Shown: positions 1 to 64,000 of the stretch, piece by piece | Position numbering within the stretch: position 1 is the stretch's first letter | How the letters are laid out: every line of letters begins with the position of its first letter | Origin: Thermoleophilia bacterium | GTDB lineage: Bacteria > Actinomycetota > Thermoleophilia > Gaiellales > Gaiellaceae | Assembly (NCBI GenBank): GCA_025928515.1 | Contig: JAICJI010000007.1 | Location: forward strand, 1,335 to 65,334 | Length of the DNA stretch: 64,000 nucleotides | Direction: 5' to 3' | Program-made: the position numbers and the translations under genes | Notes under the pieces: generated by a model | What the model saw: only the letters and a program-made list of their open reading frames with translations | Told to the model about the DNA's origin: nothing | Databases searched by the model: none

Positions 1-128
1 GTCAAGGCAGATCGCTCGAGATGAAGAGCCTTGGTCGCCGCGCGGAACTCGAGGTCGGGCGCGCCGTCGAACACGGAGCCGATGTCTTCCAGATCCGCCT
101 TGAGGTTCCGGAGCGTGAACGCCACCAC
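1..128 (-). CDS. cupin-like protein, N-terminal fragment (gene runs off left edge)
   Basis: Not in the ORF track because it lies at the edge. The minus-strand frame from GTG 128 (or 125) reads VVAFTLRNLKADLEDIGSVFDGAPDLEFRAATKALHLERSAL, with mostly G/C third positions. An in-frame TAG at 137-135 bounds the start. The N-terminus resembles small cupin_2 proteins (from memory). Confidence 0.4.
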   Translation of the reverse strand, partial: MVAFTLRNLKADLEDIGSVFDGAPDLEFRAATKALHLERSAL

Positions 129-148
129 GCAATCCTAGGTCGCGCTGA

Positions 149-574
149 TCAGGCGTCGAGAACGATCGTGACCGGCCCGTCGTTCACGAGCTCGAGCTCC
201 ATCTTCGCGCCGAAGGTGCCCGTCTCCACCGGCACGCCGAGAATACGCAACTCCGAGCAGAAGCTCTCGTAGAGCGGCTCGGCCTCGTCGGGCGGTGCGG
301 CCTCGGCGAAACTCGGCCGGTTGCCCTTCGCCGTGTCCGCGATCAGGGTGAACTGCGAGACGACGAGCACAGCGCCCGCGACGTCCGCGACCGAGCGGTC
401 GAATCGCCCCTCACCGTCCGGGAAGATCCGCAGCGTGGCGACCTTGCCTGCGAGGCGCGCCGCCTCCGCCTCCCCGTCGCCGCGGGCGACGCCGAGGAGC
501 ACGCACAGGCCGCGGCCGATCTCGCCGCCCGGCGAGACCCGGGCGCGCGAGACCCGTTGCACCACCGCCCTCAA
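149..574 (-). CDS. dtd: D-aminoacyl-tRNA deacylase
   Basis: This is the last 141 codons of track ORF 149..1258: (L)[12 protein letters not shown]...[21 protein letters not shown]...[17 protein letters not shown], typical of Dtd. The start is taken as TTG 574, equivalent to the canonical MRAVVQRV. The upstream part of the long ORF is Arg/Pro-rich artefact. Confidence 0.85.
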
Positions 575-588
575 CTCGTTGCACGCAC

Positions 589-942
589 CTAGTCGAGCTC
601 GCGGATGCGCTCGCGGTACTGCGCCGAGTCCGGCTGGAGCGAGCTCGCCAGCTTGTAGTGCCGGTTCGCCTCGCGGTCCCGTCCCTGCTTCTCGAGGGAG
701 CGGCCGAGCGCGTAATGCGCGTAGTCGTTGACCGGCGAGATCTCGAGCACCGCGCGGAACTCCGCCTCGGCCTCGCTCCAGCGCCGGATCCGGAAGTACG
801 CGATCCCGAGCGCCTCTCGGATCGAGGCCTTGTCGGGCTCTCGCCGCTTTGCCTTCTCCAGCGCGACGGTGGCCTGTGCGGCCATGCCCGCCCGCAGGTG
901 ACGGCGGCCTCGCTGGAAGAGGCTGTAGGTCGATTCGCTCAT
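589..942 (-). CDS. tetratricopeptide-repeat protein
   Basis: 117 aa with TPR-like helical repeats ([53 protein letters not shown]). Its start overlaps the stop of the upstream transglutaminase gene by 4 nt. Confidence 0.6.
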
Positions 943-3287
943 GCGGCATCGGCGGGGGCGACGGGACGCGTGAGCGAGCGAAGTGAGAGCAGGCCGCGGA
1001 GCCGCTCGCGCAACGTGAGCCCGCGGCGCGCGGACTCGAGCAGGGCCCGCAGCTCCCGCCGTGCGGTAAGGGCTCCGGCCGCGGCCGCCTCAGGTGGGCC
1101 GAACCGGGCAGCGGTCGCCGAGGCCACGAATGCTTCCGGTCGCACGCCGAACTCGCGGTGCAGCAGCTCGCCGAGATCGCCGAGGGTCGCGCTGCGCGGC
1201 GCCTCGATCCGCTGATCGACGAGGAACGCGGTGAGCTCCTGCCGGCAGGCCGCGGCAACTCCGCGCGGGTCGCGGCGGACGCTGCGCGTCATGCGGAACC
1301 CGACCTTCGTCAGCACGATCGCTCCGACTGCACCGGCGAGCACCGCGAGCAGGAGCAACACCAGCCGGCTGCGATCGCCGCCGCGTCTGCTCCCGTTGCC
1401 GAGGCTGCTGTCCGAAGCCTTCCCCGAGCCGTGAACGCGGCGGCGCGAGCCGACTCCGTTCGTGTCTCTGAGCTTCGTCTCGACCGGCGACGTGTCGCTG
1501 CCGGCTCCGCCCTTCGACTGCCGGGGCGTCGGCGTCGAGCCGGCGCCCGTCAGCCCGGCATCCGCGCCGGCCTGGTTCAGACGCGGCGCGGCACCGCGAG
1601 CGGCCGGCGTCGGATCGAACGGAACCCAGCCGTAACCCTTGAACCAGACCTCGACCCACGCGTGCGCCTCGCGGTCGCTGACGTTCCAGAGGTGCTGCTT
1701 CGGATCGTAGGCCCCGCCGGCGAAGCCGACGGCAACCCGGGCGGGAATGCCGAGATAGCGGAGCATGAGCGCCATGGCGCCCGCGAAGTACTGGCAGTAG
1801 CCGGCATGCGTGTTGGCCACGAACCCGACGAGCGCCGGCGACGTGTGGGTCGGGTGGTTCGAGTAGCGGAAGATGCCGGAGGAGAGGAACCAGTACTCGA
1901 GGCGCGAGACGGCTCCGTACGGAGTGCCCGCACCGCCGGCCACCCGCTCGGCGAGACGTGCGAGCGGCAGGTACGCGCGGAGCGCGGGGTCCAGGCGAAC
2001 GGTCGTCAGCATCCGCTCCGCACGACCCCGGGTGCCGAAAGGCTGCGGCGCGTAGCCGACCGGGAGGTCGACGTCCAGCATCCCCTCGTCCGCGAGCTCC
2101 GCGGGGTATCTCGCCGGCGCGCGGCGTAGGGCGGCCGCGCTCGGCCGGGCTGTGTAGCTCCAGACCGTGTACCGGAAACCGTGCGGAAGGTTCTGATTCA
2201 GGGCCGCAACCCCCGGCTCCCGCACGAGCTGCACCCCGGCGGGGACCTGATAGCGGATCGGGATGCTGCCGCCAACGAGGTGCGAGTCGGCGAGCGCATT
2301 CACCGTCACGACCTCGCTCGTCTGGTTCTTCCGGTTCAGAGCAGCCGACGGCTCGAGCGCGTCGCTCGGTCGAGGCGTGCCGACTCCCCACGCGTCGTTG
2401 CCCTTGAAATCGTCGAGCACCGCCGCCCGCAGGTAGGACGGCGGCTTGTCCGACTGCACCTGGAGGACGGTGGTCTGATGGCCCGACCACTTGAGGCCGC
2501 CGTATTGCGCGTTCCAGACGAACCCGATGTCTTCGGGGCCTGTGGCGACGTGCGCGAGATTCCACGTCTGCCAGTGCACGAGCCCATGCCGCGCAGCGGT
2601 CGCGGAGCCGACGGCAACGGCCGCGATCGCCACGACCGCGGCCGACGGGAGAGCGAGCGCGGGCACGCGGCGCGAGCCGAGCCCGGCCAGCACGACGAGC
2701 AGGGCACCGAGGATCGCTGCGCCCATGGCGACTCCGTGCGACGGGCCGAGGAGAGTCGCCGGCCAGCCTGCGCCCAAGAGGAGAGCGAGAGCCGCTGCGA
2801 CAGGCTTCCGCGCGGCCACGAGCAGGGCGATCCCGAGTGCGAAGACGAAGATGGCCGAAAGCACGAGCTCGGTCATCGCGACGTGCACGCGTGGATCGAA
2901 CGGGAGATGGGTGCCGTAGAAGTCGTCGAAGCCGGTCCCGAAACGCGTCCCGAAGGTGGAGAACGCATGTGCGAGACCGAAAGCCGAGCCTGGGTGGTCG
3001 AGGCGCCACGGGACGAGCACGATGCCCACGGCGATCCGGGCCGCAGCGACCGTCGCGACCACTACGGCTGCGACGCGGAGCCAGCGGTGGCGAGGAAGGG
3101 CGGCCGCAAGCGCCGGGCCGAGGAGCGCGAGCACGCGCCAGAAGGACGACAGCGGCTGCTCGAGGCGCAGCCAGGCGGCCGTGACGACGGCGAGCGCGGG
3201 CACGCAAACCGCGACCGTGCGCGCCGCGCTACGCACGCGCCACTGCCTTCGCGACGTTCGCTCCGCCCAGCGCGGTCGCGAGCTCAT
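939..3287 (-). CDS. transglutaminase-domain membrane protein (TgpA-like)
   Basis: It has a multi-TM N-terminal half, then the transglutaminase core [26 protein letters not shown]...[24 protein letters not shown] (Cys/His/Asp motif), and one more TM helix near the C-terminus. The start is set at ATG 3287 (MSSRPRW). GTG 3236 is an alternative, and the track start at 3644 overlaps DUF58. Confidence 0.8.
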
Positions 3288-4446
3288 CTCCCTGCCGCAC
3301 GACCGCGATCGGCACCCCGACCGCCTGCAGGCGAAGGAGATCCGGCTCCCGTCGACGCTCGGCCCCGAGGAAGCTCTCGGGCTCGACGTAGACGAGCGCC
3401 ACAGCCCGGCGCGTGAGCGCGCGCTCGAGCAGGCGGTCGACGAGCGACCGCTCGATGCTGGACGTGACGACCACGAGCTCGAGAGACCGCACGGCTGTGC
3501 TTTCCGCCGACTTGAGCAAAGAAGACGCCGGGCCCCGGGCGTCAGGCTCGGCCGCCGCGAGCAGCTCGAGCGCACGCTGCCATCCCGGCCCGTCCGACGA
3601 CACGGCTTGGGTCTCCCGGCCGGCGGTATTGAGCACGAGCACACAGCGCCGCCCCCGCCGGATTTGCGCCAACAGGATCGAGCCGGCGACGCGCACGGCG
3701 ACGTCGAAGGACGAGTTCGGCGACGAGCCGGCCACCGTGCCGGGATCTCCGTCGAGCAGCACGGCGACCTCGTCGCGCGGGGAGTCCTCGAGCTCCTTCA
3801 CCATCAGCGACCCGCGGCGTGCAGTCGAGGGCCAGTGGACGCGCCGGAGCGACTCGCCCTGCTGGTAGTCACGGACGCTGTGCAGATCGAACCCGACGGG
3901 TCGCCGCAGGAGAAGCCGCCGCCCGTGCTCGGGTCCGGCGCCGCCGTCGAAGAAGATCCGTTCGAGCTCGACGAGGCGCGGATAGACCATGAGCGCCTGC
4001 TGCTCCTCCAGCGCCAGCCCCGCTTCCGCGAGGCCGAACGGATCCGAAATCGAGAGGCGCACCGGTGCAAAGCGGTGCCGCCCACGCGGCACGTCGCGAA
4101 GCTCGTAGGAGCCCGCGTAGCGGCCGTGCCCGCGGGACCGCAGCTCGACCTCGGCGGCACGCAGCCGGCCGACCTGCTCGTGCGCGACGACGTTCGGCAG
4201 CGGCAACCCCGGCTCGCGGGCGAGCACGAGCTTGACGGTCACGTCGTCCCGCTCGAAGAGGTTCCGGCCGGGCCAGAGGCGGCTCACGTGCGGTTGCCGC
4301 AGCGTGATCCGCACCCAGGCGAGCGCGAGGGGCACGGCGAGGACGAGACCGGCCGCGACCGGATAGAGAGCGGGCGAGCCGAAGACGATCGCGACGATCC
4401 AGCAGAGGACGCCGAGTGCCAGTACCGCTCGACCCCGGGCGGTCAT
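3229..4446 (-). CDS. DUF58 (vWA-like) protein
   Basis: Two N-terminal TM helices followed by the DUF58 signature DYQQGESLRRVHWPSTARRGSLMVKELEDS. It follows the MoxR gene with a 1-nt overlap. Confidence 0.8.
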   Translation of the reverse strand: MTARGRAVLALGVLCWIVAIVFGSPALYPVAAGLVLAVPLALAWVRITLRQPHVSRLWPGRNLFERDDVTVKLVLAREPGLPLPNVVAHEQVGRLRAAEVELRSRGHGRYAGSYELRDVPRGRHRFAPVRLSISDPFGLAEAGLALEEQQALMVYPRLVELERIFFDGGAGPEHGRRLLLRRPVGFDLHSVRDYQQGESLRRVHWPSTARRGSLMVKELEDSPRDEVAVLLDGDPGTVAGSSPNSSFDVAVRVAGSILLAQIRRGRRCVLVLNTAGRETQAVSSDGPGWQRALELLAAAEPDARGPASSLLKSAESTAVRSLELVVVTSSIERSLVDRLLERALTRRAVALVYVEPESFLGAERRREPDLLRLQAVGVPIAVVRQGDELATALGGANVAKAVARA

Positions 4447-5399
4447 CAGACCGGGACCGGCGTGTGCGCGAGCGCGTCCTCGATGAGCGCGACCGGGCCG
4501 AGCGCGGCCGAGCGCGCCTCCGGCGCGAGGATGAGGCGATGGGCCAACACGGGTGCTGCGACGGCCTTCACGTCGTCGGGCGTGACGTAATCGCGCCCGT
4601 CGGCAAGCGCGCGCGCCTTCGCCACTCGCAGCAACGCGATCCCGGCACGCGGGCTGGCTCCGAGGTACAGCCGCGAGTCGCTGCGCGTCTGCCGCAGGAG
4701 CGCGACGACGTAACGGCCGAGGCTCTCCTCCACGTAGATCGCGCGCGCGCTCTCGACGAGCCGGAGCACGTCCGCCGCGTCGGCAACCGCGGGCAGGGAG
4801 GCCAGCGGTGGCTCACTTGTCTGCTCGTCGAGCATCCGCGCCTCTTCCGCGAGCGGCGGGTAGCCGAGCGAGAGCCGCATGGTGAATCGGTCGAGCTGCG
4901 CCTCGGGCAGCGGATACGTGCCCTCGTACTCGATCGGGTTCTGGGTCGCCATCACCATGAACGGCGGCTCGAGCGGGTAGGTGACGCCGTCGACCGACAC
5001 CTGCCGCTCCTCCATGCATTCGAGGAGTGCCGCCTGCGTCTTGGGCGACGCGCGGTTCACCTCGTCGACGAGCAGGAGGTTCGCGAACACGGGGCCGGGA
5101 CGGAACTCGAACTCGTTTTGCTGCTGGTTGAAGACGTTGACGCCCGTGACGTCCGACGGCAGCAGATCCGGCGTGAACTGGAGGCGCGAGAAGCGGCAGT
5201 CGAGTGACCGCGCGAGCGCCTTGGCCAGCATCGTCTTGCCGACGCCTGGGAAGTCCTCGATGATCGCGTGCCCTTCCGCGACGAGACAGAGAACGACGAG
5301 CCGCAACGTGTCGTCCGGCGCGTGCACGACGCGGCCGAGGTTCTCGACGATCGTCGAGATGAGCCTGCCGGGAGCCGGTTCGACTGCGCGCTCAGCCAT
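4446..5399 (-). CDS. MoxR-family AAA+ ATPase
   Basis: Walker A GVGKTMLAKALARSL, then FSRLQFTPDLLPSDVTG, Walker B LLLVDEVNRASPKTQAALLE and VMATQNPIEYEGTYPLPEAQLDRF. Confidence 0.9.
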   Translation of the reverse strand: MAERAVEPAPGRLISTIVENLGRVVHAPDDTLRLVVLCLVAEGHAIIEDFPGVGKTMLAKALARSLDCRFSRLQFTPDLLPSDVTGVNVFNQQQNEFEFRPGPVFANLLLVDEVNRASPKTQAALLECMEERQVSVDGVTYPLEPPFMVMATQNPIEYEGTYPLPEAQLDRFTMRLSLGYPPLAEEARMLDEQTSEPPLASLPAVADAADVLRLVESARAIYVEESLGRYVVALLRQTRSDSRLYLGASPRAGIALLRVAKARALADGRDYVTPDDVKAVAAPVLAHRLILAPEARSAALGPVALIEDALAHTPVPV

Positions 5400-6552
5400 C
5401 TAGCAGCAGCGCCTCCACTTCGTCGAGGATTACGGCGGCGATCTCCTCCTTCGGAGCCTTCGCCACGGTCCGCTCGGTTCCGGCCGCAAGGAGCGTCACC
5501 TCGTTCTCGTACGCGTCGAAGCCGATGTCGGTTCGCGAGACGTCGTTGAGGACGAAGAGGTCCGCTCCCTTGCGGGCGAGCTTCTCTCGCGCGCGCTCGA
5601 GGCCGGTTGCTCCCGTCTCGGCGGCGAAGCCGACGAGGATCTGGCCGTCGTGGCGGTGCTCGCCGAGGGCCGAGAGCACGTCCGTGGTCGGCTCGAGCTC
5701 GAGGGTCCACGCCGCTTTGTCCTTCGGCCGCTTCGCCGCGAGCGCCTCGGCGGGCCGGTAGTCCGCCACAGCCGCAGCCATCACAATGACATCGGCCTCG
5801 ACCCCGCGACCGAGCGCCTCGCGCTCGAGGTCGGCTGCGGTAGGCGTCTCGACGAGCTCGACTCCGGCAGGCGCCGGCACCGCGAGGTTCGCGGCGAGCA
5901 AGGTCACCACCGCGCCGCGTCTCTGCGCCCCGGCGGCGAGCGCCACGCCCATCCGGCCGGACGAGCGGTTGCCGACGAAACGGACCGCGTCGAGCGGCTC
6001 CCGAGTGCCGCCGGCGGACACGAGGACGCGCTTGCCAAGCAGCGGGCCCGTTCCCATGAGGAGGTTACGAGCGGCGTCGAAGATCTCGTCCGGCTCGGCC
6101 ATCCTCCCCACTCCGAGCTCTCCCTCCGCCGTCTCGCCCTCGTCCGGGCCGACGAGGACGACGCCGCGCTCACGGAGCGTCGCGGCGTTCGCACGAGTTG
6201 CGGGATGCGCCCACATCCGCGGGTTCATCGCCGGCGCGACGAGCACCGACCCGCGATGCGCGAGCGCGGCCTCGGCGAGGACGTTGTCAGCCAGCCCGTG
6301 CGCGAGCTTGGCCAAGGTGTTCGCCGTGCACGGCGCGACGACGAGCAGATCGGCGCGCGTGAGGTGGAGGTAGACGTCGTCGCCGGGCGGCCGCCGCGCG
6401 AGTGCGCGAAACGTCTCGGCCGTGACGAAGCGCTCGGCGCCAGGAGTGACGAGCGGGACGACGTCGTGGCCGTCCTTCACGAGCAACCGGCACAGCTCAC
6501 ATGCCTTGTAGGCGGCGATGCCACCTGTCACGCCGAGAAGGACGCGAGCCAT
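5392..6552 (-). CDS. coaBC: bifunctional phosphopantothenoylcysteine decarboxylase / phosphopantothenate-cysteine ligase
   Basis: N-terminal flavoprotein domain VLLGVTGGIAAYKACELCRLL and C-terminal DFP domain (FVGNRSSGRMG, AAAVADYRP). Conserved position after rpoZ. Confidence 0.93.
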   Translation of the reverse strand: MARVLLGVTGGIAAYKACELCRLLVKDGHDVVPLVTPGAERFVTAETFRALARRPPGDDVYLHLTRADLLVVAPCTANTLAKLAHGLADNVLAEAALAHRGSVLVAPAMNPRMWAHPATRANAATLRERGVVLVGPDEGETAEGELGVGRMAEPDEIFDAARNLLMGTGPLLGKRVLVSAGGTREPLDAVRFVGNRSSGRMGVALAAGAQRRGAVVTLLAANLAVPAPAGVELVETPTAADLEREALGRGVEADVIVMAAAVADYRPAEALAAKRPKDKAAWTLELEPTTDVLSALGEHRHDGQILVGFAAETGATGLERAREKLARKGADLFVLNDVSRTDIGFDAYENEVTLLAAGTERTVAKAPKEEIAAVILDEVEALLLDG

Positions 6553-6609
6553 GCCGAAATGATGCCTACCCGCCGCAGGAGTGGTAGACGCGCGGGTGCC
6601 GGGCGCCGG

Positions 6610-6840
6610 CTAGGCCGTGTAGTCGTACTTGAGCATGCCCTGGGAGGTCTCCTCCAAGGCCATGGTCAAATAGTTCTTCGACCGGCTCTCGACGAGCGGC
6701 GGCAGGTTGTCGCCGAATGTGCCCTCGCCGAGCTGGTGGTGGTAGTTGTTGATCTGCCGGGCGCGCTTCGCCGCCACGATCACGAGCGCGTAGCGCGAGT
6801 CCACATTCTTCAGCAGGTCGTCGACACGAGGTTCGATCAT
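6610..6840 (-). CDS. rpoZ: DNA-directed RNA polymerase subunit omega
   Basis: 76 aa containing NVDSRYALVIVAAKRARQINNY. It follows gmk with an overlap. Confidence 0.9.
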   Translation of the reverse strand: MIEPRVDDLLKNVDSRYALVIVAAKRARQINNYHHQLGEGTFGDNLPPLVESRSKNYLTMALEETSQGMLKYDYTA

Positions 6841-7430
6841 CGCCGCGGCATGGTAGCTGCGGGAGTCATGAGGCTGCGGACGAGGTCGGTCAGCTTCGCG
6901 ACGGCCAGGTCGAGGTCGTCGTTCTCGATCACATGGTCGAACTCGCCGGCCTGCTCGAGCTGCTGCCGCGCGAGCTCGATCCGCTCTCCGATCTCACCGG
7001 CGCTCTCGGTCGCCCGCTCGCGGAGGCGCCGCTCGAGCTCGTCGACCCGCGCGGAGATGAAGATCGTCACGGCTCCCGGCACCCCGTGCTTGACGCGAAG
7101 GGCTCCTTCCGTCTCGAGCTCGAGCAGCGGCACGTGGCCGTTGGCGGCGATCCGCTCGAGCTCGGAGCGAAGCGTCCCGTAGCGGTGGCCCGAGACGTAC
7201 TCGACGTGCTCGAGGAACTCGCCACGCGCAACGCGCTCGAGGAAGTCCTCGTCGGTGAGGAACCAGTACTCCCGGCCGTCCTGCTCCCCGCGCCGCCGGT
7301 CACGTGTCGTGGCCGAGACCGTCACCTCGATTCCGGGCACGCGGTCGACGAGCTCGCGGATCAGCGTCCCCTTGCCGGCGCCCGACGGACCCGTGACGAC
7401 GAGCACCGCCGGCATCCGACCGTCCACCAC
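6837..7430 (-). CDS. gmk: guanylate kinase
   Basis: P-loop GPSGAGKGT, then SATTRDRRRGEQDGREYWF and HRYGT. Confidence 0.93.
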   Translation of the reverse strand: MVDGRMPAVLVVTGPSGAGKGTLIRELVDRVPGIEVTVSATTRDRRRGEQDGREYWFLTDEDFLERVARGEFLEHVEYVSGHRYGTLRSELERIAANGHVPLLELETEGALRVKHGVPGAVTIFISARVDELERRLRERATESAGEIGERIELARQQLEQAGEFDHVIENDDLDLAVAKLTDLVRSLMTPAATMPRR

Positions 7431-7762
7431 TAGCGGCTGTTGAAGAGCCCGATGAGCTCTGCGCGCTGGCGGTCAGACAGCCCGCCGACGGTCTTCGACT
7501 GGCTGATCCGGCAGGTGTTGAGGAATCGCGCGGCCTTCACGCGCCCGAATTTCGGCACGGCCATGAGGATGTCGATGACCTTCGCCGTCGAGACGTACTC
7601 GGGCGGGTTAGACAGGATCTTTTCGATCTTGACCGTGCCCTCTTTGAGGTCCTTCTTGAGCTTCGCGCGCTTGACGCGGACGTCGTTCGCGCGTTTGAGG
7701 GCGTCCATCCGCTGGTCGAGTGAACGGAGCGGAGCATGCGCCTGCGTCTTGGTCGGACTCAC
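7430..7762 (-). CDS. mihF: actinobacterial integration host factor mIHF
   Basis: 110 aa with ALKRANDVRVKRAKLKKDLKEG...VIDILMAVPKFGRVKAARFL...GGLSDRQRAELI. It sits in the mihF-gmk-rpoZ-coaBC order known from Mycobacterium. Confidence 0.85.
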   Translation of the reverse strand: MSPTKTQAHAPLRSLDQRMDALKRANDVRVKRAKLKKDLKEGTVKIEKILSNPPEYVSTAKVIDILMAVPKFGRVKAARFLNTCRISQSKTVGGLSDRQRAELIGLFNSR

Positions 7763-7795
7763 GGCCGGCCGATCTTACCAATGCATCCGCTCGCT

Positions 7796-8650
7796 TCAAG
7801 CCGGGACTTTTCGCTCGGTTTCCGGGCTTTTTGCCAGGCTCCTCACGTCGTCCGGAGTGGCAACGCCTGCCTCGGCGCAGGCGGCAGCGAGCTCGGCACG
7901 GACCCGCGCGGGTGCCCCGGGGTCGGAGAACAGGACCGTTCCGAGGGCAACGTCACGCGCTCCGCAGGCGGCGAACTCGAGCGCGTCGCGGCCGGATTCG
8001 ATCCCACCCATGCCGACGATCGGCAGGCCCGTGGCCTCGTGGCAGACGCTCACCGCATGGAGCGCGATCGGCTTCAGCGCCAGGCCCGAGAGGCCCCCGC
8101 TGCCGCGCGCGAGCGCCGGGCGAAGGTGCTTGTCGAGCGCGACGGCCCGCAGCGTGTTGATGAGCGAGAGGCCGTCCGCTCCGGCCGCAGCGACGGCGCG
8201 GGCAACCTCCGCGACGTCGGGGTGCGCAGCCGATAGCTTCGCGTACAGAGGCAGCTCGGTCGCGCGTCGGCACGCGGCAACGATCTCCGCCGCCGAGTCG
8301 GCGGCCTCGTCGACGTTCGGGCACGAGAGGTTGAGCTCGACCGCCTCGATGTTTGCAAGACCCGAACATGTCTCGGCGTAGTCGGCCGCGCAGAAGCCGC
8401 CGACGCTAACCCAGAGCGGAACCCCCAGTTCGCGCAGCCTCGGCAGGTGCTCCGCGAGGAAGCGCTCGCGGCCCGGGTTCGCGAGGCCGATCGCGTTGAG
8501 CATCCCGTGCGCTGTCTCCGCTATCCGAGGGGGTGCGTTGCCCTCACGAGGCAGCGGCGTGACGGTCTTCGTCACGAACGCGTCGAGCTGCCGCGCGACC
8601 TCGGGCGCGGCGAGAGCGTCGAGGCAGCCGCTCGCGTTGAGGATCCTCAC
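7796..8650 (-). CDS. pyrD: dihydroorotate dehydrogenase, class 1B catalytic subunit
   Basis: Contains LNAIGLANPG, NLSCPN and GMGGI motifs. The GTG start forms a GTGA overlap with the pyrK stop. Confidence 0.9.
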   Translation of the reverse strand: MRILNASGCLDALAAPEVARQLDAFVTKTVTPLPREGNAPPRIAETAHGMLNAIGLANPGRERFLAEHLPRLRELGVPLWVSVGGFCAADYAETCSGLANIEAVELNLSCPNVDEAADSAAEIVAACRRATELPLYAKLSAAHPDVAEVARAVAAAGADGLSLINTLRAVALDKHLRPALARGSGGLSGLALKPIALHAVSVCHEATGLPIVGMGGIESGRDALEFAACGARDVALGTVLFSDPGAPARVRAELAAACAEAGVATPDDVRSLAKSPETERKVPA

Positions 8651-9372
8651 GCCTCGGCACCTTGTAACAACTTGTTACTAGCACGCACTTTCGTCACACG
8701 TGCCGCGTCGAGAACCGGGCCTTCGAGACAGAGCCGCTTCAGCGCGCCGTCGATCTCGACCACGCAGCCGTAGCAGGCGCCGTAGCCGCAGGCCATCCGC
8801 GCTTCCCACGCGAGCTGTGCGGTCGGGCACAGCGCGGCGACGGCGTGGAGCATCGGCTCCGGCCCGCAGGCCATGACGTCGTATCCCGGCTCGATCAGCT
8901 CCGTGACGAGAACGGGGTCGACGACGACCTCCGAGCCGGGGAGAAGCGCCGCCGCCTCGGCATGCTCGTCGCTGCGGAAGCCCAGGAGCGCGGGCGGCGA
9001 GCCCCCGAGCTGCTCGGCGAGATACGGCAGCGGCGCGATACCGATCCCGCCGCCGACGAGCAGCGGCCGCTCGACGTCGAGCCGGTAGCCGTGCCCGAGC
9101 GGGCCGAGAACGTGGATCTCGTCGCCGGGCCCGAGGGCACACAGTGCTTCCGTCCCCGGCCCGATGGGGTCGACGAGGAACGCAAGCTCGCCGGGCGGCG
9201 CGAGGCAGAGCGAGAACGGCCGCGGCAGGAGCCGGCCGGGAGCCTCGAGCATGAAGAACTGCCCCGGAGCGCCGGGCTCGAGCTCGCCGCGCTCGAGGCG
9301 CAGCAGCGTGTATGGCCCGACCCACTCGGAGCCGGTGACTCTATGCCGACTGGGTGAGACCGAGCTCGGCAT
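8647..9372 (-). CDS. pyrK: dihydroorotate dehydrogenase electron-transfer subunit (FAD/[2Fe-2S])
   Basis: GQFFML and GGGIGIAPL motifs, plus a C-terminal cluster motif [11 protein letters not shown]. The start is taken at ATG 9372 (MPSSVSP), which overlaps the carB end by 32 nt; the track start at 9444 is less likely. Confidence 0.85.
8664..8682. repeat. exact 19-nt AT-rich repeat containing a 7-1-7 palindrome (copy 1)
   Basis: The sequence gtaacaacttgttactagc is identical to 33578..33596. GTAACAA-C-TTGTTAC is a perfect inverted repeat. It lies in the last codons of pyrK (ASNKLLQ), 14-32 nt upstream of the pyrD start. Confidence 0.9.
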
Positions 9373-12300
9373 CGATCCGTTCCTGAAGGGACATCGCCTG
9401 CTCGGCACGCGCGGCCGCGATCGCGTGCACGGCGGCGGCAGCACCGGAGAGGGTCGTGATGCACGGCACTCGCCGCACGAGCGCCGCCTCGCGGATCGCG
9501 TAACCGTCCGACCGCGCGTTGCGGCCCTCGGGCGTGTTGATCACGAGGTCGCAGCGGCCGCGCCGGATGAGATCGACCACCGTGGGCTCGCCTTCGCTGG
9601 CCTCGCTGAGCTTCCGCACCGGCTCGACGTCGATCCCCGCGGCGGCGAGCGTGGCGGCCGTCCCCTCCGTCGCATAGAGCTCGAAGCCGAGCCCGACGAG
9701 CGTGGCGGCAATCGGCACGGCCTGCTGGTGGTCGGGCTCGCGAATGGAGATGAAGACGGATCCGGAGCGAGGCAGTCTGCGCCCGGCCGCCCGTTCGGCC
9801 TTGTCGAGTGCGGTCGAGAGGTCGGCGGCACTCGCCATCACCTCCCCGGTCGAGCGCATCTCGGGGCCGAGCACCGGGTCGCTGCCGGGGAAACGCGCGA
9901 ACGGGAGGACGGCGGCCTTCACGCTCCACTGCCGCGGTGGGCGCTCCGGCGGGAGGCCGAGCTCCGAGACCTTCGCGCCGAGCGCAAGCCGGCACGCAGA
10001 CTTCACGAGCTCGACACCCGTCGCTTTGCTCACGAACGGGACCGTCCGCGACGCGCGCGGGTTCGCCTCGATCACGTACACCTCGCCGTCGCCCGTCACC
10101 GCGAGCTGGACGTTGAGGAGCCCGACCGCCCCGAGCGCGCGACCGAGGATGCGCACGACGTGCGCGATCTCCTGCGCCTCAGCGAACGAGAGGCTCGGCG
10201 CCGGCAGGACACACGCGGAGTCGCCGGAGTGGACACCCGCCTCTTCGACGTGCTGCATCACCGCCGCGACGTACGTGTCGACGCCGTCGCAGAGCGCATC
10301 GACGTCGACCTCGACCGCGTTCTCGACGAAGCGGTCGACGAGGATCCGCTCGAACGGCGGCATCTCCCGCACCTCGTCGGCCGTGTAGCAGACGCGCATC
10401 GCGCGGCCGCCGAGGACGTAGGACGGCCGGACGAGCACCGGATAGCCGATCCGCTCGGCGATCTCGACCGCCTCGTCGGGCGACGCCGCGATCCCCCACT
10501 CCGGCGAGCGGAGCCCGTGCGCGCGCAACAGGCCGGCGAAACGCTCGCGGTCCTCGGCGAGGTCGACTGCGTCGAACGGCGTCCCGAGGATCCGGTAGCC
10601 GGCGTCCTCGATCGCCCGCGCCAGCTTGAGCGGCGTCTGGCCGCCGAACTGGATCACGACGCCGTCGGGCTTCTCCCGCTCGCAGATCGCCAGCACGGAC
10701 TCGGTGTCGAGCGGCTCGAAGTAGAGCCGGTCGGAGGTGTCGTAGTCGGTCGAGACCGTCTCGGGATTGCAGTTGACCATGACCGCCTCGTAGCCGAGCT
10801 CGCGGTACGTCGTGACGGCGTGGACGCAGCAGTAGTCGAACTCGATTCCCTGCCCGATCCGGTTCGGGCCGGAGCCGAGGATGACGACGCGAGGGCGGTC
10901 GCCCGTCGGCGGCGCCTCGTCGGCCTCGCCCCAGGTGGAGTAGAAGTAGTTCGAGGCCGCCTCGACCTCGCCCGCGCAGGAGTCGACGCGGCGGTACACC
11001 GGGCGGACGCCGCAGTCGCGCCGACGTTGGCGGACGACCGTCTCGGTTGCGCCCGCGGCAGTTGCGATCTGCGCATCGGAAAGACCGGCGCGCTTCAGCC
11101 GCACCCAGTCGGCGGCGCCGAGCGACTCCACTGCACCGATGCCGTCGAGCGCGACCGCGATTTGGTCGAGCTCGCGCTGGAAAAACGGGTGCACGTCCTC
11201 CGGGACGTCCGCGAGCGCGTCCCACGGCGTCGCGGCGCCGGCGTCGAGCTCGCGCGAGCGGTACGCCTTGAGGAACGCTTCGGCGAACGTGCGGCCGATG
11301 CCCATCGTCTCCCCCACCGACTTCATCTGCGTGCCGAGCGTGCGGTCGGCACCCGGGAACTTCTCGAAGGCGAAGCGCGGGAACTTGACGACGACGTAGT
11401 CGAGCGTCGGCTCGAAGCTCGCGGGCGTCGTCCCCGTCAGGTCGTTCGGGATCTCGTCGAGCGTGTAGCCGACCGCGAGCCTCGCTGCAACCTTCGCGAT
11501 CGGGTAACCGGTGGCCTTCGACGCGAGCGCCGACGAGCGCGAGACGCGCGGGTTCATCTCGATCACGCGCACGTCCCCCGTCTCGCGGCTGCGGGCGAAC
11601 TGGATGTTCGAGCCGCCGGTGTCGACGCCGACCGCGCGGATCACGGCGGCCGCGGCGTCCCGGAGCTCCTGATACGCCTCGTCCGGGAGCGTCATCTGCG
11701 GCGCGACGGTGACGGAGTCGCCGGTGTGCACACCCATCGGGTCGAGGTTCTCGATCGAGCAGACGATGACGACGTTGTCGATCCGGTCGCGGACGACTTC
11801 GAGCTCGAACTCGTCCCAGCCACGCACCGACTCCTCGACGAGCACCTGGCCGATCGGCGACTCCGAGAGCCCGCGCTCTACCTGCCGGTACAGCTCCTCC
11901 GCCGTGTACGCGAAGCCGCCGCCGTGGCCGCCCAGAGTGAAAGCGGGACGCACGACCGCGGGCACCATCAGCCCGTCGAGCTCGTCGAGCGACGTGACGA
12001 TCGCGGAGGTCGGTACCTGAAGCCCGCAGGACTCGACCGCCTCCTTGAACTTGAGCCGATCCTCCGCGCGCTCGATCGCGTCGAGCCGGGCACCGATCAG
12101 CTCGATCCCGAGCTCGTCGAGTACGCCCTCGTTCGCGAGCTCGCGCGCGAGGTTGAGCGCCGTCTGGCCGCCCATCGTGGGCAGGAGCGCGTCGGGCCGC
12201 TCGAGCCGCAACACCTCGGCCACCGACTCCACGTCGAGCGGCTCGAGGTAGGTGCGGTCGGCGAAGCCGGGGTCGGTCATGATCGTCGCCGGGTTGGAGT

Positions 12301-12442
12301 TGACGACGATCGTGCGGAACCCGTCCTCCCGCAGCACCTTCAACGCCTGGCAGCCCGCGTAGTCGAACTCGGCGGCCTGGCCGATCACGATCGGCCCGGA
12401 GCCGACGATGCAGATCGACTCGATGTCCTCACGCCTAGGCAT
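9341..12442 (-). CDS. carB: carbamoyl-phosphate synthase large subunit
   Basis: Starts [30 protein letters not shown], with duplicated ATP-grasp halves and an MGS-like C-terminus. The start is ATG 12442, which overlaps the carA stop by 8 nt. Confidence 0.97.
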
Positions 12443-13466
12443 TCGCCACCTCCTCGACCCAGGCCTCGAGCAGCGGCCACGCGTCGTGCGGCCCGGGCCC
12501 GGCCTCGGGATGGAACTGCAGCGACCGTGCGCGCAGCTCCGGCAGGTCGAGGCCCTCGACCGTCCCGTCGTAGAGCGAGACATGCGAGACCTCGGCCGCC
12601 TCACTCGGCTTCACCGCGAAGCCGTGGTTCTGGCTCGTCACGAGCACACGGCCCGTGAGCCGCTCGTGCACCGGGTGGTTCGCGCCGCGATGGCCGAACG
12701 GGAGCTTGTACGTCTCGTGGCCGGTCGCCCGCGCGATCAGCTGGTGGCCGAGGCAGATGCCCATCACGTGCGTCCGGCCCAGCAGCTCCTGCACCGTCGC
12801 GGTCTCGGCCGCGAGCGGCTCCGGGTCTCCCGGGCCTGGCGACAGGAGGACGCCGTCGTGGCGCGCGAGCTCGCCGGCGCCCGTGCCGTGCGGATGGACG
12901 GTGACCGCGGCGCCGGCCTTCGCAAGCCTGCGCAGCACCGAGTTCTTGACGCCGTAGTCCACGACGCCGATCGAGACGCGCCCCTCAGAGGCAAACACGT
13001 ACGGCTCGTCGGTCGACACGTCCTCGATCAGGGCGCGCCCGAGCATCGACGGCTGCCGCCCGGCAAGCTCGACCGCCTCCTCGACCGCCAGGTCGGAAGC
13101 GACGGCGATGCCCGGAGCGGAGCCAGCATCGCGTAGGTGGAGTACGAGGCTTCGCGTGTCGATCCCGGTGAGCGCGACGATGCCGCGCTCGCGCAGCCAG
13201 TCGGTCCACTCAGGCCCGCGCGCCTCGCGCATCAGCACCGCCCGCGCGTGTGTCCGCGCCGACTCGCTCCGCTCCTCGGCCACCCCGTAGTTGCCGATCA
13301 TCGGCGCCGTGAAGCAGATGAGCTGATCCTCGAAGCTCGGGTCGGTGACCGCCTCCTGGTAACCCGACATGCCGGTCGTGAAGACGGCTTCGCCGAGCGC
13401 GTGGCCGTCGGCACCGACCGATTCGCCGTGCCAGACCGTTCCGTCGGCGAGCGCGAGATAGCTCAT
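12435..13466 (-). CDS. carA: carbamoyl-phosphate synthase small (glutaminase) subunit
   Basis: Contains [26 protein letters not shown] (catalytic Cys) and NHGFAV. Confidence 0.95.
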
Positions 13467-14776
13467 GCGAGCTCCTTGCTGTCAAGGACGAGCCCTCCAC
13501 CGGCGAGCGTCATGCGCACCGCGCCGCTGAGCTTTGAGCCGAGCAGCCAGGAGTTGGCCGACCGCGAGCGGAAGGGCTGTTCGCCGACCGTCCACTTCCG
13601 GTCGAGGTCGAGGAGGACGAGGTTCGCCCGCGCACCAGCCGCGACCCGCGGCCGATCGAGCCCGAAGATCCGTGCCGGCCCGGCGGACATCCGCTCGAGC
13701 AGCGTCTCGAGCGGCAGCAGGCCGGGCTCGACGAGATGCGTATAGAGCGAGGCGAACGCGGTCTCGAGACCGGTCACGCCGAACGGCGCCGCCTCGAACG
13801 GCACCTCCTTCTCGTGCGCGGCATGCGGCGCGTGGTCGGTCGCTATCGCCTCGATCGTCCCGTCCCGCACGGCGTCGAGCAGTGCCTGCCGATCCTCCTC
13901 GGCCCGCAGCGGTGGGTTCATCTTCACGTTCGGATCGAGCGAGCGAACTGCGTCGTCGGTGAGGACGAGGTGATGCGGCGTCGCCTCACCACTCGCCGCG
14001 ACGCCGGCCTCGCGCGCACGGCGCAGCGCGTCGACCGACTCGACCGCCGAAAGGTGGAGCACGTGGATGCGGCCGCTCTCGTAGCCGGCGAGCGCGAGGT
14101 CACGCTCGACCGCGACCGACTCGGCCACGGACGGATAGCCCGCGAACCCGAGCTCGGCCGCGACGCGTCCCTCGTGCACGTGACCGCCGCGCGAGAGCGT
14201 CGGCTCCTCACAGTGGAGCGCGAGCGGCCGGTCGGTGATCGAGGCGTACTGCAGAGCGCGACGCATGAGGCCCGCGGAGGCGACCGGGACGCCGTCGTCG
14301 GAGAAAGCGACCGCCCCCGTGTCGGCGAGCTCGCCCATCTCGGTCAGCTCCTCCCCGCGCTGCCCGCGCGTGATCGCTGCGAGGAAGCCGACCGGAATCT
14401 CGGCCTCGTGACACGCGGTCTCGACGAGCGCACCGAGCGTGGCCGCCGAGTCGACGATCGGCTCGGTGTTCGGCATGGCGAGGATCGCGCAGTAGCCGCC
14501 GGCCGCCGCAGCCGCGGTCCCGCTCGCGACCGTCTCCTCGTCCTCGCGGCCGGGCGTGCGCAGATGAACGTGCGAGTCGACGAAGGCCGGCGCGAGCACG
14601 AGCCCCTCCGCCTCGATCACGCGGTGCCCGTTCGCGTCCACCTTCTCGGCAACCTCCGCGATCGTCCCGTCGTCGATCCGCACCTCGAGCCGCGCGTCGA
14701 GTCTCTCGGCCGGATCGAGCACGCGCGCGCCGCGGATGACGAGGCTCGCGCCCGGAAGCTCACGCTGCCAGAGCAT
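13463..14776 (-). CDS. pyrC: dihydroorotase
   Basis: Contains FVDSHVHLRTPG, TDHAPH and a cyclic amidohydrolase fold. The start ATG 14776 (MLWQRE) overlaps the pyrB stop by 1 nt (TGATG). Confidence 0.92.
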   Translation of the reverse strand: MLWQRELPGASLVIRGARVLDPAERLDARLEVRIDDGTIAEVAEKVDANGHRVIEAEGLVLAPAFVDSHVHLRTPGREDEETVASGTAAAAAGGYCAILAMPNTEPIVDSAATLGALVETACHEAEIPVGFLAAITRGQRGEELTEMGELADTGAVAFSDDGVPVASAGLMRRALQYASITDRPLALHCEEPTLSRGGHVHEGRVAAELGFAGYPSVAESVAVERDLALAGYESGRIHVLHLSAVESVDALRRAREAGVAASGEATPHHLVLTDDAVRSLDPNVKMNPPLRAEEDRQALLDAVRDGTIEAIATDHAPHAAHEKEVPFEAAPFGVTGLETAFASLYTHLVEPGLLPLETLLERMSAGPARIFGLDRPRVAAGARANLVLLDLDRKWTVGEQPFRSRSANSWLLGSKLSGAVRMTLAGGGLVLDSKELA

Positions 14777-15756
14777 CACGCCACCTCCGCCGCCGCGAGG
14801 GCTTGTACTCCGACGGGGCCGCCGGTGAGGACGTCGTAGAGGACTGCCATCCGCACCACGAGCCCCGAGCGCACCTGCCTGAGGACCAGGGAGTCGGGCG
14901 AGTCGGCAACGAGCGGATCGATCTCGACGCCGCGGTTGATGGGCCCCGGGTGCATCACCTTCTGCCCGGGCCTCAGCCGCTCGGGTGTGATCCCCCAACG
15001 CGCGGCGTATTCACGGAGGCTCGGGACGAAGTTCGCACCCGGCTCCATTCGCTCGTTCTGCATGCGTAGGACGTAGACGACGTCGGCGTCGCGGATCACA
15101 TCGATGTCCGTCGACGTCTCGGCGGGCAGCTCGCGGGGCAAGAGCGCGGGCGGGCCGACGAGCGTCGCCCGGATCCCGACGAGCGCGAACGCCTGCAGCA
15201 GCGACCGCGCGACGCGTGAATGGAGAACGTCGCCGACGATCGCGACGTGGAGGCCGTCGAGCGGGCCGACCTCCTCGCGAATCGTGTAGAGGTCGAGCAG
15301 GGCCTGCGTCGGGTGCTGGTGCTTCCCGTCACCGGCGTTGACCACGTGTGCGTCCGTGACCTGCGCGACGAGCTGCGGAGCGCCGATCTGCGGGTGGCGG
15401 ATCACGATCACGTCGGGGCCGTACGCGCCGAGCGTCAGCGCGGTGTCCTTCAGCGATTCGCCCTTGTCCACCGAGGAGCCCGTCGACTTGACATTGAGGG
15501 TGTCCGCCGAGAGCCGCTTCGCCGCGAGCTCGAACGAGGACGACGTGCGCGTCGAGGACTCGTAGAAGAGATTGACGACGAGATGCCCCTTCAGCGTCGG
15601 GAGCTTCTTCACGTGCCGCTCGAGCGACGCCTCGAACGTTCGGGCGGTACCGAGCAGGCGCTCGACGTCGTCGCGCGTCAGGTCGGCAACTGAGAGGAGA
15701 TGTCTCCTCGGCGGATCGCCAGGCGGACGGAGATCGTCGGTGACGAGACGGATCAT
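14776..15756 (-). CDS. pyrB: aspartate carbamoyltransferase catalytic subunit
   Basis: Contains [26 protein letters not shown] and HPGPINRG. Confidence 0.95.
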
Positions 15757-16340
15757 CGGCTCTCCTCCTCGGGGCTCTCGACCAGCAGGACGGCGTCGAC
15801 CTCGTCCACCTCGACGAGCTGCACCTGGATGCGCTCGCCGCGCGCGGTCGGCAGGTTCTTGCCCACGTAATCGGGCCGGATCGGGAGCTCACGGTGGCCG
15901 CGGTCGGCGAGCACGGCGAGCTGCACGCGCGCAGGGCGGCCGTAGTCGAAGAGCGCCTCGATCGCCGCGCGGATGGTGCGGCCGGTGTAGAGGACGTCGT
16001 CGACGAGGACGACCGTCCGTCCGTCGAGCGGGAAGTCGAGCTGCGTCGCGCGAACGAGCGGTTGCGCCGCGAGCGGAGCCTCGCCGCCCCGGACGGTGAC
16101 GTCGTCGCGGTAGAAGGTGATGTCGACCGCGCCGAGCTCGGGTGCGACGCCGGAGCGTTCCTCGATCAGGCGCGCGAGCCGGTGCGCGAGCGGGACACCG
16201 CGCGTCTGGATCCCGACGAGCGCGACGTCGGCGAGTGCCGGGTTGCCCTCGATGATCTCGTGGGCGATTCTCGAAAGGGTTCTCCCGAGCCCGTCGGCGT
16301 CGAGGAGCGATTTCCCCTGAACGGGGGCGTGCGTATTCAT
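15753..16340 (-). CDS. pyrR: bifunctional pyrimidine operon regulator / uracil phosphoribosyltransferase
   Basis: PRTase motif [17 protein letters not shown]. It is the first gene of the pyr operon. Confidence 0.93.
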
Positions 16341-16351
16341 CCGACTCCTTT

Positions 16352-16370
16352 CCGGCCTCGCTGGACCGGG
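16352..16370 (-). promoter_or_regulatory. candidate PyrR-binding RNA loop abutting the pyrR ribosome-binding site
   Basis: The minus-strand RNA reads CCCGG-UCCAGCGAGG-CCGG-AAAGGAG-UCGG-AUG. GGUCCAGCGAGGCC differs at one position from the remembered PyrR loop consensus ARUCCAGAGAGGYU. It is presented on a CCGG/CCGG stem, 1 nt from the AAGGAG Shine-Dalgarno sequence. Confidence 0.5.
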
Positions 16371-16398
16371 TTAAAGGGTTCGTGCTCGGCGGACTGTA

Positions 16399-16428
16399 GC
16401 TGCCCCGCCGGATGAACGACGGGGCAGC
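16399..16428 (-). terminator. stem-loop after the ABM-like gene (possible intrinsic terminator)
   Basis: GCTGCCCCG pairs with CGGGGCAGC in a 9-bp GC-rich stem with a 12-nt loop. It starts 10 nt after the stop at 16438. There is no U-tract. Confidence 0.4.
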
Positions 16429-16437
16429 AGCGATCTC

Positions 16438-16737
16438 TCAGGCAGGCGTCTCCGCCATCACGCCGGTCGTGCTGCCGGCGGTCACCTGCGGCGGGAGCTC
16501 CGCGAGCTCCGGCAGGTTCTCGCGAACCCACGCGCGAGCTGCACCCGTCGACTCGAGGGCGATTTCCTCCGACTCGAACACGGTGATCGTCGCGAGGACA
16601 CCGTCGCCGGCGTCGATTGCCCAGTACCCCTGGAAGCCGGGACGGTCGCGGAGCATCGGCCCGAACTCCGCTACCGCGCGCCGGCATACCTCTGCGCTGT
16701 CGCCGGCGCCCTCGTACCTCCGAATGACTGTGTACAT
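16438..16737 (-). CDS. small ABM/Dabb-like (ferredoxin-fold) protein
   Basis: 99 aa: MYTVIRRYEGAGD...GFQGYWAIDAGDGVLATITVFESEE. This is typical of antibiotic-biosynthesis-monooxygenase-like domains. Confidence 0.5.
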   Translation of the reverse strand: MYTVIRRYEGAGDSAEVCRRAVAEFGPMLRDRPGFQGYWAIDAGDGVLATITVFESEEIALESTGAARAWVRENLPELAELPPQVTAGSTTGVMAETPA

Positions 16738-16794
16738 CGCCTTCCTCCTTGAGCAGCGGATCGGTACGAGCCGACTCTCCTCTCCTCCCCCGCG

Positions 16795-17649
16795 TCAAGC
16801 GAGAGTCGAGAGGAGCTCGAGCGCGGTCCGCTGTGCGGGATACGTCTCGTCGGCCGCGAGGACGATGGCCACCGCATCGGCACGGGGCAGCGCGAACACG
16901 CCCGCCGCATAGCCGGGACCGCCGCCGCCGTGGCCGACGACCGTCCCGAGCGGGTGCTCGGGGTCGGCCATCAGGCCGAGGCCGTACGACGGGCGGAAGA
17001 AGCCCGGCGCGTCGGCTCCGATCGGGACGAACGTCCGTGGATCGAGCATTTCCGCCGGCAAATCACGCCAGAAGCCCAGGAGGTCCTCGGCGCGGGCGAC
17101 GAGCGTGCGGTGCCCGACCCAACGCGGGTCGTAGACGCTCCGGACGTCGTCGACGCCGTCGAGGAGCAGCGCGCTCGGCGCCGGGACGGCAGCGCCCAGA
17201 TCGTTGGTGCGCTCGGCGACCGTCGCGTCCCCGAGACCAAGGCGCGGCAGGAACGCCCCGAGGCCACCGTGCTCGTCGAGGAGCCGGCGCAGGAGCAGAT
17301 AGCCCGTGTTGGAGTACGCCCAGCCTTTCCCGGGCTGGAACTCCGGCCCCGCCGCATCGGCGCGGGCGAGGAGCTCGTCGTCGTCCCACGCGGATCCTGG
17401 CCGTGTTCGCACGGCCTCGTGGTACTCCGACAGCGAGCCGTAGTCGCGGACACCGCTCGTGTGGTCGAGGAGCCTCCGCACCGAGCCGAGCTCGATGGCT
17501 CCCTCGCGCGCGAGGTAGAGCACGGCGGCGGCGACGGCCGTCTTCGTGACGCTGTAGATCGGGTACCGCGCGGCCCGGTCTCCGAGGATCTCAACGTCGT
17601 GCCCGACCGCGACGAGCGTGCTGACGCTCACGGGAGCTGCCGGAACCAC
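16795..17649 (-). CDS. serine hydrolase, beta-lactamase/PBP4* family
   Basis: SxxK motif in PIYSVTKTAVAAAVL, followed by YSNTGY. Confidence 0.75.
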   Translation of the reverse strand: MVPAAPVSVSTLVAVGHDVEILGDRAARYPIYSVTKTAVAAAVLYLAREGAIELGSVRRLLDHTSGVRDYGSLSEYHEAVRTRPGSAWDDDELLARADAAGPEFQPGKGWAYSNTGYLLLRRLLDEHGGLGAFLPRLGLGDATVAERTNDLGAAVPAPSALLLDGVDDVRSVYDPRWVGHRTLVARAEDLLGFWRDLPAEMLDPRTFVPIGADAPGFFRPSYGLGLMADPEHPLGTVVGHGGGGPGYAAGVFALPRADAVAIVLAADETYPAQRTALELLSTLA

Positions 17650-17667
17650 TCGGGCGACGCTACAGCG

Positions 17668-18468
17668 TCAGGTCGCTGAGCGACGACGTGGCTGGAGCGT
17701 GCCGCGTCTGACGGCGGCGTAGAGCCCCGCCCACTGCCGCGCGTCGAGGTCGCGCGCGAAGGCGCGCCGATCGAAGCCGTGCTCGAGCGCAACTCGATGG
17801 ACCTGGCCACGCGGGAGGATCCGGCCGAGCGGCGCCTGAGTCGCGAACGCCCGGCGGAGCAACGCCTCGTACGCTGCGACCTCCGCCGGCGGGACGAGCG
17901 GGTGCGAGCGGCGCGTCGCGCGCAGCACCGCGGCGTCGACGCTCGGCGGTGGCGTAAAGCACGCCCGAGGCACGCGCCGTACCAGCCGCAGCTCGTACCA
18001 CGCGCCCCAGGTGCAGCCGAGCAACGTCGAGGGCCAGACCGCCGTCCGCTTCGCGGCGAGGCCCCATTCCACGATCGCGTCGAGCTGCGTCAGCGGCACG
18101 TGCGGGTCGCCGAGCAACCGGCGCAGGATCGCTGTGCCCGCAGCGAACGGCAGGTTCGCGACGACGGCGAACGGCTCGCGCGGCAGCGGCACCGCGGTCG
18201 CGTCGCCTTGCACCACCGCGACCCGCGGATCGGCTCCGAAGCGCGTCCTCAGCTCTCGCAGCGCGGTCGGGTCGAGCTCGATCGCTCGCACGCGCGCGCC
18301 CGCGTCCGCGAGTGCACGCGTCAGCGCGCCGGAGCCGGCACCGAGGTCGAGCACGAGCGTGCCGGGCTCGACGCCGGCGTCGCGAACGAGCTCGTCGACG
18401 AAGGAACGGCTACGAAGAGCGTGGCGGCCGCGTGGCCGCGCCTGCGGTGAGGCGCGCCCTACGGACAC
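17668..18468 (-). CDS. Erm-like rRNA adenine N6-methyltransferase
   Basis: SAM site VLDLGAGSGALTRALA...RVRAIELDP and catalytic-loop region EPFAVVANLPF. The C-terminal domain resembles Erm (FTPPPSVDAAVLRATRR, DARQWAGLY). The N-terminal QNFL motif is degenerate (SRSF). Confidence 0.7.
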   Translation of the reverse strand: MSVGRASPQARPRGRHALRSRSFVDELVRDAGVEPGTLVLDLGAGSGALTRALADAGARVRAIELDPTALRELRTRFGADPRVAVVQGDATAVPLPREPFAVVANLPFAAGTAILRRLLGDPHVPLTQLDAIVEWGLAAKRTAVWPSTLLGCTWGAWYELRLVRRVPRACFTPPPSVDAAVLRATRRSHPLVPPAEVAAYEALLRRAFATQAPLGRILPRGQVHRVALEHGFDRRAFARDLDARQWAGLYAAVRRGTLQPRRRSAT

Positions 18469-18487
18469 GAACCATCATTGGCATCGG

Positions 18488-18700
18488 TTAAGGCTCCGAA
18501 ATGAGTTCGTCGGGCTCGGTCAGGGCCTCGATCGCTTCCTGCGCCGTCTCGAGCTCGGCCTCGGGGACACGAACGCTCACCGCGTCGTCCTCGGGCGACT
18601 GCTCGATCGAGGAGTCGATCCCCGCGTTGCGGAGGATCTCCTGCATCTCCTCCGCCTCCGCGACGTCACCGGCGACCGCGACCTGAACCATTCCGCTCAT
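18488..18700 (-). CDS. small acidic protein (DUF2007-like)
   Basis: 70 aa: VAVAGDVAEAEEMQEILRNAGIDSSIE...VRVPEAELETAQEAI. It overlaps the rnz stop by 4 nt. Confidence 0.45.
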   Translation of the reverse strand: MSGMVQVAVAGDVAEAEEMQEILRNAGIDSSIEQSPEDDAVSVRVPEAELETAQEAIEALTEPDELISEP

Positions 18701-19686
18701 GACGGCTCGATCATAGGCGCTTCGACAGATCGCGGCGGCCGCGCGCCGCTCCTGACGAGGCTGGGCGCGCCGCGCTCGGGGAACGGCACCTCGATCAGGT
18801 CGAAGTCGCGTGGCACGACGGTGTCGGGAAAGACCCCGCGCGCCTCCTCCGCGAGCTCGGGCCCGAAGTAGCGCGGCGAGACGTGTGTGAGCGCGAGCAG
18901 GCGCACCTGCGCGAGGCGGGCAACTTCGGCCGCCTGAGCCGCAGTCGAATGCATCGTCTCCCGCGCGCGTTCCTCCTCCTCGGCGAGGAAGCTCGCCTCG
19001 TGCACGAGCAGATCCGCGCCGTGTGCGGCTTGCACGACGAGCGGTGACGGCGCGGTGTCACCGGTGAGGACGAGCCGGCGCCCCGGGCGCGGCTCCCCGA
19101 GCACGTCCGCCGGGGTGACGGTGCGCCCGGACTCGAGGGTCACGTCCTCCCCGGCCTGCAGCCGTCCACGGTCGGGGCCGTCGGGCACGCCGAGCGCGTC
19201 GGCGGCGCTCACGTCGAACCGCCCGGGCCGCTCCTGTTCAACGACCGCGTAGCCGAGCGCGTCGGCGCCATGCTCGACCGCGAAGCTCTCGATCGCGTAG
19301 TCGCCCCGCTCGAGCGTTTCCCCCGCCTCGAGCTCGACGGGGGTCAGCGGGTACGGGAGCCGGCCGACGAACGGCTGCAGCCTCTTGAAGAGCTCCCGCA
19401 GCCCACGCGGCCCGTAGACGGTGAGCGGCGTCTCGTCTCGGCCGCGCAACGCGAACGTCTTCAGCATCCCCGGCAAGCCGAGGAAGTGGTCGGCGTGGAA
19501 GTGCGTGAAGAAGATCTCCTCCAGGTCGGGCAGGCCGACCGCCGACCGCTGCAGCTGCCGCTGTGTCCCCTCGCCGCAGTCGAAGAGGAGCCGTTCGCTG
19601 CCGCGCCGCACGAGCAGCGCCGCCGGCCCACGCTGCGCCGTCGGCATCGAGCCGGCCGTGCCGAGGAAGACGACGTCGAGATCCAC
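18697..19686 (-). CDS. rnz: ribonuclease Z (MBL fold)
   Basis: Starts VVFLGTAGSMPT...LLFDCGEGTQRQL and carries the HxHxDH motif FTHFHADHFLGLPG. Confidence 0.85.
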   Translation of the reverse strand: MDLDVVFLGTAGSMPTAQRGPAALLVRRGSERLLFDCGEGTQRQLQRSAVGLPDLEEIFFTHFHADHFLGLPGMLKTFALRGRDETPLTVYGPRGLRELFKRLQPFVGRLPYPLTPVELEAGETLERGDYAIESFAVEHGADALGYAVVEQERPGRFDVSAADALGVPDGPDRGRLQAGEDVTLESGRTVTPADVLGEPRPGRRLVLTGDTAPSPLVVQAAHGADLLVHEASFLAEEEERARETMHSTAAQAAEVARLAQVRLLALTHVSPRYFGPELAEEARGVFPDTVVPRDFDLIEVPFPERGAPSLVRSGARPPRSVEAPMIEPS

Positions 19687-19723
19687 CCGGCGATTCTAGG
19701 AAGCCCGGCGATAGGGTCTCCGT

Positions 19724-20182
19724 ATGGCCGACCCGACCGTGCTCGAGGTCTACCGCCGCGAGGTGACGCCCGAGCTGTATCGCGACGTGCGGGAGCTCTA
19801 CAAGAAGCACTCGCTCGCAGAGGACGCGCGCGACCTCGCGGGCCTGATCTCGACGCTGACACCGGACTGCGTCTACGAACTCGTCCAGACCGGGCACCGC
19901 TGGGAGGGCCACGAGGGCGCGACTCGCTTCTACACCGAGCTCCTGACCGCGTTCCCGGACATCCGGTTCGACCTGACCGACATCGTGATCGGCCCGCAGG
20001 GAGTCTGCGAGGAGGCGAACGTCACGGCAACGCAGCAGGCGCCGTGGCTCGGCGTCCCGCCGGCGGAGGGACGGCTCGAGTGGAAGGTCGTGATCTGGTT
20101 CCCGTGGGATCCGGAGCTGGGGCTCTTCCGCGGCGAGAAGGTCTATTCGACCGGGATCGACCTGCCGCCGGCGACCGGCTAG
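19724..20182 (+). CDS. SnoaL/NTF2-like (ester cyclase-like) protein
   Basis: 152 aa with the ...FYTELLTAFPDIRFDLTDIV... pattern of SnoaL-like domains. Its stop overlaps the convergent LysM gene stop (CTAG). Confidence 0.55.
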   Translation: MADPTVLEVYRREVTPELYRDVRELYKKHSLAEDARDLAGLISTLTPDCVYELVQTGHRWEGHEGATRFYTELLTAFPDIRFDLTDIVIGPQGVCEEANVTATQQAPWLGVPPAEGRLEWKVVIWFPWDPELGLFRGEKVYSTGIDLPPATG

Positions 20183-20418
20183 GGCAGAACGAGCTTCTCG
20201 CCGGGGACGATCGTCGCGGAAGCGAGGCGGTTCCGCTGCTGGAGCTTCCACACGCCCTCGCGCGGATCGCCGGCATACGTGCGCTCGGCCACCGCCCAGA
20301 GCGTGTCGCCCGGCTTCACGACGTAGGTCTGCCTCGGCCCTGCGCCGTTGGAGCCTCGGGCGGCGAGGCCCACCGCGAGGGCCGCAACGCAGAGCAAGAT
20401 GAGGAACCTACCGAACAT
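20179..20418 (-). CDS. small membrane-anchored LysM-domain protein (SOS-box controlled)
   Basis: 79 aa. The N-terminal TM helix is FLILLCVAALAVGLAA and the LysM domain is YVVKPGDTLWAVAERTY...NRLASATIVPGEKLVLP. Confidence 0.75.
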   Translation of the reverse strand: MFGRFLILLCVAALAVGLAARGSNGAGPRQTYVVKPGDTLWAVAERTYAGDPREGVWKLQQRNRLASATIVPGEKLVLP

Positions 20419-20425
20419 CTGTTCG
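20412..20425. promoter_or_regulatory. LexA (Cheo/SOS) box 1, overlapping the LysM gene start codon
   Basis: CGAACATCTGTTCG is a perfect CGAAC-N4-GTTCG palindrome. The ATG (20418-20416) lies inside it. Confidence 0.75.
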
Positions 20426-20426
20426 C

Positions 20427-20456
20427 ATGATAAGCGAACGTCTGTTCGGTTGTCAA
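20427..20456 (-). promoter_or_regulatory. sigma-70-type promoter of the LysM gene (probably leaderless mRNA)
   Basis: On the minus strand: TTGACA (20456-20451), an 18-nt spacer containing box 2, then TATCAT (20432-20427), with only 8 nt to the ATG. Confidence 0.5.
20435..20448. promoter_or_regulatory. LexA (Cheo/SOS) box 2, in the promoter spacer
   Basis: CGAACGTCTGTTCG is a perfect palindrome, with its centre 23 nt from box 1. Confidence 0.75.
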
Positions 20457-20486
20457 GAGGGCAACTATCCCTTCAAGGGAGAGAGG
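20452..20486. repeat. left 8-bp target-site duplication (gtcaagag) plus 27-bp terminal inverted repeat
   Basis: The TSD is 20452-20459 and IR-L is 20460-20486 (ggcaactatcccttcaagggagagagg). The reverse complement of 21158-21184 matches IR-L at 25 of 27 positions. Confidence 0.85.
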
Positions 20487-20488
20487 CG

Positions 20489-20516
20489 ACCCGCCTCTGA
20501 CGCCGTTGCGGCGGGT
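20489..20516 (-). terminator. stem-loop after the element-borne 99-aa ORF
   Basis: ACCCGCC pairs with GGCGGGT in a 7-bp stem with a 14-nt loop. It begins 9 nt after the stop at 20525. Confidence 0.3.
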
Positions 20517-20524
20517 GACGGCTG

Positions 20525-20824
20525 CTAGGCGCCAGGTAGCAGTGGCTGGAGGAGCTTGTCTGGCTTCGGGGCGAATTCGCCGAGAACACGAGCGATGTTC
20601 CTGGCGGTCTGCTCCCACCATTCGTTGAACCAGAAGCGCTCCTCAATATCTGGTTTGACGGTGAGGTCCGCCTCCACGTTCAAACGCCAGATGTGCTGCA
20701 AGCACGTCTCATGGTCCGGGAACTCGCGGAAGAACTCCAGGACGTTGCAAGTCGATTCGGAAGAGGCGACGCGGATAGGGTTCCGGCGGTCAACGGGGGG
20801 GCATCTGACGCTCCTTGTTGGCAA
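20525..20824 (-). CDS. hypothetical protein inside the IS-like element (possible transposase N-terminal remnant)
   Basis: 99 aa. LEFFREFPDHETCLQHIWRL resembles, from memory, the start of the IS1595-type transposase zinc-ribbon domain (FPdEeaC..yl..RWP). The Cys ribbon and DDE domain are absent. Confidence 0.35.
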   Translation of the reverse strand: MPTRSVRCPPVDRRNPIRVASSESTCNVLEFFREFPDHETCLQHIWRLNVEADLTVKPDIEERFWFNEWWEQTARNIARVLGEFAPKPDKLLQPLLPGA

Positions 20825-20923
20825 GAGCGCGCGTCGGGCTGCTACCTGGCGCGCGTTCGCGTTATCTAAGCCAAATCTTGGGGTCAGACCGGACGGACAA
20901 GACCCGCCAACTAGGCCCGATTG

Positions 20924-21136
20924 TCACTCGTCACGCTCGCGCTCGCGGCGGCGAAGCTCTCCACCGAACACGTACATCAACCGAAGCACTCCGACCAGGA
21001 CAAACACCACGCCAGCCACGATTTCCAAGATGAACCGCGTCGATCCGCTCGCGCCGAACTCCGCGGAAATCACGATCACGGCGAGCAGAAAAGCCCACCA
21101 CCACAGGTACGGCTTCACAAGGAGCATGTGGCTCAT
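20924..21136 (-). CDS. small two-TM membrane protein inside the IS-like element
   Basis: 70 aa with hydrophobic segments YLWWWAFLLAVIVISAEF and ILEIVAGVVFVLVGVL and a charged tail RRRERERDE. Confidence 0.4.
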   Translation of the reverse strand: MSHMLLVKPYLWWWAFLLAVIVISAEFGASGSTRFILEIVAGVVFVLVGVLRLMYVFGGELRRRERERDE

Positions 21137-21157
21137 TTTCAGCGCCCAACACCAGAT

Positions 21158-21192
21158 CCCCTCTCCCTCGAAGGGATAGTTGCCGTCAAGAG
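21158..21192. repeat. right 27-bp terminal inverted repeat plus 8-bp target-site duplication
   Basis: IR-R is 21158-21184 and the TSD gtcaagag is 21185-21192. This TSD contains the TGA stop (21188-21186) of the phosphoesterase gene. Confidence 0.85.
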
Positions 21193-21674
21193 AAGTGGAT
21201 CAACTCGGGCGCGATCGCGTCGCCCACGATCTCGAGCACGAGCATCGTGTGGGAAGGCGCGCGCCGCCGTTCGGTCGGCGAGCCAGGGTTGAGGATCCAG
21301 GTCTCCCCCACACGCGCGACCTGCGGCTGGTGCGTGTGGCCGTAGACGACGGCCGCGCAGCCGGGAAATCGCGCCGCCAGCCGGCTCTCCCGCCCAGGCC
21401 GTGGGCCGGGGTCGTGCGTCATCCCGATGCGAAGCCCGCCCGCGTCGACCACGAGCGTCTCGGGCAGCCTCTCGCACAACGCCAGGTCGTCCACGTTCCC
21501 GTGCACGGCGCGCAGGGGCGGCCCGTGTGCGGTCAGCTCCTCGAACACCTCCTCGGCGACGATGTCACCGGCGTGGAGGATGAGGTCGGCCGCGCGGAGC
21601 CGCTCCACGCAGGCATCCGGCAGGCGCCGCGCGCCGCGCGGCATGTGCGTATCCGAGATGACGGCGACGAGCAT
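21186..21674 (-). CDS. YfcE/MJ0936-type metallophosphoesterase
   Basis: This is the last 162 codons of track ORF 21186..22466: MLVAVISDTHMP...LILHAGDI...VHGNVD...VYGHTHQP. ATG 21674 lies 2 nt after the upstream stop. Confidence 0.8.
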   Translation of the reverse strand: MLVAVISDTHMPRGARRLPDACVERLRAADLILHAGDIVAEEVFEELTAHGPPLRAVHGNVDDLALCERLPETLVVDAGGLRIGMTHDPGPRPGRESRLAARFPGCAAVVYGHTHQPQVARVGETWILNPGSPTERRRAPSHTMLVLEIVGDAIAPELIHFS

Positions 21675-21676
21675 CG

Positions 21677-22705
21677 TCAGGGCGCGGCGGCAAGCACGGC
21701 GTCGACGAGCTTCGAGGCACCGAAGCGGACCGGGTCGTCCGCAGGGAGCCCGGTCTCGGCCGCAGCGCGTGCGATCGCTGTGCGCGCTTCGGCCTCCCCG
21801 AGCACCGAGGTGTTGAGCGCGACGGCGGCGACCCGCGCAGGCCGCACGGGCAACGCGAGCCGCTCGTGCAACTCGACCAGATCGGGCAGGGGCGGAATCG
21901 GGTGCGGCCCGCCGCCGGCGCCTTCGATCTCCGTGCGGCCGCACTCGTGACAGAGCACGAGCAGGTGCGGGGCGCTCCCGTGGTAGAGGCCAAGCGTGAC
22001 GCCCGAATAGACCGGATGCAGGAGCGAGCCCTGGCCCTCGACCCAGAGCAGCTCGCCGCCGCGGCTGCGACCCTCGACGACGAGCCGTTCCGCAGCGCCT
22101 GCGATGAAGTCCGCTACGACGGCGTCGACCGCGATTCCCCAACCGGCGATCGCCATGCCGGTCTGTCCGGTCGGGACGAAGACCGAGCGCAGCCCGCGCC
22201 GCCGCGCTTCGAGGTCGAGCTCGAGGGAGACGGTCATCTTCCCGATCGCGCAGTCGGAGCCGACGGTGAGCACGATCGTCGCGTCGACCGCGAGATTCTC
22301 GCCGGTCGCGGTCGAGAGCTCGGCCGGCGGGCGGCGCAGGTCGCGCAGCTCGACCCCCCGGCGCTCCGCCAGCTCCAGCAGCTCCGCGGCGTCGGCGAGA
22401 AAGACGTGGAGGCCGTTCTCGACGTCGAGCCCATGCTCGACGCAGGCGCGGAGGATCGCGATCCACTCGGGCGGGAAGCGGCCGCCCTGCGTCGCAACGC
22501 CAACGAGCGCCGTGTTCGGGCCGAGCGGCAGTGCCTCCTCGACGCTCGACACCACCGGGGCACCGTCCTCCGTCTCCCCCGCGCGCGTGGAGTCGAGGAT
22601 CGCGACTACGTCATCCCGCCGGTAGCGGAGCACGCCGCGCATCGTCTTCCCGTAGTGCGGGTCGCCCGAGAAGCCTTCAGCGAGCAGTAAGTACCTGGTG
22701 GACAC
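21677..22705 (-). CDS. DUF1611-family protein (DgcN-type N-acetyltransferase-like)
   Basis: Contains YLLLAEGFSGDPHYGKTMRGVLRY..., a P-loop-like TVGSDCAIGKMT, and EGQGSLLHPVYSGVTLGL. The start is taken at GTG 22705. Confidence 0.7.
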   Translation of the reverse strand: MSTRYLLLAEGFSGDPHYGKTMRGVLRYRRDDVVAILDSTRAGETEDGAPVVSSVEEALPLGPNTALVGVATQGGRFPPEWIAILRACVEHGLDVENGLHVFLADAAELLELAERRGVELRDLRRPPAELSTATGENLAVDATIVLTVGSDCAIGKMTVSLELDLEARRRGLRSVFVPTGQTGMAIAGWGIAVDAVVADFIAGAAERLVVEGRSRGGELLWVEGQGSLLHPVYSGVTLGLYHGSAPHLLVLCHECGRTEIEGAGGGPHPIPPLPDLVELHERLALPVRPARVAAVALNTSVLGEAEARTAIARAAAETGLPADDPVRFGASKLVDAVLAAAP

Positions 22706-23696
22706 CGAGGCCCGGCTCCTCCGGTGGAAGCTGCACGCCGTCGACGAACGGCACGCCCGGCCACGGGTCGCGCGCGAGCAGCAGGTTGCCGTCGAGGTCG
22801 ACATGGTCGAAGAGGGACGCGACCTGCGCGCCGGCCGAGATGCCGAGCCCCGACTCGACCATGCAGCCGAGCATGCACCCGAGCCCGAGCGCGCGAGCGG
22901 CGTGCACCATCTGCACGGCCTCGTGGATCCCGCCCGACTTCGCGAGCTTGACGTTGATTCCGTGCGCGCGCTCCGCGCAGGCCGCGACGTCGCCGAGCGT
23001 GTGGCAGTCCTCGTCGACGAAGATCGGAAGCGGCGATCGCTCTTTCAGCTCCGGCCCGCCCACGTCGCCGGCAGGCAACGGCTGCTCGCAGTACTCGACC
23101 CCGAGCTCGGCGAGCTGCGGCAGCGCCTCGAGCGCTTCCTCCAGGCTCCACGCCTCGTTCACGTCGACCTGCAGCGGCACGTCGCCGACGACGCCGCGGA
23201 CCGCTCGGACGCGGTCGACGTCGCGCCCGTCCCGGCCGCCGAGCTTGAGCTTGAGCCGACGAAATCGCCCGAGCGCCTTCTCGGCACGGCGGGCCATGTC
23301 GTCGGGATCGCCGAGCCAGATCGTCCAGCTCGTGGGCGGGCCGGCGCGGCGGAGCCCGAGCAGGCGCCAGACCGGCTGGCCGAGCAGCTTGCCCTGCAGG
23401 TCGTGGAGCGCGGCGTCGAGCGCGGCTCGGGCGGCGAACTCGCGGCCAGGAAGCCGCTTCATCACCTCCTCGAGCGCGAACGGGTCGTTGCCCAGCAGCT
23501 CGGCGCTCTCCTCGACGTACGCCCGGGCCGACTCCGCCGACTCGTCGTAACGGTCGACCGGCTGCGCCTCGCCGAAGCCCGAGACGCCGGAGTGCCGCAG
23601 CTCGACGACGACGACGTCCTCGGTGTCGCGCGCGCTGCGGGAGATGACGAACGTCTCCGCGAGCTCGAGCGTGACGATCCGCGCGGAAACCTCCAC
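22677..23696 (-). CDS. enolase-superfamily dipeptide epimerase / N-acyl-amino-acid racemase-like
   Basis: MR/MLE architecture with KLKLGG, metal ligands in VDVNEAW / EQPL / VDEDC, and VKLAKSGG. Confidence 0.85.
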   Translation of the reverse strand: MEVSARIVTLELAETFVISRSARDTEDVVVVELRHSGVSGFGEAQPVDRYDESAESARAYVEESAELLGNDPFALEEVMKRLPGREFAARAALDAALHDLQGKLLGQPVWRLLGLRRAGPPTSWTIWLGDPDDMARRAEKALGRFRRLKLKLGGRDGRDVDRVRAVRGVVGDVPLQVDVNEAWSLEEALEALPQLAELGVEYCEQPLPAGDVGGPELKERSPLPIFVDEDCHTLGDVAACAERAHGINVKLAKSGGIHEAVQMVHAARALGLGCMLGCMVESGLGISAGAQVASLFDHVDLDGNLLLARDPWPGVPFVDGVQLPPEEPGLGVHQVLTAR

Positions 23697-23724
23697 GAAG
23701 AGCCAGGCTACACTGGCTCATCCC

Positions 23725-23797
23725 AGCGCCAGTAGCTCAGGGGATAGAGCGCGCGCCTCCGGAGCGCGAGGTCGCAGGTTCGATTCCTGCCTGGCGC
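23725..23797 (+). tRNA. tRNA-Arg (anticodon CCG)
   Basis: Hand-folded cloverleaf, 73 nt. The acceptor stem is GCGCCAG/CTGGCGC, the D-arm GCTC-AGGGGATA-GAGC, the anticodon stem CGCGC/GCGCG with loop CTCCGGA, and the T-arm GCAGG-TTCGATT-CCTGC. The discriminator is A and no CCA is encoded. Confidence 0.93.
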
Positions 23798-24350
23798 ATT
23801 ACGGGACGCATGGGCAAGCGGGTTTAGCTCAACCATGCGACCCGGGTGTGCCGCGAGGGTCCTGAAATCGCGGATGGTGCGTACACCGGTGTGCACACCG
23901 GGTCTAGGCCGCTTCGATCTGCAACAACCCGCGGTGCTCGATGCCTAGGACGTAGAACCGAGGCGGTCGATCACGTACACGGCAACCTCCACCAACAGGA
24001 GGAGGCTCAGACCCATCAGCGCGAGCGTTGAGAGCGCCCAGACCATCAGAGCAGCGTCCCCTGTGCGCTGGTTGTGGTTATCGCAAAGTGCATGACGAGC
24101 AAACGGGACTCAGCCGGCGGAGGGTACGGCCGCTGACTGTATTCCGGCACACGCGACGGATGGACGAGGCGGTCACCTATTGCGTGGGTAGCTGCGGACG
24201 ACCAATCCTGGACCGCGCAGCGCCCGACATTCGGCCCGTGGAGCGCAGCGTCGACTTCGAGACATTCGGCTGAACAGTCTCTTAAATCCGGCGGCTTCCC
24301 GAGACCCGCCCGTCTAGGTTCCAGCACATCGTCTCGCGAAGGGGGCCAAC

Positions 24351-25100
24351 ATGAGGTTCGCACGCCTGGGCCTGGGCGTTCTGTTCATGAGCCTGATCGC
24401 CGTGTCCGCCAGTTTCGGCTCGTCGGGGACTCGTGCGGTGCTCAAGCACGTTCCGCCCGCGCGCCTGCTCAGCAACGCGACGTCGCTCAACTGGTCCGGC
24501 TACGCCGCGATCAATTCCACGTTCAGCGATGTCACGGGCAGCTGGACACAGCCGGCCGCGACCTGCAACGGCAAGTCGACGTACTCCTCGTTCTGGCTCG
24601 GCCTCGACGGCTTCAGCTCGAGCACGGTCGAGCAGTTGGGCACCGAGGCCGACTGCTCCAAGGGCAAGCCCGTCTATTACGCCTGGTGGGAGATATTTCC
24701 CGACCCGTCGCGCATGATCAGCCGCTTCGTAGTCACGCCCGGCGTCACCTACACCGCCGAGGTCAAGGAAGACGCCGGGGACCTGACGCTCACGCTCTCC
24801 GGCGGCGGGAACCAGCCTTTCAGCCTCGGCACGGGCCAGGGATCCGCATCGCTCAGCTCCGCCGAGTGGATCGCCGAAGCGCCGTCCATGTGCACGAAGA
24901 GCGGCTGCCGCGAGCTTGCGCTCACCAACTTCGGCACGGTGAACTTCAGCGGCGCGTCCGCGAACGGAGACGCGATCGACGACCCCGCGTGGAACTTCGA
25001 CCCGCTGACGATGGTCACCGGCAACGGAACGGTGAAAGCGGAACCGAGCAGTCTTAACCCAACGGGTTCCGCCTTCTCGGTCACCTGGCACCACAGCTAG
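24351..25100 (+). CDS. secreted glutamic peptidase, family G1 (eqolisin / peptidase A4)
   Basis: Signal peptide MRFARLGLGVLFMSLIAVSASF. Family motifs are SLNWSGYA, FWLGLDG, VEQLGTE (catalytic Gln context), YYAWWEIFP, AEWIAEAP (catalytic Glu context) and NFGTVNF. Confidence 0.85.
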   Translation: MRFARLGLGVLFMSLIAVSASFGSSGTRAVLKHVPPARLLSNATSLNWSGYAAINSTFSDVTGSWTQPAATCNGKSTYSSFWLGLDGFSSSTVEQLGTEADCSKGKPVYYAWWEIFPDPSRMISRFVVTPGVTYTAEVKEDAGDLTLTLSGGGNQPFSLGTGQGSASLSSAEWIAEAPSMCTKSGCRELALTNFGTVNFSGASANGDAIDDPAWNFDPLTMVTGNGTVKAEPSSLNPTGSAFSVTWHHS

Positions 25101-25107
25101 CGGCGCG

Positions 25108-25135
25108 GCAGTTCCGCCCTCCGGGGCGGAACTGC
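25108..25135 (+). terminator. strong stem-loop after the peptidase gene
   Basis: GCAGTTCCGCCC-TCCG-GGGCGGAACTGC forms a perfect 12-bp stem with a 4-nt loop, 8 nt after the TAG stop. There is no T-tract. Confidence 0.6.
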
Positions 25136-25341
25136 GGGGTCGTCCTCCACACTGGTGCCCTTGAGTCAGGAAAGGCACGTCCCCGGTTCGTACTCGCCCC
25201 CTTGAGCACCGGGCGTTAATGGCTAGTCAACGTGCCATCGCCGCAGCAGGTTCCTGACCCTGCTCGCTACATAGGCGACAAGCCGCACATGACCCTCCCC
25301 TGGACGGCCGGGAACGTCCACGACCTAAGTAGGTTCAGGCG

Positions 25342-26613
25342 ATGCGCCCGCTCGCGGCCTACCTCCGCTCGCTCGACCCGCGCCTGCCGCGCGACGTCTA
25401 CGTGCTCGAGCTCGGGGCGCTCGTCAACGCATTCGGGAACGGCGTCGTCCTGCCGTTTCTCCTCATCTACCTGCACAACGTGCGCGGGATCCCGTTCGGG
25501 CTCGCCGGGAGCGCGGCGGCGGTGCAGTCGGCCGCGGCGCTCGCGAGCGGCTTCCTCGGCGGGACGCTCTCGGATCGGCTCGGGCCGAAGCGCGTGTTGC
25601 TCGCCTCGCTCGTCGTGATGACGGTCGCGTTCGCGCTCATGCCGACGATCCGGACGGCGTGGCAGACGTTCGCGATCTACACGCTCTGGGGCGTCGGCAG
25701 CGGCTCGTTCTGGCCGTCGCAGTCGGCCCTCCTCGCCGCGATGACCCCGGCGGCGCGGCGCGCGCCCGCCTACGCGCTGCAGCGGCTCTCGATGAACGTG
25801 GGCGTTGCGCTCGGGGGCGTCGTGGCCGGGTTGATCGCCTCGGTCGGCGATCCGGGCTCGTTCACCATCCTGTTCGGGATCGACTGCGCGACGTTCGTCG
25901 GCTACATGCTCGTGCTCGCGCGTGTCCGCGCGCCCGCCCTGCACGAGGGACGGCTCGGCGGCAGCTGGCGCGCCGTCCTGCGCGACCGCGTCTTCACGGT
26001 CTACACACTGCTCAACGCCGCGTTCATGACGGCTGCGATCTCGCTCGTCGTCGAGCTGCTGCCCGCGTTCGGCAAGAACGTCGCCGGAATCAGCGAGAAG
26101 GAGGTCGGCATCGTGTTCGCGCTCGACGCCGTCGGCGTGGTCATCTTCCAGCTTCCCGTCGTGAAGCTCTCGGAAGGCCGGCGGCGCATGCACGGCTTCG
26201 CCCTGATGGGAGCGCTGTGGGCGGCGACGCTCCTCGCAGTGTGGGCCGCCGGCTCGTGGACGAGCGCCACCGCGGCCTTCGCGATCCTCGCCGGCGTCAT
26301 GCTCGTCTTCGCCGTCGGGGAGTGCCTGCACGGAGCGATACACACACCGCTAAGCGTCGACCTCGCACCGCCGCAGCTCGTCGGGCGCTACACGGCGGCC
26401 GCGAGCATCTCGTGGCAGATGGGCTGGATCGTCGGCCCCGCTGCCGGCGGCTTCCTCCTCCAGCACCGGCCGCTCCTGCTCTGGCCGATCGCGGCGGGGA
26501 TCAACCTCGCCGCCGCCGCCGGCGCACTCGCGCTCGAGGCCCACCTGCCGGAGAGCGTGCGTCGCACACCGCGCGGGGAGCCGGCGGTGTTGCCAATTCC
26601 GGCCAACGGGTAG
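25342..26613 (+). CDS. MFS transporter
   Basis: 423 aa with about 12 hydrophobic helices and an MFS loop motif GGTLSDRLGPKR. Confidence 0.85.
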   Translation: MRPLAAYLRSLDPRLPRDVYVLELGALVNAFGNGVVLPFLLIYLHNVRGIPFGLAGSAAAVQSAAALASGFLGGTLSDRLGPKRVLLASLVVMTVAFALMPTIRTAWQTFAIYTLWGVGSGSFWPSQSALLAAMTPAARRAPAYALQRLSMNVGVALGGVVAGLIASVGDPGSFTILFGIDCATFVGYMLVLARVRAPALHEGRLGGSWRAVLRDRVFTVYTLLNAAFMTAAISLVVELLPAFGKNVAGISEKEVGIVFALDAVGVVIFQLPVVKLSEGRRRMHGFALMGALWAATLLAVWAAGSWTSATAAFAILAGVMLVFAVGECLHGAIHTPLSVDLAPPQLVGRYTAAASISWQMGWIVGPAAGGFLLQHRPLLLWPIAAGINLAAAAGALALEAHLPESVRRTPRGEPAVLPIPANG

Positions 26614-26656
26614 GATTCCCGCGCCATGCCAGCGACCGTCGACCCCCTCAGTACCT

Positions 26657-27661
26657 ATGCCCAGCCTGCCGCGCATCCGTTCGCGCCGGGTCGTCCCGGG
26701 CACCCCGGTCGTCGAGACGCGGCCCGGGCCGGCTGAGCTCCGCGCCGGCGGCGTCACCTGGGTCCACCTCCTCTCGCCGACGGCCGGCGAGGCACAGCTG
26801 CTCTCGAGCCGCTTCGGCTGGCATCCCCTCGACATCGAGGACGTCCTCTCGCGGCGCCAGCGCCCGAAGGTCGACCTCTACACCGGCGACGAGGACGGGC
26901 AGGGTGGCTATCTCTTCACCGTCCTCCATTTCCCGGTCTACGACGCCGCCGTCGGCCGCCTGAACGCCGGCGAGCTCGACGCGTTCGTCGGCCCCGGCTA
27001 CCTCGTCACGCTGCCGGCGGTCGAGCTCCGGCCGGTCAGCCTGCTCTTCCGCCGCTGCGAGGAGAACGAGGAGTACCGCAACCAGCTGCTCTCACGCGGC
27101 TCGGGCCGGCTCTTCTACGAGGTGCTCGACGACCTCTACGACTACTGCTTCCCGATCCTCGACAAGATCGGCTTCAAGCTCGAGCAGATCGACGAGTCGA
27201 TCGGCGAGGACGAAGGGGCGCGGGAGCTCGTAACCGACATCCACAAGGTCAAGCAGGAGATCATCTCCTACCGCAAGATCATCAAGCCGCAGCGGCCGAC
27301 CCTGAGGCAGCTCGAGCGGCAGATCGAGCGGTTCCTCCCGGAAGAGCTCGAGCTGTACTTCGACGACCTCGTCGACGCGAGCGAGCGCATCTGGGACCTG
27401 CTGGACAACTACAAGGAAGTCGTGGAGGCGCTCGAGGACACGAACGAGTCGCTCATCTCGCACCAGCAGAACGACATCCTCTACGTGCTCACGATCTTCA
27501 GCGTCGTGATGCTGCCGCTGACCTTCCTCACGGGCTTCTTCGGCATGAACGTCCACTTCCCCGGCTTCGACTCGTGGGGCGCGTTCTGGGGCAGCATCGG
27601 GCTGATGGCGGTCACCATCGCCGGCATGCTCGCGTTCTTCCGCTGGAAGCGCTGGCTCTGA
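26657..27661 (+). CDS. corA: CorA-family magnesium/cobalt transporter
   Basis: A cytoplasmic domain followed by two C-terminal TM helices with the GMN motif (LTGFFGMNVHFPG). The exact start is uncertain. Confidence 0.88.
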   Translation: MPSLPRIRSRRVVPGTPVVETRPGPAELRAGGVTWVHLLSPTAGEAQLLSSRFGWHPLDIEDVLSRRQRPKVDLYTGDEDGQGGYLFTVLHFPVYDAAVGRLNAGELDAFVGPGYLVTLPAVELRPVSLLFRRCEENEEYRNQLLSRGSGRLFYEVLDDLYDYCFPILDKIGFKLEQIDESIGEDEGARELVTDIHKVKQEIISYRKIIKPQRPTLRQLERQIERFLPEELELYFDDLVDASERIWDLLDNYKEVVEALEDTNESLISHQQNDILYVLTIFSVVMLPLTFLTGFFGMNVHFPGFDSWGAFWGSIGLMAVTIAGMLAFFRWKRWL

Positions 27662-27680
27662 GCCTCGGCGCCGGAGCTTC

Positions 27681-27842
27681 TTAGGCGGGCGCGTCCTCGG
27701 TCGAATCCTCCGCACCCGCGTCGGCGGGCGGAGCCGCAGGCTCGGAGGGCATCGACGGAGGCTCGGGAGCTGTCGCAGGCTCGGGAGCGTCTCCCGAGGA
27801 CGATCCCGATCCACCGAACAAGCGCTTCAACCAGTTGGTCAT
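27681..27842 (-). CDS. possible small Pro/acidic-rich protein (53 aa)
   Basis: Found by hand because it is below the track cut-off: MTNWLKRLFGGSGSSSGDAPEPATAPEPPSMPSEPAAPPADAGAEDSTEDAPA, ending in TAA. It lies in an otherwise unassigned gap and no homology was recognised. Confidence 0.25.
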   Translation of the reverse strand: MTNWLKRLFGGSGSSSGDAPEPATAPEPPSMPSEPAAPPADAGAEDSTEDAPA

Positions 27843-27878
27843 GAGCGCGATGCTACAAGACCGCCCAGCCGGACGCCG

Positions 27879-28271
27879 TTACCTCGGCGCAGCCAGGCGC
27901 GGCAGCCGGCGAGCTCGAACGGCCCAGTCCCGGCGTCCGGGTACGGGAGAGCGTCGATAGGGCCGTCGTTGAGCCCCATCCAGCAGCCCGGCAGCTGCTG
28001 CCCGGCGATCCGGTAGCGGACGCGATAGGGCCGACTCGGAAACCCGGGCGTGAAACTTCGAGGCCGCTCTGACGCGCGCGTATGCGGCCCGCTGTTCGCG
28101 CTCCAGGATCCTCAGGACGACTGCAGGATCGCCACGCTCCGGTGTCCGCTCCGGGATCGGGAGCACGAAGGGCACCTGCGCCGTGCGGGCAGTGGCCGAG
28201 CCCGCCAGGACGAAACAGCTCGTCAGTACCAGAAGACCCCCGAGGAGTGAGAGGCGACGCCCCACGCTCAC
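27879..28271 (-). CDS. possible lipoprotein (hypothetical)
   Basis: The N-terminus MSVGRRLSLLGGLLVLTSC has a lipobox-like L-T-S-C. The C-terminal half is Arg-rich and looks poorly protein-like. Confidence 0.3.
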   Translation of the reverse strand: MSVGRRLSLLGGLLVLTSCFVLAGSATARTAQVPFVLPIPERTPERGDPAVVLRILEREQRAAYARVRAASKFHARVSESALSRPLPDRRAAAAGLLDGAQRRPYRRSPVPGRRDWAVRARRLPRLAAPR

Positions 28272-28347
28272 TCATCGGCCTCTCGGCCGGGCTCCTGAGG
28301 CCGTGCGTCTGCTCTCCGGCCGGGCTGCACTGGAGTAGGTTCCGCCG

Positions 28348-28833
28348 ATGAAGCAGCTCTGGGCGCCGTGGCGGCTCGAGTACGTGCAGCACGCGGACGA
28401 CGGGGACGACTGTGTCTTCTGTCGCGCCGCCGCGCTTCCCGAGGACGAGCCCGAGCTCGTGATCCAGCGCGGCGAGCTCGCCTTCGTGCTCCTCAACAAG
28501 TTCCCGTATGCGTCCGGGCATCTCATGATCTCGCCGTACCGGCACGGCTCTGCGTTCGACGACCTCGAGGACGCGGAGACGCTCGAGGTGCAGCAGCTCG
28601 CGGTGCAGGCGATCGAAGCGCTGCGAGCCGTCTTCGCGCCTGAGGGATTCAACGTCGGCTGGAACCTCGGCCGCGTCGCGGGCGCGGGCATCGTCGACCA
28701 CGGCCATGTCCACGTCGTGCCGCGCTGGAGCGGCGACACGAACTTCATGCCGGTGCTCGCCGACATCAAGGTCATCCCCGAGCATCTTCTCGAGACCCGC
28801 CGCAAGCTGGCCGACGCCTGGCCGACGCGGTAG
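28348..28833 (+). CDS. HIT-family nucleotide hydrolase/phosphorylase (Ap4A phosphorylase-like)
   Basis: Contains LWAPWRLEYV...NKFPYASGHLMI and the histidine triad HGHVHVVPRWSGDTNFM. Confidence 0.85.
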   Translation: MKQLWAPWRLEYVQHADDGDDCVFCRAAALPEDEPELVIQRGELAFVLLNKFPYASGHLMISPYRHGSAFDDLEDAETLEVQQLAVQAIEALRAVFAPEGFNVGWNLGRVAGAGIVDHGHVHVVPRWSGDTNFMPVLADIKVIPEHLLETRRKLADAWPTR

Positions 28834-29003
28834 CGCAGGCTGGTCGAACGGCTGGAGTCGACAAGCGCGGTTCGGGGTAAGACGAGGGTGATGCTCGTAG
28901 ACGTGGTGGCGGTGCTCGTCATGGTCCTGATGGCCGGAGACGTCGTGCGCATGTTGTTCGTCGACTCTGAGCCCCACGGCGACCCGGTCCGCCGGAACGA
29001 CTC

Positions 29004-29486
29004 CTAGCGCTCAGGCCCGCCACGACCCCGCACCCCGAGGTACGCCGCGAGCGCGACGACGGCCGCAGCCTCGGCAACGAGTGCGACGACGATGCCGAGC
29101 CGGTAGCCGTGCTCCTGGAAGCCGAACAACGGCTGGTGCTCGCTGATGAACAGGAAGACGAACGACGTCGCCGCAAGCCCGATGCCGCCCAAGGCAAGCG
29201 GGAGCTGCAGCGGCCGCACGCGCGCCGCCGGGACCAGGAGCCCCACCCCGATCGCCGTTGCCCCCACGAAGTTGAGCAGGAAGAGCGGGCCGATGGTCGA
29301 CACGGAGCTGTAACCGTCGGCGTACTGCTGCAGGTGCACTGCACCGACCACGAGCACCGCGATCCCTCCGAGCGTCCGCAGTACGGCGGGCGCCCGACCC
29401 CGAGGATGCTCCCGAGTCCCGGTGAGCACCGCCTCGTCCGGCAGCGGCCTTGTCGATGTTCTCGTCCGTTCACGTAGCTGGCTCAT
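29004..29486 (-). CDS. integral membrane protein (hypothetical)
   Basis: Four hydrophobic helices (IAVLVVGAVHL, PLFLLNFVGATAIGVGLLV, LALGGIGLAATSFVFLFI, IVVALVAEAAAVVALAAYL). The start is taken at ATG 29486. Confidence 0.5.
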   Translation of the reverse strand: MSQLRERTRTSTRPLPDEAVLTGTREHPRGRAPAVLRTLGGIAVLVVGAVHLQQYADGYSSVSTIGPLFLLNFVGATAIGVGLLVPAARVRPLQLPLALGGIGLAATSFVFLFISEHQPLFGFQEHGYRLGIVVALVAEAAAVVALAAYLGVRGRGGPER

Positions 29487-29665
29487 GCGTAGCCACCTCC
29501 CAGTCCGAGCTGGGAATCGCGCCATCGCAGCCGGCGGCAACCACCGCACGGCCCATCGCCCCCACCACGACCGCGTGTAGAGGACGCAAAGCGAACCCCC
29601 CTCTCGCGTAGTGGTTTCAGCGTTCTACGCAGCGATTCGCGGACCGGTTCTCCGCGACAACGTTC

Positions 29666-29935
29666 CTAGTCCGACGACTCGCGCGCCAGCGGCTCGTCCT
29701 GTGCCGCAAGCGGAGCCCTCCTGCTACTCGGGACGAGCGAGAGGGTCTCGGGCGGAACGGCCACGGCGTGGCTGTCGCCCCAGTGTCGGATGATCGCCAC
29801 GCCGCCACTCATGTGCAGGAACGTCGCGCGGCGGCCGGCGTGCAGCACCGGCTGCTCCGGAGCCAACACCGCAATCGGCGAATCCATGACGAGGTGCTCC
29901 TTCCGCAGACGAAGGTTCCTCGTTGTGCCCGTCAC
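29666..29935 (-). CDS. hypothetical protein
   Basis: An 89-aa ORF with no recognised motif, in a gap not otherwise explained. Confidence 0.25.
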   Translation of the reverse strand: MTGTTRNLRLRKEHLVMDSPIAVLAPEQPVLHAGRRATFLHMSGGVAIIRHWGDSHAVAVPPETLSLVPSSRRAPLAAQDEPLARESSD

Positions 29936-29965
29936 AAGCCGATTGCTAACCAGCCGCCGCGGACG

Positions 29966-30247
29966 CTAGGGATGGATGAGCTCGTGGACTGGGAACTCCT
30001 TGATTTCCGGGGCCGCCTGCATCTCGATGCCCGCAGCCGCCATTCCTTCCGCGATCCGGGTCTGGAACGCGTCGAAATCGGCCCGTGTCTCCCAGAAGTC
30101 GATGATCCCCCAGCCACCGTCGATCGGGCCGGACGCGTGGAACAGCAGGCCCGGAGGCGCCGACCGATCCGGATTGATGTGGTCGTGCCCACTGTCGAAC
30201 TCTTCTTGCGTCATGCCGGGGAGCTTGACGCGGATGCCTACTGCCAA
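29966..30247 (-). CDS. hypothetical small cytoplasmic protein
   Basis: 93 aa with protein-like composition (GGWGIIDFWETRADFDAFQTRIAEGM). No confident family assignment. Confidence 0.45.
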   Translation of the reverse strand: MAVGIRVKLPGMTQEEFDSGHDHINPDRSAPPGLLFHASGPIDGGWGIIDFWETRADFDAFQTRIAEGMAAAGIEMQAAPEIKEFPVHELIHP

Positions 30248-30283
30248 AGCGACTCCTTCGTTCGCTTGCGGGACGGCGCGACT

Positions 30284-30637
30284 CTACGACAGTGACGCGC
30301 TCGCGTCCCGATCGAGCTGCGGCCAGCCGTATCCCGTCTCGGACGAGATCGAAGCCGCCTCGTCGCGCGCGGGCTCGTGGTCGGGGAGCTCCTCGTCGTG
30401 CCGCTCGAAGTGCTCGAGCTCGAAATCGTCGACGAGGGAGTCGTCGATTGGCGACGTCTCGCGCGCCGGGCGGAGCCGGGTGGTGCCGGCGCGCTCGCGC
30501 TCGACGACGTAGACGACGCCGTAGCCGAGAGCCGCACAGAGCAGGACGAGGATCGCCGAGCCGACGCCCACCGTCATCCACATTGCGCCAAAGCCGAAGC
30601 CGACCGCAGTTCCGAGATAGCGCATCGAGCTGGTCAC
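30284..30637 (-). CDS. small membrane protein with acidic tail
   Basis: The N-terminus has two Gly-rich TM helices (YLGTAVGFGFGAMWMTVGVGSAILVLLCAALGYGVVYVV), followed by an acidic C-terminus. Confidence 0.5.
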   Translation of the reverse strand: MTSSMRYLGTAVGFGFGAMWMTVGVGSAILVLLCAALGYGVVYVVERERAGTTRLRPARETSPIDDSLVDDFELEHFERHDEELPDHEPARDEAASISSETGYGWPQLDRDASASLS

Positions 30638-30760
30638 GTTCGTACCTCCTGATTCGTAGACCCCTGCCCGGCGACGATTCGATCCGGCGGCTCAGCCTCC
30701 TGCAGCGGATCACACAGACCCACAGCGACTCGCGGCGGGTCATCGTCTAGATATGTGCAA

Positions 30761-30833
30761 AGCGGGAGACGGGACTCGAACCCGCGACCCTTGGCTTGGG
30801 AAGCCAATGCTCTACCAACTGAGCTACTCCCGC
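30761..30833 (-). tRNA. tRNA-Gly (anticodon CCC)
   Basis: The reverse complement folds by hand as GCGGGAG-TA-GCTC-AGTTGGTA-GAGC-A-TTGGC-TTCCCAA-GCCAA-GGGTC-GCGGG-TTCGAGT-CCCGT-CTCCCGC-T, 73 nt. Confidence 0.93.
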
Positions 30834-30904
30834 CGGAACCGCGATTGTAGCCCGGCCATAATGGAGCCCCAGACCAAGCGAGAGAAGCGAGACAGGGAGA
30901 TTTC

Positions 30905-31933
30905 ATGTCGAACATCGAGCTCCACGAGACCGCGGCCGCGCTCGTCGCCGAGGGGAAAGGGATCCTCGCCGCCGACGAGAGCACCGGGACGATCAAGAAG
31001 CGCTTCGACACGATCGGCGTCGAGTCGACCGAGGAGAACCGCCGCACCTACCGCAACCTCCTCTTCACGACGCCTGGCGCCGAGGAGTACATCAGCGGCG
31101 TGATCCTCTACGACGAGACGATCCGCCAGTCGGCCGACGACGGGACACCGTTCCCGGAGCTGCTCGCCTCGAAGGGCATCATCCCGGGCATCAAGGTCGA
31201 CGTCGGCGCGAAGCCGCTCGCCGCCGCCGAGGGCGAGACTGTGACGGAAGGGCTCGACGGGCTGCGCGAGCGGCTCGAGGAGTACCGCGGCCTCGGCGCG
31301 CGCTTCGCGAAGTGGCGTGCGACGTACTCGATCACCGACACGATGCCGAGCGAGTACTGCATCTGGACGAACGCGCACGCACTCGCCCGCTATGCCGCGC
31401 TGTGCCAGGAGGCCGGGATCGTGCCGATCGTCGAGCCCGAGGTGCTGCAGGACGGGACGCACTCGATCGAGCGCAGCGGCTTCGTCACCTCGCGCGTCCT
31501 CGCCGCGGTCTACACCGAGCTGTTCGACCAGCGCGTCGACGTCGAGGGGACGCTGCTCAAGCCGAACATGGTCCTCTCCGGCTACGAGGCGTCGGGGCGC
31601 GCCGGCGTCGAGGAGGTCGCCGAGGCGACGCTGCACACGCTCACGAAGCACGTGCCGGCAGCGGTGCCGGGCATCGTCTTCCTCTCGGGCGGCCAGTCGG
31701 ACGAGGACGCGACCGCGCACCTCAACGCGATGAACGCAACCGGGCCGCACCCGTGGCAGCTGTCGTTCTCCTACGGCCGCGCGCTGCAGGCGCCCGCGCT
31801 GAAGGCGTGGGGCGGCAAGGAGGAGAACGTCGAGGCGGGCCAGCGCGCCTACTACCACCGCGCGAAGATGAACGCAGCCGCGCGCACCGGCGCGTACGCG
31901 CCGGCGATGGAGGAGGAGGCCGTCGCCGTCTAG
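30905..31933 (+). CDS. fba: fructose-bisphosphate aldolase, class I
   Basis: GKGILAADESTGTIKKRFDTIGVESTEENRR is typical of class I (Schiff-base) aldolases. 342 aa. Confidence 0.93.
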   Translation: MSNIELHETAAALVAEGKGILAADESTGTIKKRFDTIGVESTEENRRTYRNLLFTTPGAEEYISGVILYDETIRQSADDGTPFPELLASKGIIPGIKVDVGAKPLAAAEGETVTEGLDGLRERLEEYRGLGARFAKWRATYSITDTMPSEYCIWTNAHALARYAALCQEAGIVPIVEPEVLQDGTHSIERSGFVTSRVLAAVYTELFDQRVDVEGTLLKPNMVLSGYEASGRAGVEEVAEATLHTLTKHVPAAVPGIVFLSGGQSDEDATAHLNAMNATGPHPWQLSFSYGRALQAPALKAWGGKEENVEAGQRAYYHRAKMNAAARTGAYAPAMEEEAVAV

Positions 31934-31991
31934 CGGCCAGTGCGCGACGCGATGACGAGAGGTGGAAAGGCCACGCGGCCTTCTAACTCTT

Positions 31992-32948
31992 CTACGTGTA
32001 TTCGAACCCGGTCAGCGCCGACAGCTTCGCGAGCGACTGCTGGGCGACGACGCGACGCACCGTGCCCGACCTCGAGCGCATCACTATCGAGTCGGTCTCG
32101 GCGCCGCCGGGGGCGTACGCGACGCCGCGCAGGAGCGGGCCGTTCGTCACGCCGGTCGCGGCGACGAAGACGTCCTCGCCCGAGACGAGATCGTCGGTGT
32201 GGAGCACGCGGGCCGGATCGAGGCCCGCGGCGAGCAGCTGCTGCCGCTCGTCGTCGTCGCGCGGCCACAGCCGTCCCTGGATGCCGCCGCCGACACACTT
32301 GAGCGCCGCGGCGGAGATCACGCCTTCGGGCGTGCCGCCGATCCCGTAGAGCATGTCGACGTTCGTTCCGCGTTGCCCGGCGGCAATGGCCGGGGCCACG
32401 TCGCCGTCCCGAATCAGCCGGACGCGCGCGCCCGCGTCGCGCAGCTCGGCGATCAAGTCGTCGTGGCGGTCACGCTCGAGGACGATGACGTCCACCTCAC
32501 GGGGAGACTTCCCGAGCGCCTCGGCAACTGCGCCGACGTTGTCGGTCGGGGTCTTCTCGATGTCGATTGCGTCGATCGCGGCCGGCCCGACAGCGATCTT
32601 CTCCATGTAGACGGCCGCACCCGGGAAGAGCATCGTCCCGCGCTCGGCGACTGCGATCACGGCGATGGCGCCGGTCTGCCCGAGCGCCGTGAGGCGAGTC
32701 CCCTCGAGCGGATCGACCGCGACGTCGACCTCCGGCCCCTCGCCGTTCCCGACCTCCTCGCCGTTGAAGAGCATCGGCGCCTCGTCCTTCTCCCCCTCGC
32801 CGATCACGACGACGCCGCGCATCGAGACGCTGTCGAGCACGAAGCGCATCGCATCGACCGCAGCGCGGTCGGCCTCCTCCTTGTCGCCGCGGCCGATCCA
32901 GCGCGCCGCGGCCATCGCGCCCGCCTCGGTCACGCGGACGAGCTCCAT
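31992..32948 (-). CDS. glpX: fructose-1,6-bisphosphatase class II
   Basis: [35 protein letters not shown]...[14 protein letters not shown]...GIGGTPEGV is near-identical in pattern to mycobacterial GlpX. The start is ATG 32948, and the longer track ORF is an artefactual extension. Confidence 0.92.
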
Positions 32949-33003
32949 GGCGATGTTGCGGTCGGGGGCGTGACGCGAGCTCACGGCCGACGATCCTAAA
33001 GCG

Positions 33004-33294
33004 CTAGTCGCCTCTTTGGATCGGGTGCGAGATGAACCAGGAGGCGATGAGCAGAAAGAGGAGGATCGCAGCGACCAGGCAAACGCCGAAGACGGCCGAA
33101 CCTTTGCGGGTTCGGAGGCTCGAGCCGCCGGCGAGCGCGACCATGCCTGCGATCGCCAACACGAAGATCGCGACCACCCAGAGACCGAGCGCGAGCTCGA
33201 CGAGTGCCAGCACGACGGAGGGGCCGACGATGAGCCCCGTCTTCTCGCTGTAACCGCGCAGACGCTCACGACGCGTGAGGAGCAGGCCGTCCAC
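33004..33294 (-). CDS. small membrane protein
   Basis: 96 aa with three hydrophobic helices. Confidence 0.5.
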
Positions 33295-33305
33295 GCCCTG
33301 AAGTG

Positions 33306-34826
33306 TTACATCCGGTCGGGCGCGTCGACACCCACGAGCCCGAGACAGCGCGCGATGACAGTGCGGGTCGCCCGGCAGAGCCCGAGCCGGAACTCCTGCT
33401 GTTCGCTCTCGAGGACTCGATGCTCGTGGTAGAAGCGGTGGAAGTCGTCGGCGACGCGGATCGCGTAGGCGGGAACTCCCTGCGGGCCGCGCTTCTCGAC
33501 CGCGTCGGCCACGACCGACGGGAGCTCCGCGAGCCGCTTCACGAGCTCCCGTTCCTCGGGAGCGAGCGGGCCGGCAAGTAACAACTTGTTACTAGCGTTG
33601 TCAGGAGCGTTCCGCAGGATCCCGGCGATCCGGGCGTGCGCGTACTGGACGTAGTAGACCGGGTTCTTCTGCGACCGTTCCGACGCGAGGTCGACATCGA
33701 GGTCGATCGTCTGGTCGGGGCCGCGGTTGACGAGATACCAGCGGGCGGCATCGACGCCGATCTCGTCCATGAAGTCGTCGAGGAAGACGATGTCGCCGCG
33801 CCGCCGCGAGAGGCGGGTCTGCTCGCCTCCCTTCGTGAGGTTGACCATCTGATAGAGCAGCACCTCGACCCGCTCGGGGTCGTAGCCGAGCATCCGCGCG
33901 ACCGCCGCATACCAGTTGCGGGTGCCGTGATGGTCGGCGCCGAGAACGTAGATCGCGCGGTCGAAGCCGCGGTCGAGCTTGTCGACGAGGTAGGCGACGT
34001 CCGCCGCGCGGTACGTGGGCGAGCGGTCGCCCGAGCGGAGCAGGACGCGATCCTCGTCGTCGCCGTGCGCGGACGAGCGCGCCCAGAGGGCGCCGTCCTT
34101 CTCGTACGTGTCCAGCCGAGGTAGGAGCTCCGGGAGCAGCAGCTCGAGCTCGCTCTGCCGGCGAAAGCTGTCGAAGTGGATCCGGAACCGCTCGAGCGAC
34201 GTCTCGATCTCCTTCAGCATGAGCGGCACCGGGTCGCCCTTGAGAGCTGCGAGATCCTCGATGTACGCGCCGCGGTAACCGTCCTCGGGCGGCTCCTCGC
34301 CACGCCGCGCCGCTTCGACCGACGCGCGGAAGCGGTCCATCTGGCCGCCGGCGTCGTTGTAGTAGTACTCGCGCTCGACGACGTGACCGGCGAGCGCGAA
34401 GAGGCGGGCGATTGCGTCGCCGTACGCGCCGTTGCGACCGTGAGCGACGTGGAGCGGACCTGTTGGGTTTGCGGAGACCATCTCCACCTGCACGCGTTCC
34501 GGCTCGCCCACGCCCCCGCCGCCGAACGCGTCCTCGTCCGCGAGGATCTCGGCGAGCGCCGCCGAGAGCCACTCGTCCCGCAGGAAGAGGTTGACGAACC
34601 CGGGGCCGGCGACCTCGGCTCGCTCGACTCCCTCGAGCCCGGCGGCTGCCTCCGCGATCTCGGCCGCGACCTCGCGTGGCGCTTGGCGCCGCGTCCCGGC
34701 CAGGCGCAGCGCGACGTTCGTCGCGTAGTCGCCGTGCTCCGCCTCGCCGGGCCGCTCGAGCTCGACGTCGGCGCCCGCGGCGGAGGCGAGCGCGGCAGCG
34801 AGCTTGCTGACGGGATCAGCCGGCAA
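33306..34826 (-). CDS. argS: arginine--tRNA ligase
   Basis: HIGH-region motif SANPTGPLHVAHGRN and a class I fold. The anticodon-binding C-terminus ends ...GVDAPDRM. Confidence 0.93.
   Translation of the reverse strand: MPADPVSKLAAALASAAGADVELERPGEAEHGDYATNVALRLAGTRRQAPREVAAEIAEAAAGLEGVERAEVAGPGFVNLFLRDEWLSAALAEILADEDAFGGGGVGEPERVQVEMVSANPTGPLHVAHGRNGAYGDAIARLFALAGHVVEREYYYNDAGGQMDRFRASVEAARRGEEPPEDGYRGAYIEDLAALKGDPVPLMLKEIETSLERFRIHFDSFRRQSELELLLPELLPRLDTYEKDGALWARSSAHGDDEDRVLLRSGDRSPTYRAADVAYLVDKLDRGFDRAIYVLGADHHGTRNWYAAVARMLGYDPERVEVLLYQMVNLTKGGEQTRLSRRRGDIVFLDDFMDEIGVDAARWYLVNRGPDQTIDLDVDLASERSQKNPVYYVQYAHARIAGILRNAPDNASNKLLLAGPLAPEERELVKRLAELPSVVADAVEKRGPQGVPAYAIRVADDFHRFYHEHRVLESEQQEFRLGLCRATRTVIARCLGLVGVDAPDRM
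33578..33596. repeat. exact 19-nt AT-rich repeat containing a 7-1-7 palindrome (copy 2)
   Basis: The sequence gtaacaacttgttactagc is identical to 8664..8682. It lies inside argS and encodes ASNKLL in the same frame and orientation as copy 1. Confidence 0.9.
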
Positions 34827-35838
34827 CGGTCTCGCGCGGGGTGAAGAGGTCTTCGAGCGCTCGGATCTCGTCGGGCGAGCCGACGCCGATCAGGACGTCG
34901 CCGACCTCGATCGGTGTGTCCGGCTCCGGCGTCGTGTCGAAGCTCCCGTCCGGCTTCCGGAGCGAGATCACGATCGCCCCCGTCTCGTGCCGGATGCGGA
35001 GCTCTCGGATCGTCCGCCCCGCCGCGGCGCACGTCCGCCGCACCTCGATCTCGGCGAGCTGGAGGTCCGGCCCGGTGGCGGTCGTCACCACGTCGAGGAA
35101 CGCCGTCACCTGGGGCTTGAGGACGAGGTTCGCCATCACTCTTCCCGCGGCCGTGTACGGGAGGACGATCCGGTCCGCACCGGCGAGGACGAGTTTCCGC
35201 TCGGCGTCCGCGCCGGAGGCACGCGCCACGATCGTCAGGTCGGGACGAACCGAGCGCGCCGAAAGGACGACATAGAGATTGTCCGCGTCCGAATCGGACG
35301 CCGCGACGAGGCCGCGCGCACGATCGAGGCCGCCGCGGCGCAGGTTCTCGTCGTTCGTCGCGTCGCCGTCGATCAACAGCACGCCGTCGTCCTTCGCCGC
35401 GGCGACCGCGTCCTCGTGGAAATCGAGTACGACGTACCGCACGTCCGCGGCCTGGAACTCCTCGGCGACGCGGCGGCCGACGCGGCCGTAGCCGCAGATG
35501 ATGAAGTGGTCGTGCAGGTGCTCGATCGTCCGCTCCCTCCGGCGCTCGGCCAGCGCCCCACTGATCACGCCGCCGGCCACCGCCTCGACGATAACCGCAC
35601 CCGCGTAGCCGAGGATCGTGATGCCGACGCCGACGAGGACGAGGGAGACGATGCGTGGGCCGGCGCCCGTGGGAACCGTGTCGAGGCCGGTCAGTGTGAC
35701 CGTGACCACGGCACGGTAGAACGACCGGAACCACGACTCGTGCAGCGTCTCCCGGAACGCGATCGTGCCGCCTGCGAGCGTCACCGCCATCGCGGCAAGC
35801 AGGCGTTCGATCTGGTGCAGGCGAATCTTGGCGGGCAC
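34816..35838 (-). CDS. 2-TM pore-loop ion channel with RCK (TrkA-N/TrkA-C) domains
   Basis: The pore region is WFRSFYRAVVTVTLTGLDTVP, followed by the Rossmann motif HFIICGYGRVGRRVAEEF and a C-terminal TrkA-C-like domain. Confidence 0.8.
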   Translation of the reverse strand: MPAKIRLHQIERLLAAMAVTLAGGTIAFRETLHESWFRSFYRAVVTVTLTGLDTVPTGAGPRIVSLVLVGVGITILGYAGAVIVEAVAGGVISGALAERRRERTIEHLHDHFIICGYGRVGRRVAEEFQAADVRYVVLDFHEDAVAAAKDDGVLLIDGDATNDENLRRGGLDRARGLVAASDSDADNLYVVLSARSVRPDLTIVARASGADAERKLVLAGADRIVLPYTAAGRVMANLVLKPQVTAFLDVVTTATGPDLQLAEIEVRRTCAAAGRTIRELRIRHETGAIVISLRKPDGSFDTTPEPDTPIEVGDVLIGVGSPDEIRALEDLFTPRETVAG

Positions 35839-35849
35839 GGGCCTAGTAT

Positions 35850-36191
35850 GTGGCCATGGAAGACGACGGGCTCGACCTACCCGAGCCGGAACCCGGCGAG
35901 CGGCGGCTCAACATCCAGATGCCCGCCGAGCTGGTCGCGGGCACGTACGCGAACTTCGCCAACGTCAGTTTCTCGCCGTACGAGTTCACGCTGACGTTCG
36001 CGCGGATCGAGCACGAGGTCGAGGAGGGAGATGTTCCGGGCGCGGTCGTCGCGCGGGTGAATGCGTCGGTCCGGTTCATCCCCGAGCTGATCGAGGCGCT
36101 GCAGGACTCGTGGTCGAAGTACGTGACGCGCGAGGGCATCCGGAACCTGCCCGAGGCGCCCGACCACACGGACGACACCTCCGAGAGCTGA
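35850..36191 (+). CDS. DUF3467-like protein
   Basis: The core GTYANFANVSFSPYEFTLTFARI is typical of DUF3467 (from memory). The start is GTG 35850 or ATG 35856. Confidence 0.65.
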   Translation: MAMEDDGLDLPEPEPGERRLNIQMPAELVAGTYANFANVSFSPYEFTLTFARIEHEVEEGDVPGAVVARVNASVRFIPELIEALQDSWSKYVTREGIRNLPEAPDHTDDTSES

Positions 36192-36301
36192 CGCTTTCCC
36201 TCGTTCCGTCGTACGCGGTCCTCTGCGCGGCGCAGGCGGCGACGGCGGCGGCACCCGCGCGCCGAGCGCGTCCGCGCGGGCGGAGCTGGGTCTGGCTCGC
36301 G

Positions 36302-37018
36302 GTGCCGGCGGCGCTGCTTGCGGTTGGCGTCGTCGTCATCAACTTCGTCCCGGGTGGGCCTCGCGGGCTCGCCCTGCTCGCGACGTTCGGGACACCGGTG
36401 CTCGCCGCCGCGGGCGGGCTCTTCCGCGGGAGCGAGCGGTGGTGGCTCTGGCCGCCGGCCGCCGCCGGGCTCTGGCTCGCGGCGTGGCTGGCCGACGGGC
36501 TCGAGCGCGACGCGGCGGGGTTGTCGCTGGTCGCGCTCGCCTGCCTCGCGGCGGCCTCCGCCATAGCGATGGTCGCACCCGCGTGGTCGATCCGCGTCGG
36601 CTTGGTTGGCCTCGCGGCCCTCGACGTCATTCTCGTGTGGGGTACGACAGGTGTGCAGCAGGCGACGAACACGCTCGAAAACGTCCCGCTCCCCCACGCC
36701 GCCGGGATGCCTCTGCCGAGCCTGCAGCAGGCGACCTTCGGCTCGGCGCTCATGGGCTGGCTCGACCTGCTCGCCCCGGCGTTGCTCGGCGTCGTCGTCG
36801 CCGGGAAACGCAAGCTCGCCGCTGCGGTGATAACCGGGGTCGTCGCCGGCCTCTGGGGCCTGCTCCTCCTCGTCACCTCGGAGGTGGCAGCGACGGTGCC
36901 TGTTCTCGCCGGGTTAGCGTTGGCGTCCGCTCATGCGCGTCGCGGTCGTCTCCGACATCCACTCGAACCTGCACGCGCTGGACGCGGTGCTGGCGGCGAT
37001 CGACGCGGAGGCGCCTGA
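36302..37018 (+). CDS. polytopic membrane protein (hypothetical)
   Basis: This is the hydrophobic part of track ORF 35765..37018, with at least 6 helices. The start guessed at GTG 36302 is uncertain. The 3' end overlaps the next gene by 86 nt. Confidence 0.45.
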   Translation: MPAALLAVGVVVINFVPGGPRGLALLATFGTPVLAAAGGLFRGSERWWLWPPAAAGLWLAAWLADGLERDAAGLSLVALACLAAASAIAMVAPAWSIRVGLVGLAALDVILVWGTTGVQQATNTLENVPLPHAAGMPLPSLQQATFGSALMGWLDLLAPALLGVVVAGKRKLAAAVITGVVAGLWGLLLLVTSEVAATVPVLAGLALASAHARRGRLRHPLEPARAGRGAGGDRRGGA

Positions 37019-37661
37019 CGAGCTCTGGTGTCTCGGCGACGTCGTCGGCTACGGGCCGCGGCCGAACGAGTGCTGCGCAGCGATCGCGGAACGCGCCGAC
37101 GTCTGCCTCGCGGGCAACCACGACCTCGCGGTGCAGGGAGCGATCGACCTCGAAGAGTTCCACGGCGATGCCGGTCTCGCGGCGACGTGGACACGTGATG
37201 TGCTGAAGGCCGAAGGGCAGGCGCTCCTCGACGGGCTGAAGCCGCAGGGAGTCGCCCACGGCGTGGAGCTGTACCACGGCTCGGCGCGCGACCCGATCTG
37301 GGAGTACGTCCTCGGTGACGAGGCCGCCCTGGCGACGATCGAGCTCGCAGGCTCACCGCTCGTGCTCGTCGGGCACAGCCACGTCGCGCTGCAGGTCGTG
37401 CAGTCGGACGGCGATCTGACCGGTGGCGTCGCTGCGGCGGGAACGGAGCTCGACCTCGCCGGCACCCGGGCCCTCCTCAATCCGGGCTCGGTCGGCCAGC
37501 CGCGTGACGGCGACCCCCGGGCCGCGTTCCTCCTGCTCGACCTCGACGCGCGGCACGCGAGCTTCCGCCGCGTCGAGTACGACGTCGAGCGGACACAGCG
37601 CGAGATGCGGGAGGCAGGCCTACCCGAGCTCCTCGCCGCGCGGCTCGAGCTAGGGCTCTAG
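36933..37661 (+). CDS. metallophosphoesterase
   Basis: Contains MRVAVVSDIHSNLHALDAVL, CLGDVVGYGP, GNHD and VGHSH motifs. Confidence 0.8.
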   Translation: MRVAVVSDIHSNLHALDAVLAAIDAEAPDELWCLGDVVGYGPRPNECCAAIAERADVCLAGNHDLAVQGAIDLEEFHGDAGLAATWTRDVLKAEGQALLDGLKPQGVAHGVELYHGSARDPIWEYVLGDEAALATIELAGSPLVLVGHSHVALQVVQSDGDLTGGVAAAGTELDLAGTRALLNPGSVGQPRDGDPRAAFLLLDLDARHASFRRVEYDVERTQREMREAGLPELLAARLELGL

Positions 37662-37665
37662 TCGC

Positions 37666-38307
37666 TCAGGCAGCCGGCAGAGCAGGCGGGGCGAGCACGG
37701 GAACGGTCGCGACGGCGGCGACGGGAGCCACGGCTGCCGGCACCTCGCGCTCCTCGAAGACCTCGATGCCCTCACGCGCGAGCGCCAGCTGGACGTCCTC
37801 GCGTGCCTTCCAGATCCGCCACTTGACCGTCGCAAGCGTGACCTCGAGCGACTCGGCGATCTCGCCGTAGGAGAGACCGACGACGTCACGCAGCAGGAGC
37901 GCCATCTTCAGGTCGACGCTGAGCCGCTCGACCGCACGCCAGACGGCGTCGATCGCCTCGAGCCGCTCGAACGGCGCGTCCACGACCTCGAGCGGCGGGA
38001 TGTCGTCGAGATCCACGACCGCCCGCGGCCTACGCTCCGTGGCCCGGAGCTCGTCGAGGACGCGGTTCTTCGTCACCTGGAAGAGCCACGTCGTGAACTT
38101 CGAGCGCAGCGAGAACCGCGGCAGTCCCTGGAACACGCGGAGGAAGACCTCCTGCGTCAGGTCCTCGGCGAGCGAGCGATCGCCCACCATGCGCAGCACG
38201 TAGTTGTAGACAGGGATCTGGTAAGCGCGGACGATGATCGAGAAGGCTCGTTCATCGCCCCGCTGCGCCTTCCGCAGTACGCCGTGATCAGGCTGGGGCA
38301 GCGACAA
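37666..38307 (-). CDS. ECF-type RNA polymerase sigma factor
   Basis: Region 2 is YNYVLRMVGDRSLAEDLTQEVFLRVF and region 4 is LSYGEIAESLEVTLATVKWRIWKARE. It ends in an Ala/Pro/Val-rich tail of about 25 aa. Confidence 0.88.
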   Translation of the reverse strand: MSLPQPDHGVLRKAQRGDERAFSIIVRAYQIPVYNYVLRMVGDRSLAEDLTQEVFLRVFQGLPRFSLRSKFTTWLFQVTKNRVLDELRATERRPRAVVDLDDIPPLEVVDAPFERLEAIDAVWRAVERLSVDLKMALLLRDVVGLSYGEIAESLEVTLATVKWRIWKAREDVQLALAREGIEVFEEREVPAAVAPVAAVATVPVLAPPALPAA

Positions 38308-38331
38308 GGTGCCGCAGTATAGACCGAAAAT

Positions 38332-39789
38332 TCACGGGATTTGTACGAGATTTCTGCCGGTCATCTCGGACGGCGCCTCGAGCCCGAGCAGAGCGAGGAT
38401 CGTCGGCGCCACGTCGGCGAGCTCACCGTCCCGCAACCGCGCTCCCTGAGCGGTCAGGAGCACCGGAACGGGGTTCGTCGTATGGGCGGTGTGAGGGCTG
38501 ACACCGTCCTCCTGGAGCAGAGTCTCGGCGTTCCCGTGATCGGCGATCACGAGCGCAACGCCTCCCGCACCATCGACGGCATCCACGACACGGCCGAGGC
38601 ACTCGTCGGTTGTCTCCACCGCCCGCACGACCGCCGGAATCTCTCCGGTGTGGCCGACCATGTCCGGGTTCGCGAAGTTGACGACGACGAACCCGGGGCC
38701 GGCCTCTTCGATCCCCCGCATCACGCGTTCGGCGAGCTCGGATGCCGACATCTCCGGCTTGTGGTCGTAGCTCGGCACGTCGCGCGGCGAGTCGACGAGG
38801 ATCCGCTCCTCGCCGGCGAACGGCTCCTCGCGACCGCCGTCGAGGAAGTACGTGACATGGGCGTACTTCTCGGTCTCGGCGGCGTGGAGCTGGCGGACAC
38901 CGTGAGCCGAGAGCACCTCGGCGAGCACGTTCTCGACCAGGTGCTCGGGAAAGGCAACGGGGAACTCGAGATCGTCGCGGTAGCGCGTCATCGTGGTCAG
39001 GTCGACGCCGAGCTCGCCGAGCTTCTCCGAGAGCTGCCGGCCGCGGTCGGGCCGGAAGTTGAAGAAGATCGCCGTGTCGCGCCCGGGATCGAGGCGCGGG
39101 CGGCCGTCGATCACGACGGGCTCGATGAACTCGTCGGTGATCCCGCAGTCGTAGCTCGCCTGCACGGCGGCGACCGGATCGTCCGCGTGCTTTCCTTCGC
39201 CGTCGACGATCGCGCGAAGCGCGCGCTCGGTGCGGTCCCAGCGCTTGTCCCGATCCATCGCGTAGTAGCGGCCGACAACCGTGGCGATGCGATCGACGGG
39301 GAGCTCGGCGAGATCGTGCACCGCGGAATGCGGCGAGACATCGCGTCCGTCGGTGAAGGCGTGGATCCACGTCTTCTCGGGCGCGAACTGGAGCAGCGCC
39401 CGCACGTGATCGACGTGCGAGTGCACGCCCCCGTGCGACACGAGACCGAGGAGATGCACGTTCTCCCCTCGCTCGAACGCGCCGAGTAGGGCCTCGTTCT
39501 CGAACAGCTCTCCCGTCTCGATCGCCCTGTTCACGCGGACGAGGTCCTGAAAGAGGATGCGGCCGGAGCCGATGGTCAGGTGGCCGACCTCGGAGTTGCC
39601 CATCTGGCCGTCCGGCAGCCCCACAGCCTCGCCCGAGGCGGCGAGCTGCGCGTGCGGAAAGCCGTGCCAAAGGCGGTCGAACACGGGCGTCTCGGCAAGC
39701 TCGACGGCGTTCCCCGGCCCGGCGGGGGCGATCCCCCACCCGTCGAGGATGACGAGCGCTACGAGGGGATACGCGCGGCCGTCTCGCAT
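38332..39789 (-). CDS. gpmI: 2,3-bisphosphoglycerate-independent phosphoglycerate mutase
   Basis: Contains LVILDGWGIAP, MGNSEVGHLTIGSGR, HLLGLVSHGGVHSH and ADHGNAE. The start is ATG 39789 (MRDGRAYPL), which overlaps tpiA by 31 nt. Confidence 0.92.
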   Translation of the reverse strand: MRDGRAYPLVALVILDGWGIAPAGPGNAVELAETPVFDRLWHGFPHAQLAASGEAVGLPDGQMGNSEVGHLTIGSGRILFQDLVRVNRAIETGELFENEALLGAFERGENVHLLGLVSHGGVHSHVDHVRALLQFAPEKTWIHAFTDGRDVSPHSAVHDLAELPVDRIATVVGRYYAMDRDKRWDRTERALRAIVDGEGKHADDPVAAVQASYDCGITDEFIEPVVIDGRPRLDPGRDTAIFFNFRPDRGRQLSEKLGELGVDLTTMTRYRDDLEFPVAFPEHLVENVLAEVLSAHGVRQLHAAETEKYAHVTYFLDGGREEPFAGEERILVDSPRDVPSYDHKPEMSASELAERVMRGIEEAGPGFVVVNFANPDMVGHTGEIPAVVRAVETTDECLGRVVDAVDGAGGVALVIADHGNAETLLQEDGVSPHTAHTTNPVPVLLTAQGARLRDGELADVAPTILALLGLEAPSEMTGRNLVQIP

Positions 39790-40421
39790 ATCGCCTGGAA
39801 GGAGTCGACGTCGAGAGACGCGCCGCCGACGAGGGCGCCGTCGACGTCGGGCTGCGCGAGCAGTGCGGCGGCGTTGTCCGGCTTGACCGAGCCGCCGTAG
39901 AGCACCGGCGCGTCGAGGAGCGACTTGATGAAGGCGTGTGCCTCCTGCGCCAGCTCGGGCGTCGCGGTGAGCCCCGTGCCGATCGCCCAAACCGGCTCGT
40001 ACGCGAGAACGAGGTCCGGATGCGGCTCGAGGACCGCGAGCTGGCGGCGGAGAACGTCCTCCGTCTCGTCGCGCTCGCGCTGTTCGTGCGTCTCGCCGAC
40101 ACATGCGATCACACGCAGGCCCGCGTCGAGCGCAGCTCGGGTCCGCCGCGCGACAGTCTCGTCGGTCTCGCAGAAGTACTGCCGCCGCTCGGAGTGACCG
40201 ACGAGGACGCCGACGACGCCGACCTCCAGCAGCAGTGGCGCCGAGACCTCACCCGTGTACGCGCCCTCGGGCTCCCAGTGGACGTTCTGCGCAAAAGTGG
40301 TCAGGCCCGCGTCGACGCAGTCGTGGAGGCGGGTGAAGGGAGGGCAGATCACGGCGTCGAGGCCGGCGAGCGCGGCGGGATCCGGCCCGCGGAACATCTT
40401 CCAGTTGCCGGCGATCAGCAC
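39759..40421 (-). CDS. tpiA: triosephosphate isomerase (compact, 220 aa)
   Basis: Contains LIAGNWKM, VGHSERR, AYEPVWAIGTG and YGGSV. Confidence 0.9.
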   Translation of the reverse strand: MLIAGNWKMFRGPDPAALAGLDAVICPPFTRLHDCVDAGLTTFAQNVHWEPEGAYTGEVSAPLLLEVGVVGVLVGHSERRQYFCETDETVARRTRAALDAGLRVIACVGETHEQRERDETEDVLRRQLAVLEPHPDLVLAYEPVWAIGTGLTATPELAQEAHAFIKSLLDAPVLYGGSVKPDNAAALLAQPDVDGALVGGASLDVDSFQAICETAARIPS

Positions 40422-40430
40422 GAGGCGATC

Positions 40431-41483
40431 TTATGCGGCCGGAATCGCCGCCACGCCGGGCAGCTCCTTGCCCTCGAGTAGCTCGAGGCTCGCGCCGCCG
40501 CCGGTAGAGACCCATGAGACACGGTCGGCGAGGCCGAGCTCGTTCAGCGCACGCACCGAATCGGCGCCCCCGACGACCGAGAAGGCTGCGCCGTTCGCGG
40601 CGACCGCTTCCGCAACGGCCTTCGTCCCGTCCGCGAACCGCGGCCACTCGAAGACGCCCATCGGGCCGTTCCAGAAGATCGTGCGTGCCTCGGCGAGCCG
40701 CTCCGCGAAGCGCTCGCGCGTCTTGGGCCCGATGTCGAGGCCGAGCCAACCGCTCGGGAGCTCGTCGTAGCCGCACACCCGACTCTCCGCGTCGGCCGCG
40801 AACTCGGCGGCGCCCACGACGTCCACCGGCAGCTCGACCTCGAAGTCGAGAGGATTCTCGTCGCGCAGCTCCTCGGCCATCTTGCCGCCGATCAGCACGG
40901 TGTCCGCCCGGCCCCCGAGGTTGCTCAGGACCCCGAGCTTGTCCTCCACCTTCGCTCCGCCCGAGATGAGCGCGAACGGCCGCTCGACCTCGCCGAGCAG
41001 ACGGCCGAGATGCGCGAGCTCGTCGAGCAGCAGGAGGCCGGCGTACGCCGGCAGCAGATGCGCCACGGCCTCGGTCGAGGCGTGCGCGCGATGCGCCGAG
41101 CCGAAGGCGTCGTCGACGTAGAGATCGCAGCCGTCGGCGAGCTCACGCGCGAAGCGCTCGTCGTTCGTCGTCTCCCCCGCATCGAACCGAGTGTTCTCGA
41201 GCACGTCGACGCGCTCGTCCGGCAGGAGCTCACGAAGCCGCGCGGCGACCGGTGCCATTGCGTACTTCGCGCGGTCCTCATCCGTCTTAGGCCGGCCGAG
41301 GTGTGAGCAGACGCGCAGCGCGTCGGCGTCGCGCTCGAGCAAGAGCCGGAGCGTCGGCAGCGAGGCGCGGATGCGCGTGTCGTCGGCGACCCGGCCGTCA
41401 TCGAGCGGCACGTTGAGGTCTGCGCGGACCAGGACGGTTTTCCCCGCGACGTCGGCGTCGCGGACAGAGCGCGGCATGCGCAT
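40431..41483 (-). CDS. pgk: phosphoglycerate kinase (compact, 350 aa)
   Basis: Contains VLVRADLNVPL, SHLGRPK, LENTRF, DDAFGSAHRAHAS, GGAKVEDK and FWNGPMGVFE. Confidence 0.93.
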   Translation of the reverse strand: MRMPRSVRDADVAGKTVLVRADLNVPLDDGRVADDTRIRASLPTLRLLLERDADALRVCSHLGRPKTDEDRAKYAMAPVAARLRELLPDERVDVLENTRFDAGETTNDERFARELADGCDLYVDDAFGSAHRAHASTEAVAHLLPAYAGLLLLDELAHLGRLLGEVERPFALISGGAKVEDKLGVLSNLGGRADTVLIGGKMAEELRDENPLDFEVELPVDVVGAAEFAADAESRVCGYDELPSGWLGLDIGPKTRERFAERLAEARTIFWNGPMGVFEWPRFADGTKAVAEAVAANGAAFSVVGGADSVRALNELGLADRVSWVSTGGGASLELLEGKELPGVAAIPAA

Positions 41484-41492
41484 CGTCGCTCC

Positions 41493-42620
<1,128 letters not shown>

Positions 42621-42748
42621 TCACCCGCTCGAGACCTGACGGCAGACGGGGTCTGAATCCGCCGCCGGACGAGCAGGAACCCGCCGAGGCGAGTATGACT
42701 CTTGCGTTGTTGCCGCGCTAGGCGACTTGCAACGGATAACGACGTACT

Positions 42749-43660
42749 TCAGAGACGCGAAAGTTCCTGCAAACGCCGGAGTCGCCGGTAGGCGGCAGCC
42801 TTCGACAATCCGGGCTTGCAGCGCCGCGCGAGCTCCGCGGTGGAGGCCGTCGGATGACGCAGCCGGAGGAGGGCGATCTCGCGCAAGTCGTCGGGGAGCG
42901 CGTCGACGTCGAGGCGGTGGAGCGCCTCCAGCTGCGCATGCGCCGCACGGCCGGTGCGGACGAGATTCGCGTGGTCTGCGTTCGCGAGCCGGTTGGCGTC
43001 GGCGCGCGTCGCGGCGAGCACGGCTTGCTCCTCGAGGCCGAGGACGAGGTCGATCGCGCCCGCGGCGACGAGGACATCCGCGATGGACTCGGTTCCCTTC
43101 GCGTAGGCGGTCGCGTGGGAGCTGCGCTCCTGCACGTGGAGCTCGCCGCCGAGCCGCTCGGCGAGCCCGGCGAGGAAGCGCGCGCCGTCGATTTCCGCCG
43201 TCCGGATCTCGAGGTGTGGGCCTCTCGGGCCGCTCAGCGACCCAGAGCCGAGGAGCGCGCCGCGGAGGTAGGCGGCGGCGCAGCAGCGACGGGCTACGAC
43301 GCGGCCTGGCGGGCTGCGAAGCGGCCGGTGAGAGCGGTCGAGCACGCCGGCCCGGTTCAGCGCCGCGTAGGCGTCCTCCGAGCCCTCCACGAGGAGCTGA
43401 TAGCGGGTCGCCTGGTCGAACGCACGGCGCGGGTACGTGCGGATCTCGGACCTCACGCCGCAGGCCCGCAGCAGCGCGAAGGCGCGGCGGGCGACCGTGG
43501 AGCTGGAGACGTCGAGGTGGACATCGACGCTTCCGCGGCCGCGGAGATGCGCGCGACCGGCGACATGGAAGAGCCCGGAGAGCTCGGCGAGCCGGTCGCA
43601 GTCGCTCGTCGGCGAGATCCCCGCCAATTCCTCCCGCAGGTCGTCAGACAGCGTCGGCAT
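42749..43660 (-). CDS. whiA: DNA-binding sporulation/cell-division regulator WhiA
   Basis: Starts LSDDLREELAGI..., has a LAGLIDADG-like middle domain, and ends in an HTH (LRLRHPTASTAELARR). The start is ATG 43660. It sits in the conserved position upstream of gap. Confidence 0.9.
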   Translation of the reverse strand: MPTLSDDLREELAGISPTSDCDRLAELSGLFHVAGRAHLRGRGSVDVHLDVSSSTVARRAFALLRACGVRSEIRTYPRRAFDQATRYQLLVEGSEDAYAALNRAGVLDRSHRPLRSPPGRVVARRCCAAAYLRGALLGSGSLSGPRGPHLEIRTAEIDGARFLAGLAERLGGELHVQERSSHATAYAKGTESIADVLVAAGAIDLVLGLEEQAVLAATRADANRLANADHANLVRTGRAAHAQLEALHRLDVDALPDDLREIALLRLRHPTASTAELARRCKPGLSKAAAYRRLRRLQELSRL

Positions 43661-44219
43661 GTTCGTAACCCTCGAGCGCGAGGAGACGACGTTTGTAGCC
43701 GGTGCCGTAGGAGCCGTACGGCCCGAGACCACCGGCCGAGACGACGCGGTGGCACGGCACGAAGATGGAGAGGCGGCTGCGCGCGCAGAAGCTCCCGGCG
43801 GCGCGAGCCGCGCCGGGTCGGCCGGCGAGAGCAGCGAGCTCGCCGTACGTGACCACCTCGCCGCGCGGGATCGTGCGCAGCGCGCTCGCACAGCTCGTGA
43901 GAAACGGCGTCTCGTAATCGAGATCGACCGGCACGTCCTCGAGCGGCACCCGCTCGCCGGCGAAGTACGCCTGCAGCAGTTGCACGACTTCTGTGACGAA
44001 CGCACGACCCTTACCTGACGCTTTCCGTGATACGCCTGGCCCTAGCCCCCGGTGGGTGGGGGTTTGGGATGGACCATTGGCACCGCCGATCCCCTCCGGC
44101 CCAACCCGCTGTACGCGTGGCCAGGGCAGGTCGTGCCACACGACCCGATCGTCGGCAACCACGAGCTCACCGACTCCCCAGCCCTCGACCTCGTAGGCGA
44201 CCTGCGTCACCGACACCAT
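43644..44219 (-). CDS. ogt: methylated-DNA--protein-cysteine methyltransferase
   Basis: The C-terminal domain has the active site IFVPCHRVV and VVTYGELAALAGRPGAARAAG. The start is uncertain (ATG 44219 or GTG 44249). The 3' end overlaps the whiA start by 17 nt. Confidence 0.8.
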   Translation of the reverse strand: MVSVTQVAYEVEGWGVGELVVADDRVVWHDLPWPRVQRVGPEGIGGANGPSQTPTHRGLGPGVSRKASGKGRAFVTEVVQLLQAYFAGERVPLEDVPVDLDYETPFLTSCASALRTIPRGEVVTYGELAALAGRPGAARAAGSFCARSRLSIFVPCHRVVSAGGLGPYGSYGTGYKRRLLALEGYEHADAV

Positions 44220-44241
44220 CCCGAATCCTAGAATCGCCGCA

Positions 44242-45894
44242 GTGAGCACTCACGCCATCTTCCGCGTTCCGGAGCCCTACAACGAACCGGTGCTCGGCTA
44301 CGAGCCGGACAGCCCGGAACGCAAGGAGCTCCGGCGGCGCCTCGACGAGCTCTCCGGCCAGAGGCTCGAGATCCCGCTCGTCATCGGCGGCGAGGACGTC
44401 CAGACCGGTGACACGTTCGAAGCCGTCATGCCACACAGGCGGAGCCACGTCCTCGCCGACGTGCACAAGGGAGGCGCCGCCGAGGTGGACCGCGCAATCG
44501 CAGCCGCCGCCGATGCGTGGGAGGACTGGTCGCGGACGCCGTGGGAGGACCGCGCCTCAGTCTTCCTCCGCGCGGCAGAGCTCCTCGCCGGCCCCTGGCG
44601 GCAGACCCTGAACGCCGCCACCATGCTCGGCCAGTCGAAGACGGCACATCAGGCCGAGATCGACGCCGCGTGCGAGCTGATCGACTTCTGGCGCTTCAAC
44701 GTCCAGTACATGACGCGCATCTACGAGGAGCAGCCGATCTCCTCGCCCGGCGTCTGGAACCGGCTCGAGTACCGCCCGCTCGAGGGCTTCGTCTTCGCCG
44801 TCACGCCGTTCAACTTCACGTCGATCGCCGGCAACCTCCCCACCTCCGCGGCGCTGATGGGCAACACCGTCGTCTGGAAGCCCGCCTCGACCGCGGCCGT
44901 CAGCGCGCATTTCCTCATGGAGCTCTTCGAGGAAGCGGGCCTGCCTCCCGGTGTGATCAACCTCGTCTACGGCTCCGGCGCGGCCGTCGGCGATCCGGCG
45001 CTCGCGAGCGAGCACCTCGCGGGCATCCACTTCACCGGCTCGACTCCCGTGTTCCAGGGGATGTGGAAGACGGTCGGGGACAAGATCGCGCGCTATCGCA
45101 ACTATCCGCGGGTCGTCGGTGAGACCGGCGGTAAGGACTTCATCGTCGCCCACCCGAGCGCCGACGCCGAAGCCCTCGCGACCGCGATTCTCCGCGGCTC
45201 GTTCGAGTACCAGGGCCAGAAGTGCTCGGCAGCCTCCCGCGTCTTCGCGCCCGCGAGCCTGTGGCCGCAGGTGCGCGAACGCGTCACCGACGAGATCGGC
45301 GAGATGAAGATGGGCGACGTCGCCGACTTCTCGAACTTCGTCGGGGCGGTGATCGACGCGAGCTCTTTCGCCACCCAGAAGGAGGCGATCGAGGAGGCGA
45401 ATGCTTCCGGTGGCAAGGCCCAGGTGATCGCCGGGGGCAACTACGACGACAGCGACGGCTGGTTCGTCCAGCCGACCGTGATCGAGACATCCGACCCCGA
45501 CTTCCGCACGATGAAGGAAGAGCTCTTCGGCCCCGTCGTCACCGCGTTCGTCTATGACGACTCACGGTACGAGGACACGCTCGACCTCGTCGACAACGGG
45601 ACGAGCTACGGGCTCACCGGCGCCGTCTTCGCGCGCGACCTCGACGCGATCGAACTGACGCGAGATCGGCTCCGTTACGCAGCGGGAAACTTCTACGTGA
45701 ACGACAAGCCGACGGGTGCGGTGGTCGGCCAGCAGCCGTTCGGCGGCGCGCGCGCCTCGGGCACGAACGACAAGGCGGGCTCGATGTGGAACCTGATCCG
45801 GTGGGTCAGCCCCCGCGCAATCAAGGAGACGTTTGTGCCGCCTCGCGACTACCGCTACCCGTTCCTCGGTCCCGAGGCGGACGCCGACCGGTAG
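44242..45894 (+). CDS. pruA: L-glutamate gamma-semialdehyde (1-pyrroline-5-carboxylate) dehydrogenase
   Basis: 550 aa. The N-terminus FRVPEPYNEPVLGY is typical of PruA. ALDH motifs are ETGGKDF and GQKCSAASR. Confidence 0.9.
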   Translation: MSTHAIFRVPEPYNEPVLGYEPDSPERKELRRRLDELSGQRLEIPLVIGGEDVQTGDTFEAVMPHRRSHVLADVHKGGAAEVDRAIAAAADAWEDWSRTPWEDRASVFLRAAELLAGPWRQTLNAATMLGQSKTAHQAEIDAACELIDFWRFNVQYMTRIYEEQPISSPGVWNRLEYRPLEGFVFAVTPFNFTSIAGNLPTSAALMGNTVVWKPASTAAVSAHFLMELFEEAGLPPGVINLVYGSGAAVGDPALASEHLAGIHFTGSTPVFQGMWKTVGDKIARYRNYPRVVGETGGKDFIVAHPSADAEALATAILRGSFEYQGQKCSAASRVFAPASLWPQVRERVTDEIGEMKMGDVADFSNFVGAVIDASSFATQKEAIEEANASGGKAQVIAGGNYDDSDGWFVQPTVIETSDPDFRTMKEELFGPVVTAFVYDDSRYEDTLDLVDNGTSYGLTGAVFARDLDAIELTRDRLRYAAGNFYVNDKPTGAVVGQQPFGGARASGTNDKAGSMWNLIRWVSPRAIKETFVPPRDYRYPFLGPEADADR

Positions 45895-47090
45895 CGCGCG
45901 AGGCGCGGCACAACGAGGATCGCCGCCGCGCCGGCAAGCGCCGGCATCGCAAGCACGACGCCCGCCGCCCGCACGCCGAAAGCTCCCGCGACGGCGCCGT
46001 CGAGCAGGCTCGCCGCCGGACGAAAGCCGAGGAACGCGACGCTCCAGAGCGCCATGATCCGGCCGCGCTGCTGCTCCTCCACGGCGAGTTGGAGCCGGCT
46101 CGTCGCGGACGTGTTCGACGCGAGATAGCCGCAGCCGGCGACTGCGAGCAGGACGAAGCCGAGCGGCAACCAGCGCGAGAGCGAGAAGGCGATCATCCCG
46201 CCGCCGAGCAGCAGCAGCGTGAGCACCATCCGCCGTCGCGAGCCGGCGACACGGCCCGCGAGCAGGAAGGCCGCGATAACCGCGCCGGCGCCGAAGGCTC
46301 CGATGATGAAGCCGGCCTCGCTGTCGGCCCGGCCGAACGCCCGCGCAAACGCCGGCGCCTCGGTGTTCACCGGGTCGGAGGCGAACCCGACCGCGGTCAC
46401 GATGAGGAGGAAGGCGAGCAGCTCCGGTTGCCGACGGACGAGACGCAGGCTCTCTCGCAGGCGCGTCTCCGCCCGAGACGCGTGGATGCGCTCCGTCGAG
46501 CGGACGACCAGCACGCCCACCACGAGCAGGAGATACGAGCCCGAGTTGATCGCAAACGACGCCGGGATGCCGAGTGTCTTCACCGAGACCGTCGCGAGCA
46601 CCGGTCCGATCGCGCGGGCGAGGTTGAACGTCATCGAGTTCAGCGCAACCGCGGAGGCGAGCTGCTCGCGCGGCACGAGGTTCCCGATCAGGGCCATCGA
46701 CGCGGGGGCGCTGAACGCGCTCATCGTCCCCAGCGCGAGCGCGAACATGATCACGACCCAGACGTGCGCGAGCCCACCCCACGCGAGGGCTGCGAGCGCG
46801 CCGGACAGCGCCGCCGACACGAGCTGGGTCACGAGGAGCAGCCGCCGGCGGTCGAACCGGTCGGCCGCGCTGCCCGCCCACGGCGCGAGCACCAGCACCG
46901 GCACGAAGTTGCCGAAGTTGAGCACCCCGAGCAGGAACGCCGAGTGGTGGGTCAGCCGATAGACGAGGAGCGCGGCGGCGAGGTTCTGGAACCACGTCCC
47001 GCTCGCCGAGGCCGCGTTGCCGACGAAGTACGGGCCGAAATTCCGATCGCCGATCAGCCGCAGGGCGGCGGTCGGCCCGGAGGCAGCCAC
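45855..47090 (-). CDS. MFS transporter (EntS/MFS_3-like)
   Basis: This is the hydrophobic part of track ORF 45855..47765 (FGPYFVGNAASASGTWFQNLAAALLVY...WAGSAADRFDRRRLL). The start is taken at GTG 47090, just after the uvrC stop. Confidence 0.8.
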   Translation of the reverse strand: MAASGPTAALRLIGDRNFGPYFVGNAASASGTWFQNLAAALLVYRLTHHSAFLLGVLNFGNFVPVLVLAPWAGSAADRFDRRRLLLVTQLVSAALSGALAALAWGGLAHVWVVIMFALALGTMSAFSAPASMALIGNLVPREQLASAVALNSMTFNLARAIGPVLATVSVKTLGIPASFAINSGSYLLLVVGVLVVRSTERIHASRAETRLRESLRLVRRQPELLAFLLIVTAVGFASDPVNTEAPAFARAFGRADSEAGFIIGAFGAGAVIAAFLLAGRVAGSRRRMVLTLLLLGGGMIAFSLSRWLPLGFVLLAVAGCGYLASNTSATSRLQLAVEEQQRGRIMALWSVAFLGFRPAASLLDGAVAGAFGVRAAGVVLAMPALAGAAAILVVPRLARYRSASASGPRNG

Positions 47091-47095
47091 CGCGT

Positions 47096-48970
47096 CTAGG
47101 CCCGCCCGGCCCCGCCGCCGGCTTTGTGCAGCTGGGCGTAGACGCTGCGCGCCACCTTGGCCGGCACTCCTGGGACGCCCTCGAGCTCCTCGGGAGCCGC
47201 GGCGAGCATCGCGTCGACCGAGCCGAAGTGGTTGAGCAGCGCGCGCCGCCGTGCGGGCCCGACGCCCTCGAGCTCGTCGAACAGCGACGAGAAGCCGCGC
47301 GATTCGCGGCGCTGCCGGTGGAATCCGACGGCGAACCGGTGCGCCTCGTCGCGGATCCGCTGCAACAGTTGGAGCCCCGGATCGTGGCGTGACAGCACGA
47401 CTGGCTGCGCGCGACCCGGCACGAACACCTCCTCCGCGCGCTTGGCGAGCGCGATCACGGCGACGCGCGGGAGGTCGAACGCCTGCATCGCGGCGATCGC
47501 GGCCGCGAGCTGGCCCTTGCCGCCGTCGACGACCACGAGGTTCGGCGTGGCGGCGAACGACTCGTCGTAGTCGTCCGCCGTCGGCCCGGCGGCGAGCCGC
47601 GCGAACCGCCGCGAGACCATCTCCCCCATCGCCGCGAAGTCGTCCATCCCCTCCTGGCCACGGATCGCGAACTTGCGGTAGTGGGCCTTCTTCGGCAGTC
47701 CGTCCTGGAAGACGACCATCGAGCCGACGTTGTCCTGGCCCATTGCGGTCGAGATGTCGAAGCACTCGATGCGCAGCGGCAGCGCCTCGAGGTTGAGCGT
47801 CTCGCGCAGCTGCTCGAGCGCCTCGCCGCGGCGCAGCCGCCGCTGCTCGCCCTGCGCGAGGTCGCTCGTGAGCACGTGAAGCGCGTTCTCGTCGGCGAGC
47901 CGCTGCAGCCGCCGTTTCTCGCCGCGCTCAGCGGTGCGGATCTCCACGCGCGCGCCACGCCGCTCCGACAGGAGCTCGCCGAGGGCTGATAGGTCTCCAG
48001 CGTCGTTCGGGACGACGATCTGCGGCGGCACACTCGGCGCGCTGCCGTAGTACTCGAGGCCGAACGACTCGAGGATCGTCGTCACGTCCTGGCCGCCGAC
48101 GTTCTCGAGGTGGAACGAGTGCCGGTCGACCATCTTGCCGCCGCGCAACGGGAAGATCTGGACGACGGCGCGGTCGCCCTCCGCCGCGAAGCCGATCACG
48201 TCCGCCGTCCCGACCGACTGCCGCTCGACCGCCTGCCGCTCGACGAGGTGCTGGACTGCGAAAAGCCGGTTCCGGTAGCGCGCCGCGTCCTCGAACCGCT
48301 CCTCGGCAGCCGCCTCCTGCATGCGCCGCTCGAGCTCGCGCTGGATCGGCTTCACGTCGCCCGAGAGGAACTCGATCACCCCGTCGACGATGCCGCGGTA
48401 GTCCTCCTGCGACACGTAGCCGACACACGGCGCCAGGCAGCGATCGATGTGATAGTCGAGGCACGGAATCCCGCTGTGGCGGCCGGGCTTCGGCCCCTCG
48501 CACGGGCGGTAGCGGAAGACGCGGTTGAGGACGTCGAGCGTCTCGCGCACCTTCTTCGCGTTCGCGTACGGGCCGAAGTACCAGACCCCTGCGCGGTGCC
48601 GCTCCCGCGTGAACATGACCCGCGGATACTCGTCCTCGACCGTGACAGCGATATACGGGAACGACTTGTCGTCGCGCAGCCGGACGTTGAACGGCGGCCG
48701 GTGCCGCTTGACGAGGTTCTGCTCGAGGTGGAGCGCCTCGACCTCGCTGCCGGTCACGATCACCTCGACGTCCGCGACTCGCTCCGGGAGGCTGCGGATC
48801 TGCGCGCGCCCGTCGGTCGTCTTCTGGAAGTACGAGCGCACGCGCGGTCGCAGCGACTTCGCCTTCCCGACGTAGAGCACGTCGCCGTCCGCGTCGCGGA
48901 AGAGGTAGACGCCGGGCCGTGCCGGCAGCGCTTTGAGCTGGTTTTCGAGTCGCCCGGCCACGACGGCCAC
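47096..48970 (-). CDS. uvrC: excinuclease ABC subunit C
   Basis: The GIY-YIG N-terminus is GVYLFRDADGDVLYVGKAKSLR. It also has a UVR domain, an endonuclease domain and a C-terminal (HhH)2. Confidence 0.96.
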   Translation of the reverse strand: MAVVAGRLENQLKALPARPGVYLFRDADGDVLYVGKAKSLRPRVRSYFQKTTDGRAQIRSLPERVADVEVIVTGSEVEALHLEQNLVKRHRPPFNVRLRDDKSFPYIAVTVEDEYPRVMFTRERHRAGVWYFGPYANAKKVRETLDVLNRVFRYRPCEGPKPGRHSGIPCLDYHIDRCLAPCVGYVSQEDYRGIVDGVIEFLSGDVKPIQRELERRMQEAAAEERFEDAARYRNRLFAVQHLVERQAVERQSVGTADVIGFAAEGDRAVVQIFPLRGGKMVDRHSFHLENVGGQDVTTILESFGLEYYGSAPSVPPQIVVPNDAGDLSALGELLSERRGARVEIRTAERGEKRRLQRLADENALHVLTSDLAQGEQRRLRRGEALEQLRETLNLEALPLRIECFDISTAMGQDNVGSMVVFQDGLPKKAHYRKFAIRGQEGMDDFAAMGEMVSRRFARLAAGPTADDYDESFAATPNLVVVDGGKGQLAAAIAAMQAFDLPRVAVIALAKRAEEVFVPGRAQPVVLSRHDPGLQLLQRIRDEAHRFAVGFHRQRRESRGFSSLFDELEGVGPARRRALLNHFGSVDAMLAAAPEELEGVPGVPAKVARSVYAQLHKAGGGAGRA

Positions 48971-48990
48971 CGTAGCCGTGCGCCTGGCGG

Positions 48991-50223
48991 CTAGACCGCT
49001 GCAGCCACCGGCTCGGGCGTGGCCTCGACCACGAGCCGGCCGTCCTGGTAGACGCGCTCGATCCGCCCGGCGAGGTCACCGAAGTCGAACGGGTCGCCCG
49101 AGACGACGACGAGGTCGGCACGCTTGCCCGGCTCGATGGTGCCGAGCTCACCGTCGAGCCCCATCAGCTCGGCGGCGGTCCGCGTCGTCGCGACGACTAC
49201 GCCCTCGGGGCTCATGCCTCCCTCGGCCATCAGCTGGAGCTCGTCCAGATTCGTGCCGTGCGGGACGACGCCGGCGTCGGTTCCCATCGCCACCTTGACG
49301 CCCGCCCCGACCGCGCGCCGGAAGGAGTCACGGTGCGCCTCGATGACCTCGCGCGCCTTGGCAACGGCCCAGTCGGGGATGGGCGCGCCCGCCTCGAAGG
49401 CCCTGATCACGCCGAGCGGAGCGACGAGGGTCGGGACGAGATAGGCGCCGTGCTCGAGCATGAGCTCGATCGCCTCGTCGTCGAGGTAGATGCCGTGCTC
49501 GATCGAGCGTACGCCCGCGCGCACGGCGTTCTTGATGCCGTCCGTCGACTGGGCGTGCGACATCACCGAGAGCCCGGCCGCACGTGCCTCGCCGACGATC
49601 GTCTCGATCTCCTCCACGTCGAAACCGGGCTGCTGCGGGCTGTCGCCTGGAGAAAGCACGCCACCGGAGGTCGCGATCTTGATCACCTCGGCGCCTGCGC
49701 GTACGAGCTCACGGACCTTCCGGCGAGTCTCGTCAGGGCCGTCGACGATCGAGCCCGGCGAGCCGGGGTACTCGGCGAACAGCTGGGCCTGGGCGCCGGA
49801 GGGCAGCCAGCCGTCGCCGTGACCACCCGTCTGGCTCAGCATCTTGATCGAGATCTGCACACGCGGCCCGGCGACGATCCCCTCTGCGAGCGCCTGCTTC
49901 ACGCCCAGGTCGGCGCCGCCCGCGTCGCGCACGGTCGTGATGCCGACCCGCAGCGTCGCGTCGAGATTCCGGATCGCGTCGTAGAAGCGGTACGAAAACG
50001 GTTCCTGCATCAGCTTCCAGACGTCGACGTGTCCGAACATCACGTGGACATGGGTGTCGAACAGGCCTGGGAGGAGCGTCGAGCCGCCGACGTCGACCTG
50101 CTCGTCCCCGTCCAGCCCCCTGCCGACCTCGACGATCCGGCCGTCGGCCACAGCCACGTCGGCCTCTGCGAGCGCAGCGCCCGTTCCGTCGAAGACCCGT
50201 CCGCCGGCGAATACCGTCCTCAA
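48991..50223 (-). CDS. amidohydrolase-family metal-dependent hydrolase
   Basis: Contains LLPGLFDTHVHV, the metal ligands SHAQ and IEHG, and MGTDAG. Confidence 0.8.
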   Translation of the reverse strand: MRTVFAGGRVFDGTGAALAEADVAVADGRIVEVGRGLDGDEQVDVGGSTLLPGLFDTHVHVMFGHVDVWKLMQEPFSYRFYDAIRNLDATLRVGITTVRDAGGADLGVKQALAEGIVAGPRVQISIKMLSQTGGHGDGWLPSGAQAQLFAEYPGSPGSIVDGPDETRRKVRELVRAGAEVIKIATSGGVLSPGDSPQQPGFDVEEIETIVGEARAAGLSVMSHAQSTDGIKNAVRAGVRSIEHGIYLDDEAIELMLEHGAYLVPTLVAPLGVIRAFEAGAPIPDWAVAKAREVIEAHRDSFRRAVGAGVKVAMGTDAGVVPHGTNLDELQLMAEGGMSPEGVVVATTRTAAELMGLDGELGTIEPGKRADLVVVSGDPFDFGDLAGRIERVYQDGRLVVEATPEPVAAAV

Positions 50224-50270
50224 CGTCCGCTCCTTTCGCTTGCTCCCGCAGAGAAACCAAGCCTATCTCC

Positions 50271-50981
50271 GTGGCTAGCATTCGCCTCGTGGACGGCCAG
50301 TACGTCGCGTACACGTTCTTCCGCGTCGATCCGGCGTGGCGGCGGCTGCCGGCCGAGGAGCGGCAGGCGCACAAGGACGCGTTCGCGGAGGTCGTCGAAG
50401 ACTTCGCCGAGCGGTTCGAGCACCTGCGCGCCTACTCGACGACGGGCGTACGGCCCGACTCAGACTTCTTCCTCTGGAAGATCTGCGAGCGCTACGACCT
50501 GCTCGAGGAGCTCGGCACAGCGCTCAACGCGACCCCGCTCGCCGGCTGGCTCGAGACGACCTACTCGTACCTCGCCACGACGAAGGCGTCGCAGTACACG
50601 AGCGCCCGCAAGGCACGCAAGATCACGCCGCACGGGCTGCCGTATCTCGTCGTCTACCCGTTCGTGAAGATGCGACCGTGGTACGCGCTGACCGAGGAGG
50701 AGCGGCAGCGGGCGATGGACGAGCACATCCGGATCGGCCGCGAGGAGTTCCCGGGGATCAAGAACCACACGACGTACTCGTTCGGGATCGACGACCAGGA
50801 GTTCATGACGGCCTTCGAGTGCGAGGAGCCCGCCGACTTCATGCACCTGATGCTGCGACTCCGCGACAGCGAGGCCTCGCGCTACACCGAGCGCGACACG
50901 CCGATCTTCGTCGGTCGCTTCGTGCCGGTGCGAGAGGCGCTCGCGGCGCTCGACGGCGCGTCGGCCCGCGTCGAGGCCTAA
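50271..50981 (+). CDS. hemQ: coproheme decarboxylase (chlorite-dismutase-family HemQ/ChdC)
   Basis: 236 aa with YTFFRVDPAWRRLPAEER, YVVYPFVKMRPWY and the two ferredoxin-like halves typical of HemQ. Confidence 0.85.
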   Translation: MASIRLVDGQYVAYTFFRVDPAWRRLPAEERQAHKDAFAEVVEDFAERFEHLRAYSTTGVRPDSDFFLWKICERYDLLEELGTALNATPLAGWLETTYSYLATTKASQYTSARKARKITPHGLPYLVVYPFVKMRPWYALTEEERQRAMDEHIRIGREEFPGIKNHTTYSFGIDDQEFMTAFECEEPADFMHLMLRLRDSEASRYTERDTPIFVGRFVPVREALAALDGASARVEA

Positions 50982-53900
50982 CCGCAGACGCGGGAATACG
51001 CCCGCCCGCCCACGAAGCGTTGCCACTCCTCAGGCGTGAAGTTGCGGCCGGCGACCGCACAGGCGTGTTGCTCCCAGGCGTCGAGCGAGATCGGCCAGCG
51101 GTAGGCGGTTCCGTCGCCGAAGACGTAGATCAGGTACCGCCCGTCGGGCGTGTAGCCGATGTTCCCCCACTGGCCCGCACCGCCGGGGAAGTCCGAGCCA
51201 AGCTGTTGCTGGGTGGCGGTCACCCAGATTCTCGCGCCGCCGCTCGAACCGCCGGTCGTGGCGAAGGTCTTTCCGTCGGGCGCGAACGCGATGCCGGCGA
51301 GGGGAGCCGGGGCGACGAGCGTCTGGTGCCCGATGCTCTGCCCCGTCTTCGGGTTCCAGAGATCGACGATGCCGCTCCAGGCGCCCGTCGCGAGCGTGCC
51401 GTCGGGCGAGAAGGCCAGGGCGGTGATGCCACCGTTCGCGGCCTTTGGCTCGAGTATGCGCTCGACCTTCCCAGTCGCGGTCTCGACGATGAGAACGTGT
51501 GCGGCGCCGGCCCCCACCGGCTCGGTGCCGACTGCAGCCGTCGAACCGTCCGGCGAGAGCGCGACGGTGTCGCCGAATGTGTGCAAGTTCAGCGGCTTCC
51601 CGCCGGAGAGCTTCCCGTCGCGCCAGACTGCGAATTCGCCCTCCTGCGGCGGCCCCGCGTTCTTGGGCGCGGGCCCATACCAGCCGTCGGTCGCCGCGAC
51701 GACGCGACCGCCTTCGGCGGTCGCGAGCGAGCGGACGAGCGCCTGGGGAGACAAGCCCCGGAGCTTGTTCTCCGGGTGCGCGGTCCGGGTGCCTACGTTC
51801 CAGAACTGGACGAGCCCACGGTCTCCACCCAGCACGAAGCGCTTCCCCGCCCATGCTCCGGCACCGACGTTGCGCCCGCGGGCGAGCGCGACGGTGTCCA
51901 CGTGTCTGAGTGACACCGCGGAGTAGATGTCGACCCGCGACTGCGAGGCGCTCGCGGCGAAGAGCCCGCCGCTCGGTGCGACGGCCAGCAGCGGCGAGGG
52001 CGGCGTGGCCGGAGACAGGGTGGTCGAGTCGGAGATCACGTGAGGGAACGAGAATTGCCGTCCGAACCTCCTGCTCGTGCCGAGGTCCCACTCGAAGGTG
52101 GCCCCGTCGAGGCTCGAGGTGAAGAGCGTTCGGCCGTCGTTCGTGAGCGCCGCGCCGAGTACCCGTCCGGCATGGCCGTACAGCCGCTCTACGCGCGTCC
52201 GGGCTCGGACGTTCCAGACGATCACGGATCCGTCCTCGGCGGTCGACACCAACTGCCTTCCGTTCGGCGAAAAGGCGAGCGTGACGACGGGGGCGCTATG
52301 ACCTCCTTGCCCGATCTTCTGCTGTCTTGTCCCGAGGTTGACGAAGGTGACCGACCCTGTGTCCGAGCCCACGGCGAGCGTCGACCCGTCGGGACTGACC
52401 GCGGTCGATCCGTTGAGCGGTGAGACGCTCACGCGGCGAACTACGTCGAGTTTCTTCGTGTCGAGGAACGTGACCGTCGACGTCCCGACAACCGCGAGCT
52501 CATGTCCCCTGTCGACAAGAGCCGCGCTGTTGACACCGTCAGCACCGACTGGGGCCGCCTTGGCCGTGAGCTTGCCGGTGGCCACGTTCCAGCGATCGAC
52601 GAACGCCGCGGTGCTGGGAGCCGGGGGAGTCAGCTGATAGACGTAAAAGAGCATCCGTCCGTCGGGGCTGAAGAAGAGAGGAACGTTCGGGTTGGTGGCC
52701 GGATTGTGCAGCCACTGGGGATCGAAGGGAAGCAGCCGTTGGACCGCGAGCGTGCGCGCGTTCGCGACTTCGACGTACTCCACGCCCTCCTTCGGGCTCG
52801 TGAAGAACGCGAACGAAGAGCCGCCTGCGTTGAACGCGGGGGGATCTCCGAAGGCAGATCTCCTGAATACGTGCAGCGTCTTGCGAGTCCGAGGGTCGAC
52901 GAGCCGCAAATGGTCGGCGTTGTCGGGAATACCGAGGACCGAGCCGTCGGGGCTCACGCTGGTCGCGCAGCAGGGACGCACGGAGTCCGGGACGGTGAAC
53001 GTGGCGATGGCAGCCGGTGACCGCAGCAAGGTCGCGAGCAGCGTCCCTTCGGTCTGAGGTGAGTCGTCGAGGTTCAGCGACTCGCGGGCGAGCAGCATGG
53101 CGATGTCGATCCGCGGCTCCGAGACCGCTTCGGCGCCGAGCTGGCGGCCGAGCGCGACGGTGGCCTCGTGCTGCGCGCTCGAGCGCGACGCGAGCGCGAG
53201 CGCGCCCGCGATGATCGCGAGGACGAGCAGCCCGACAGCGCCGGCAAGCAGCGTCCTCAACCGCCGGTTCCGCTGCCGCTCGCGCGCGAGCTCGAGCTCG
53301 TTCGCGGTGCGGCTGGCATCGACGAACTCGCGCTCGAGCTCCGTCAGTGCGATCGTCAACTCGGCGGCGAGCGCGTCGAACTGGGCGAGGTTGCTGCCGC
53401 GCAGCAGATAGCTCGGCTCGCGGTCGGCGTCTTCCCACTCCCGCGCCGCCGAGGCGAGCCGACGGTGCAGGCGCACCTGTTCACGTCCGCTGTCGATCCA
53501 GCGGCGGAACCTCCCCCACTCGCGCATCAGCGCCTCGTGCGCGACCTCGATCGTGGGCGTCCCGGTGCGCGGGTCGCGGTCGAACGAGAGCAGGCGCCAC
53601 GCGCCGAACGCCTGGATCGCCTCCTCGAGCGCGTCCTGGTCGACCTCCATCGACGCCAGCTCGGTCCGCTCGACGCGGCGCCGTGTGTCCTCGGCTCCCT
53701 CGCCGAGCGTGACGAGCCGGAGGAAGAGCTGGCGCGCGGCCTCCTGTGCCTGCTCCCCGAGCCCGTCGTAGATCTCCTCGGCACGGCCCGCGAGAGCGCC
53801 CGAGACGCCGCCGATCGTGCGGTAGGCGTCCGCCGTGAGGGTGTTTCCCTCGCACCGCTCGTAGAGCTCGGTCAGCGCGTACTGGAGCAGGGGCAGCGCG

Positions 53901-55198
53901 CCGGGCGCGTCGGCAACGTCTGCCACGAGCTGAGCGGTCAAGCCCGGCTCGAACCTGGCGCCGACGCGCTCGGCCGGGCCGGCGATCGCTCGCTCGAACT
54001 CCTCGGCTCGCAACGGCACGAGCGCCTCGACGTAGTCCCGCAGCAGCTCCGCGAAGCCGCTGTAGAGCAGCGGGCGGTCGTAGAAGTCGGCGCGGAGGGT
54101 GACGACGACGCGAAGCCTCGCGTGCGGGTCGGTGACCGCACGCTCGAGCAGCGCGAGGAACTGCGTCCGGCGGGTCTCGTCCTCGACCAGTGTGAACACC
54201 TCCTCGAGCTGGTCCACGACGAGCACGAGCTCGGACTCGTCGGCGGCGAGGAGACGCTTGACGGCGCGCAGCAGGCCTCGCTCGTCCTGTTCGAGCTGCT
54301 CGAGCAAGCCCGGCTCGGGCCTGTCCGCAGCGCGCAGAAGTGCCGCCTCGAGCTCCTCGAGCGGGTACGCACCGGGGAACATCTCGACGACGTACCAGTG
54401 CTCGGAGCCTGGCAGCGCGCCCGCCCGGAGCCGCGGCAACAGCCCGGCACGGACGACGGACGACTTGCCGCTTCCGCTCGGCCCGACGACGGCGAGGAAG
54501 CGCGTGGACTCGAGCCGCTCGACAAGATGCTCCGTGAGCGCCTCCCGGCCGAAGAAATCCTCCGCGTCTTGCTCGCCGAAGGCGCGCAGTCCCTTGTACG
54601 GATTCCGGGTGTCGCCCGCGCCGGTCGCGGCGGGATCCAGCGCCCGGCGGAACGCAAGCTCGCGGGCGACGTCCTCACGCTCGGGTCGAACGGCGACCAC
54701 GTCCATCGGCTTCTCGAGCCCTTTGAGCCGCACCGCGCCACGCTCGACGTACTCGAGCCCTTCGACCTTTCGGGCGAGGTGCGCAACGCCCGGACTGATG
54801 AGCACCTCTCCCGGTCCGGCGATGGAGCAAAGCCGAGCCGCGAGGTTGAGCGCTCCACCGCGGTAGCCGCCGTCGACCGGCACGGCCTCGCCCGCGTCGA
54901 GCCCGATCCCGACCGCAAGTGGAAGGCTCGGATCGGCGACCGTCTCCGCGACGAATTGCTCCTGCAGCTCCGACGCCGCACGCAGCGCCTGCCGCGCCGA
55001 GTCGAATACCGCGAGCGCCTCGTCGCCTCGCAACTCGACGAGCGTCCCGCCGGCGGCCTCGATCGCTTCGCGCGCCAGCTCGGCGAACCGCGTCGCGAGC
55101 CGCGCGGCCGCCTCGTCCCCGCGCTCCTGCGTGAACCGCGTATATCCGCGAACGTCCGCGATCAGGAACGTCTTGATCCCGGCTTCGACAGCCGCCAT
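50978..55198 (-). CDS. multidomain signalling protein: class III nucleotidyl cyclase - nSTAND P-loop NTPase - TM helix - WD40 beta-propellers
   Basis: 1406 aa. The cyclase region contains FLIADVRGYT..RGDEALAVF..GGALNLAARLCS..GEVLIS. The NTPase region contains NPYKGLRAFGEQDAEDFFGRE, GPSGSGKS (nt 54484-54461) and LVLVVDQLEE. The hydrophobic segment is LLAGAVGLLVLAIIAGALALA (nt 53254-53189). WD40 repeats include GHSAPVVTLAFSPNGRQLVSTAEDGSVIVWNV. Confidence 0.85.
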   Translation of the reverse strand: MAAVEAGIKTFLIADVRGYTRFTQERGDEAAARLATRFAELAREAIEAAGGTLVELRGDEALAVFDSARQALRAASELQEQFVAETVADPSLPLAVGIGLDAGEAVPVDGGYRGGALNLAARLCSIAGPGEVLISPGVAHLARKVEGLEYVERGAVRLKGLEKPMDVVAVRPEREDVARELAFRRALDPAATGAGDTRNPYKGLRAFGEQDAEDFFGREALTEHLVERLESTRFLAVVGPSGSGKSSVVRAGLLPRLRAGALPGSEHWYVVEMFPGAYPLEELEAALLRAADRPEPGLLEQLEQDERGLLRAVKRLLAADESELVLVVDQLEEVFTLVEDETRRTQFLALLERAVTDPHARLRVVVTLRADFYDRPLLYSGFAELLRDYVEALVPLRAEEFERAIAGPAERVGARFEPGLTAQLVADVADAPGALPLLQYALTELYERCEGNTLTADAYRTIGGVSGALAGRAEEIYDGLGEQAQEAARQLFLRLVTLGEGAEDTRRRVERTELASMEVDQDALEEAIQAFGAWRLLSFDRDPRTGTPTIEVAHEALMREWGRFRRWIDSGREQVRLHRRLASAAREWEDADREPSYLLRGSNLAQFDALAAELTIALTELEREFVDASRTANELELARERQRNRRLRTLLAGAVGLLVLAIIAGALALASRSSAQHEATVALGRQLGAEAVSEPRIDIAMLLARESLNLDDSPQTEGTLLATLLRSPAAIATFTVPDSVRPCCATSVSPDGSVLGIPDNADHLRLVDPRTRKTLHVFRRSAFGDPPAFNAGGSSFAFFTSPKEGVEYVEVANARTLAVQRLLPFDPQWLHNPATNPNVPLFFSPDGRMLFYVYQLTPPAPSTAAFVDRWNVATGKLTAKAAPVGADGVNSAALVDRGHELAVVGTSTVTFLDTKKLDVVRRVSVSPLNGSTAVSPDGSTLAVGSDTGSVTFVNLGTRQQKIGQGGHSAPVVTLAFSPNGRQLVSTAEDGSVIVWNVRARTRVERLYGHAGRVLGAALTNDGRTLFTSSLDGATFEWDLGTSRRFGRQFSFPHVISDSTTLSPATPPSPLLAVAPSGGLFAASASQSRVDIYSAVSLRHVDTVALARGRNVGAGAWAGKRFVLGGDRGLVQFWNVGTRTAHPENKLRGLSPQALVRSLATAEGGRVVAATDGWYGPAPKNAGPPQEGEFAVWRDGKLSGGKPLNLHTFGDTVALSPDGSTAAVGTEPVGAGAAHVLIVETATGKVERILEPKAANGGITALAFSPDGTLATGAWSGIVDLWNPKTGQSIGHQTLVAPAPLAGIAFAPDGKTFATTGGSSGGARIWVTATQQQLGSDFPGGAGQWGNIGYTPDGRYLIYVFGDGTAYRWPISLDAWEQHACAVAGRNFTPEEWQRFVGGRAYSRVCG

Positions 55199-55246
55199 CG
55201 GGGGATCGTGCGCTTCGGCGCGAGCTAAATCAAGACCGCGGTGCGA

Positions 55247-55621
55247 TCACACATACGTGTGCTGGTCGCGCCACGTGCGCCACATGGCGAGGCCGCAGAG
55301 CGCGAGCACCGCGACGAAGGCGAGCACCTGGTAGCCGACCGCCCCGCCGTACCAGTAGACACCGACGTCGGCGACGGCCACGATCGCCGCGCCGTAGAAG
55401 ACCGTCTGCGCCCGCTGAGGCCACATCGAGATGCCTTCACGCCGGTCGCGCCAGACGAGGAAGACGAAGTAGGCGATCGCCAGCATGAAGGCGACGCGCG
55501 CGAGGACACTCAGCGCCAGCAGCGTCTGCTCGAGCTGGAACACGACGATCAGCCCCGCGATGACCGCGAGGATCACCATCCCGCGCAAGAACGGGTTGAT
55601 GCGGGAGAAGAAGCTGTTCAT
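55247..55621 (-). CDS. small 4-TM membrane protein
   Basis: The start is taken at ATG 55621 (MNSFFSRINPF), which forms an ATGA overlap with the upstream stop. It has four hydrophobic helices. Confidence 0.5.
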   Translation of the reverse strand: MNSFFSRINPFLRGMVILAVIAGLIVVFQLEQTLLALSVLARVAFMLAIAYFVFLVWRDRREGISMWPQRAQTVFYGAAIVAVADVGVYWYGGAVGYQVLAFVAVLALCGLAMWRTWRDQHTYV

Positions 55622-55974
55622 GTGGCCGTCAAATACGCCCGCACCGCGAGCGCTCCTGCCACCAACGTAGCGCCGGTGAACCACGCCAGCCGTCCGCGGC
55701 GCTCGTTCGGCGCGTACATCCAGGGCGCGAGCACGGCGAGCAGCGAGAGCGTCCCGTAGAGGTAATGAAGCTTGTCTGCCGCTCGATGATGGCTCGAGAG
55801 AAGCAGGAGCCCGATGCCGACCTGGGCGACGAGCAGCGTCTGGGCGAGTGCGAGCAGGTGTGTGAGGAGCCCACGCGGCTCAGCCCGGCGGTAGTACGTC
55901 CAGGCGCCTGCCCCCGCGGCGCCGAACGTGGCAGCGAGAACCGCGAACGCGACCGCATGGTGGACGCCGAGCAT
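55618..55974 (-). CDS. small 4-TM membrane protein, His-rich loops
   Basis: 118 aa with hydrophobic helices and conserved-looking His residues (SSHHRAADKLHY). Confidence 0.5.
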   Translation of the reverse strand: MLGVHHAVAFAVLAATFGAAGAGAWTYYRRAEPRGLLTHLLALAQTLLVAQVGIGLLLLSSHHRAADKLHYLYGTLSLLAVLAPWMYAPNERRGRLAWFTGATLVAGALAVRAYLTAT

Positions 55975-56008
55975 GGCCGGCGGAGCCTACCGTCGCGGTT
56001 GCCTGCCG

Positions 56009-56818
56009 CTATTCGGTGTCGGTCTGGCCGGGATCCGGCGCAGGAGCGGGAGGCGTCCCCTCGTCCGGCGGCGGATACGGCTCGGGCACCTGCGCCGGCG
56101 TCGGCGGATTCCCCTCGTCCGGGGGCGGGTACGGCGCGCTCGGTTCGTTTGGGGTGACCATCATCGTCTGCTGTACCGGAAGTCGCGCGCGACGAATCCT
56201 CTCGTCGGCACCGGCGAGCTGCTCTGCGAGCGCGTCTTCGATCCGTTTCGCCTCCTGCTCGAGCTCCACGAGCTGCTCCCGCGCCTGGCGCTCGGCATTC
56301 GAGTCGCTTCGCCAGACGGCCTCGCCGAGCGCCTGCAGTGCCGGACCTCGCTCGTACGTGATCGCATCGAGCCGCGACCGCGTGCGCCAGCGGTTGACGG
56401 CGGTATCGAGCTTCGTGCGCCAGATCTCCGCAGCGGTCGCCGCATGTGCGCGGCCGTCGGACGCGAGGCGTGAGGAGTGCTGCGCCCACTCGTCGGCGCT
56501 CCGTCGCGTCGTTTCCCCGAGAGCTGCGAGCAGGATCAGCGCCAGGATCAGTAGACCGATCGCCCAGCCCCAGCTTCCGGTCGCGAAGAGCCCGATCGCG
56601 GCTCCGACTGCCGCAAATCCGAGGCAGAGGAGGACGAAGCGCGCGGGCAACCCGAGCCAGCGCCGTTCGACGCTCTCCCGCACGACGGGGCCGGGAACGG
56701 TCTCGAGCAGCGGCAGCTCGGCCACCGCCGCGCCGCAGCTCGGGCAGAAGCGCGCGCTCTGCACGAGCTCCTCGCCGCAGCTACGGCACGCGCTGTCCGC
56801 GATCGGTGATGCGCTCAT
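56009..56818 (-). CDS. zinc-ribbon membrane protein with coiled-coil and Pro-rich repeat tail
   Basis: The N-terminus is CRSCGEELVQSARFCPSCG, followed by two TM helices and a helical region. The C-terminus repeats PYPPPDEG(N/T)PP twice. Confidence 0.6.
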   Translation of the reverse strand: MSASPIADSACRSCGEELVQSARFCPSCGAAVAELPLLETVPGPVVRESVERRWLGLPARFVLLCLGFAAVGAAIGLFATGSWGWAIGLLILALILLAALGETTRRSADEWAQHSSRLASDGRAHAATAAEIWRTKLDTAVNRWRTRSRLDAITYERGPALQALGEAVWRSDSNAERQAREQLVELEQEAKRIEDALAEQLAGADERIRRARLPVQQTMMVTPNEPSAPYPPPDEGNPPTPAQVPEPYPPPDEGTPPAPAPDPGQTDTE

Positions 56819-57119
56819 GTCCGGCTTGTGCCCCGCCTTCGAGCGCTCGTAACGCCTCGGCAGCCCGCCTGCGCAACGGGCCGACCTGCGCGCGGTAGTC
56901 GACGTCGGACACCTTGCCGGTGCGATGGTCGAACTCGAGCTCCTTCAGCGCCGCCAGGGCGCGATCCCGCTCCTCCGCGAGCGCGAGCCGCTGCCTCGCC
57001 TCGGGTGCGAGCTCGTCGAGCCGGTCGCTCGCGGGTGACGGATCGCGGAGGAACGGCCGCGCGACGAAGACGACGGCGACGACCGCGAGCATCGCCGCGA
57101 CGGCGAGCGGCCACCCCAC
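56781..57119 (-). CDS. CcmI-like N-terminal module (TM helix plus helical domain)
   Basis: 112 aa. The TM helix is PLAVAAMLAVVAVVFVA, followed by LAALKELEFDHRTGKVSDVDYRAQVGPLRRRA. This resembles the CcmI-1 region (L..EL..D...G.i....y) from memory. It has no Cys, so it is not a CcmH. Confidence 0.45.
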   Translation of the reverse strand: MGWPLAVAAMLAVVAVVFVARPFLRDPSPASDRLDELAPEARQRLALAEERDRALAALKELEFDHRTGKVSDVDYRAQVGPLRRRAAEALRALEGGAQAGHERITDRGQRVP

Positions 57120-57120
57120 G

Positions 57121-59091
57121 TCAGATTCCCGCTGGAGCAGCGCCGGCCGCGTACCGCGCGGCGAGCCGCCGCTGCTCGACCGCGTCTGGCCACATCGCGA
57201 TCAGCGCTCCCGCCACGAAGACGAAGCCGGCGACCCAGATCAAGTTGATGAGCGGTTTCACGAACACCTGGAAGTCGATCTTGTCGACCCTCCCGTTCTT
57301 CGTCGGCAACGCCTGCGCCCTCGTGAAGACGTCGCCGATCGAGCGCGGGTCGTGGTAGATCGAGGCCTCGGTCGCCCACCCTTCGATGGCGTAATGGTTC
57401 TCGCCGGGCTTGAGGGTGAATCGCTCGCCGTGGCCGGATACAGGGATGAGCGCGCGATAGCCCGTGTAGTTCGCTCCGCGCACGCCGGCACTCCCGGCGT
57501 ACGTGAACGTGTAGCCCGCCGCCGTGATCGACTGGCCGGGGCTGAGCACGCGCTCGCGCACCGTCTGGTACGCGCTCGAGCCCGCGATGCCGATCGCGAG
57601 CAGGACGACCGCGGCGTGCACGACATAGCCGCCGTAGCGCCGCCGGTTGCGTGCAATGAGATGGAAGACTCCGCCTGCCGCCGCTCGTCCACGCACGAAC
57701 TCGAGCACGATCGACGCGGCGACGAAGGACCCGAACGAGTACGCGAGCAGGCCTGGCCACGAGCTCCCGAAACCGAGCGCGAGCAGCACGGCACCGGTCA
57801 CGACCGCTGTGACAAAGGGGATGAGGAACGTCTTCCCGAGCGAGCGAAGCGACGCCCTCCGCCAGGCCACGAGCGGCCCAAGCCCCATGAGCAGCAGCAG
57901 CGGCAGGCCGAACGTGTGGAGGAAGAAGTCGTAGTACGGCTTCGAGACCGACCGCGTCTCGCCGCGCAGGGCCTCCGAGACGATCGGGTAGAGAACGCCC
58001 CAAAGGATCGTCAGCGCCAGGGCGACGAGCAGCAGGTTGTTGTAGAGGAAGGTCGCCTCCCGCGAGACGAGCGACTCGAGCTTCGTCTTCGTCCGCAGTA
58101 GCGGCAGGCGCCAGCGGATCAGCGCCACCGAGAGGAAGATCATCAGGCCGAGGAAGGCGAGGAACCAGCCGCCGATCGGGCTCCGCGAGAACGAGTGGAT
58201 TGAGTCGACGACGCCCGAGCGGGTGAGGAACGTCCCGAACAGCGAGAGGTTGAAGGCGAGTGCGACGAGCACCATGTTCCAGACCTTCAGCATCCCGCGC
58301 TTCTCCTGGATCATCACCGAGTGGAGGAACGCGGTCGCGGCGAGCCACGGCATGAGCGCTGCGTTCTCGACCGGATCCCAGGCGTAGTAGCCGCCCCAGC
58401 CGATCTCGACGTACGCCCAGTGGGAGCCGATCAACTGGCCGACGCCGAGGAACGTCCAGGCGGCGAGCGTCCACCGCCGCGTCGCGACGATCCAGCGCTC
58501 GTCGGTCCGTCCCGAGAGCAGCGCGCCCATCGCGAAGGCGAACGGGACGGTGAGGCCGACGTAGCCGAGATAGAGCAGCGGCGGGTGGGCGAGCATGTAC
58601 GGGTTCTGCAGGCTCGGCACCATCCCCTTGCCGTCGCCCGCAGCCGGCTGCATGTGGAACGGGCTGGAGACGAAGCAGAGCATGAAGGCGAAGAAGACGC
58701 CGACGAGCCCGAACACGGGCACGGTCCAGGCGATCAACTCGCGCGAGCGGCGGTTGAGCCAGACGGCGAGGCCGCCGTAGCCGGTGAGCACGAGCAGCCA
58801 GAGCAGGAGCGAGCCCTCCTGGCCTCCCCAGAAGGCGGACAGCGCGTAGCCGAGAGGCAGCTTGTGACTCGTGTGCTGCCAGACGTAGACGAAGGTCATG
58901 TCGCGGCGGCCCAGCGCGACGAGCAGCACGATCGCGGCGACGAGCGTCACCGGGAACGCGGCGAGGAGCGCGTTCTGTGCCGACAGGGCGAGCCTCCGTC
59001 GCCGCTTCCAGGCGGCGTACGAGCCCGCGATCAGCGCATAGAGGACAAGGCCGAAGGCGAGGAGGAGCGCAGCGCGCCCGAGCGGGGCCAT
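57121..59091 (-). CDS. ccmF: cytochrome c-type biogenesis heme lyase subunit CcmF
   Basis: Polytopic protein with the WWD motif GWGGYYAWDPVENAALMPWL. The start is taken at ATG 59091, which forms a TAATG overlap with the ccmE stop. Confidence 0.92.
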   Translation of the reverse strand: MAPLGRAALLLAFGLVLYALIAGSYAAWKRRRRLALSAQNALLAAFPVTLVAAIVLLVALGRRDMTFVYVWQHTSHKLPLGYALSAFWGGQEGSLLLWLLVLTGYGGLAVWLNRRSRELIAWTVPVFGLVGVFFAFMLCFVSSPFHMQPAAGDGKGMVPSLQNPYMLAHPPLLYLGYVGLTVPFAFAMGALLSGRTDERWIVATRRWTLAAWTFLGVGQLIGSHWAYVEIGWGGYYAWDPVENAALMPWLAATAFLHSVMIQEKRGMLKVWNMVLVALAFNLSLFGTFLTRSGVVDSIHSFSRSPIGGWFLAFLGLMIFLSVALIRWRLPLLRTKTKLESLVSREATFLYNNLLLVALALTILWGVLYPIVSEALRGETRSVSKPYYDFFLHTFGLPLLLLMGLGPLVAWRRASLRSLGKTFLIPFVTAVVTGAVLLALGFGSSWPGLLAYSFGSFVAASIVLEFVRGRAAAGGVFHLIARNRRRYGGYVVHAAVVLLAIGIAGSSAYQTVRERVLSPGQSITAAGYTFTYAGSAGVRGANYTGYRALIPVSGHGERFTLKPGENHYAIEGWATEASIYHDPRSIGDVFTRAQALPTKNGRVDKIDFQVFVKPLINLIWVAGFVFVAGALIAMWPDAVEQRRLAARYAAGAAPAGI

Positions 59092-59498
59092 TACGTGTTC
59101 GAGGACTTGGCCGGCTTGTAGTGATCCGGGCACTTGGCGATCATCGAGCCCGGCTGCGCGACGAAGACGCCGTTGCGCATCGTCCCGTTGACCACGATGT
59201 CGCTTCCCGACTTGACCAGGTCGGGGACGCTGCCGTGATAGACGACCGCGACGCGCGCCGGGTTCGCCGAGTGGGCGTCCTTGAGCATGAAGCGCATGCC
59301 TGCCTGCGTGTGAGCGGCGGGGATGTTCGGCTTACCGACGACGGCGCCGACGAGCGCGACGCTGCCCGTGTGGCCGGCGAGCGTGCTCGGCCGGAGCTGC
59401 GCGACGCCGTTGCCGGCGATTGCCGTGTACACGACGAAGATGGCCAGAGCGGCCGCCACGGAGAGAGCGATTACAAGCCGCGCAGGACTCGATCCCAC
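59091..59498 (-). CDS. ccmE: heme chaperone CcmE, variant with Cys in place of the heme-binding His
   Basis: An N-terminal TM anchor and an OB-fold. The C-terminal motif MIAKCPDHYKP aligns with the canonical LAKHDENYTP, giving CxxxY instead of HxxxY. Confidence 0.85.
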   Translation of the reverse strand: MGSSPARLVIALSVAAALAIFVVYTAIAGNGVAQLRPSTLAGHTGSVALVGAVVGKPNIPAAHTQAGMRFMLKDAHSANPARVAVVYHGSVPDLVKSGSDIVVNGTMRNGVFVAQPGSMIAKCPDHYKPAKSSNT

Positions 59499-59540
59499 GC
59501 GCGCATCGTAGCCCTCGCGCGCCCGAACGAGCGGCAGTCG

Positions 59541-59783
59541 CTAGCTCTTCGGAGCCTTCGCCGGCTTGCGGGCCGGAATGCGGTACCCATGCTCGTGGCA
59601 GAGCGAGCCCGGCGCGTCCTCGGTGAGCGCGTCGCAGTAGCCCTTCCCGTACGCGGCGCGCAGGAAGGCGGCGACGACTTCGAGGTTCCACTCCGTCACG
59701 TCGAGCGTCTCGCGCCAGAGATCGGCAAGGCGAAGGTCGATGTCGAGCTCGAGGAGATCGATTCTGGATGGGCGCTTGGGCAT
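59541..59783 (-). CDS. hypothetical small protein
   Basis: An 80-aa ORF upstream of ccmE with no recognised family. Confidence 0.3.
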   Translation of the reverse strand: MPKRPSRIDLLELDIDLRLADLWRETLDVTEWNLEVVAAFLRAAYGKGYCDALTEDAPGSLCHEHGYRIPARKPAKAPKS

Positions 59784-59827
59784 GCCGAAAAAGTAGGAAG
59801 AGGATCGGACGGCATAGGCTGGGATTC

Positions 59828-60646
59828 GTGGGAGAGATTCGCTATGGGCCGAGCGGCCTGCCCGAGACGCCGACCTTCGAAGAGTCGTTCGCGGCGCTCG
59901 TGGCAGACGGCTACCGCGCGTGCGAGATCGGGTTCGTCAGCGGCTTCTGGCTCGACTACGAGGCGGCGCCCCAGTTCGCGGCCGCGGCGGCCGCGGCGGA
60001 CGTCGCGGTCTCGGTGCACGCGCCGCTCGCAGCGTTCATGGGTCATGCGGACCGCGGCAAGAAGTTCAAGATGGCGCTGGGGATGCTCGACCACACCGCG
60101 GGGCTCGCCCAGGCGTGCGGCGCACAGGTGATCGTCTTCCACCCTGGCTTCCTCCTCGGCCGCGAGCGGGAGCAGGCGATCGCCGACGTCGTCGACCAGC
60201 TCGGCGACCTGCGCGAGCGGCTCGAGGCGAAGGGCCGGCTCGTCCCCTTCGGGGTCGAAGTGATGGGCCGTGTGCGCGATCTCGGCACGATCGACGACGT
60301 GCTCGCAATTGCGGCGCAGGTCGACTTCGTCCGGCCGGTGCTCGACTTCGCGCACATGCACGCGACGAGCGACGGCGCGTTTCTCGAGGTGGATGCCTTC
60401 GCCGCCGCGCTCGCCGGCGCCGACGAGGTGCTCGAGCCCGGCGCACCGTTCCACATCCACTTCAGCGACATCCAGTACGCAAACCGCAACGAGACGAAAC
60501 ACCTTCCTTACGGCGAGGGAACGCTGCGCGCCGAACCCTTGCGCGAGGCGCTCGCGCGGTTCGAGCGGCCCGCGACTGTGATCAGCGAGGCGCCCGACGC
60601 CGCGTCGACGCGGGCGATCGGCGACGTCCTGCTCGGCGCGGCCTAG
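59828..60646 (+). CDS. xylose-isomerase-like TIM-barrel protein (endonuclease IV / sugar-phosphate isomerase superfamily)
   Basis: Contains GYRACEIGF, VSVHAP, VIVFHPG, FGVEVMG, DFAHMH and HIHFSD, a metal-ligand pattern of the AP endonuclease 2 / TIM-barrel fold. The start is taken at GTG 59828. Confidence 0.7.
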   Translation: MGEIRYGPSGLPETPTFEESFAALVADGYRACEIGFVSGFWLDYEAAPQFAAAAAAADVAVSVHAPLAAFMGHADRGKKFKMALGMLDHTAGLAQACGAQVIVFHPGFLLGREREQAIADVVDQLGDLRERLEAKGRLVPFGVEVMGRVRDLGTIDDVLAIAAQVDFVRPVLDFAHMHATSDGAFLEVDAFAAALAGADEVLEPGAPFHIHFSDIQYANRNETKHLPYGEGTLRAEPLREALARFERPATVISEAPDAASTRAIGDVLLGAA

Positions 60647-61023
60647 CCCGGCTCGTGGCAGACGGCTTCGACGTTGTTGCCGTCGGGATCGAGGACGTAA
60701 CCGCCGTAGTAGTCGTCGTGGTACCAGCGGATGCCCGGCGCGCCGTTGTCGGTTCCTCCCGCCTCGAGAGCAGCGGCGTGGAACGCGTCGACGAGTTCGC
60801 GGCTCTCGGCCGCGAAGGCGATGTGGAGCCGTCCGCGGGCGGGCTCGCCGTGCGCCTCGATGAAGAACGACGGCCTGCCTCCGTCGTCCTCGCCGAATCC
60901 CGCCGCCGCGCCCGAGAACTCCAGCAGGAGCTTGTAGCCGAGCGGCTCGAGTGCCTGCTCGTAGAACGCCCTGCTGCGCTCGTAGTCGGCGACGCCGATC
61001 CCGAGGTGGTCGAGCACTGCCAT
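60643..61023 (-). CDS. glyoxalase/VOC-family protein
   Basis: Starts MAVLDHLGIGVADYERSRAFYEQAL and contains HIAFAA and GYVLDPDGNNVE. The start is ATG 61023. Confidence 0.8.
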   Translation of the reverse strand: MAVLDHLGIGVADYERSRAFYEQALEPLGYKLLLEFSGAAAGFGEDDGGRPSFFIEAHGEPARGRLHIAFAAESRELVDAFHAAALEAGGTDNGAPGIRWYHDDYYGGYVLDPDGNNVEAVCHEPG

Positions 61024-61060
61024 CGTCTCTCCTCTCGTCGTTGCGCATAGCATCGCGCCC

Positions 61061-62416
61061 GTGCTCGATCCGAAGGTCTTCAAGGCGTACGACGTGCGCG
61101 GGCTCTACCGCGACGAGCTCGACGAACAGGGAGCCGAGGCGATCGGCCGCGCCTACGTGGAGCAGTTCGAGCCGCGCCGGGTCGCCGTCGGCCGCGACAT
61201 GCGGCTCTCGTCACCGACGATGCAGGAGGCCTTCATGCGAGGTGCGGCCGCGGCCGGCGCGGACGTGCTCGACCTCGGGCTCGTCGGCACCGAGATGGTC
61301 TATTTCGCGGTCGGCTCGCTGGGACTCGAGGGCGGCGCGATGGTCACGGCTTCGCACAACCCGAAGGAATACACAGGGATGAAGCTCGTCCGGCGGGGCG
61401 CTCTCCCCGTCGGAGGCGACTCGGGCCTCCTCGACGTCCGCGACCGCGCCATGTCCGACGCGGACATGGCAGGTGTCAGACACCTGACACGGCCGGAAGG
61501 GACGGTCGAGGAGCACGACATCTGGCCTGCGTACGTCGAGCGCGTGCTGTCGTTCGTGGACCCGTCGACGCTCAAGCCGCTTCGGGTGGTGATCGACGCG
61601 GCGAACGGGATGGCCGGGACGATGCTCCCGCCGGTGCTCGAGCGGCTCCCGGTCGGCGTCGTCCGCTGCTACTTCGAGCCGGACGGCTCGTTCCCGAACC
61701 ACGAGCCGAACCCGCTGCTACCCGAGAACCGGAAGTTCATCGTCGCCAAGACCCTCGAGGAGGGCGCCGACCTCGGCGTCGCGTTCGACGGCGATGCTGA
61801 TCGCTGCTTCTTCGTCGACGACACGGGCGAGTTCGTCCCCGGGGACTTCGTCACCGCGCTCTTCGCCGAGAGCGTGCTCGAGAAGGAGCCGGGAGCGAAG
61901 CTCATCTACGACGTCCGCGCGAGCCGGGCGGTGCCGGACACGATCGAGCGAGACGGTGGTGTCGCACTCATGAACCGCGTGGGCCACGCCTTCATCAAAG
62001 CGCGGATGCGGAAAGACGACGCGTCGTTCGCCGGCGAGGTCTCCGGCCACTATTACTTCCGCGACTTCAGCCAGGCCGACTCGGGCGTCGTCCCGTTCCT
62101 GCTCATGCTCGAGCTGATCTCGAAGAGGGACCGACCGCTCTCGGAGATCCTCGCGCCGCTGCGCGCGCGCTACTTCATCACGGGTGAGATCAACACGCCG
62201 GTCCCCGACGTCGCGCTCAAGCTGCAAGAGCTGAAGGAGCGCTACGCCGACGGGCGCGTCACACACCTCGACGGCATCTCGGTCGATTTCGACGACTGGC
62301 ACTTCAATGTTCGGCCCTCGAACACCGAGCCGCTGCTACGGCTCAACCTCGAGGCGACCTCGGAGGAGCTGATGGAGCAGAAGCGCGACGAGGTGCTGGA
62401 GGTGATCCGGTCATGA
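61061..62416 (+). CDS. phosphomannomutase/phosphoglucomutase
   Basis: Contains FKAYDVRG, the active-site TASHNPKEYTGMK, FDGDADR and GEVSGHYYF. Confidence 0.9.
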   Translation: MLDPKVFKAYDVRGLYRDELDEQGAEAIGRAYVEQFEPRRVAVGRDMRLSSPTMQEAFMRGAAAAGADVLDLGLVGTEMVYFAVGSLGLEGGAMVTASHNPKEYTGMKLVRRGALPVGGDSGLLDVRDRAMSDADMAGVRHLTRPEGTVEEHDIWPAYVERVLSFVDPSTLKPLRVVIDAANGMAGTMLPPVLERLPVGVVRCYFEPDGSFPNHEPNPLLPENRKFIVAKTLEEGADLGVAFDGDADRCFFVDDTGEFVPGDFVTALFAESVLEKEPGAKLIYDVRASRAVPDTIERDGGVALMNRVGHAFIKARMRKDDASFAGEVSGHYYFRDFSQADSGVVPFLLMLELISKRDRPLSEILAPLRARYFITGEINTPVPDVALKLQELKERYADGRVTHLDGISVDFDDWHFNVRPSNTEPLLRLNLEATSEELMEQKRDEVLEVIRS

Positions 62417-62820
62417 GTGGCGAATACGCATTTTCGACTCGCACGCGTGTCGGCTTCTCGGACACCGACGCGCAGGGAATCGTCTATTACGGCCGCTACA
62501 ACCCGTACTTCGACCTTGCGCGCGTCGAGTACCTCCGCTCGCTCGGCTTTCTCCATCGGGAAGCCGGCGGCGAGTTCGTCATGCGGGCGAACGACGTCGA
62601 GTACTTCGCGCCCGCACGCTTCGACGACGAGCTGGAGATCCACATCCGGGTCTCGAACATCGGGCGGACGAGCATGACGTACGAATTCGCGGCGTTCAAA
62701 GTGCCCGAAGGAACATTGCTCGTCACGGCGCACCAGACGCTCGTCTTCATCGACCGCGAGACTCGCCGCCCGATCCCCATCCCGAACGCGTATCGGGCGC
62801 CGTTCCATGTCGACGCCTGA
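62413..62820 (+). CDS. acyl-CoA thioesterase, 4HBT/YbgC family
   Basis: Contains VGFSDTDAQGIVYYGRY and a hot-dog fold pattern. Confidence 0.8.
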   Translation: MSGEYAFSTRTRVGFSDTDAQGIVYYGRYNPYFDLARVEYLRSLGFLHREAGGEFVMRANDVEYFAPARFDDELEIHIRVSNIGRTSMTYEFAAFKVPEGTLLVTAHQTLVFIDRETRRPIPIPNAYRAPFHVDA

Positions 62821-63109
62821 CGCCGACGACCAGTTGCGGCAGACCGTGTCGGAGCTCGCCTCCCGCGACGGGTGCTCATGGGCCGGGATCTACTTCGTCG
62901 AGGAGGACAACCTCGTGCTCGGGCCGGAGGCCGGAACGCCGGATCCGGAACGGCGCACGACCGTCCCCGTTGTGTGGCGCGGCACGCGCGTCGCCGAGCT
63001 CGCCGCGGACGGAACGGTGGCGCGCGCCGACCTCGAGTCGATCGCGGCCGAGATCGCAGACCTCTGCCTCGTCGGCTGGGACACCGGCGGCGAGCTGTGG
63101 CAAAGCTGA
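62807..63109 (+). CDS. small GAF-like protein
   Basis: 100 aa; WAGIYFVEEDNLVLGP is reminiscent of free GAF domains. Confidence 0.4.
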   Translation: MSTPDADDQLRQTVSELASRDGCSWAGIYFVEEDNLVLGPEAGTPDPERRTTVPVVWRGTRVAELAADGTVARADLESIAAEIADLCLVGWDTGGELWQS

Positions 63110-63220
63110 CGAAGCCATCCCTCGTCCGAGGGTGACACCCCGCATCAGTAGTCGAGTCTCCCTCGAACGGGGTAACCCCGGGTGGGCGGGCCTTGATCCC
63201 TCGAACGAGGGAACCTGCGG

Positions 63221-64000
63221 CTAGGACGGTGTGACGCGACGAGCGTCGAACACGCCCTCGACGTTGCGGAGCGATGTGAGGAGCCCGCGGAGCGCCTTGA
63301 CGTCGCCGACCTCGGCGACGTACCAGTTCCGCGCCATCTGGTCGTCGACGGTCCCACCGTACGAGACGATGTTCGAGCCGTGCTCGGCGAACGTCCGCGC
63401 AACGTCCTCGAGCAAGCGCGGGCGATCCCAGGAGTCGACGGCGATCTGGACGCGGAAGCTCTGGCTGCCGCCTCCCTCCCACTCGACCGGTGTGAACCGC
63501 TCGGGGTTGCGGCGCAGCGCGCGCACGTTCGGACAGTCGCCGCGGTGGATCGTGATCCCCTTGCCGAGCGAGATGTAGCCGACGATGTCGTCGCCGGGAA
63601 CCGGTGTGCAGCACTTCGCGAGTCGCACGAGGACGTCCTCGACGCCGATCACGTTGATGCCGTAGCTGTCGCTGCCGGCAGCCTCGCGGGCGCGCGGCTT
63701 CTTGACCGGAACCTGCTCCTCGGCGACCTCGGCGACCTTCAGCTGCTGGAGCACCTTGTCGACGATCTTCGACGCGGTCAGCTTCCCCGAGCCGAGGGCG
63801 ATGTAGAAGTCCTCCGCCTTCTTGAAGCCCGACTCGCGGATCACGCCGGCGAGGACGGCCGAGCCCGCGAGCTTCTTGTAGGGAAGGTTCTGGCCCTTGA
63901 GGGCGTTCTCGAGCAGCTCGCGGCCCTTCGCCTCGAGGTCCTCCTTCTGCTCGCGCGAGAAGAACTGGCGGATCTTGTTGCGGGCCCGCGACGAGGCAAC
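63221..64000 (-). CDS. rel: (p)ppGpp synthetase/hydrolase RelA/SpoT family, C-terminal part (gene runs off right edge)
   Basis: The frame is open to position 64000 (VASSRARNKIRQFFSREQKEDLE...). It contains the CC/ZFD motif LAKCCTPVPGDDIVGYISLGKGITIHRGDCPN and a C-terminal ACT/RRM domain. Confidence 0.9.
   Translation of the reverse strand, partial: VASSRARNKIRQFFSREQKEDLEAKGRELLENALKGQNLPYKKLAGSAVLAGVIRESGFKKAEDFYIALGSGKLTASKIVDKVLQQLKVAEVAEEQVPVKKPRAREAAGSDSYGINVIGVEDVLVRLAKCCTPVPGDDIVGYISLGKGITIHRGDCPNVRALRRNPERFTPVEWEGGGSQSFRVQIAVDSWDRPRLLEDVARTFAEHGSNIVSYGGTVDDQMARNWYVAEVGDVKALRGLLTSLRNVEGVFDARRVTPS

What the first reader, a model, noticed from the sequence alone, without database searches (positions are those of the whole stretch)
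50978..55198. Giant one-polypeptide cyclase - nSTAND NTPase - TM - WD40 protein: candidate ligand-gated second-messenger generator
Seen in sequence:
- This is the largest ORF in the window (1406 aa).
- aa 1-170 form a class III nucleotidyl-cyclase domain with both metal-binding Asp positions (IADVRGYT, RGDEALAVF) and the NLAAR motif.
- aa ~198-600 form a STAND-type P-loop NTPase with the hallmark NPYKGLRAFGEQDAEDFFGRE, Walker A GPSGSGKS and Walker B LVLVVDQLEE.
- One Arg-flanked 21-residue hydrophobic segment follows (nt 53254-53189).
- About 730 aa of WD40-like blades follow, enough for two propellers.

Established knowledge:
- STAND NTPases oligomerise when their repeat sensor binds a ligand.
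- Class III cyclases are active only as dimers.
- Cyclase-fold enzymes act as signal generators in cyclic-nucleotide-based defence systems such as Pycsar.
- N-terminal effector + STAND + repeat sensor is the layout of Avs/NLR-like conflict proteins.

Inference: sensor-driven oligomerisation could switch on cNMP synthesis directly.

Two oddities remain:
- The predicted TM helix would put the propellers on the opposite side of the membrane from the NTPase. That is not how STAND sensors are thought to autoinhibit.
- No cNMP-binding effector is visible nearby.
Basis: partly seen in the sequence, partly recalled or inferred. Interest (0 to 1): 0.7.

Follow-up and report, generated by a model that had tools for sequence, protein, structure and literature searches.

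The report
Membrane-spanning STAND receptor nucleotide cyclase
This 1406-residue protein is real and is best read as a single-pass membrane receptor: a fast-evolving double beta-propeller outside the cell is linked, through an NLR-type ATPase switch inside, to an enzyme that makes a cyclic-nucleotide messenger, a layout the standard model of such switches does not explain.

Summary
ORF 50978-55198(-) encodes a class III cyclase (aa 8-172), nSTAND1 NTPase (aa 200-595, 419 bits), one hydrophobic helix (aa 645-675) and two seven-bladed propellers.

- **Cyclase:** the metal and transition-state residues are intact. The substrate pair is Glu/Gly, as in guanylyl cyclases. These residues decay mainly in paralogues that gained a SARP DNA-binding domain.
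- **The "odd" helix is a real membrane span, and a family trait.** It occurs in 70 of 80 relatives, always with more Arg/Lys on the N-terminal side. In close relatives the propellers are replaced by extracellular solute-binding domains. The sensor is therefore outside the cell, unlike Avs or Apaf-1.
- **Relatives' outputs:** mostly SARP, Ser/Thr kinase and HTH; fewer carry TIR or caspase.
- **Context:** housekeeping genes. No defence island, no cNMP effector, no EACC1 partner.
- **Accessory gene:** 7 of 47 closely related metagenomic contigs carry it at this site; most of the rest have an empty site.
- **Propellers:** 35-66% identical between syntenic orthologues, against 80-95% for flanking genes.

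Most likely it is a ligand-gated transmembrane STAND receptor cyclase. Its biological role is unknown. It is a new variant of a known kind.

The parts
50978..55198 (-). Whole gene, 1406 aa plus stop codon: cyclase, nSTAND1, TM helix, double propeller
55199..55246 (-). 48-nt 5' leader. Together with the ORF it makes up the whole segment that is missing from 'empty-site' relatives
54683..55177 (-). Class III nucleotidyl cyclase domain, aa 8-172. Metal-binding D15 and D59; transition-state N118 and R122; phosphate-binding K159; substrate pair E55/G111 (guanylyl-cyclase-like); G97 where a phosphate-binding Arg usually sits
54605..54682 (-). Low-confidence linker between cyclase and NTPase, aa 173-198
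   Evidence: pLDDT below 50 at aa 191-197
53414..54601 (-). nSTAND1 STAND NTPase module, aa 200-595
   Evidence: E=3.5e-125
54461..54484 (-). Walker A motif GPSGSGKS, aa 239-246; invariant in 78 homologues
54200..54229 (-). Walker B motif LVLVVDQLEE, aa 324-333
53267..53413 (-). Helical connector ending in the Arg-rich cytoplasmic flank (RERQRNRRLR), aa 596-644
53174..53266 (-). Single transmembrane helix, aa 645-675 (core LLAGAVGLLVLAIIAGALALA), oriented N-in/C-out
53009..53173 (-). Conserved extracytoplasmic juxtamembrane helices, aa 676-730. Mean identity 79%, pLDDT 95-98
52019..53008 (-). First beta-propeller, about aa 731-1060. This is the most variable part: 35-61% identical between syntenic orthologues
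51089..52018 (-). Second beta-propeller, about aa 1061-1370
50981..51088 (-). C-terminal helical cap with two invariant cysteines, C1380 and C1405 (W..HAC.VAGRNFT.EEW.RFV......VC)

Best explanation
The gene encodes an accessory, single-pass transmembrane receptor cyclase built on a STAND switch.

Topology: the N-terminal class III cyclase and the nSTAND1 NTPase lie in the cytoplasm. One TM helix crosses the membrane. A conserved helical stalk and two seven-bladed beta-propellers lie outside the cell.

Proposed mechanism (inferred, not shown): a ligand binds or cross-links the variable propellers outside. The change passes through the TM helix and the conserved juxtamembrane helices. The nSTAND1 modules then exchange nucleotide and oligomerise. 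This brings two cyclase domains into the head-to-tail dimer that class III cyclases need for activity, and a cNMP is made.

Product: the Glu55/Gly111 substrate pair predicts a GTP-accepting enzyme (cGMP, or mixed cGMP/cAMP) rather than a strict adenylyl cyclase.

The messenger would act on receptors encoded elsewhere in the genome. The protein is one output variant of a modular family with the layout [output]-nSTAND1-TM-[extracytoplasmic sensor]. Other members signal through SARP DNA-binding domains, Ser/Thr kinases, HTH domains, TIR domains or caspases.
For: **Shown: fold and catalytic residues**
- Domain identities and folds are established.
- The residue set D15/E55/D59/G97/G111/N118/R122/K159 is almost invariant in the plain ~1400-aa homologues.
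- The four core residues are intact in 83 of 85 plain forms but in only 6 of 18 forms with an added N-terminal SARP domain. This indicates selection on catalysis when the cyclase is the only output.

**Shown: substrate pair**
- E55 and G111 align with the E and G of the Ma1120 KDA-to-EGY mutant.
- K101E/D157G was the best guanylyl cyclase among the Ma1120 double mutants (PMC4215837).

**Shown: membrane span and orientation**
- The hydropathy peak is 2.62 and unique in the protein.
- An equivalent segment lies 30-50 residues after nSTAND1 in 70 of 80 relatives from several phyla.
- K+R counts in the 15-residue flanks average 5.4 on the N side and 2.6 on the C side. The N side is higher in 66 relatives, tied in 4, and lower in none.
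- AlphaFold draws one 74-residue helix, aa 620-693, through the segment.

**Shown: the sensor is outside**
- In relatives with 49-64% identical NTPase modules, the post-TM domain is a Bmp/PnrA or SBP_bac_1 extracellular solute-binding domain.
- One of these, L011, has an intact cyclase 67% identical to this one.

**Shown: signalling-type family**
- N-terminal modules among 73 relatives: SARP (BTAD in 32, Trans_reg_C in 29), Pkinase 28, HTH 10, TIR 9, cyclase 7, caspase 2.

**Inferred from established knowledge**
- STAND NTPases oligomerise on activation.
- Class III cyclases are obligate dimers.
Against: - No enzymology, topology assay or oligomer data exist for any member of the family.
- The Pfam cyclase score is only just above its cut-off (23.9 against 21.9 bits).
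- The phosphate-binding Arg of strand beta4 is replaced by an invariant Gly (G97), so activity could be low or unusual.
- In Ma1120 the E/G pair still left a preference for ATP, so the product cannot be called.
- How a STAND module can be controlled by a sensor it cannot touch is unknown.
- Degenerate cyclase-like domains persist between other outputs and nSTAND1 in some relatives (L047, L049 and the SARP forms). The domain may therefore also, or mainly, serve as a dimerising adaptor.
- No cNMP receptor was identified. Only some of the window's genes were scanned against Pfam, and none of those had a cNMP-binding domain.
Confidence: 0.55

Rival explanations
1. It is an outside-in immune or conflict sensor. 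The hypervariable extracellular propellers would recognise non-self at the cell surface, such as phage particles, competitor molecules or kin cues. The cNMP would act as an alarm that activates effectors encoded elsewhere, making this a membrane-spanning analogue of NLR or Pycsar signalling.
For: - The gene is accessory: 7 of 47 related contigs carry it at this site, and 27 of the 40 that show cld instead have an empty site.
- The propellers are 35-66% identical where flanking genes are 80-95% identical. dN/dS is 0.22-0.57 in the propellers against 0.07-0.11 in the N-terminal half.
- nSTAND1 was defined in counter-invader systems (PMC8195603).
- Caspase and CHAT relatives carry the same TM helix, and TIR is the N-terminal module in 9 of 73 relatives.
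- There are weak PycC matches.
Against: - There are no defence genes nearby, and PADLOC finds no system.
- No cNMP-activated effector is adjacent.
- The nearest relatives carry SARP or kinase outputs.
- Other cargo found at the same site is not defence-related: an IF-3 paralogue, a YciF-like protein and transporters.
- dN/dS stays below 1, and the raised dS suggests recombination or saturation rather than proven positive selection.
Confidence: 0.2
2. The cyclase domain is mainly a non-catalytic dimerisation adaptor. The protein would then act as a scaffold or an ATPase-driven receptor with some other readout.
For: - Cyclase-like domains with destroyed catalytic residues are retained between SARP or kinase modules and nSTAND1.
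- G97 replaces a phosphate-binding Arg.
- The Pfam score is marginal.
Against: - In this protein and in 83 of 85 other plain forms, all four core catalytic residues are kept.
- K159 and the E/G pair are conserved as well.
- No other output domain exists in the 1406 residues.
Confidence: 0.12
3. It is a cytosolic Avs/Apaf-1-like STAND protein. The hydrophobic helix would be buried or only peripherally membrane-associated, and the propellers would autoinhibit the NTPase directly.
For: - The layout of effector, NOD and tandem WD40 propellers resembles Apaf-1, and Foldseek matches 3shf and 3sfz.
- WD40 repeats are typically intracellular (general knowledge).
Against: - The segment is 25 or more uninterrupted apolar residues, with a Kyte-Doolittle peak of 2.62.
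- The positive-inside bias holds in 66 of 70 relatives with none reversed.
- The same position carries extracellular solute-binding domains in relatives.
- AlphaFold models the segment within a single 74-residue helix.
Confidence: 0.05
4. It is a housekeeping component functionally tied to its conserved neighbours: cytochrome c maturation (ccmE/ccmF), the small membrane proteins, or the chlorite-dismutase-like gene.
For: The same gene order occurs in four related genomes: the window, L005, L006 and L010.
Against: - Most close relatives keep all the neighbours but lack this gene, with the flanking stop codons 3-25 bp apart.
- The more distant homologues examined (P0052 in L007, and L011) sit in unrelated contexts.
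Confidence: 0.03

Closest known systems
Mycobacterial multidomain cyclases of the Rv0386 / Rv1358 / Rv2488c type (class III cyclase, P-loop STAND-like ATPase, helical repeats, LuxR HTH); recalled from memory
   Same: An N-terminal class III cyclase is followed directly by a STAND-type ATPase and a repeat region. The substrate-specifying pair is non-canonical. A protein with cyclase, AAA_16 and TPR_MalT domains sits near the homologue in L007. This cyclase type heads about 800 protein clusters.
   Different: Here the NTPase is nSTAND1. A TM helix separates it from the repeats. The repeats are extracytoplasmic beta-propellers rather than cytosolic TPRs, and there is no HTH domain.
Apaf-1 (CARD, NB-ARC, tandem WD40 propellers)
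   Same: The order is effector, then NOD, then two tandem propellers. The propeller region matches 3shf and 3sfz.
   Different: Apaf-1 is soluble and its propellers contact the NOD. Here the membrane lies between them. The output is an enzyme that makes a messenger, not an adaptor.
nSTAND1 conflict-system proteins and the EACC1 two-gene system (Kaur et al. 2020, 2021; PMC7159879, PMC8195603)
   Same: The NTPase clade is the same. The papers note a cNMP cyclase replacing caspase at the N-terminus, and TM helices followed by extracellular PBP domains in the variable region.
   Different: There is no EACC1 gene upstream. The upstream genes are multi-TM proteins (about four hydrophobic stretches each by eye) that remain in place when the gene is absent. 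The locus is not a conflict island. The cyclase-nSTAND1-TM-WD40 combination and its topology are not described in those papers.
AfsR-type SARP-STAND regulators
   Same: Paralogues of this protein carry SARP (Trans_reg_C + BTAD) in front of the same NTPase. This shows the module is used for ordinary signal transduction.
   Different: AfsR is cytosolic, with NB-ARC and TPR domains. This protein has a cyclase output and a transmembrane sensor.
Pycsar (PycC cyclase plus a cNMP-activated effector)
   Same: It uses a cyclase-fold enzyme as signal generator. There are weak PADLOC PycC matches, 36.7 bits over aa 9-138.
   Different: There is no adjacent effector gene. The cyclase is closest to mycobacterial class IIIc enzymes. 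The control module is entirely different.
Single-pass receptors with an extracellular sensor and a cytosolic enzyme, such as M. tuberculosis PknD (kinase, TM, beta-propeller) and animal receptor guanylyl cyclases; recalled from memory
   Same: The topology and logic match: an extracellular ligand-binding domain, one TM helix, and a cytosolic enzyme that depends on dimerisation.
   Different: None of these has a STAND NTPase between the membrane and the output.

Membership tests
Class III nucleotidyl cyclase (PF00211) | Sequence profile match above the curated threshold | tested here: met
   23.9 bits against a cut-off of 21.9 on the isolated N-terminus. phmmer against PDB gives 3mr7 at E=7e-18, plus Rv1900c and Ma1120. 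The margin is narrow.
Class III nucleotidyl cyclase (PF00211) | Cyclase homology domain fold | tested here: met
   Foldseek matches Ma1120 (4wp8, 5d0h) with TM-score 0.91-0.92 and rmsd 1.4-1.7 A over about 165 residues. It also matches Rv1264, Rv1900c and Cya2.
Class III nucleotidyl cyclase (PF00211) | Two metal-binding Asp plus the transition-state Asn and Arg | tested here: met
   D15, D59, N118 and R122 are all present in 83 of 85 plain homologues.
Class III nucleotidyl cyclase (PF00211) | Lys/Asp substrate pair of adenylyl cyclases | tested here: not met
   The pair is E55/G111. These align with the E and G of the Ma1120 KDA-to-EGY mutant, so the pair is guanylyl-cyclase-like. This bears on specificity, not on family membership.
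Class III nucleotidyl cyclase (PF00211) | cNMP synthesis as a dimer | not testable with these tools
   Requires enzymology.
nSTAND1 STAND NTPase (PF20703) | Profile match over the full module, with Walker A and Walker B | tested here: met
   419 bits, profile positions 1-378 of 379. GPSGSGKS and DQLEE are invariant or nearly so.
nSTAND1 STAND NTPase (PF20703) | NTP-dependent oligomerisation on ligand sensing | not testable with these tools
   Inferred from STAND biology only.
Avs / antiviral NLR-like STAND | Match to known Avs or defence STAND models | tested here: not met
   PADLOC returns only weak PycC and mad3/mad8 P-loop matches, and no Avs match.
Avs / antiviral NLR-like STAND | Cytosolic sensor contiguous with the NOD | tested here: not met
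   A TM helix lies between the NOD and the sensor. It has N-in charge bias, and the post-TM position holds extracellular SBP domains in relatives.
Avs / antiviral NLR-like STAND | Defence-island context | tested here: not met
   The neighbours are gap, whiA, uvrC, an amidohydrolase, a chlorite-dismutase-like gene, ccmE/ccmF and a phosphoglucomutase-family gene.
Pycsar | PycC-type cyclase | tested here: inconclusive
   The best PycC model gives 36.7 bits, E=6.9e-10, and is partial. The closest structures are mycobacterial class IIIc cyclases.
Pycsar | Adjacent cNMP-binding effector gene | tested here: not met
   The indel contains only the leader and this ORF. The flanking genes have no cNMP-binding domain.
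EACC1 two-gene system (Kaur 2020) | 3' gene with an N-terminal caspase or cNMP cyclase plus a variable region that includes STAND, repeats and TM | tested here: met
   The layout matches the description in PMC7159879.
EACC1 two-gene system (Kaur 2020) | 5' gene encoding the single-TM EACC1 protein | tested here: not met
   The upstream 124-aa and 118-aa proteins have several hydrophobic stretches by eye and no significant Pfam match. They are retained where the gene is absent. No EACC1-like ORF lies upstream of L007, L011, L047 or L049.

The most novel reading that the evidence does not exclude
STAND/NLR-type switches can be driven from outside the cell. In this reading the protein, and the wider [output]-nSTAND1-TM-[propeller or SBP] family, would be bacterial outside-in receptors. 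Rapidly diversifying extracellular propellers would recognise surface-exposed non-self, such as phage particles, competitors or kin. Recognition would trigger a cytosolic response: here a cGMP/cAMP alarm, and in relatives with the same TM helix caspase/CHAT proteolysis or SARP/kinase signalling. This would be functionally analogous to Toll-like receptors or receptor guanylyl cyclases. It would also require a STAND activation mechanism that does not rely on sensor-NOD contact.
Probability: 0.2. Interest if true: 0.85.

Novelty: new variant of a known kind. Interest (0 to 1): 0.6.

Why it matters
The accepted model of STAND/NLR activation has the repeat sensor clamp the NTPase until a ligand releases it. 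Here the two are separated by a membrane, and in close relatives the sensor position holds classic extracellular solute-binding domains. A different coupling mechanism must therefore exist, such as ligand-induced clustering or signalling through the helix.

The family is large. It occurs in Actinomycetota (including Streptomyces), Chloroflexota, cyanobacteria and myxobacteria. It uses interchangeable outputs, so one solved mechanism would explain many proteins.

The cyclase variant gives an easy biochemical readout for studying such a switch. The natural allelic series of propellers at a single, well-defined chromosomal site offers a tractable way to look for ligands.

It is also a candidate bacterial cGMP-forming enzyme. 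Few of these are known.

Tried and rejected
- **Defence assignment.** PADLOC gave only weak PycC and P-loop matches. The neighbourhood is housekeeping. Rejected as a filing; kept as a rival.
- **EACC1 partner.** The upstream small proteins have no significant Pfam match and stay in place when the gene is absent. Nothing EACC1-like lies upstream of distant homologues.
- **Functional coupling to the 118-aa and 124-aa membrane proteins or the ccm genes.** Rejected because of the empty sites.
- **Internal DNA repeats in the propellers**, as in highly repetitive WD40 sensors. Tandem Repeats Finder found only trivial short repeats.
- **Mobile-element scars at the indel.** Reading the two junctions by eye showed no flanking repeats, and the segment holds no gene besides this ORF. 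No repeat search was run.
- **Literature.** Searches for nSTAND1, for STAND with cyclase and WD40, and for STAND with a transmembrane segment found no paper describing this architecture or topology.
- **Complete phyletic profile.** The genome-collection scan uses query-specific peptide patterns and keeps 80 loci. It shows breadth, not completeness.
- **dN/dS.** Nei-Gojobori estimates are rough. dS is near saturation in the propellers, so positive selection is not claimed.
- **Atomic checks.** Contacts of the TM helix and the Cys1380-Cys1405 distance could not be examined because model coordinates are not returned.
- **cNMP receptors.** They could not be searched genome-wide, because only this window is available.


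Full report
**1.

ORF 50978..55198(-) starts with ATG and encodes 1406 aa. Its codon-position GC (GC3 0.87) is that of a real gene in this ~70% GC window.

- Pfam places nSTAND1 (PF20703) on aa 200-595 at E=3.5e-125, with WD40-type propeller models on aa ~865-1060 and ~1210-1326.
- Scanned alone, the N-terminus passes Guanylate_cyc narrowly: 23.9 bits against a cut-off of 21.9.
- It matches solved cyclases by sequence: 3mr7 at E=7e-18, plus Rv1900c and Ma1120.
- An AlphaFold model of aa 1-700 (pLDDT 85) superposes on Ma1120 with TM-score 0.91-0.92 and rmsd 1.4-1.7 A. It also matches Rv1264, Rv1900c and the guanylyl cyclase Cya2.
- A model of aa 596-1406 (pLDDT 91.4, pTM 0.86) shows a helical stalk followed by about 53 strands. 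These form two seven-bladed propellers, closest to 2ymu, Apaf-1 and Aip1.
- The hydrophobic segment is the only one in the protein above Kyte-Doolittle 1.6. Its peak is 2.62 and it spans aa 645-675.

**2. The cyclase looks catalytically competent but is not a standard adenylyl cyclase**

I aligned 103 cyclase-bearing homologues and compared them with the structure-based alignments.

- The metal-binding aspartates D15 and D59, the transition-state pair N118/R122 and the phosphate-binding K159 are conserved.
- The adenine-specifying Lys/Asp pair is replaced by E55/G111. These two residues align with the E and G of the Ma1120 KDA-to-EGY mutant (5d0g/5d0h).
- In Ma1120, K101E/D157G gave the best guanylyl cyclase activity of the double mutants. 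It still favoured ATP (PMC4215837).
- I therefore predict a GTP-accepting enzyme, possibly of dual specificity, and cannot call the product.
- One caveat: an invariant Gly (G97) sits where a phosphate-binding Arg is usual.

There is a natural control. The four core residues are intact in 83 of 85 plain ~1400-aa forms, but in only 6 of 18 paralogues that carry an extra N-terminal SARP domain (Fisher p about 1e-9, not corrected for phylogeny). Catalysis appears to be under selection when the cyclase is the sole output, and to decay when another output is present.

**3. The TM helix is real and family-wide, and it puts the sensor outside the cell**

I examined 80 loci recovered from species-representative genomes.

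- 70 have a hydrophobic segment 30-50 residues after nSTAND1. They come from Actinomycetota (including Streptomyces), Chloroflexota, cyanobacteria and myxobacteria.
- The 15 residues before the segment hold on average 5.4 Lys+Arg, against 2.6 after it. The N-side is higher in 66 cases, tied in 4 and never lower. This is the positive-inside signature of an N-in helix.
- AlphaFold draws one continuous 74-residue helix through the segment.
- The domain after the helix is WD40 in 47 of 66 relatives.
- Eight of the other relatives were scanned individually. The post-TM domain is a Bmp/PnrA substrate-binding domain in L011, L025, L030, L037 and L048, and an SBP_bac_1 extracellular solute-binding domain in L013, L016 and L028.
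- L011 has an intact cyclase 67% identical to this one and an NTPase 65% identical.
- The C-terminal cap carries two invariant cysteines. This is compatible with a disulfide in an exported domain. I could not measure their distance.

The NTPase and the output are cytosolic, and the sensor is extracytoplasmic.

**4. What the family does**

N-terminal modules among 73 relatives are as follows:

| Module | Relatives |
|---|---|
| SARP: BTAD / Trans_reg_C | 32 / 29 |
| Ser/Thr kinase | 28 |
| HTH | 10 |
| TIR | 9 |
| Cyclase | 7 |
| Caspase | 2 |
| CHAT | 1 |
| LuxR | 1 |

- Of ten WD40-type relatives scanned individually, eight carry SARP and two carry a kinase. By their C-terminal sequences most of these share this protein's two-cysteine cap.
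- Modules can be stacked. L011 is SARP-BTAD-kinase-cyclase-nSTAND1-TM-Bmp.
- Caspase and CHAT versions also have the TM helix.
- The cyclase type itself heads about 800 clusters of long ATPase proteins. This echoes the known mycobacterial cyclase-ATPase-TPR proteins (from memory).
- nSTAND1 was defined in counter-invader systems. Kaur et al. noted cNMP cyclase replacing caspase, and TM helices followed by an extracellular PBP domain, in the EACC1 system.
- Here, however, there is no EACC1 gene, no PADLOC system and no defence neighbourhood.

**5. Population genetics of the locus**

In three related genomes (L005, L006, L010) the gene sits in the same block:

ccmE - ccmF - 112 aa - [variable] - 118 aa - 124 aa - TARGET - chlorite-dismutase-like gene (convergent) - uvrC - aldehyde dehydrogenase - whiA - gap

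It is nevertheless not a core gene. I used the upstream 118-aa protein as a probe against metagenome contigs.

- 47 contigs from close relatives were informative. Their 118-aa probe protein is 75-96% identical to the window's.
- 7 carry the gene 45-52 bp after the 124-aa gene.
- 40 show the chlorite-dismutase-like gene instead.
- In 27 of those 40, the two flanking stop codons are only 3-25 bp apart.
- The rest hold other cargo: an IF-3 paralogue, a YciF-like protein, a TSUP-like permease, or a MacB-like ABC cluster.
- The indel is exactly the 48-nt leader plus the ORF. By eye the junctions show no flanking repeats, and the segment contains no recombinase gene.

Where the gene is present, identity to the window copy differs sharply by region:

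| Region | Identity between syntenic orthologues |
|---|---|
| Flanking genes | 80-95% |
| Cyclase | 91-94% |
| nSTAND1 | 87-92% |
| TM stalk | 82-84% |
| First propeller | 61%, 35%, 45% |
| Second propeller | 66%, 60%, 44% |

- dN/dS rises from 0.07-0.11 in the N-terminal half to 0.22-0.57 in the propellers.
- dS roughly doubles in the propellers. This suggests sensor exchange by recombination or saturation. Positive selection is not demonstrated.
- A more distant homologue (P0052) lies beside an integrase, a resolvase and two other cyclase proteins.

**6. Interpretation**

The best-supported reading is an accessory, ligand-gated, single-pass receptor cyclase.

- Shown: the anatomy, the topology evidence, conservation of the catalytic residues, modularity, accessory status and sensor hypervariability.
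- Inferred: that ligand binding outside drives nSTAND1 nucleotide exchange and oligomerisation, which dimerises the cyclase.
- Unknown: the ligand and the biological role.

The defence-like reading keeps some weight because of the patchy distribution and the variable sensor. It lacks every positional or model-based hallmark that was tested. A cytosolic Avs-like reading and a housekeeping reading are disfavoured.

**7. Novelty**

The components and the general idea of a cyclase on a STAND ATPase are known. The literature has glimpsed TM-plus-PBP variants.

I found no description of the following points in the literature searched:
- a STAND switch systematically split from its sensor by a membrane;
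- the cyclase-nSTAND1-TM-double-propeller form;
- its Glu/Gly cyclase;
- its behaviour as a single-gene indel with hypervariable propellers.

I rate it a new variant of a known kind, of moderate to high interest.

Noticed in passing
window 50981-55247 junctions; loci L088-L167: The gap between the convergent 124-aa membrane-protein gene and the chlorite-dismutase-like gene is a flexible islet. It is empty in most relatives, with the stop codons 3-25 bp apart. Elsewhere it holds an IF-3 paralogue (~960 bp), a YciF/DUF892-like protein with a TSUP-like permease, or a MacB-like ABC cluster.
   Followed up: partly
P0066, P0069, P0070, P0080, P0082, P0086, P0087, P0114-P0117: SARP-fused paralogues keep a cyclase-like domain whose metal-binding or transition-state residues are destroyed (D59A, D15Y/G/N, R122L). 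The domain seems to be retained as a structural adaptor.
   Followed up: partly
L011:6063-11045: One polypeptide stacks SARP, BTAD, Ser/Thr kinase, an intact cyclase, nSTAND1, a TM helix and a Bmp/PnrA substrate-binding domain. That is three potential outputs on one transmembrane STAND receptor.
   Followed up: partly
window 50981-51088 (aa 1371-1406); C-termini of L018, L041, L043, L052, L068, L073, L077 and others: A C-terminal cap motif with two cysteines, (A/I/V)C...(R)(N/D)LT..EW..(Y/F)....Y...C, is conserved from this protein to Streptomyces relatives. It may form a disulfide, which would fit an exported domain.
   Followed up: no
window 55247-55621(-), 55618-55974(-), 56781-57119(-): Three small membrane proteins (124, 118 and 112 aa) without Pfam families follow ccmF. 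They are 84-94% conserved in all related contigs, whether or not the cyclase gene is present. They may belong with the System I cytochrome c maturation genes.
   Followed up: partly
window 56009-56818(-): This gene encodes a zinc-ribbon protein with, by eye, two hydrophobic helices and a Pro-rich tail. It is itself variable: no gene is called at this position in L005, and a sulfatase-family gene occupies it in L006.
   Followed up: no
L007 (GCA_038230035.1), 1-20140: The 58%-identical homologue P0052 lies among a phage-type integrase, a serine recombinase, a LipJ-like hydrolase-cyclase and a cyclase-AAA_16-TPR_MalT protein. This is a mobile-looking cluster rich in cyclases.
   Followed up: no
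window 51089-53008 compared with 53009-55177: Synonymous divergence from the syntenic orthologues roughly doubles in the propeller-coding half (dS 1.0-1.4 against 0.5-0.6). The homologue ranking by N-terminal identity also differs from the ranking by C-terminal identity. Both hint at a recombination breakpoint near codon 730.
   Followed up: partly
window 57121-59498(-): ccmE and ccmF (System I cytochrome c maturation) are present in what appears, from the nearest named homologues, to be a Gaiellaceae-like actinobacterium.
   Followed up: no

Follow-up and report, generated by a model that had tools for sequence, protein, structure and literature searches.

The locus analysed here raises the question of which cytochrome c maturation (Ccm) system an actinobacterium encodes when the heme chaperone CcmE carries a cysteine in place of its heme-binding histidine. 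The window, a stretch of 64,000 nucleotides from a Thermoleophilia bacterium, contains three genes on the minus strand at 56781-59498: ccmE, ccmF and a gene for a 112-amino-acid CcmI-like protein. The initial annotation, made from the sequence alone, described the genome as actinobacterial in type, and the host is indeed an actinobacterium common in soil, a member of the Gaiellaceae (class Thermoleophilia). Cys-type Ccm systems have been published as System I* (Allen et al. 2006; Goddard et al. 2010; reviewed in Stevens et al. 2011, PMC3601427). We conclude that the cluster is an ordinary member of System I*, the already described Cys-type version of c-type cytochrome heme attachment. It very probably represents the heme-ligation half of that pathway, inherited within the order Gaiellales. 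For comparison we used 38 Gaiellales-type loci, with some counts based on 34 loci or on 34 aligned CcmE sequences.

The ccmE gene (59091..59498, minus strand) encodes a putative membrane-anchored heme chaperone of 135 amino acids, with an OB-fold chaperone domain and a single N-terminal membrane anchor. It matched PF03100 with 51.7 bits (cut-off 24.6), and its best score against the canonical equivalogs of NCBIfam was 47.4 bits, below the cut-off of 126; these scores fit a divergent subfamily. The C-terminus (...MIAKCPDHYKPAK) aligned without gaps with that of E. coli CcmE (...LAKHDENYTPPE; PDB chains 8ce8_E and 1sr3_A), pairing Cys123 with His130 and Tyr127 with Tyr134 in the motif CPDHY (Cys123-Pro-Asp-His-Tyr127). 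By this alignment, Cys123 occupies the covalent heme-binding position of CcmE and Tyr127 the axial-ligand position. The CxxxY motif proposed in the initial annotation, with cysteine replacing histidine, is thus confirmed. Among PDB entries, 2kct, a CcmE of the Cys type from Desulfovibrio vulgaris, matched best. Since the best 120 homologues listed all keep K-C-x3-Y (CPDHY in 95, CPSKY in 18 and CPSHY in 7), the cysteine is not a one-off substitution. Of 34 CcmE sequences taken from the loci and aligned, 32 have the motif as well; the remaining two are truncated or frameshifted.

Downstream, ccmF (57121..59091, minus strand) encodes 656 amino acids of a putative heme lyase/holocytochrome c synthase subunit, counted from an ATG that lies in a TAATG stop/start overlap with ccmE; the longest open reading frame starts at an in-frame GTG upstream, at 59133. 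The overlap, which recurs among relatives, had been reported from the sequence together with an intact WWD motif, and we found both, plus four conserved histidines. Matches to PF16327 (185 bits) and PF01578 (111 bits) exceeded their cut-offs (28.7 and 29.9), and residues 6-639 aligned with Thermus CcmF (6zmq) at E 6e-88. The score against TIGR00353 (CcmF/NrfE) was 406 bits, below the cut-off of 569. The WWD motif reads WGGYYAWDPVEN; His169, His257, His299 and His492 are at positions equivalent to those of canonical CcmF, which are numbered 173, 261, 303 and 491 in E. coli (Richard-Fogal et al. 2009). CcmF is full length and intact, with its WWD heme-handling motif and all four histidines. Across the Gaiellales loci, CcmF proteins are 61-94% identical.

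Could CcmE and CcmF instead form an NrfE-like lyase pair that, together with the short CcmI, matures particular cytochromes only, while a general System II (ResBC/CcsBA) operates alongside? CcmF scored about as well against NrfE-like models (TIGR03145, 385 bits; PRK10369, 319 bits) as against the general CcmF/NrfE model, but both scores lie far under the respective cut-offs of 927 and 394. System II is the pathway of the model Actinobacteria (PMC9145763), ccmABCD genes are unlinked to the cluster, and on one Gaiellales chromosome (L030) the cluster adjoins one particular oxidase, a cbb3-like enzyme with a two-CxxCH subunit encoded directly upstream of ccmE. However, the window contains no nrfA, nrfF/G or CxxCK protein, and none of its 59 genes encodes a CxxC[HK] protein. 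The surroundings of the cluster are housekeeping genes in most loci, and 728 kb of Gaiellales sequence, all from around this region, yielded no System II gene. We therefore consider the specialised pair unlikely. Substrates for a c-type cytochrome pathway do exist in the lineage: in addition to the L030 oxidase, bc1 and cytochrome c oxidase are encoded by Gaiella occulta (PMC6741124).

The third gene of the cluster (56781..57119, minus strand) starts at a GTG one base past the ccmF stop. Its 112-residue product is helical, with one N-terminal hydrophobic transmembrane helix, no cysteine and, on the cytoplasmic side, a helical segment that is conserved (...ALKELEFDHRTGKVSDxDYR...GPLRR). Neither the Pfam and NCBIfam profiles nor the sequence, which ends at residue 112, revealed a second transmembrane helix or TPR. 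Against TIGR03142, the CcmI N-domain, the protein scored 22.8 bits, below the cut-off of 29.3; a bona fide TPR-bearing CcmI from a canonical operon (L165) did no better, at 20.7 bits. The same profile matched 11 of 13 members of the 112-residue family, and the proteins of a Gemmatimonadota-type locus (L038) and of L042 matched it equally weakly. Alignment by hhalign with proteins encoded after ccmF/ccmH in other ccm operons gave a probability of 98.5% (E 3.8e-15). From these profile comparisons, the protein appears homologous to the N-terminal module of CcmI, and to that module only. Like the N-terminal domain of CcmI/CycH (CcmI-1), it has a transmembrane helix followed by an E-L-E/D-x-D-x3-G-K-L-x4-Y/H signature, and its gene directly follows ccmF/ccmH; unlike CcmI/CycH, it has a single transmembrane helix, no periplasmic TPR domain (CcmI-2) and a score below cut-off. 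A CcmI-like gene followed ccmF in 31 of 34 loci. In other lineages, a zinc ribbon or a BNR propeller takes the place of TPR as the fusion partner of the CcmI N-module.

We also considered a CcmH identity for this protein and rejected it, as there is no cysteine (and no LRCxxC) and a Pfam scan matched neither CcmH (PF03918) nor any other family. This agrees with the earlier description of a cysteine-free transmembrane and helical protein that is CcmI-like and not CcmH. As CcmE, CcmF and CcmI all scored below the NCBIfam equivalog cut-offs, the three proteins are divergent from the curated canonical families.

With a 1-nt overlap between ccmE and ccmF and a 1-nt gap before the 112-residue gene, the three genes are translationally coupled. 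Their GC content (0.68-0.71) equals that of the surroundings. Chance can be set aside: the family matches are strong and the genes are under purifying selection, with GC3 (0.87-0.92) like that of their neighbours. Short metatranscriptome contigs cover the WWD region of ccmF, the core of the 112-residue gene and p80, an upstream neighbour, giving a weak sign of expression.

Several neighbours accompany the cluster. A zinc-ribbon membrane protein of 269 amino acids (56009..56818, minus strand; PF13240 Zn_Ribbon_1, E 6e-7) has an N-terminal CxxC...CxxC ribbon, two transmembrane helices, a coiled coil and a Pro-rich tail. In most Gaiellales loci the CcmI-like gene is followed by this gene, whose start overlaps it by 38 nt in the window and in L036. 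In four other lineages (L039, L058, L100 and L104), a CcmI-like module and a zinc ribbon form one protein within the ccm operon; the fused ribbon was confirmed as PF13240 in L039 and L100. Gene order and fusion thus make the zinc-ribbon protein a candidate partner of the short CcmI. On the other side, p80 (59541..59783, minus strand) is an orphan soluble protein of 80 amino acids; its gene lies 42 nt upstream of ccmE, in the same orientation. It has two invariant cysteines (...AAYGKGYCDALTED.PGSLC..HGY...) and matched nothing in Pfam, NCBIfam or PDB. At 77-98% identity across Gaiellales loci, p80 is conserved more strongly than CcmE, and a 46%-identical homologue still lies beside ccmE in a divergent locus with different surroundings (L041). 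Judged by gene order, p80 may be an accessory particular to this lineage or just a neighbour that has been conserved.

Beyond the zinc-ribbon gene, two small co-directional membrane-protein genes (55247..55974, minus strand; 118 and ~124 amino acids, the latter starting near 55621; GC3 0.82-0.91) matched no family in Pfam or NCBIfam. They occur in Gaiellaceae only, conserved just in the closer loci L002-L013, and correspond to gene calls of 118 and 124 amino acids in L036. A terminator-like hairpin after them (55234-55248) may mark where the transcription unit ends; the hairpin count was not above that of shuffled sequences.

We asked where the rest of the pathway might be. In the 64-kb window, tblastn with references for CcmA, CcmB, CcmC, CcmD, CcmG, CcmH (three references) and CcdA gave no match, and Pfam scans of 28 window ORFs revealed no further Ccm component. 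Both searches agree with the initial statement that ccmABCD, ccmG and ccmH are missing from the window. No thiol-reduction branch (CcdA/ResA/CcmG) was seen either, with no CcmH, redoxin or CcdA match in the window. In 37 of the 38 Gaiellales-type loci, ccmABC(D) was not found within ~10 kb of ccmE; in most other lineages examined, these genes are in the same operon. Gaiellaceae ccmC was not retrieved by two protein-database profile searches (best 120 matches listed) or by one metagenome DNA scan with the pattern WTW[DE]xRLT.

These absences, together with p80 and the zinc-ribbon protein as unexplained conserved neighbours, would suit a minimal CcmE-CcmF system, with or without the short CcmI, that dispenses with CcmABCD and obtains heme by another route, perhaps helped by cytoplasm-facing neighbours. 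We find this account very doubtful. The failed ccmC searches are weak tests, because only the best 120 matches were listed and the DNA pattern required WTW[DE]xRLT. In a relative with a 61% identical CcmF (L032), ccmC, ccmB and ccmA flank ccmEF, adjoining hemC and hemD, and the WWD motif there (WGHWWVWSERQL) is outside the reach of that pattern. To our knowledge, no system studied loads heme onto CcmE without CcmC. Archaea, too, scatter their ccm genes over several loci (PMC9084895). Related operons carry the whole pathway around these three genes: the order ccmE(CxxxY)-ccmF-(ccmH)-short ccmI-ccmA-B-C-D occurs in a Marinimicrobia-type locus (L039), in Desulfosporosinus L040 and in L042, and in a Gemmatimonadota-type locus (L038) the order is ccmB-C-D-ccmF-short ccmI, where no ccmE was called alongside.

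The cluster can now be set against known systems. The initial annotation held that CxxxY combined with loss of CcmH defines the variant, a view that is outdated. System I* with a Cys-type CcmE functions without CcmH and CcmG, but CcmH is present in about one-third of bacteria with Cys-type CcmE, so its absence is not characteristic of System I* (Stevens et al. 2011, PMC3601427). Among our loci, CPSKY CcmE co-occurs with CcmH in Desulfosporosinus L040 and in L042. The System I* of Desulfovibrio desulfuricans and D. vulgaris, which includes the nearest structural match to the window's CcmE, is similar in its WWD-domain CcmF, its dispensable CcmH and the presence of CcmI, which is known to enhance System I* without being essential to it (PMC3601427). 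It differs in that most Gaiellaceae have CPDHY rather than the usual CPSKY (25 of 36; PMC3601427), and in that the window's CcmI is cut down to 112 amino acids without TPR, the operon does not include ccmABCD, the zinc-ribbon protein and p80 are attached and the host is a Gram-positive-type actinobacterium. The streamlined Ccm of Methanosarcina acetivorans (CcmABCEF; PMC9084895) likewise combines a Cys-type CcmE with absence of CcmH, as in the window, but its CcmF is split into CcmF1 and CcmF2, whereas the window encodes a single protein; archaea reportedly have neither CcmI nor CcmD (PMC9084895), whereas the window has the CcmI N-module. Canonical System I (E. coli CcmABCDEFGH; R. capsulatus CcmFHI; and, as a complete operon, L163 and L165 from MAGs labelled Streptosporangiaceae) shares homologous CcmE, CcmF and CcmI N-module. 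In contrast to the window, however, its CcmE has HxxxY (VKHNGDY in L163), and in L163 and L165 ccmF is followed by genes for CcmG, an LRCxxC-type CcmH and a TPR-bearing CcmI.

The p80-ccmE-ccmF-short ccmI block, with or without the zinc-ribbon gene, is syntenic in nearly all 38 Gaiellales-type loci in a housekeeping context, and ccmE-ccmF was present in every such locus long enough to show the pair. The flanking genes (AP-endonuclease-family TIM barrel, phosphoglucomutase, RelA, UvrC and HemQ) are constant across the order. The closest CcmF proteins outside Gaiellales are 41-44% identical and equally far in many phyla. Given this synteny, host-like composition and distance, the cluster looks inherited within the order rather than recently transferred, and the suggested lateral acquisition finds no support as a recent event. 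Although System I* is patchy among phyla (PMC3601427), Ccm genes have moved between domains (PMC9084895) and Gaiellales CcmF is no closer to other actinobacterial-labelled CcmF (37% identity) than to that of other phyla, a recent transfer island bringing in a foreign Ccm system is extremely improbable, as GC and GC3 equal those of the surroundings, the flanking genes are the same across the order, no mobile-element genes are adjacent and even the nearest outside CcmF is so distant. A transfer in the distant past, at the base of the order, is conceivable. The claim that the system is unusual for its phylum stands relative to the model genera, which use System II (PMC9145763), but System I is not unique to this lineage, as MAGs labelled Streptosporangiaceae, Nonomuraea and Terrabacter carry a complete canonical System I operon.

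How would the heme-ligation half of System I* operate in this lineage? Covalent heme on the CcmE cysteine and maturation in vivo have been demonstrated in D. desulfuricans (PMC3601427) and M. acetivorans (PMC9084895) only; in the latter, the cysteine is needed for heme binding (PMC9084895). By analogy with the systems studied in E. coli, R. capsulatus, D. desulfuricans and M. acetivorans, CcmE would receive heme outside the membrane and bind it covalently with its cysteine. Holo-CcmE would then dock on CcmF, whose b-heme (His257/His492) may reduce the incoming heme, and the WWD domain, flanked by His169 and His299, would present it to the CxxCH of secreted apocytochromes, for instance those destined to become cytochrome c subunits of oxidases and of the bc1 complex. 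The short CcmI may add a membrane helix and a cytoplasm-side helix to the CcmF complex; as it has no TPR repeats, it cannot serve as a periplasmic apocytochrome chaperone. A further partner of the short CcmI on the cytoplasmic face is probably the zinc-ribbon membrane protein encoded by the overlapping gene. CcmABC(D), the heme-loading module, would be expected elsewhere on the chromosome, comparable to the dispersed ccm genes of archaea.

A bolder model, in which Cys-type CcmE and CcmF, with the TPR-less CcmI, the zinc-ribbon protein and p80 as cytoplasm-facing helpers, form a Gaiellaceae synthase that is independent of CcmABCD, is quite unlikely to hold. If true, it would mean that Gaiellaceae possess a pared-down cytochrome c synthase freed from the classical CcmABCD heme-loading complex. 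More likely than this is its weaker form, in which the CcmI N-module and zinc ribbon together are a cytoplasmic subunit of System I* synthases that is widely conserved but has gone unrecognised. As for the System I* variant itself, it had not been pointed out in the phylum Actinobacteria before.

The ccm genes lie on the reverse strand in a tight co-directional gene row at 55.2-59.8 kb, which runs from p80, encoding an 80-amino acid orphan protein (59541-59783), to two small membrane-protein genes (55247-55974). A 42-nt gap separates p80 from ccmE (59091-59498; PF03100), whose stop codon has one base in common with the ATG of ccmF at 59091 (TAATG). The ccmF gene ends at 57121, and a gene for a 112-amino acid CcmI-like protein (ccmI′, 56781-57119) begins with GTG one base past the ccmF stop. 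This gene is overlapped by 38 nt by the start of a gene for a 269-amino acid zinc-ribbon membrane protein (56009-56818). A terminator-like hairpin follows the two small membrane-protein genes, but it is a single site in a region where terminators are no more numerous than in shuffled sequences or by chance; a promoter scan of the cluster region found none. G+C content is ~70% all along the window, and the third-position GC of every ORF in the row (0.82-0.92) is the same as that of the window's real genes.

The predicted CcmE exceeds the PF03100 threshold. HMMER alignment to the solved E. coli CcmE chains placed the window's ...IAKCPDHYKPAK on E. coli ...LAKHDENYTPPE, so that Cys123 falls at the position of His130 and Tyr127 at that of Tyr134. 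The proposal in the initial annotation that cysteine replaces the covalent heme-binding histidine is therefore upheld by residue-level alignment. K-C-x3-Y is present in all of the best 120 homologues (CPDHY in 95, CPSKY in 18, and CPSHY in 7), and the cysteine is a family trait. In the CPDHY motif, a histidine adjoins the axial tyrosine. Among solved structures, the closest is that of Cys-type CcmE from Desulfovibrio vulgaris (2kct). Database relatives of CcmE number 1805; those with names are "Gaiellaceae bacterium" metagenome-assembled genomes (MAGs), whose proteins are already annotated as CcmE and CcmF by NCBI.

CcmF exceeds both Pfam CcmF models, and its alignment with CcmF of Thermus thermophilus (6zmq, E 6e-88) runs end to end. 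The window's CcmF carries WGGYYAWDPVEN and His169, His257, His299, and His492, the counterparts of E. coli His173, His261, His303, and His491 (numbering of Richard-Fogal et al., 2009). The gene overlap and the intact WWD motif noted from the sequence are thus both confirmed. Order-wide conservation, intact motifs, and gene-like codon bias led us to reject the view that the cluster is a pseudogene or relic.

We asked what else of a Ccm system the window encodes. Searches of the 64 kb by tblastn with CcmA, CcmB, CcmC, CcmD, CcmG, CcmH, and CcdA from five complete operons gave no further match, and Pfam scans of 28 window ORFs detected no other Ccm component, bearing out the claim that ccmABCD, ccmG, and ccmH are missing from this stretch. 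The translations of other ORFs read as housekeeping proteins, pyrR-pyrB-pyrC-carAB-pyrK-pyrD, gmk, coaBC, gap-pgk-tpi, whiA, uvrC, argS, and hemQ. The CxxC[HK] motif occurs in none of 59 confident window genes. The only Rfam matches are two tRNAs, at 23726-23798 (forward strand) and 30761-30833 (reverse strand), which are unrelated to the cluster. The hemQ gene (50271-50981, forward strand) encodes a chlorite dismutase-family protein of the HemQ/coproheme decarboxylase type (PF06778, E 3e-52). In Gaiellaceae loci, a HemQ-type gene is a few kb away from the ccm genes, which puts a heme-synthesis gene close to heme-attachment genes. Between hemQ and the ccm-side genes stands a gene on the reverse strand (50978-55198) for a 1406-amino acid nSTAND1 NTPase with WD40/PD40 repeats and, by eye, a cyclase-like N terminus. 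It occupies this site only in the window and in one comparison locus (L007); in other Gaiellaceae loci, hemQ is directly next. The NTPase gene looks like a variable insertion.

In most of the outside lineages examined, ccmA-ccmB-ccmC-ccmD share an operon with ccmE and ccmF; at the Gemmatimonadota-type locus L038, ccmB-C-D precede ccmF and no ccmE was called. In contrast, ccmABCD are not found within ~10 kb of ccmE in the window or in 37 of the 38 Gaiellales-type loci (728 kb in total). The exception, L032, comes from an "Actinomycetota bacterium" MAG whose CcmF and CcmE are 61% and 52% identical to those of the window. There (7483-13583), ccmC lies upstream of and divergent from ccmE, hemC and hemD come after ccmC, and ccmB and ccmA run convergently toward the end of ccmF. 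All of these genes are Pfam-confirmed, and the locus has no p80, no CcmI-like gene, and no zinc-ribbon gene. Its CcmC keeps both histidines and has an atypical WWD motif, WGHWWVWSERQL, where WGxxWxWDxRLT is usual.

Searches for a Gaiellaceae ccmC were negative. When a profile of CcmC from four outgroup operons served as the query, the protein database yielded only Gemmatimonadota, Marinimicrobia, Desulfosporosinus, and similar lineages among the matches listed. A GC-rich DNA pattern for WGx[WFY]WTW[DE]xRLT found at least 120 loci on metagenome contigs, none of those listed having a CcmF more than 50% identical to that of the window. Clustering, gene context, and tetranucleotide profiles, a measure that does not discriminate (Gemmatimonadota scored 0.91), made no Gaiellales locus stand out among these. 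Another profile, derived from those ccmC loci that most resembled actinobacteria, recovered Streptosporangiaceae-labelled MAGs and one further lineage, each with its own complete operon. Because of its unusual WWD motif, a CcmC of the L032 type is invisible to these searches. Since the L032 locus reveals that the clade owns a CcmABC, ccmABC are most probably located elsewhere in the window's genome.

To characterize the third protein of the cluster, we compared it with CcmI and CcmH. A single hydrophobic helix stands at the N terminus of the 112-amino acid protein, which contains no cysteine and gives no CcmH signal. The protein matches the CcmI N-terminal domain model TIGR03142 at 22.8 bits, below the 29.3 cut-off. 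Sub-threshold matches recur in 11 of 13 members of the Gaiellales family, and the corresponding small proteins encoded in the L038 and L042 operons also match; the bona fide tetratricopeptide repeat (TPR)-bearing CcmI that follows ccmH in the canonical operon L165 scores only 20.7 bits. Using hhalign, we aligned a profile of the Gaiellales family with a profile of proteins that follow ccmF or ccmH in nine other ccm operons, including the N termini of one TPR-CcmI and one BNR-propeller fusion. The two profiles matched with a probability of 98.5% (E 3.8e-15) and have a common core consisting of a transmembrane helix, a P-[FL]-[LF] turn, and the signature [LIV]-x-E-L-E/D-F-D-x3-G-K-[LV]-x4-Y/H. 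The match and the shared core indicate that the protein corresponds to the CcmI N-module alone, in agreement with the earlier view that it is CcmI-like and not a CcmH. Compared with full CcmI, it lacks the second transmembrane helix and the periplasmic TPR domain, which chaperones apocytochromes.

The C-terminal partner of the CcmI N-module varies. It is a TPR domain in L163 and L165, a BNR/sortilin-like propeller instead of TPR in L166-L168, a zinc ribbon in L039 (12010-12423), L058, L100, and L104, or absent. In the four zinc-ribbon loci, both modules form one polypeptide encoded inside the ccm operon. The window's zinc ribbon, which opens the gene overlapping ccmI′, belongs to the same Pfam family (PF13240) as those of L039 and L100. 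Because the two modules are fused elsewhere and their coupling is conserved here, a functional link between the short CcmI and the zinc-ribbon protein is plausible. Judged by the positive-inside rule on sequence alone, the helical segment of CcmI′ and the zinc ribbon should both face the cytoplasm.

The p80 protein is soluble, with two invariant cysteines in AAYG[KQ]GYCDAL...G.LC...GY (window, L002-L035, and the divergent locus L041). Its copies across Gaiellales share 77-98% identity, which makes it more conserved than CcmE, and a homologue (46%) adjoins ccmE even in L041, where the surroundings differ. No relative was detected in Pfam, NCBIfam, or PDB, and a single-sequence AF2 model was poor (pLDDT 53). 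On one Gaiellales-type chromosome (L030), a cbb3-like oxidase cluster (2456-10148) is inserted between p80 and ccmE. It encodes a COX1-family subunit, a FixO/Cytochrome_CBB3 (FixO/CcoP-like) subunit with two CxxCH motifs, and a 1209-amino acid COX1-related protein. This arrangement fits the cluster's inferred role in cytochrome c supply. In L028, p80 lies at a similar distance upstream of ccmE.

Together, these features identify the cluster as a System I variant of the Cys type in which the third protein is CcmI-like. This is the already described System I* and not a new variant. According to Stevens et al. (2011, PMC3601427), Cys-type CcmE is found in archaea, in many δ-proteobacteria, and in some members of the Chloroflexi and Firmicutes. 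The System I* motif is CPSKY in 25 of 36 genomes (PMC3601427), while that of the window is CPDHY. In System I*, CcmI is a dispensable factor that raises cytochrome production (Goddard et al., 2010, per PMC3601427). Work on Methanosarcina (Gupta et al., 2022, PMC9084895) showed that heme binding requires the cysteine of CcmE, that CcmABCEF are sufficient, and that the organism's ccm genes are dispersed. Actinobacteria are mentioned in neither PMC3601427 nor PMC9084895, and a literature search for Ccm genes in Gaiellales or Thermoleophilia returned no paper.

The initial annotation took Cys-type CcmE with loss of CcmH to define the variant. The CcmE type is right, but loss of CcmH is not diagnostic, as CPSKY-type CcmE occurs with CcmH (PF03918) and a short CcmI-like protein in L040 (Desulfosporosinus, 11973-13291) and L042 (4238-5082). 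In L040 the CcmH motif reads LICPAC; in L042 it is a Cys-rich stretch, LCDCGCH...CSC. Thus, Cys-CcmE and CcmH are not mutually exclusive. A second Ccm type was found in MAGs labelled Streptosporangiaceae, Nonomuraea, or Terrabacter by their submitters, an abundant soil lineage with a complete canonical System I operon: ccdA-ccmA-ccmB-(460-amino acid protein with two CxxCH)-ccmC-ccmD-ccmE(HxxxY)-ccmF-ccmG-ccmH-ccmI(TPR)-hemA (L163, 6159-15634; L165, 7067-15480; ccdA in L163 only). Actinomycetota-labelled soil lineages therefore hold at least two Ccm types. By the textbook rule, Actinobacteria use System II. The claim that the window's system is unusual for its phylum holds against the model genera, but if those labels are right, System I is not peculiar to Gaiellales within the phylum.

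We also considered how the cluster was acquired. A scan of one genome per GTDB species gave 33 loci, all labelled Gaiellaceae, Gaiellales, Thermoleophilia, or generic Actinomycetes/Actinomycetota. Almost all Gaiellales-type loci hold the order p80-ccmE-ccmF-ccmI′, usually with the zinc-ribbon gene next. They are flanked on one side by genes for a sugar-phosphate-isomerase/AP-endonuclease-family TIM barrel and phosphoglucomutase, relA, and recJ, and on the other by hemQ and uvrC. Among 1.84 billion representative proteins, Gaiellales CcmF clusters were 59-84% identical to the window's, and the next ones, from many phyla, 41-44%. In a pairwise matrix, all comparisons with non-Gaiellales CcmF were at 37-43%. 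The outside lineages examined were Desulfosporosinus (L040), Gemmatimonadota-type (L038), Marinimicrobia-type (L039), L042, L166, and Streptosporangiaceae-labelled (L163, L165). These distances, the host-like composition, and the order-wide synteny argue for vertical inheritance within the order Gaiellales, with no recent donor identifiable. The suggested lateral acquisition is thus unsupported as a recent event, although an ancient transfer may have occurred.

At least 20 soil or rhizosphere metagenome DNA runs, drawn from about ten studies, contained at least 0.9 of the 31-mers sampled from 55200-59800. The window organism, or a near-clonal population, is geographically widespread, a cosmopolitan member of the Thermoleophilia living in soil. 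Metatranscriptome contigs from roots and soil matched the ccmF WWD region, the core of the 112-amino acid gene, and p80 at 95-100% identity; these pieces are short (50-150 nt), could come from close relatives or DNA carry-over, and only weakly suggest expression.

The novelty lies in the host lineage (Thermoleophilia/Gaiellales), not in the kind of system. New details are the CPDHY motif, the CcmI without TPR, a cluster set apart from ccmABCD, p80, and the coupled zinc-ribbon protein. Modest mechanistic leads are a natural CcmI cut to its membrane/cytoplasmic module, recurrent zinc-ribbon fusion or coupling, and the CPDHY histidine beside the axial tyrosine; the E. coli Δccm complementation system has already been applied to Desulfovibrio. 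Our results extend Cys-CcmE System I* from archaea, δ-proteobacteria, Chloroflexi, and Firmicutes to Thermoleophilia (Actinomycetota). Since the window's sequence recurs almost unchanged in at least 20 soil and rhizosphere metagenomes, the rule that Actinobacteria use System II probably fails for abundant uncultured soil lineages.
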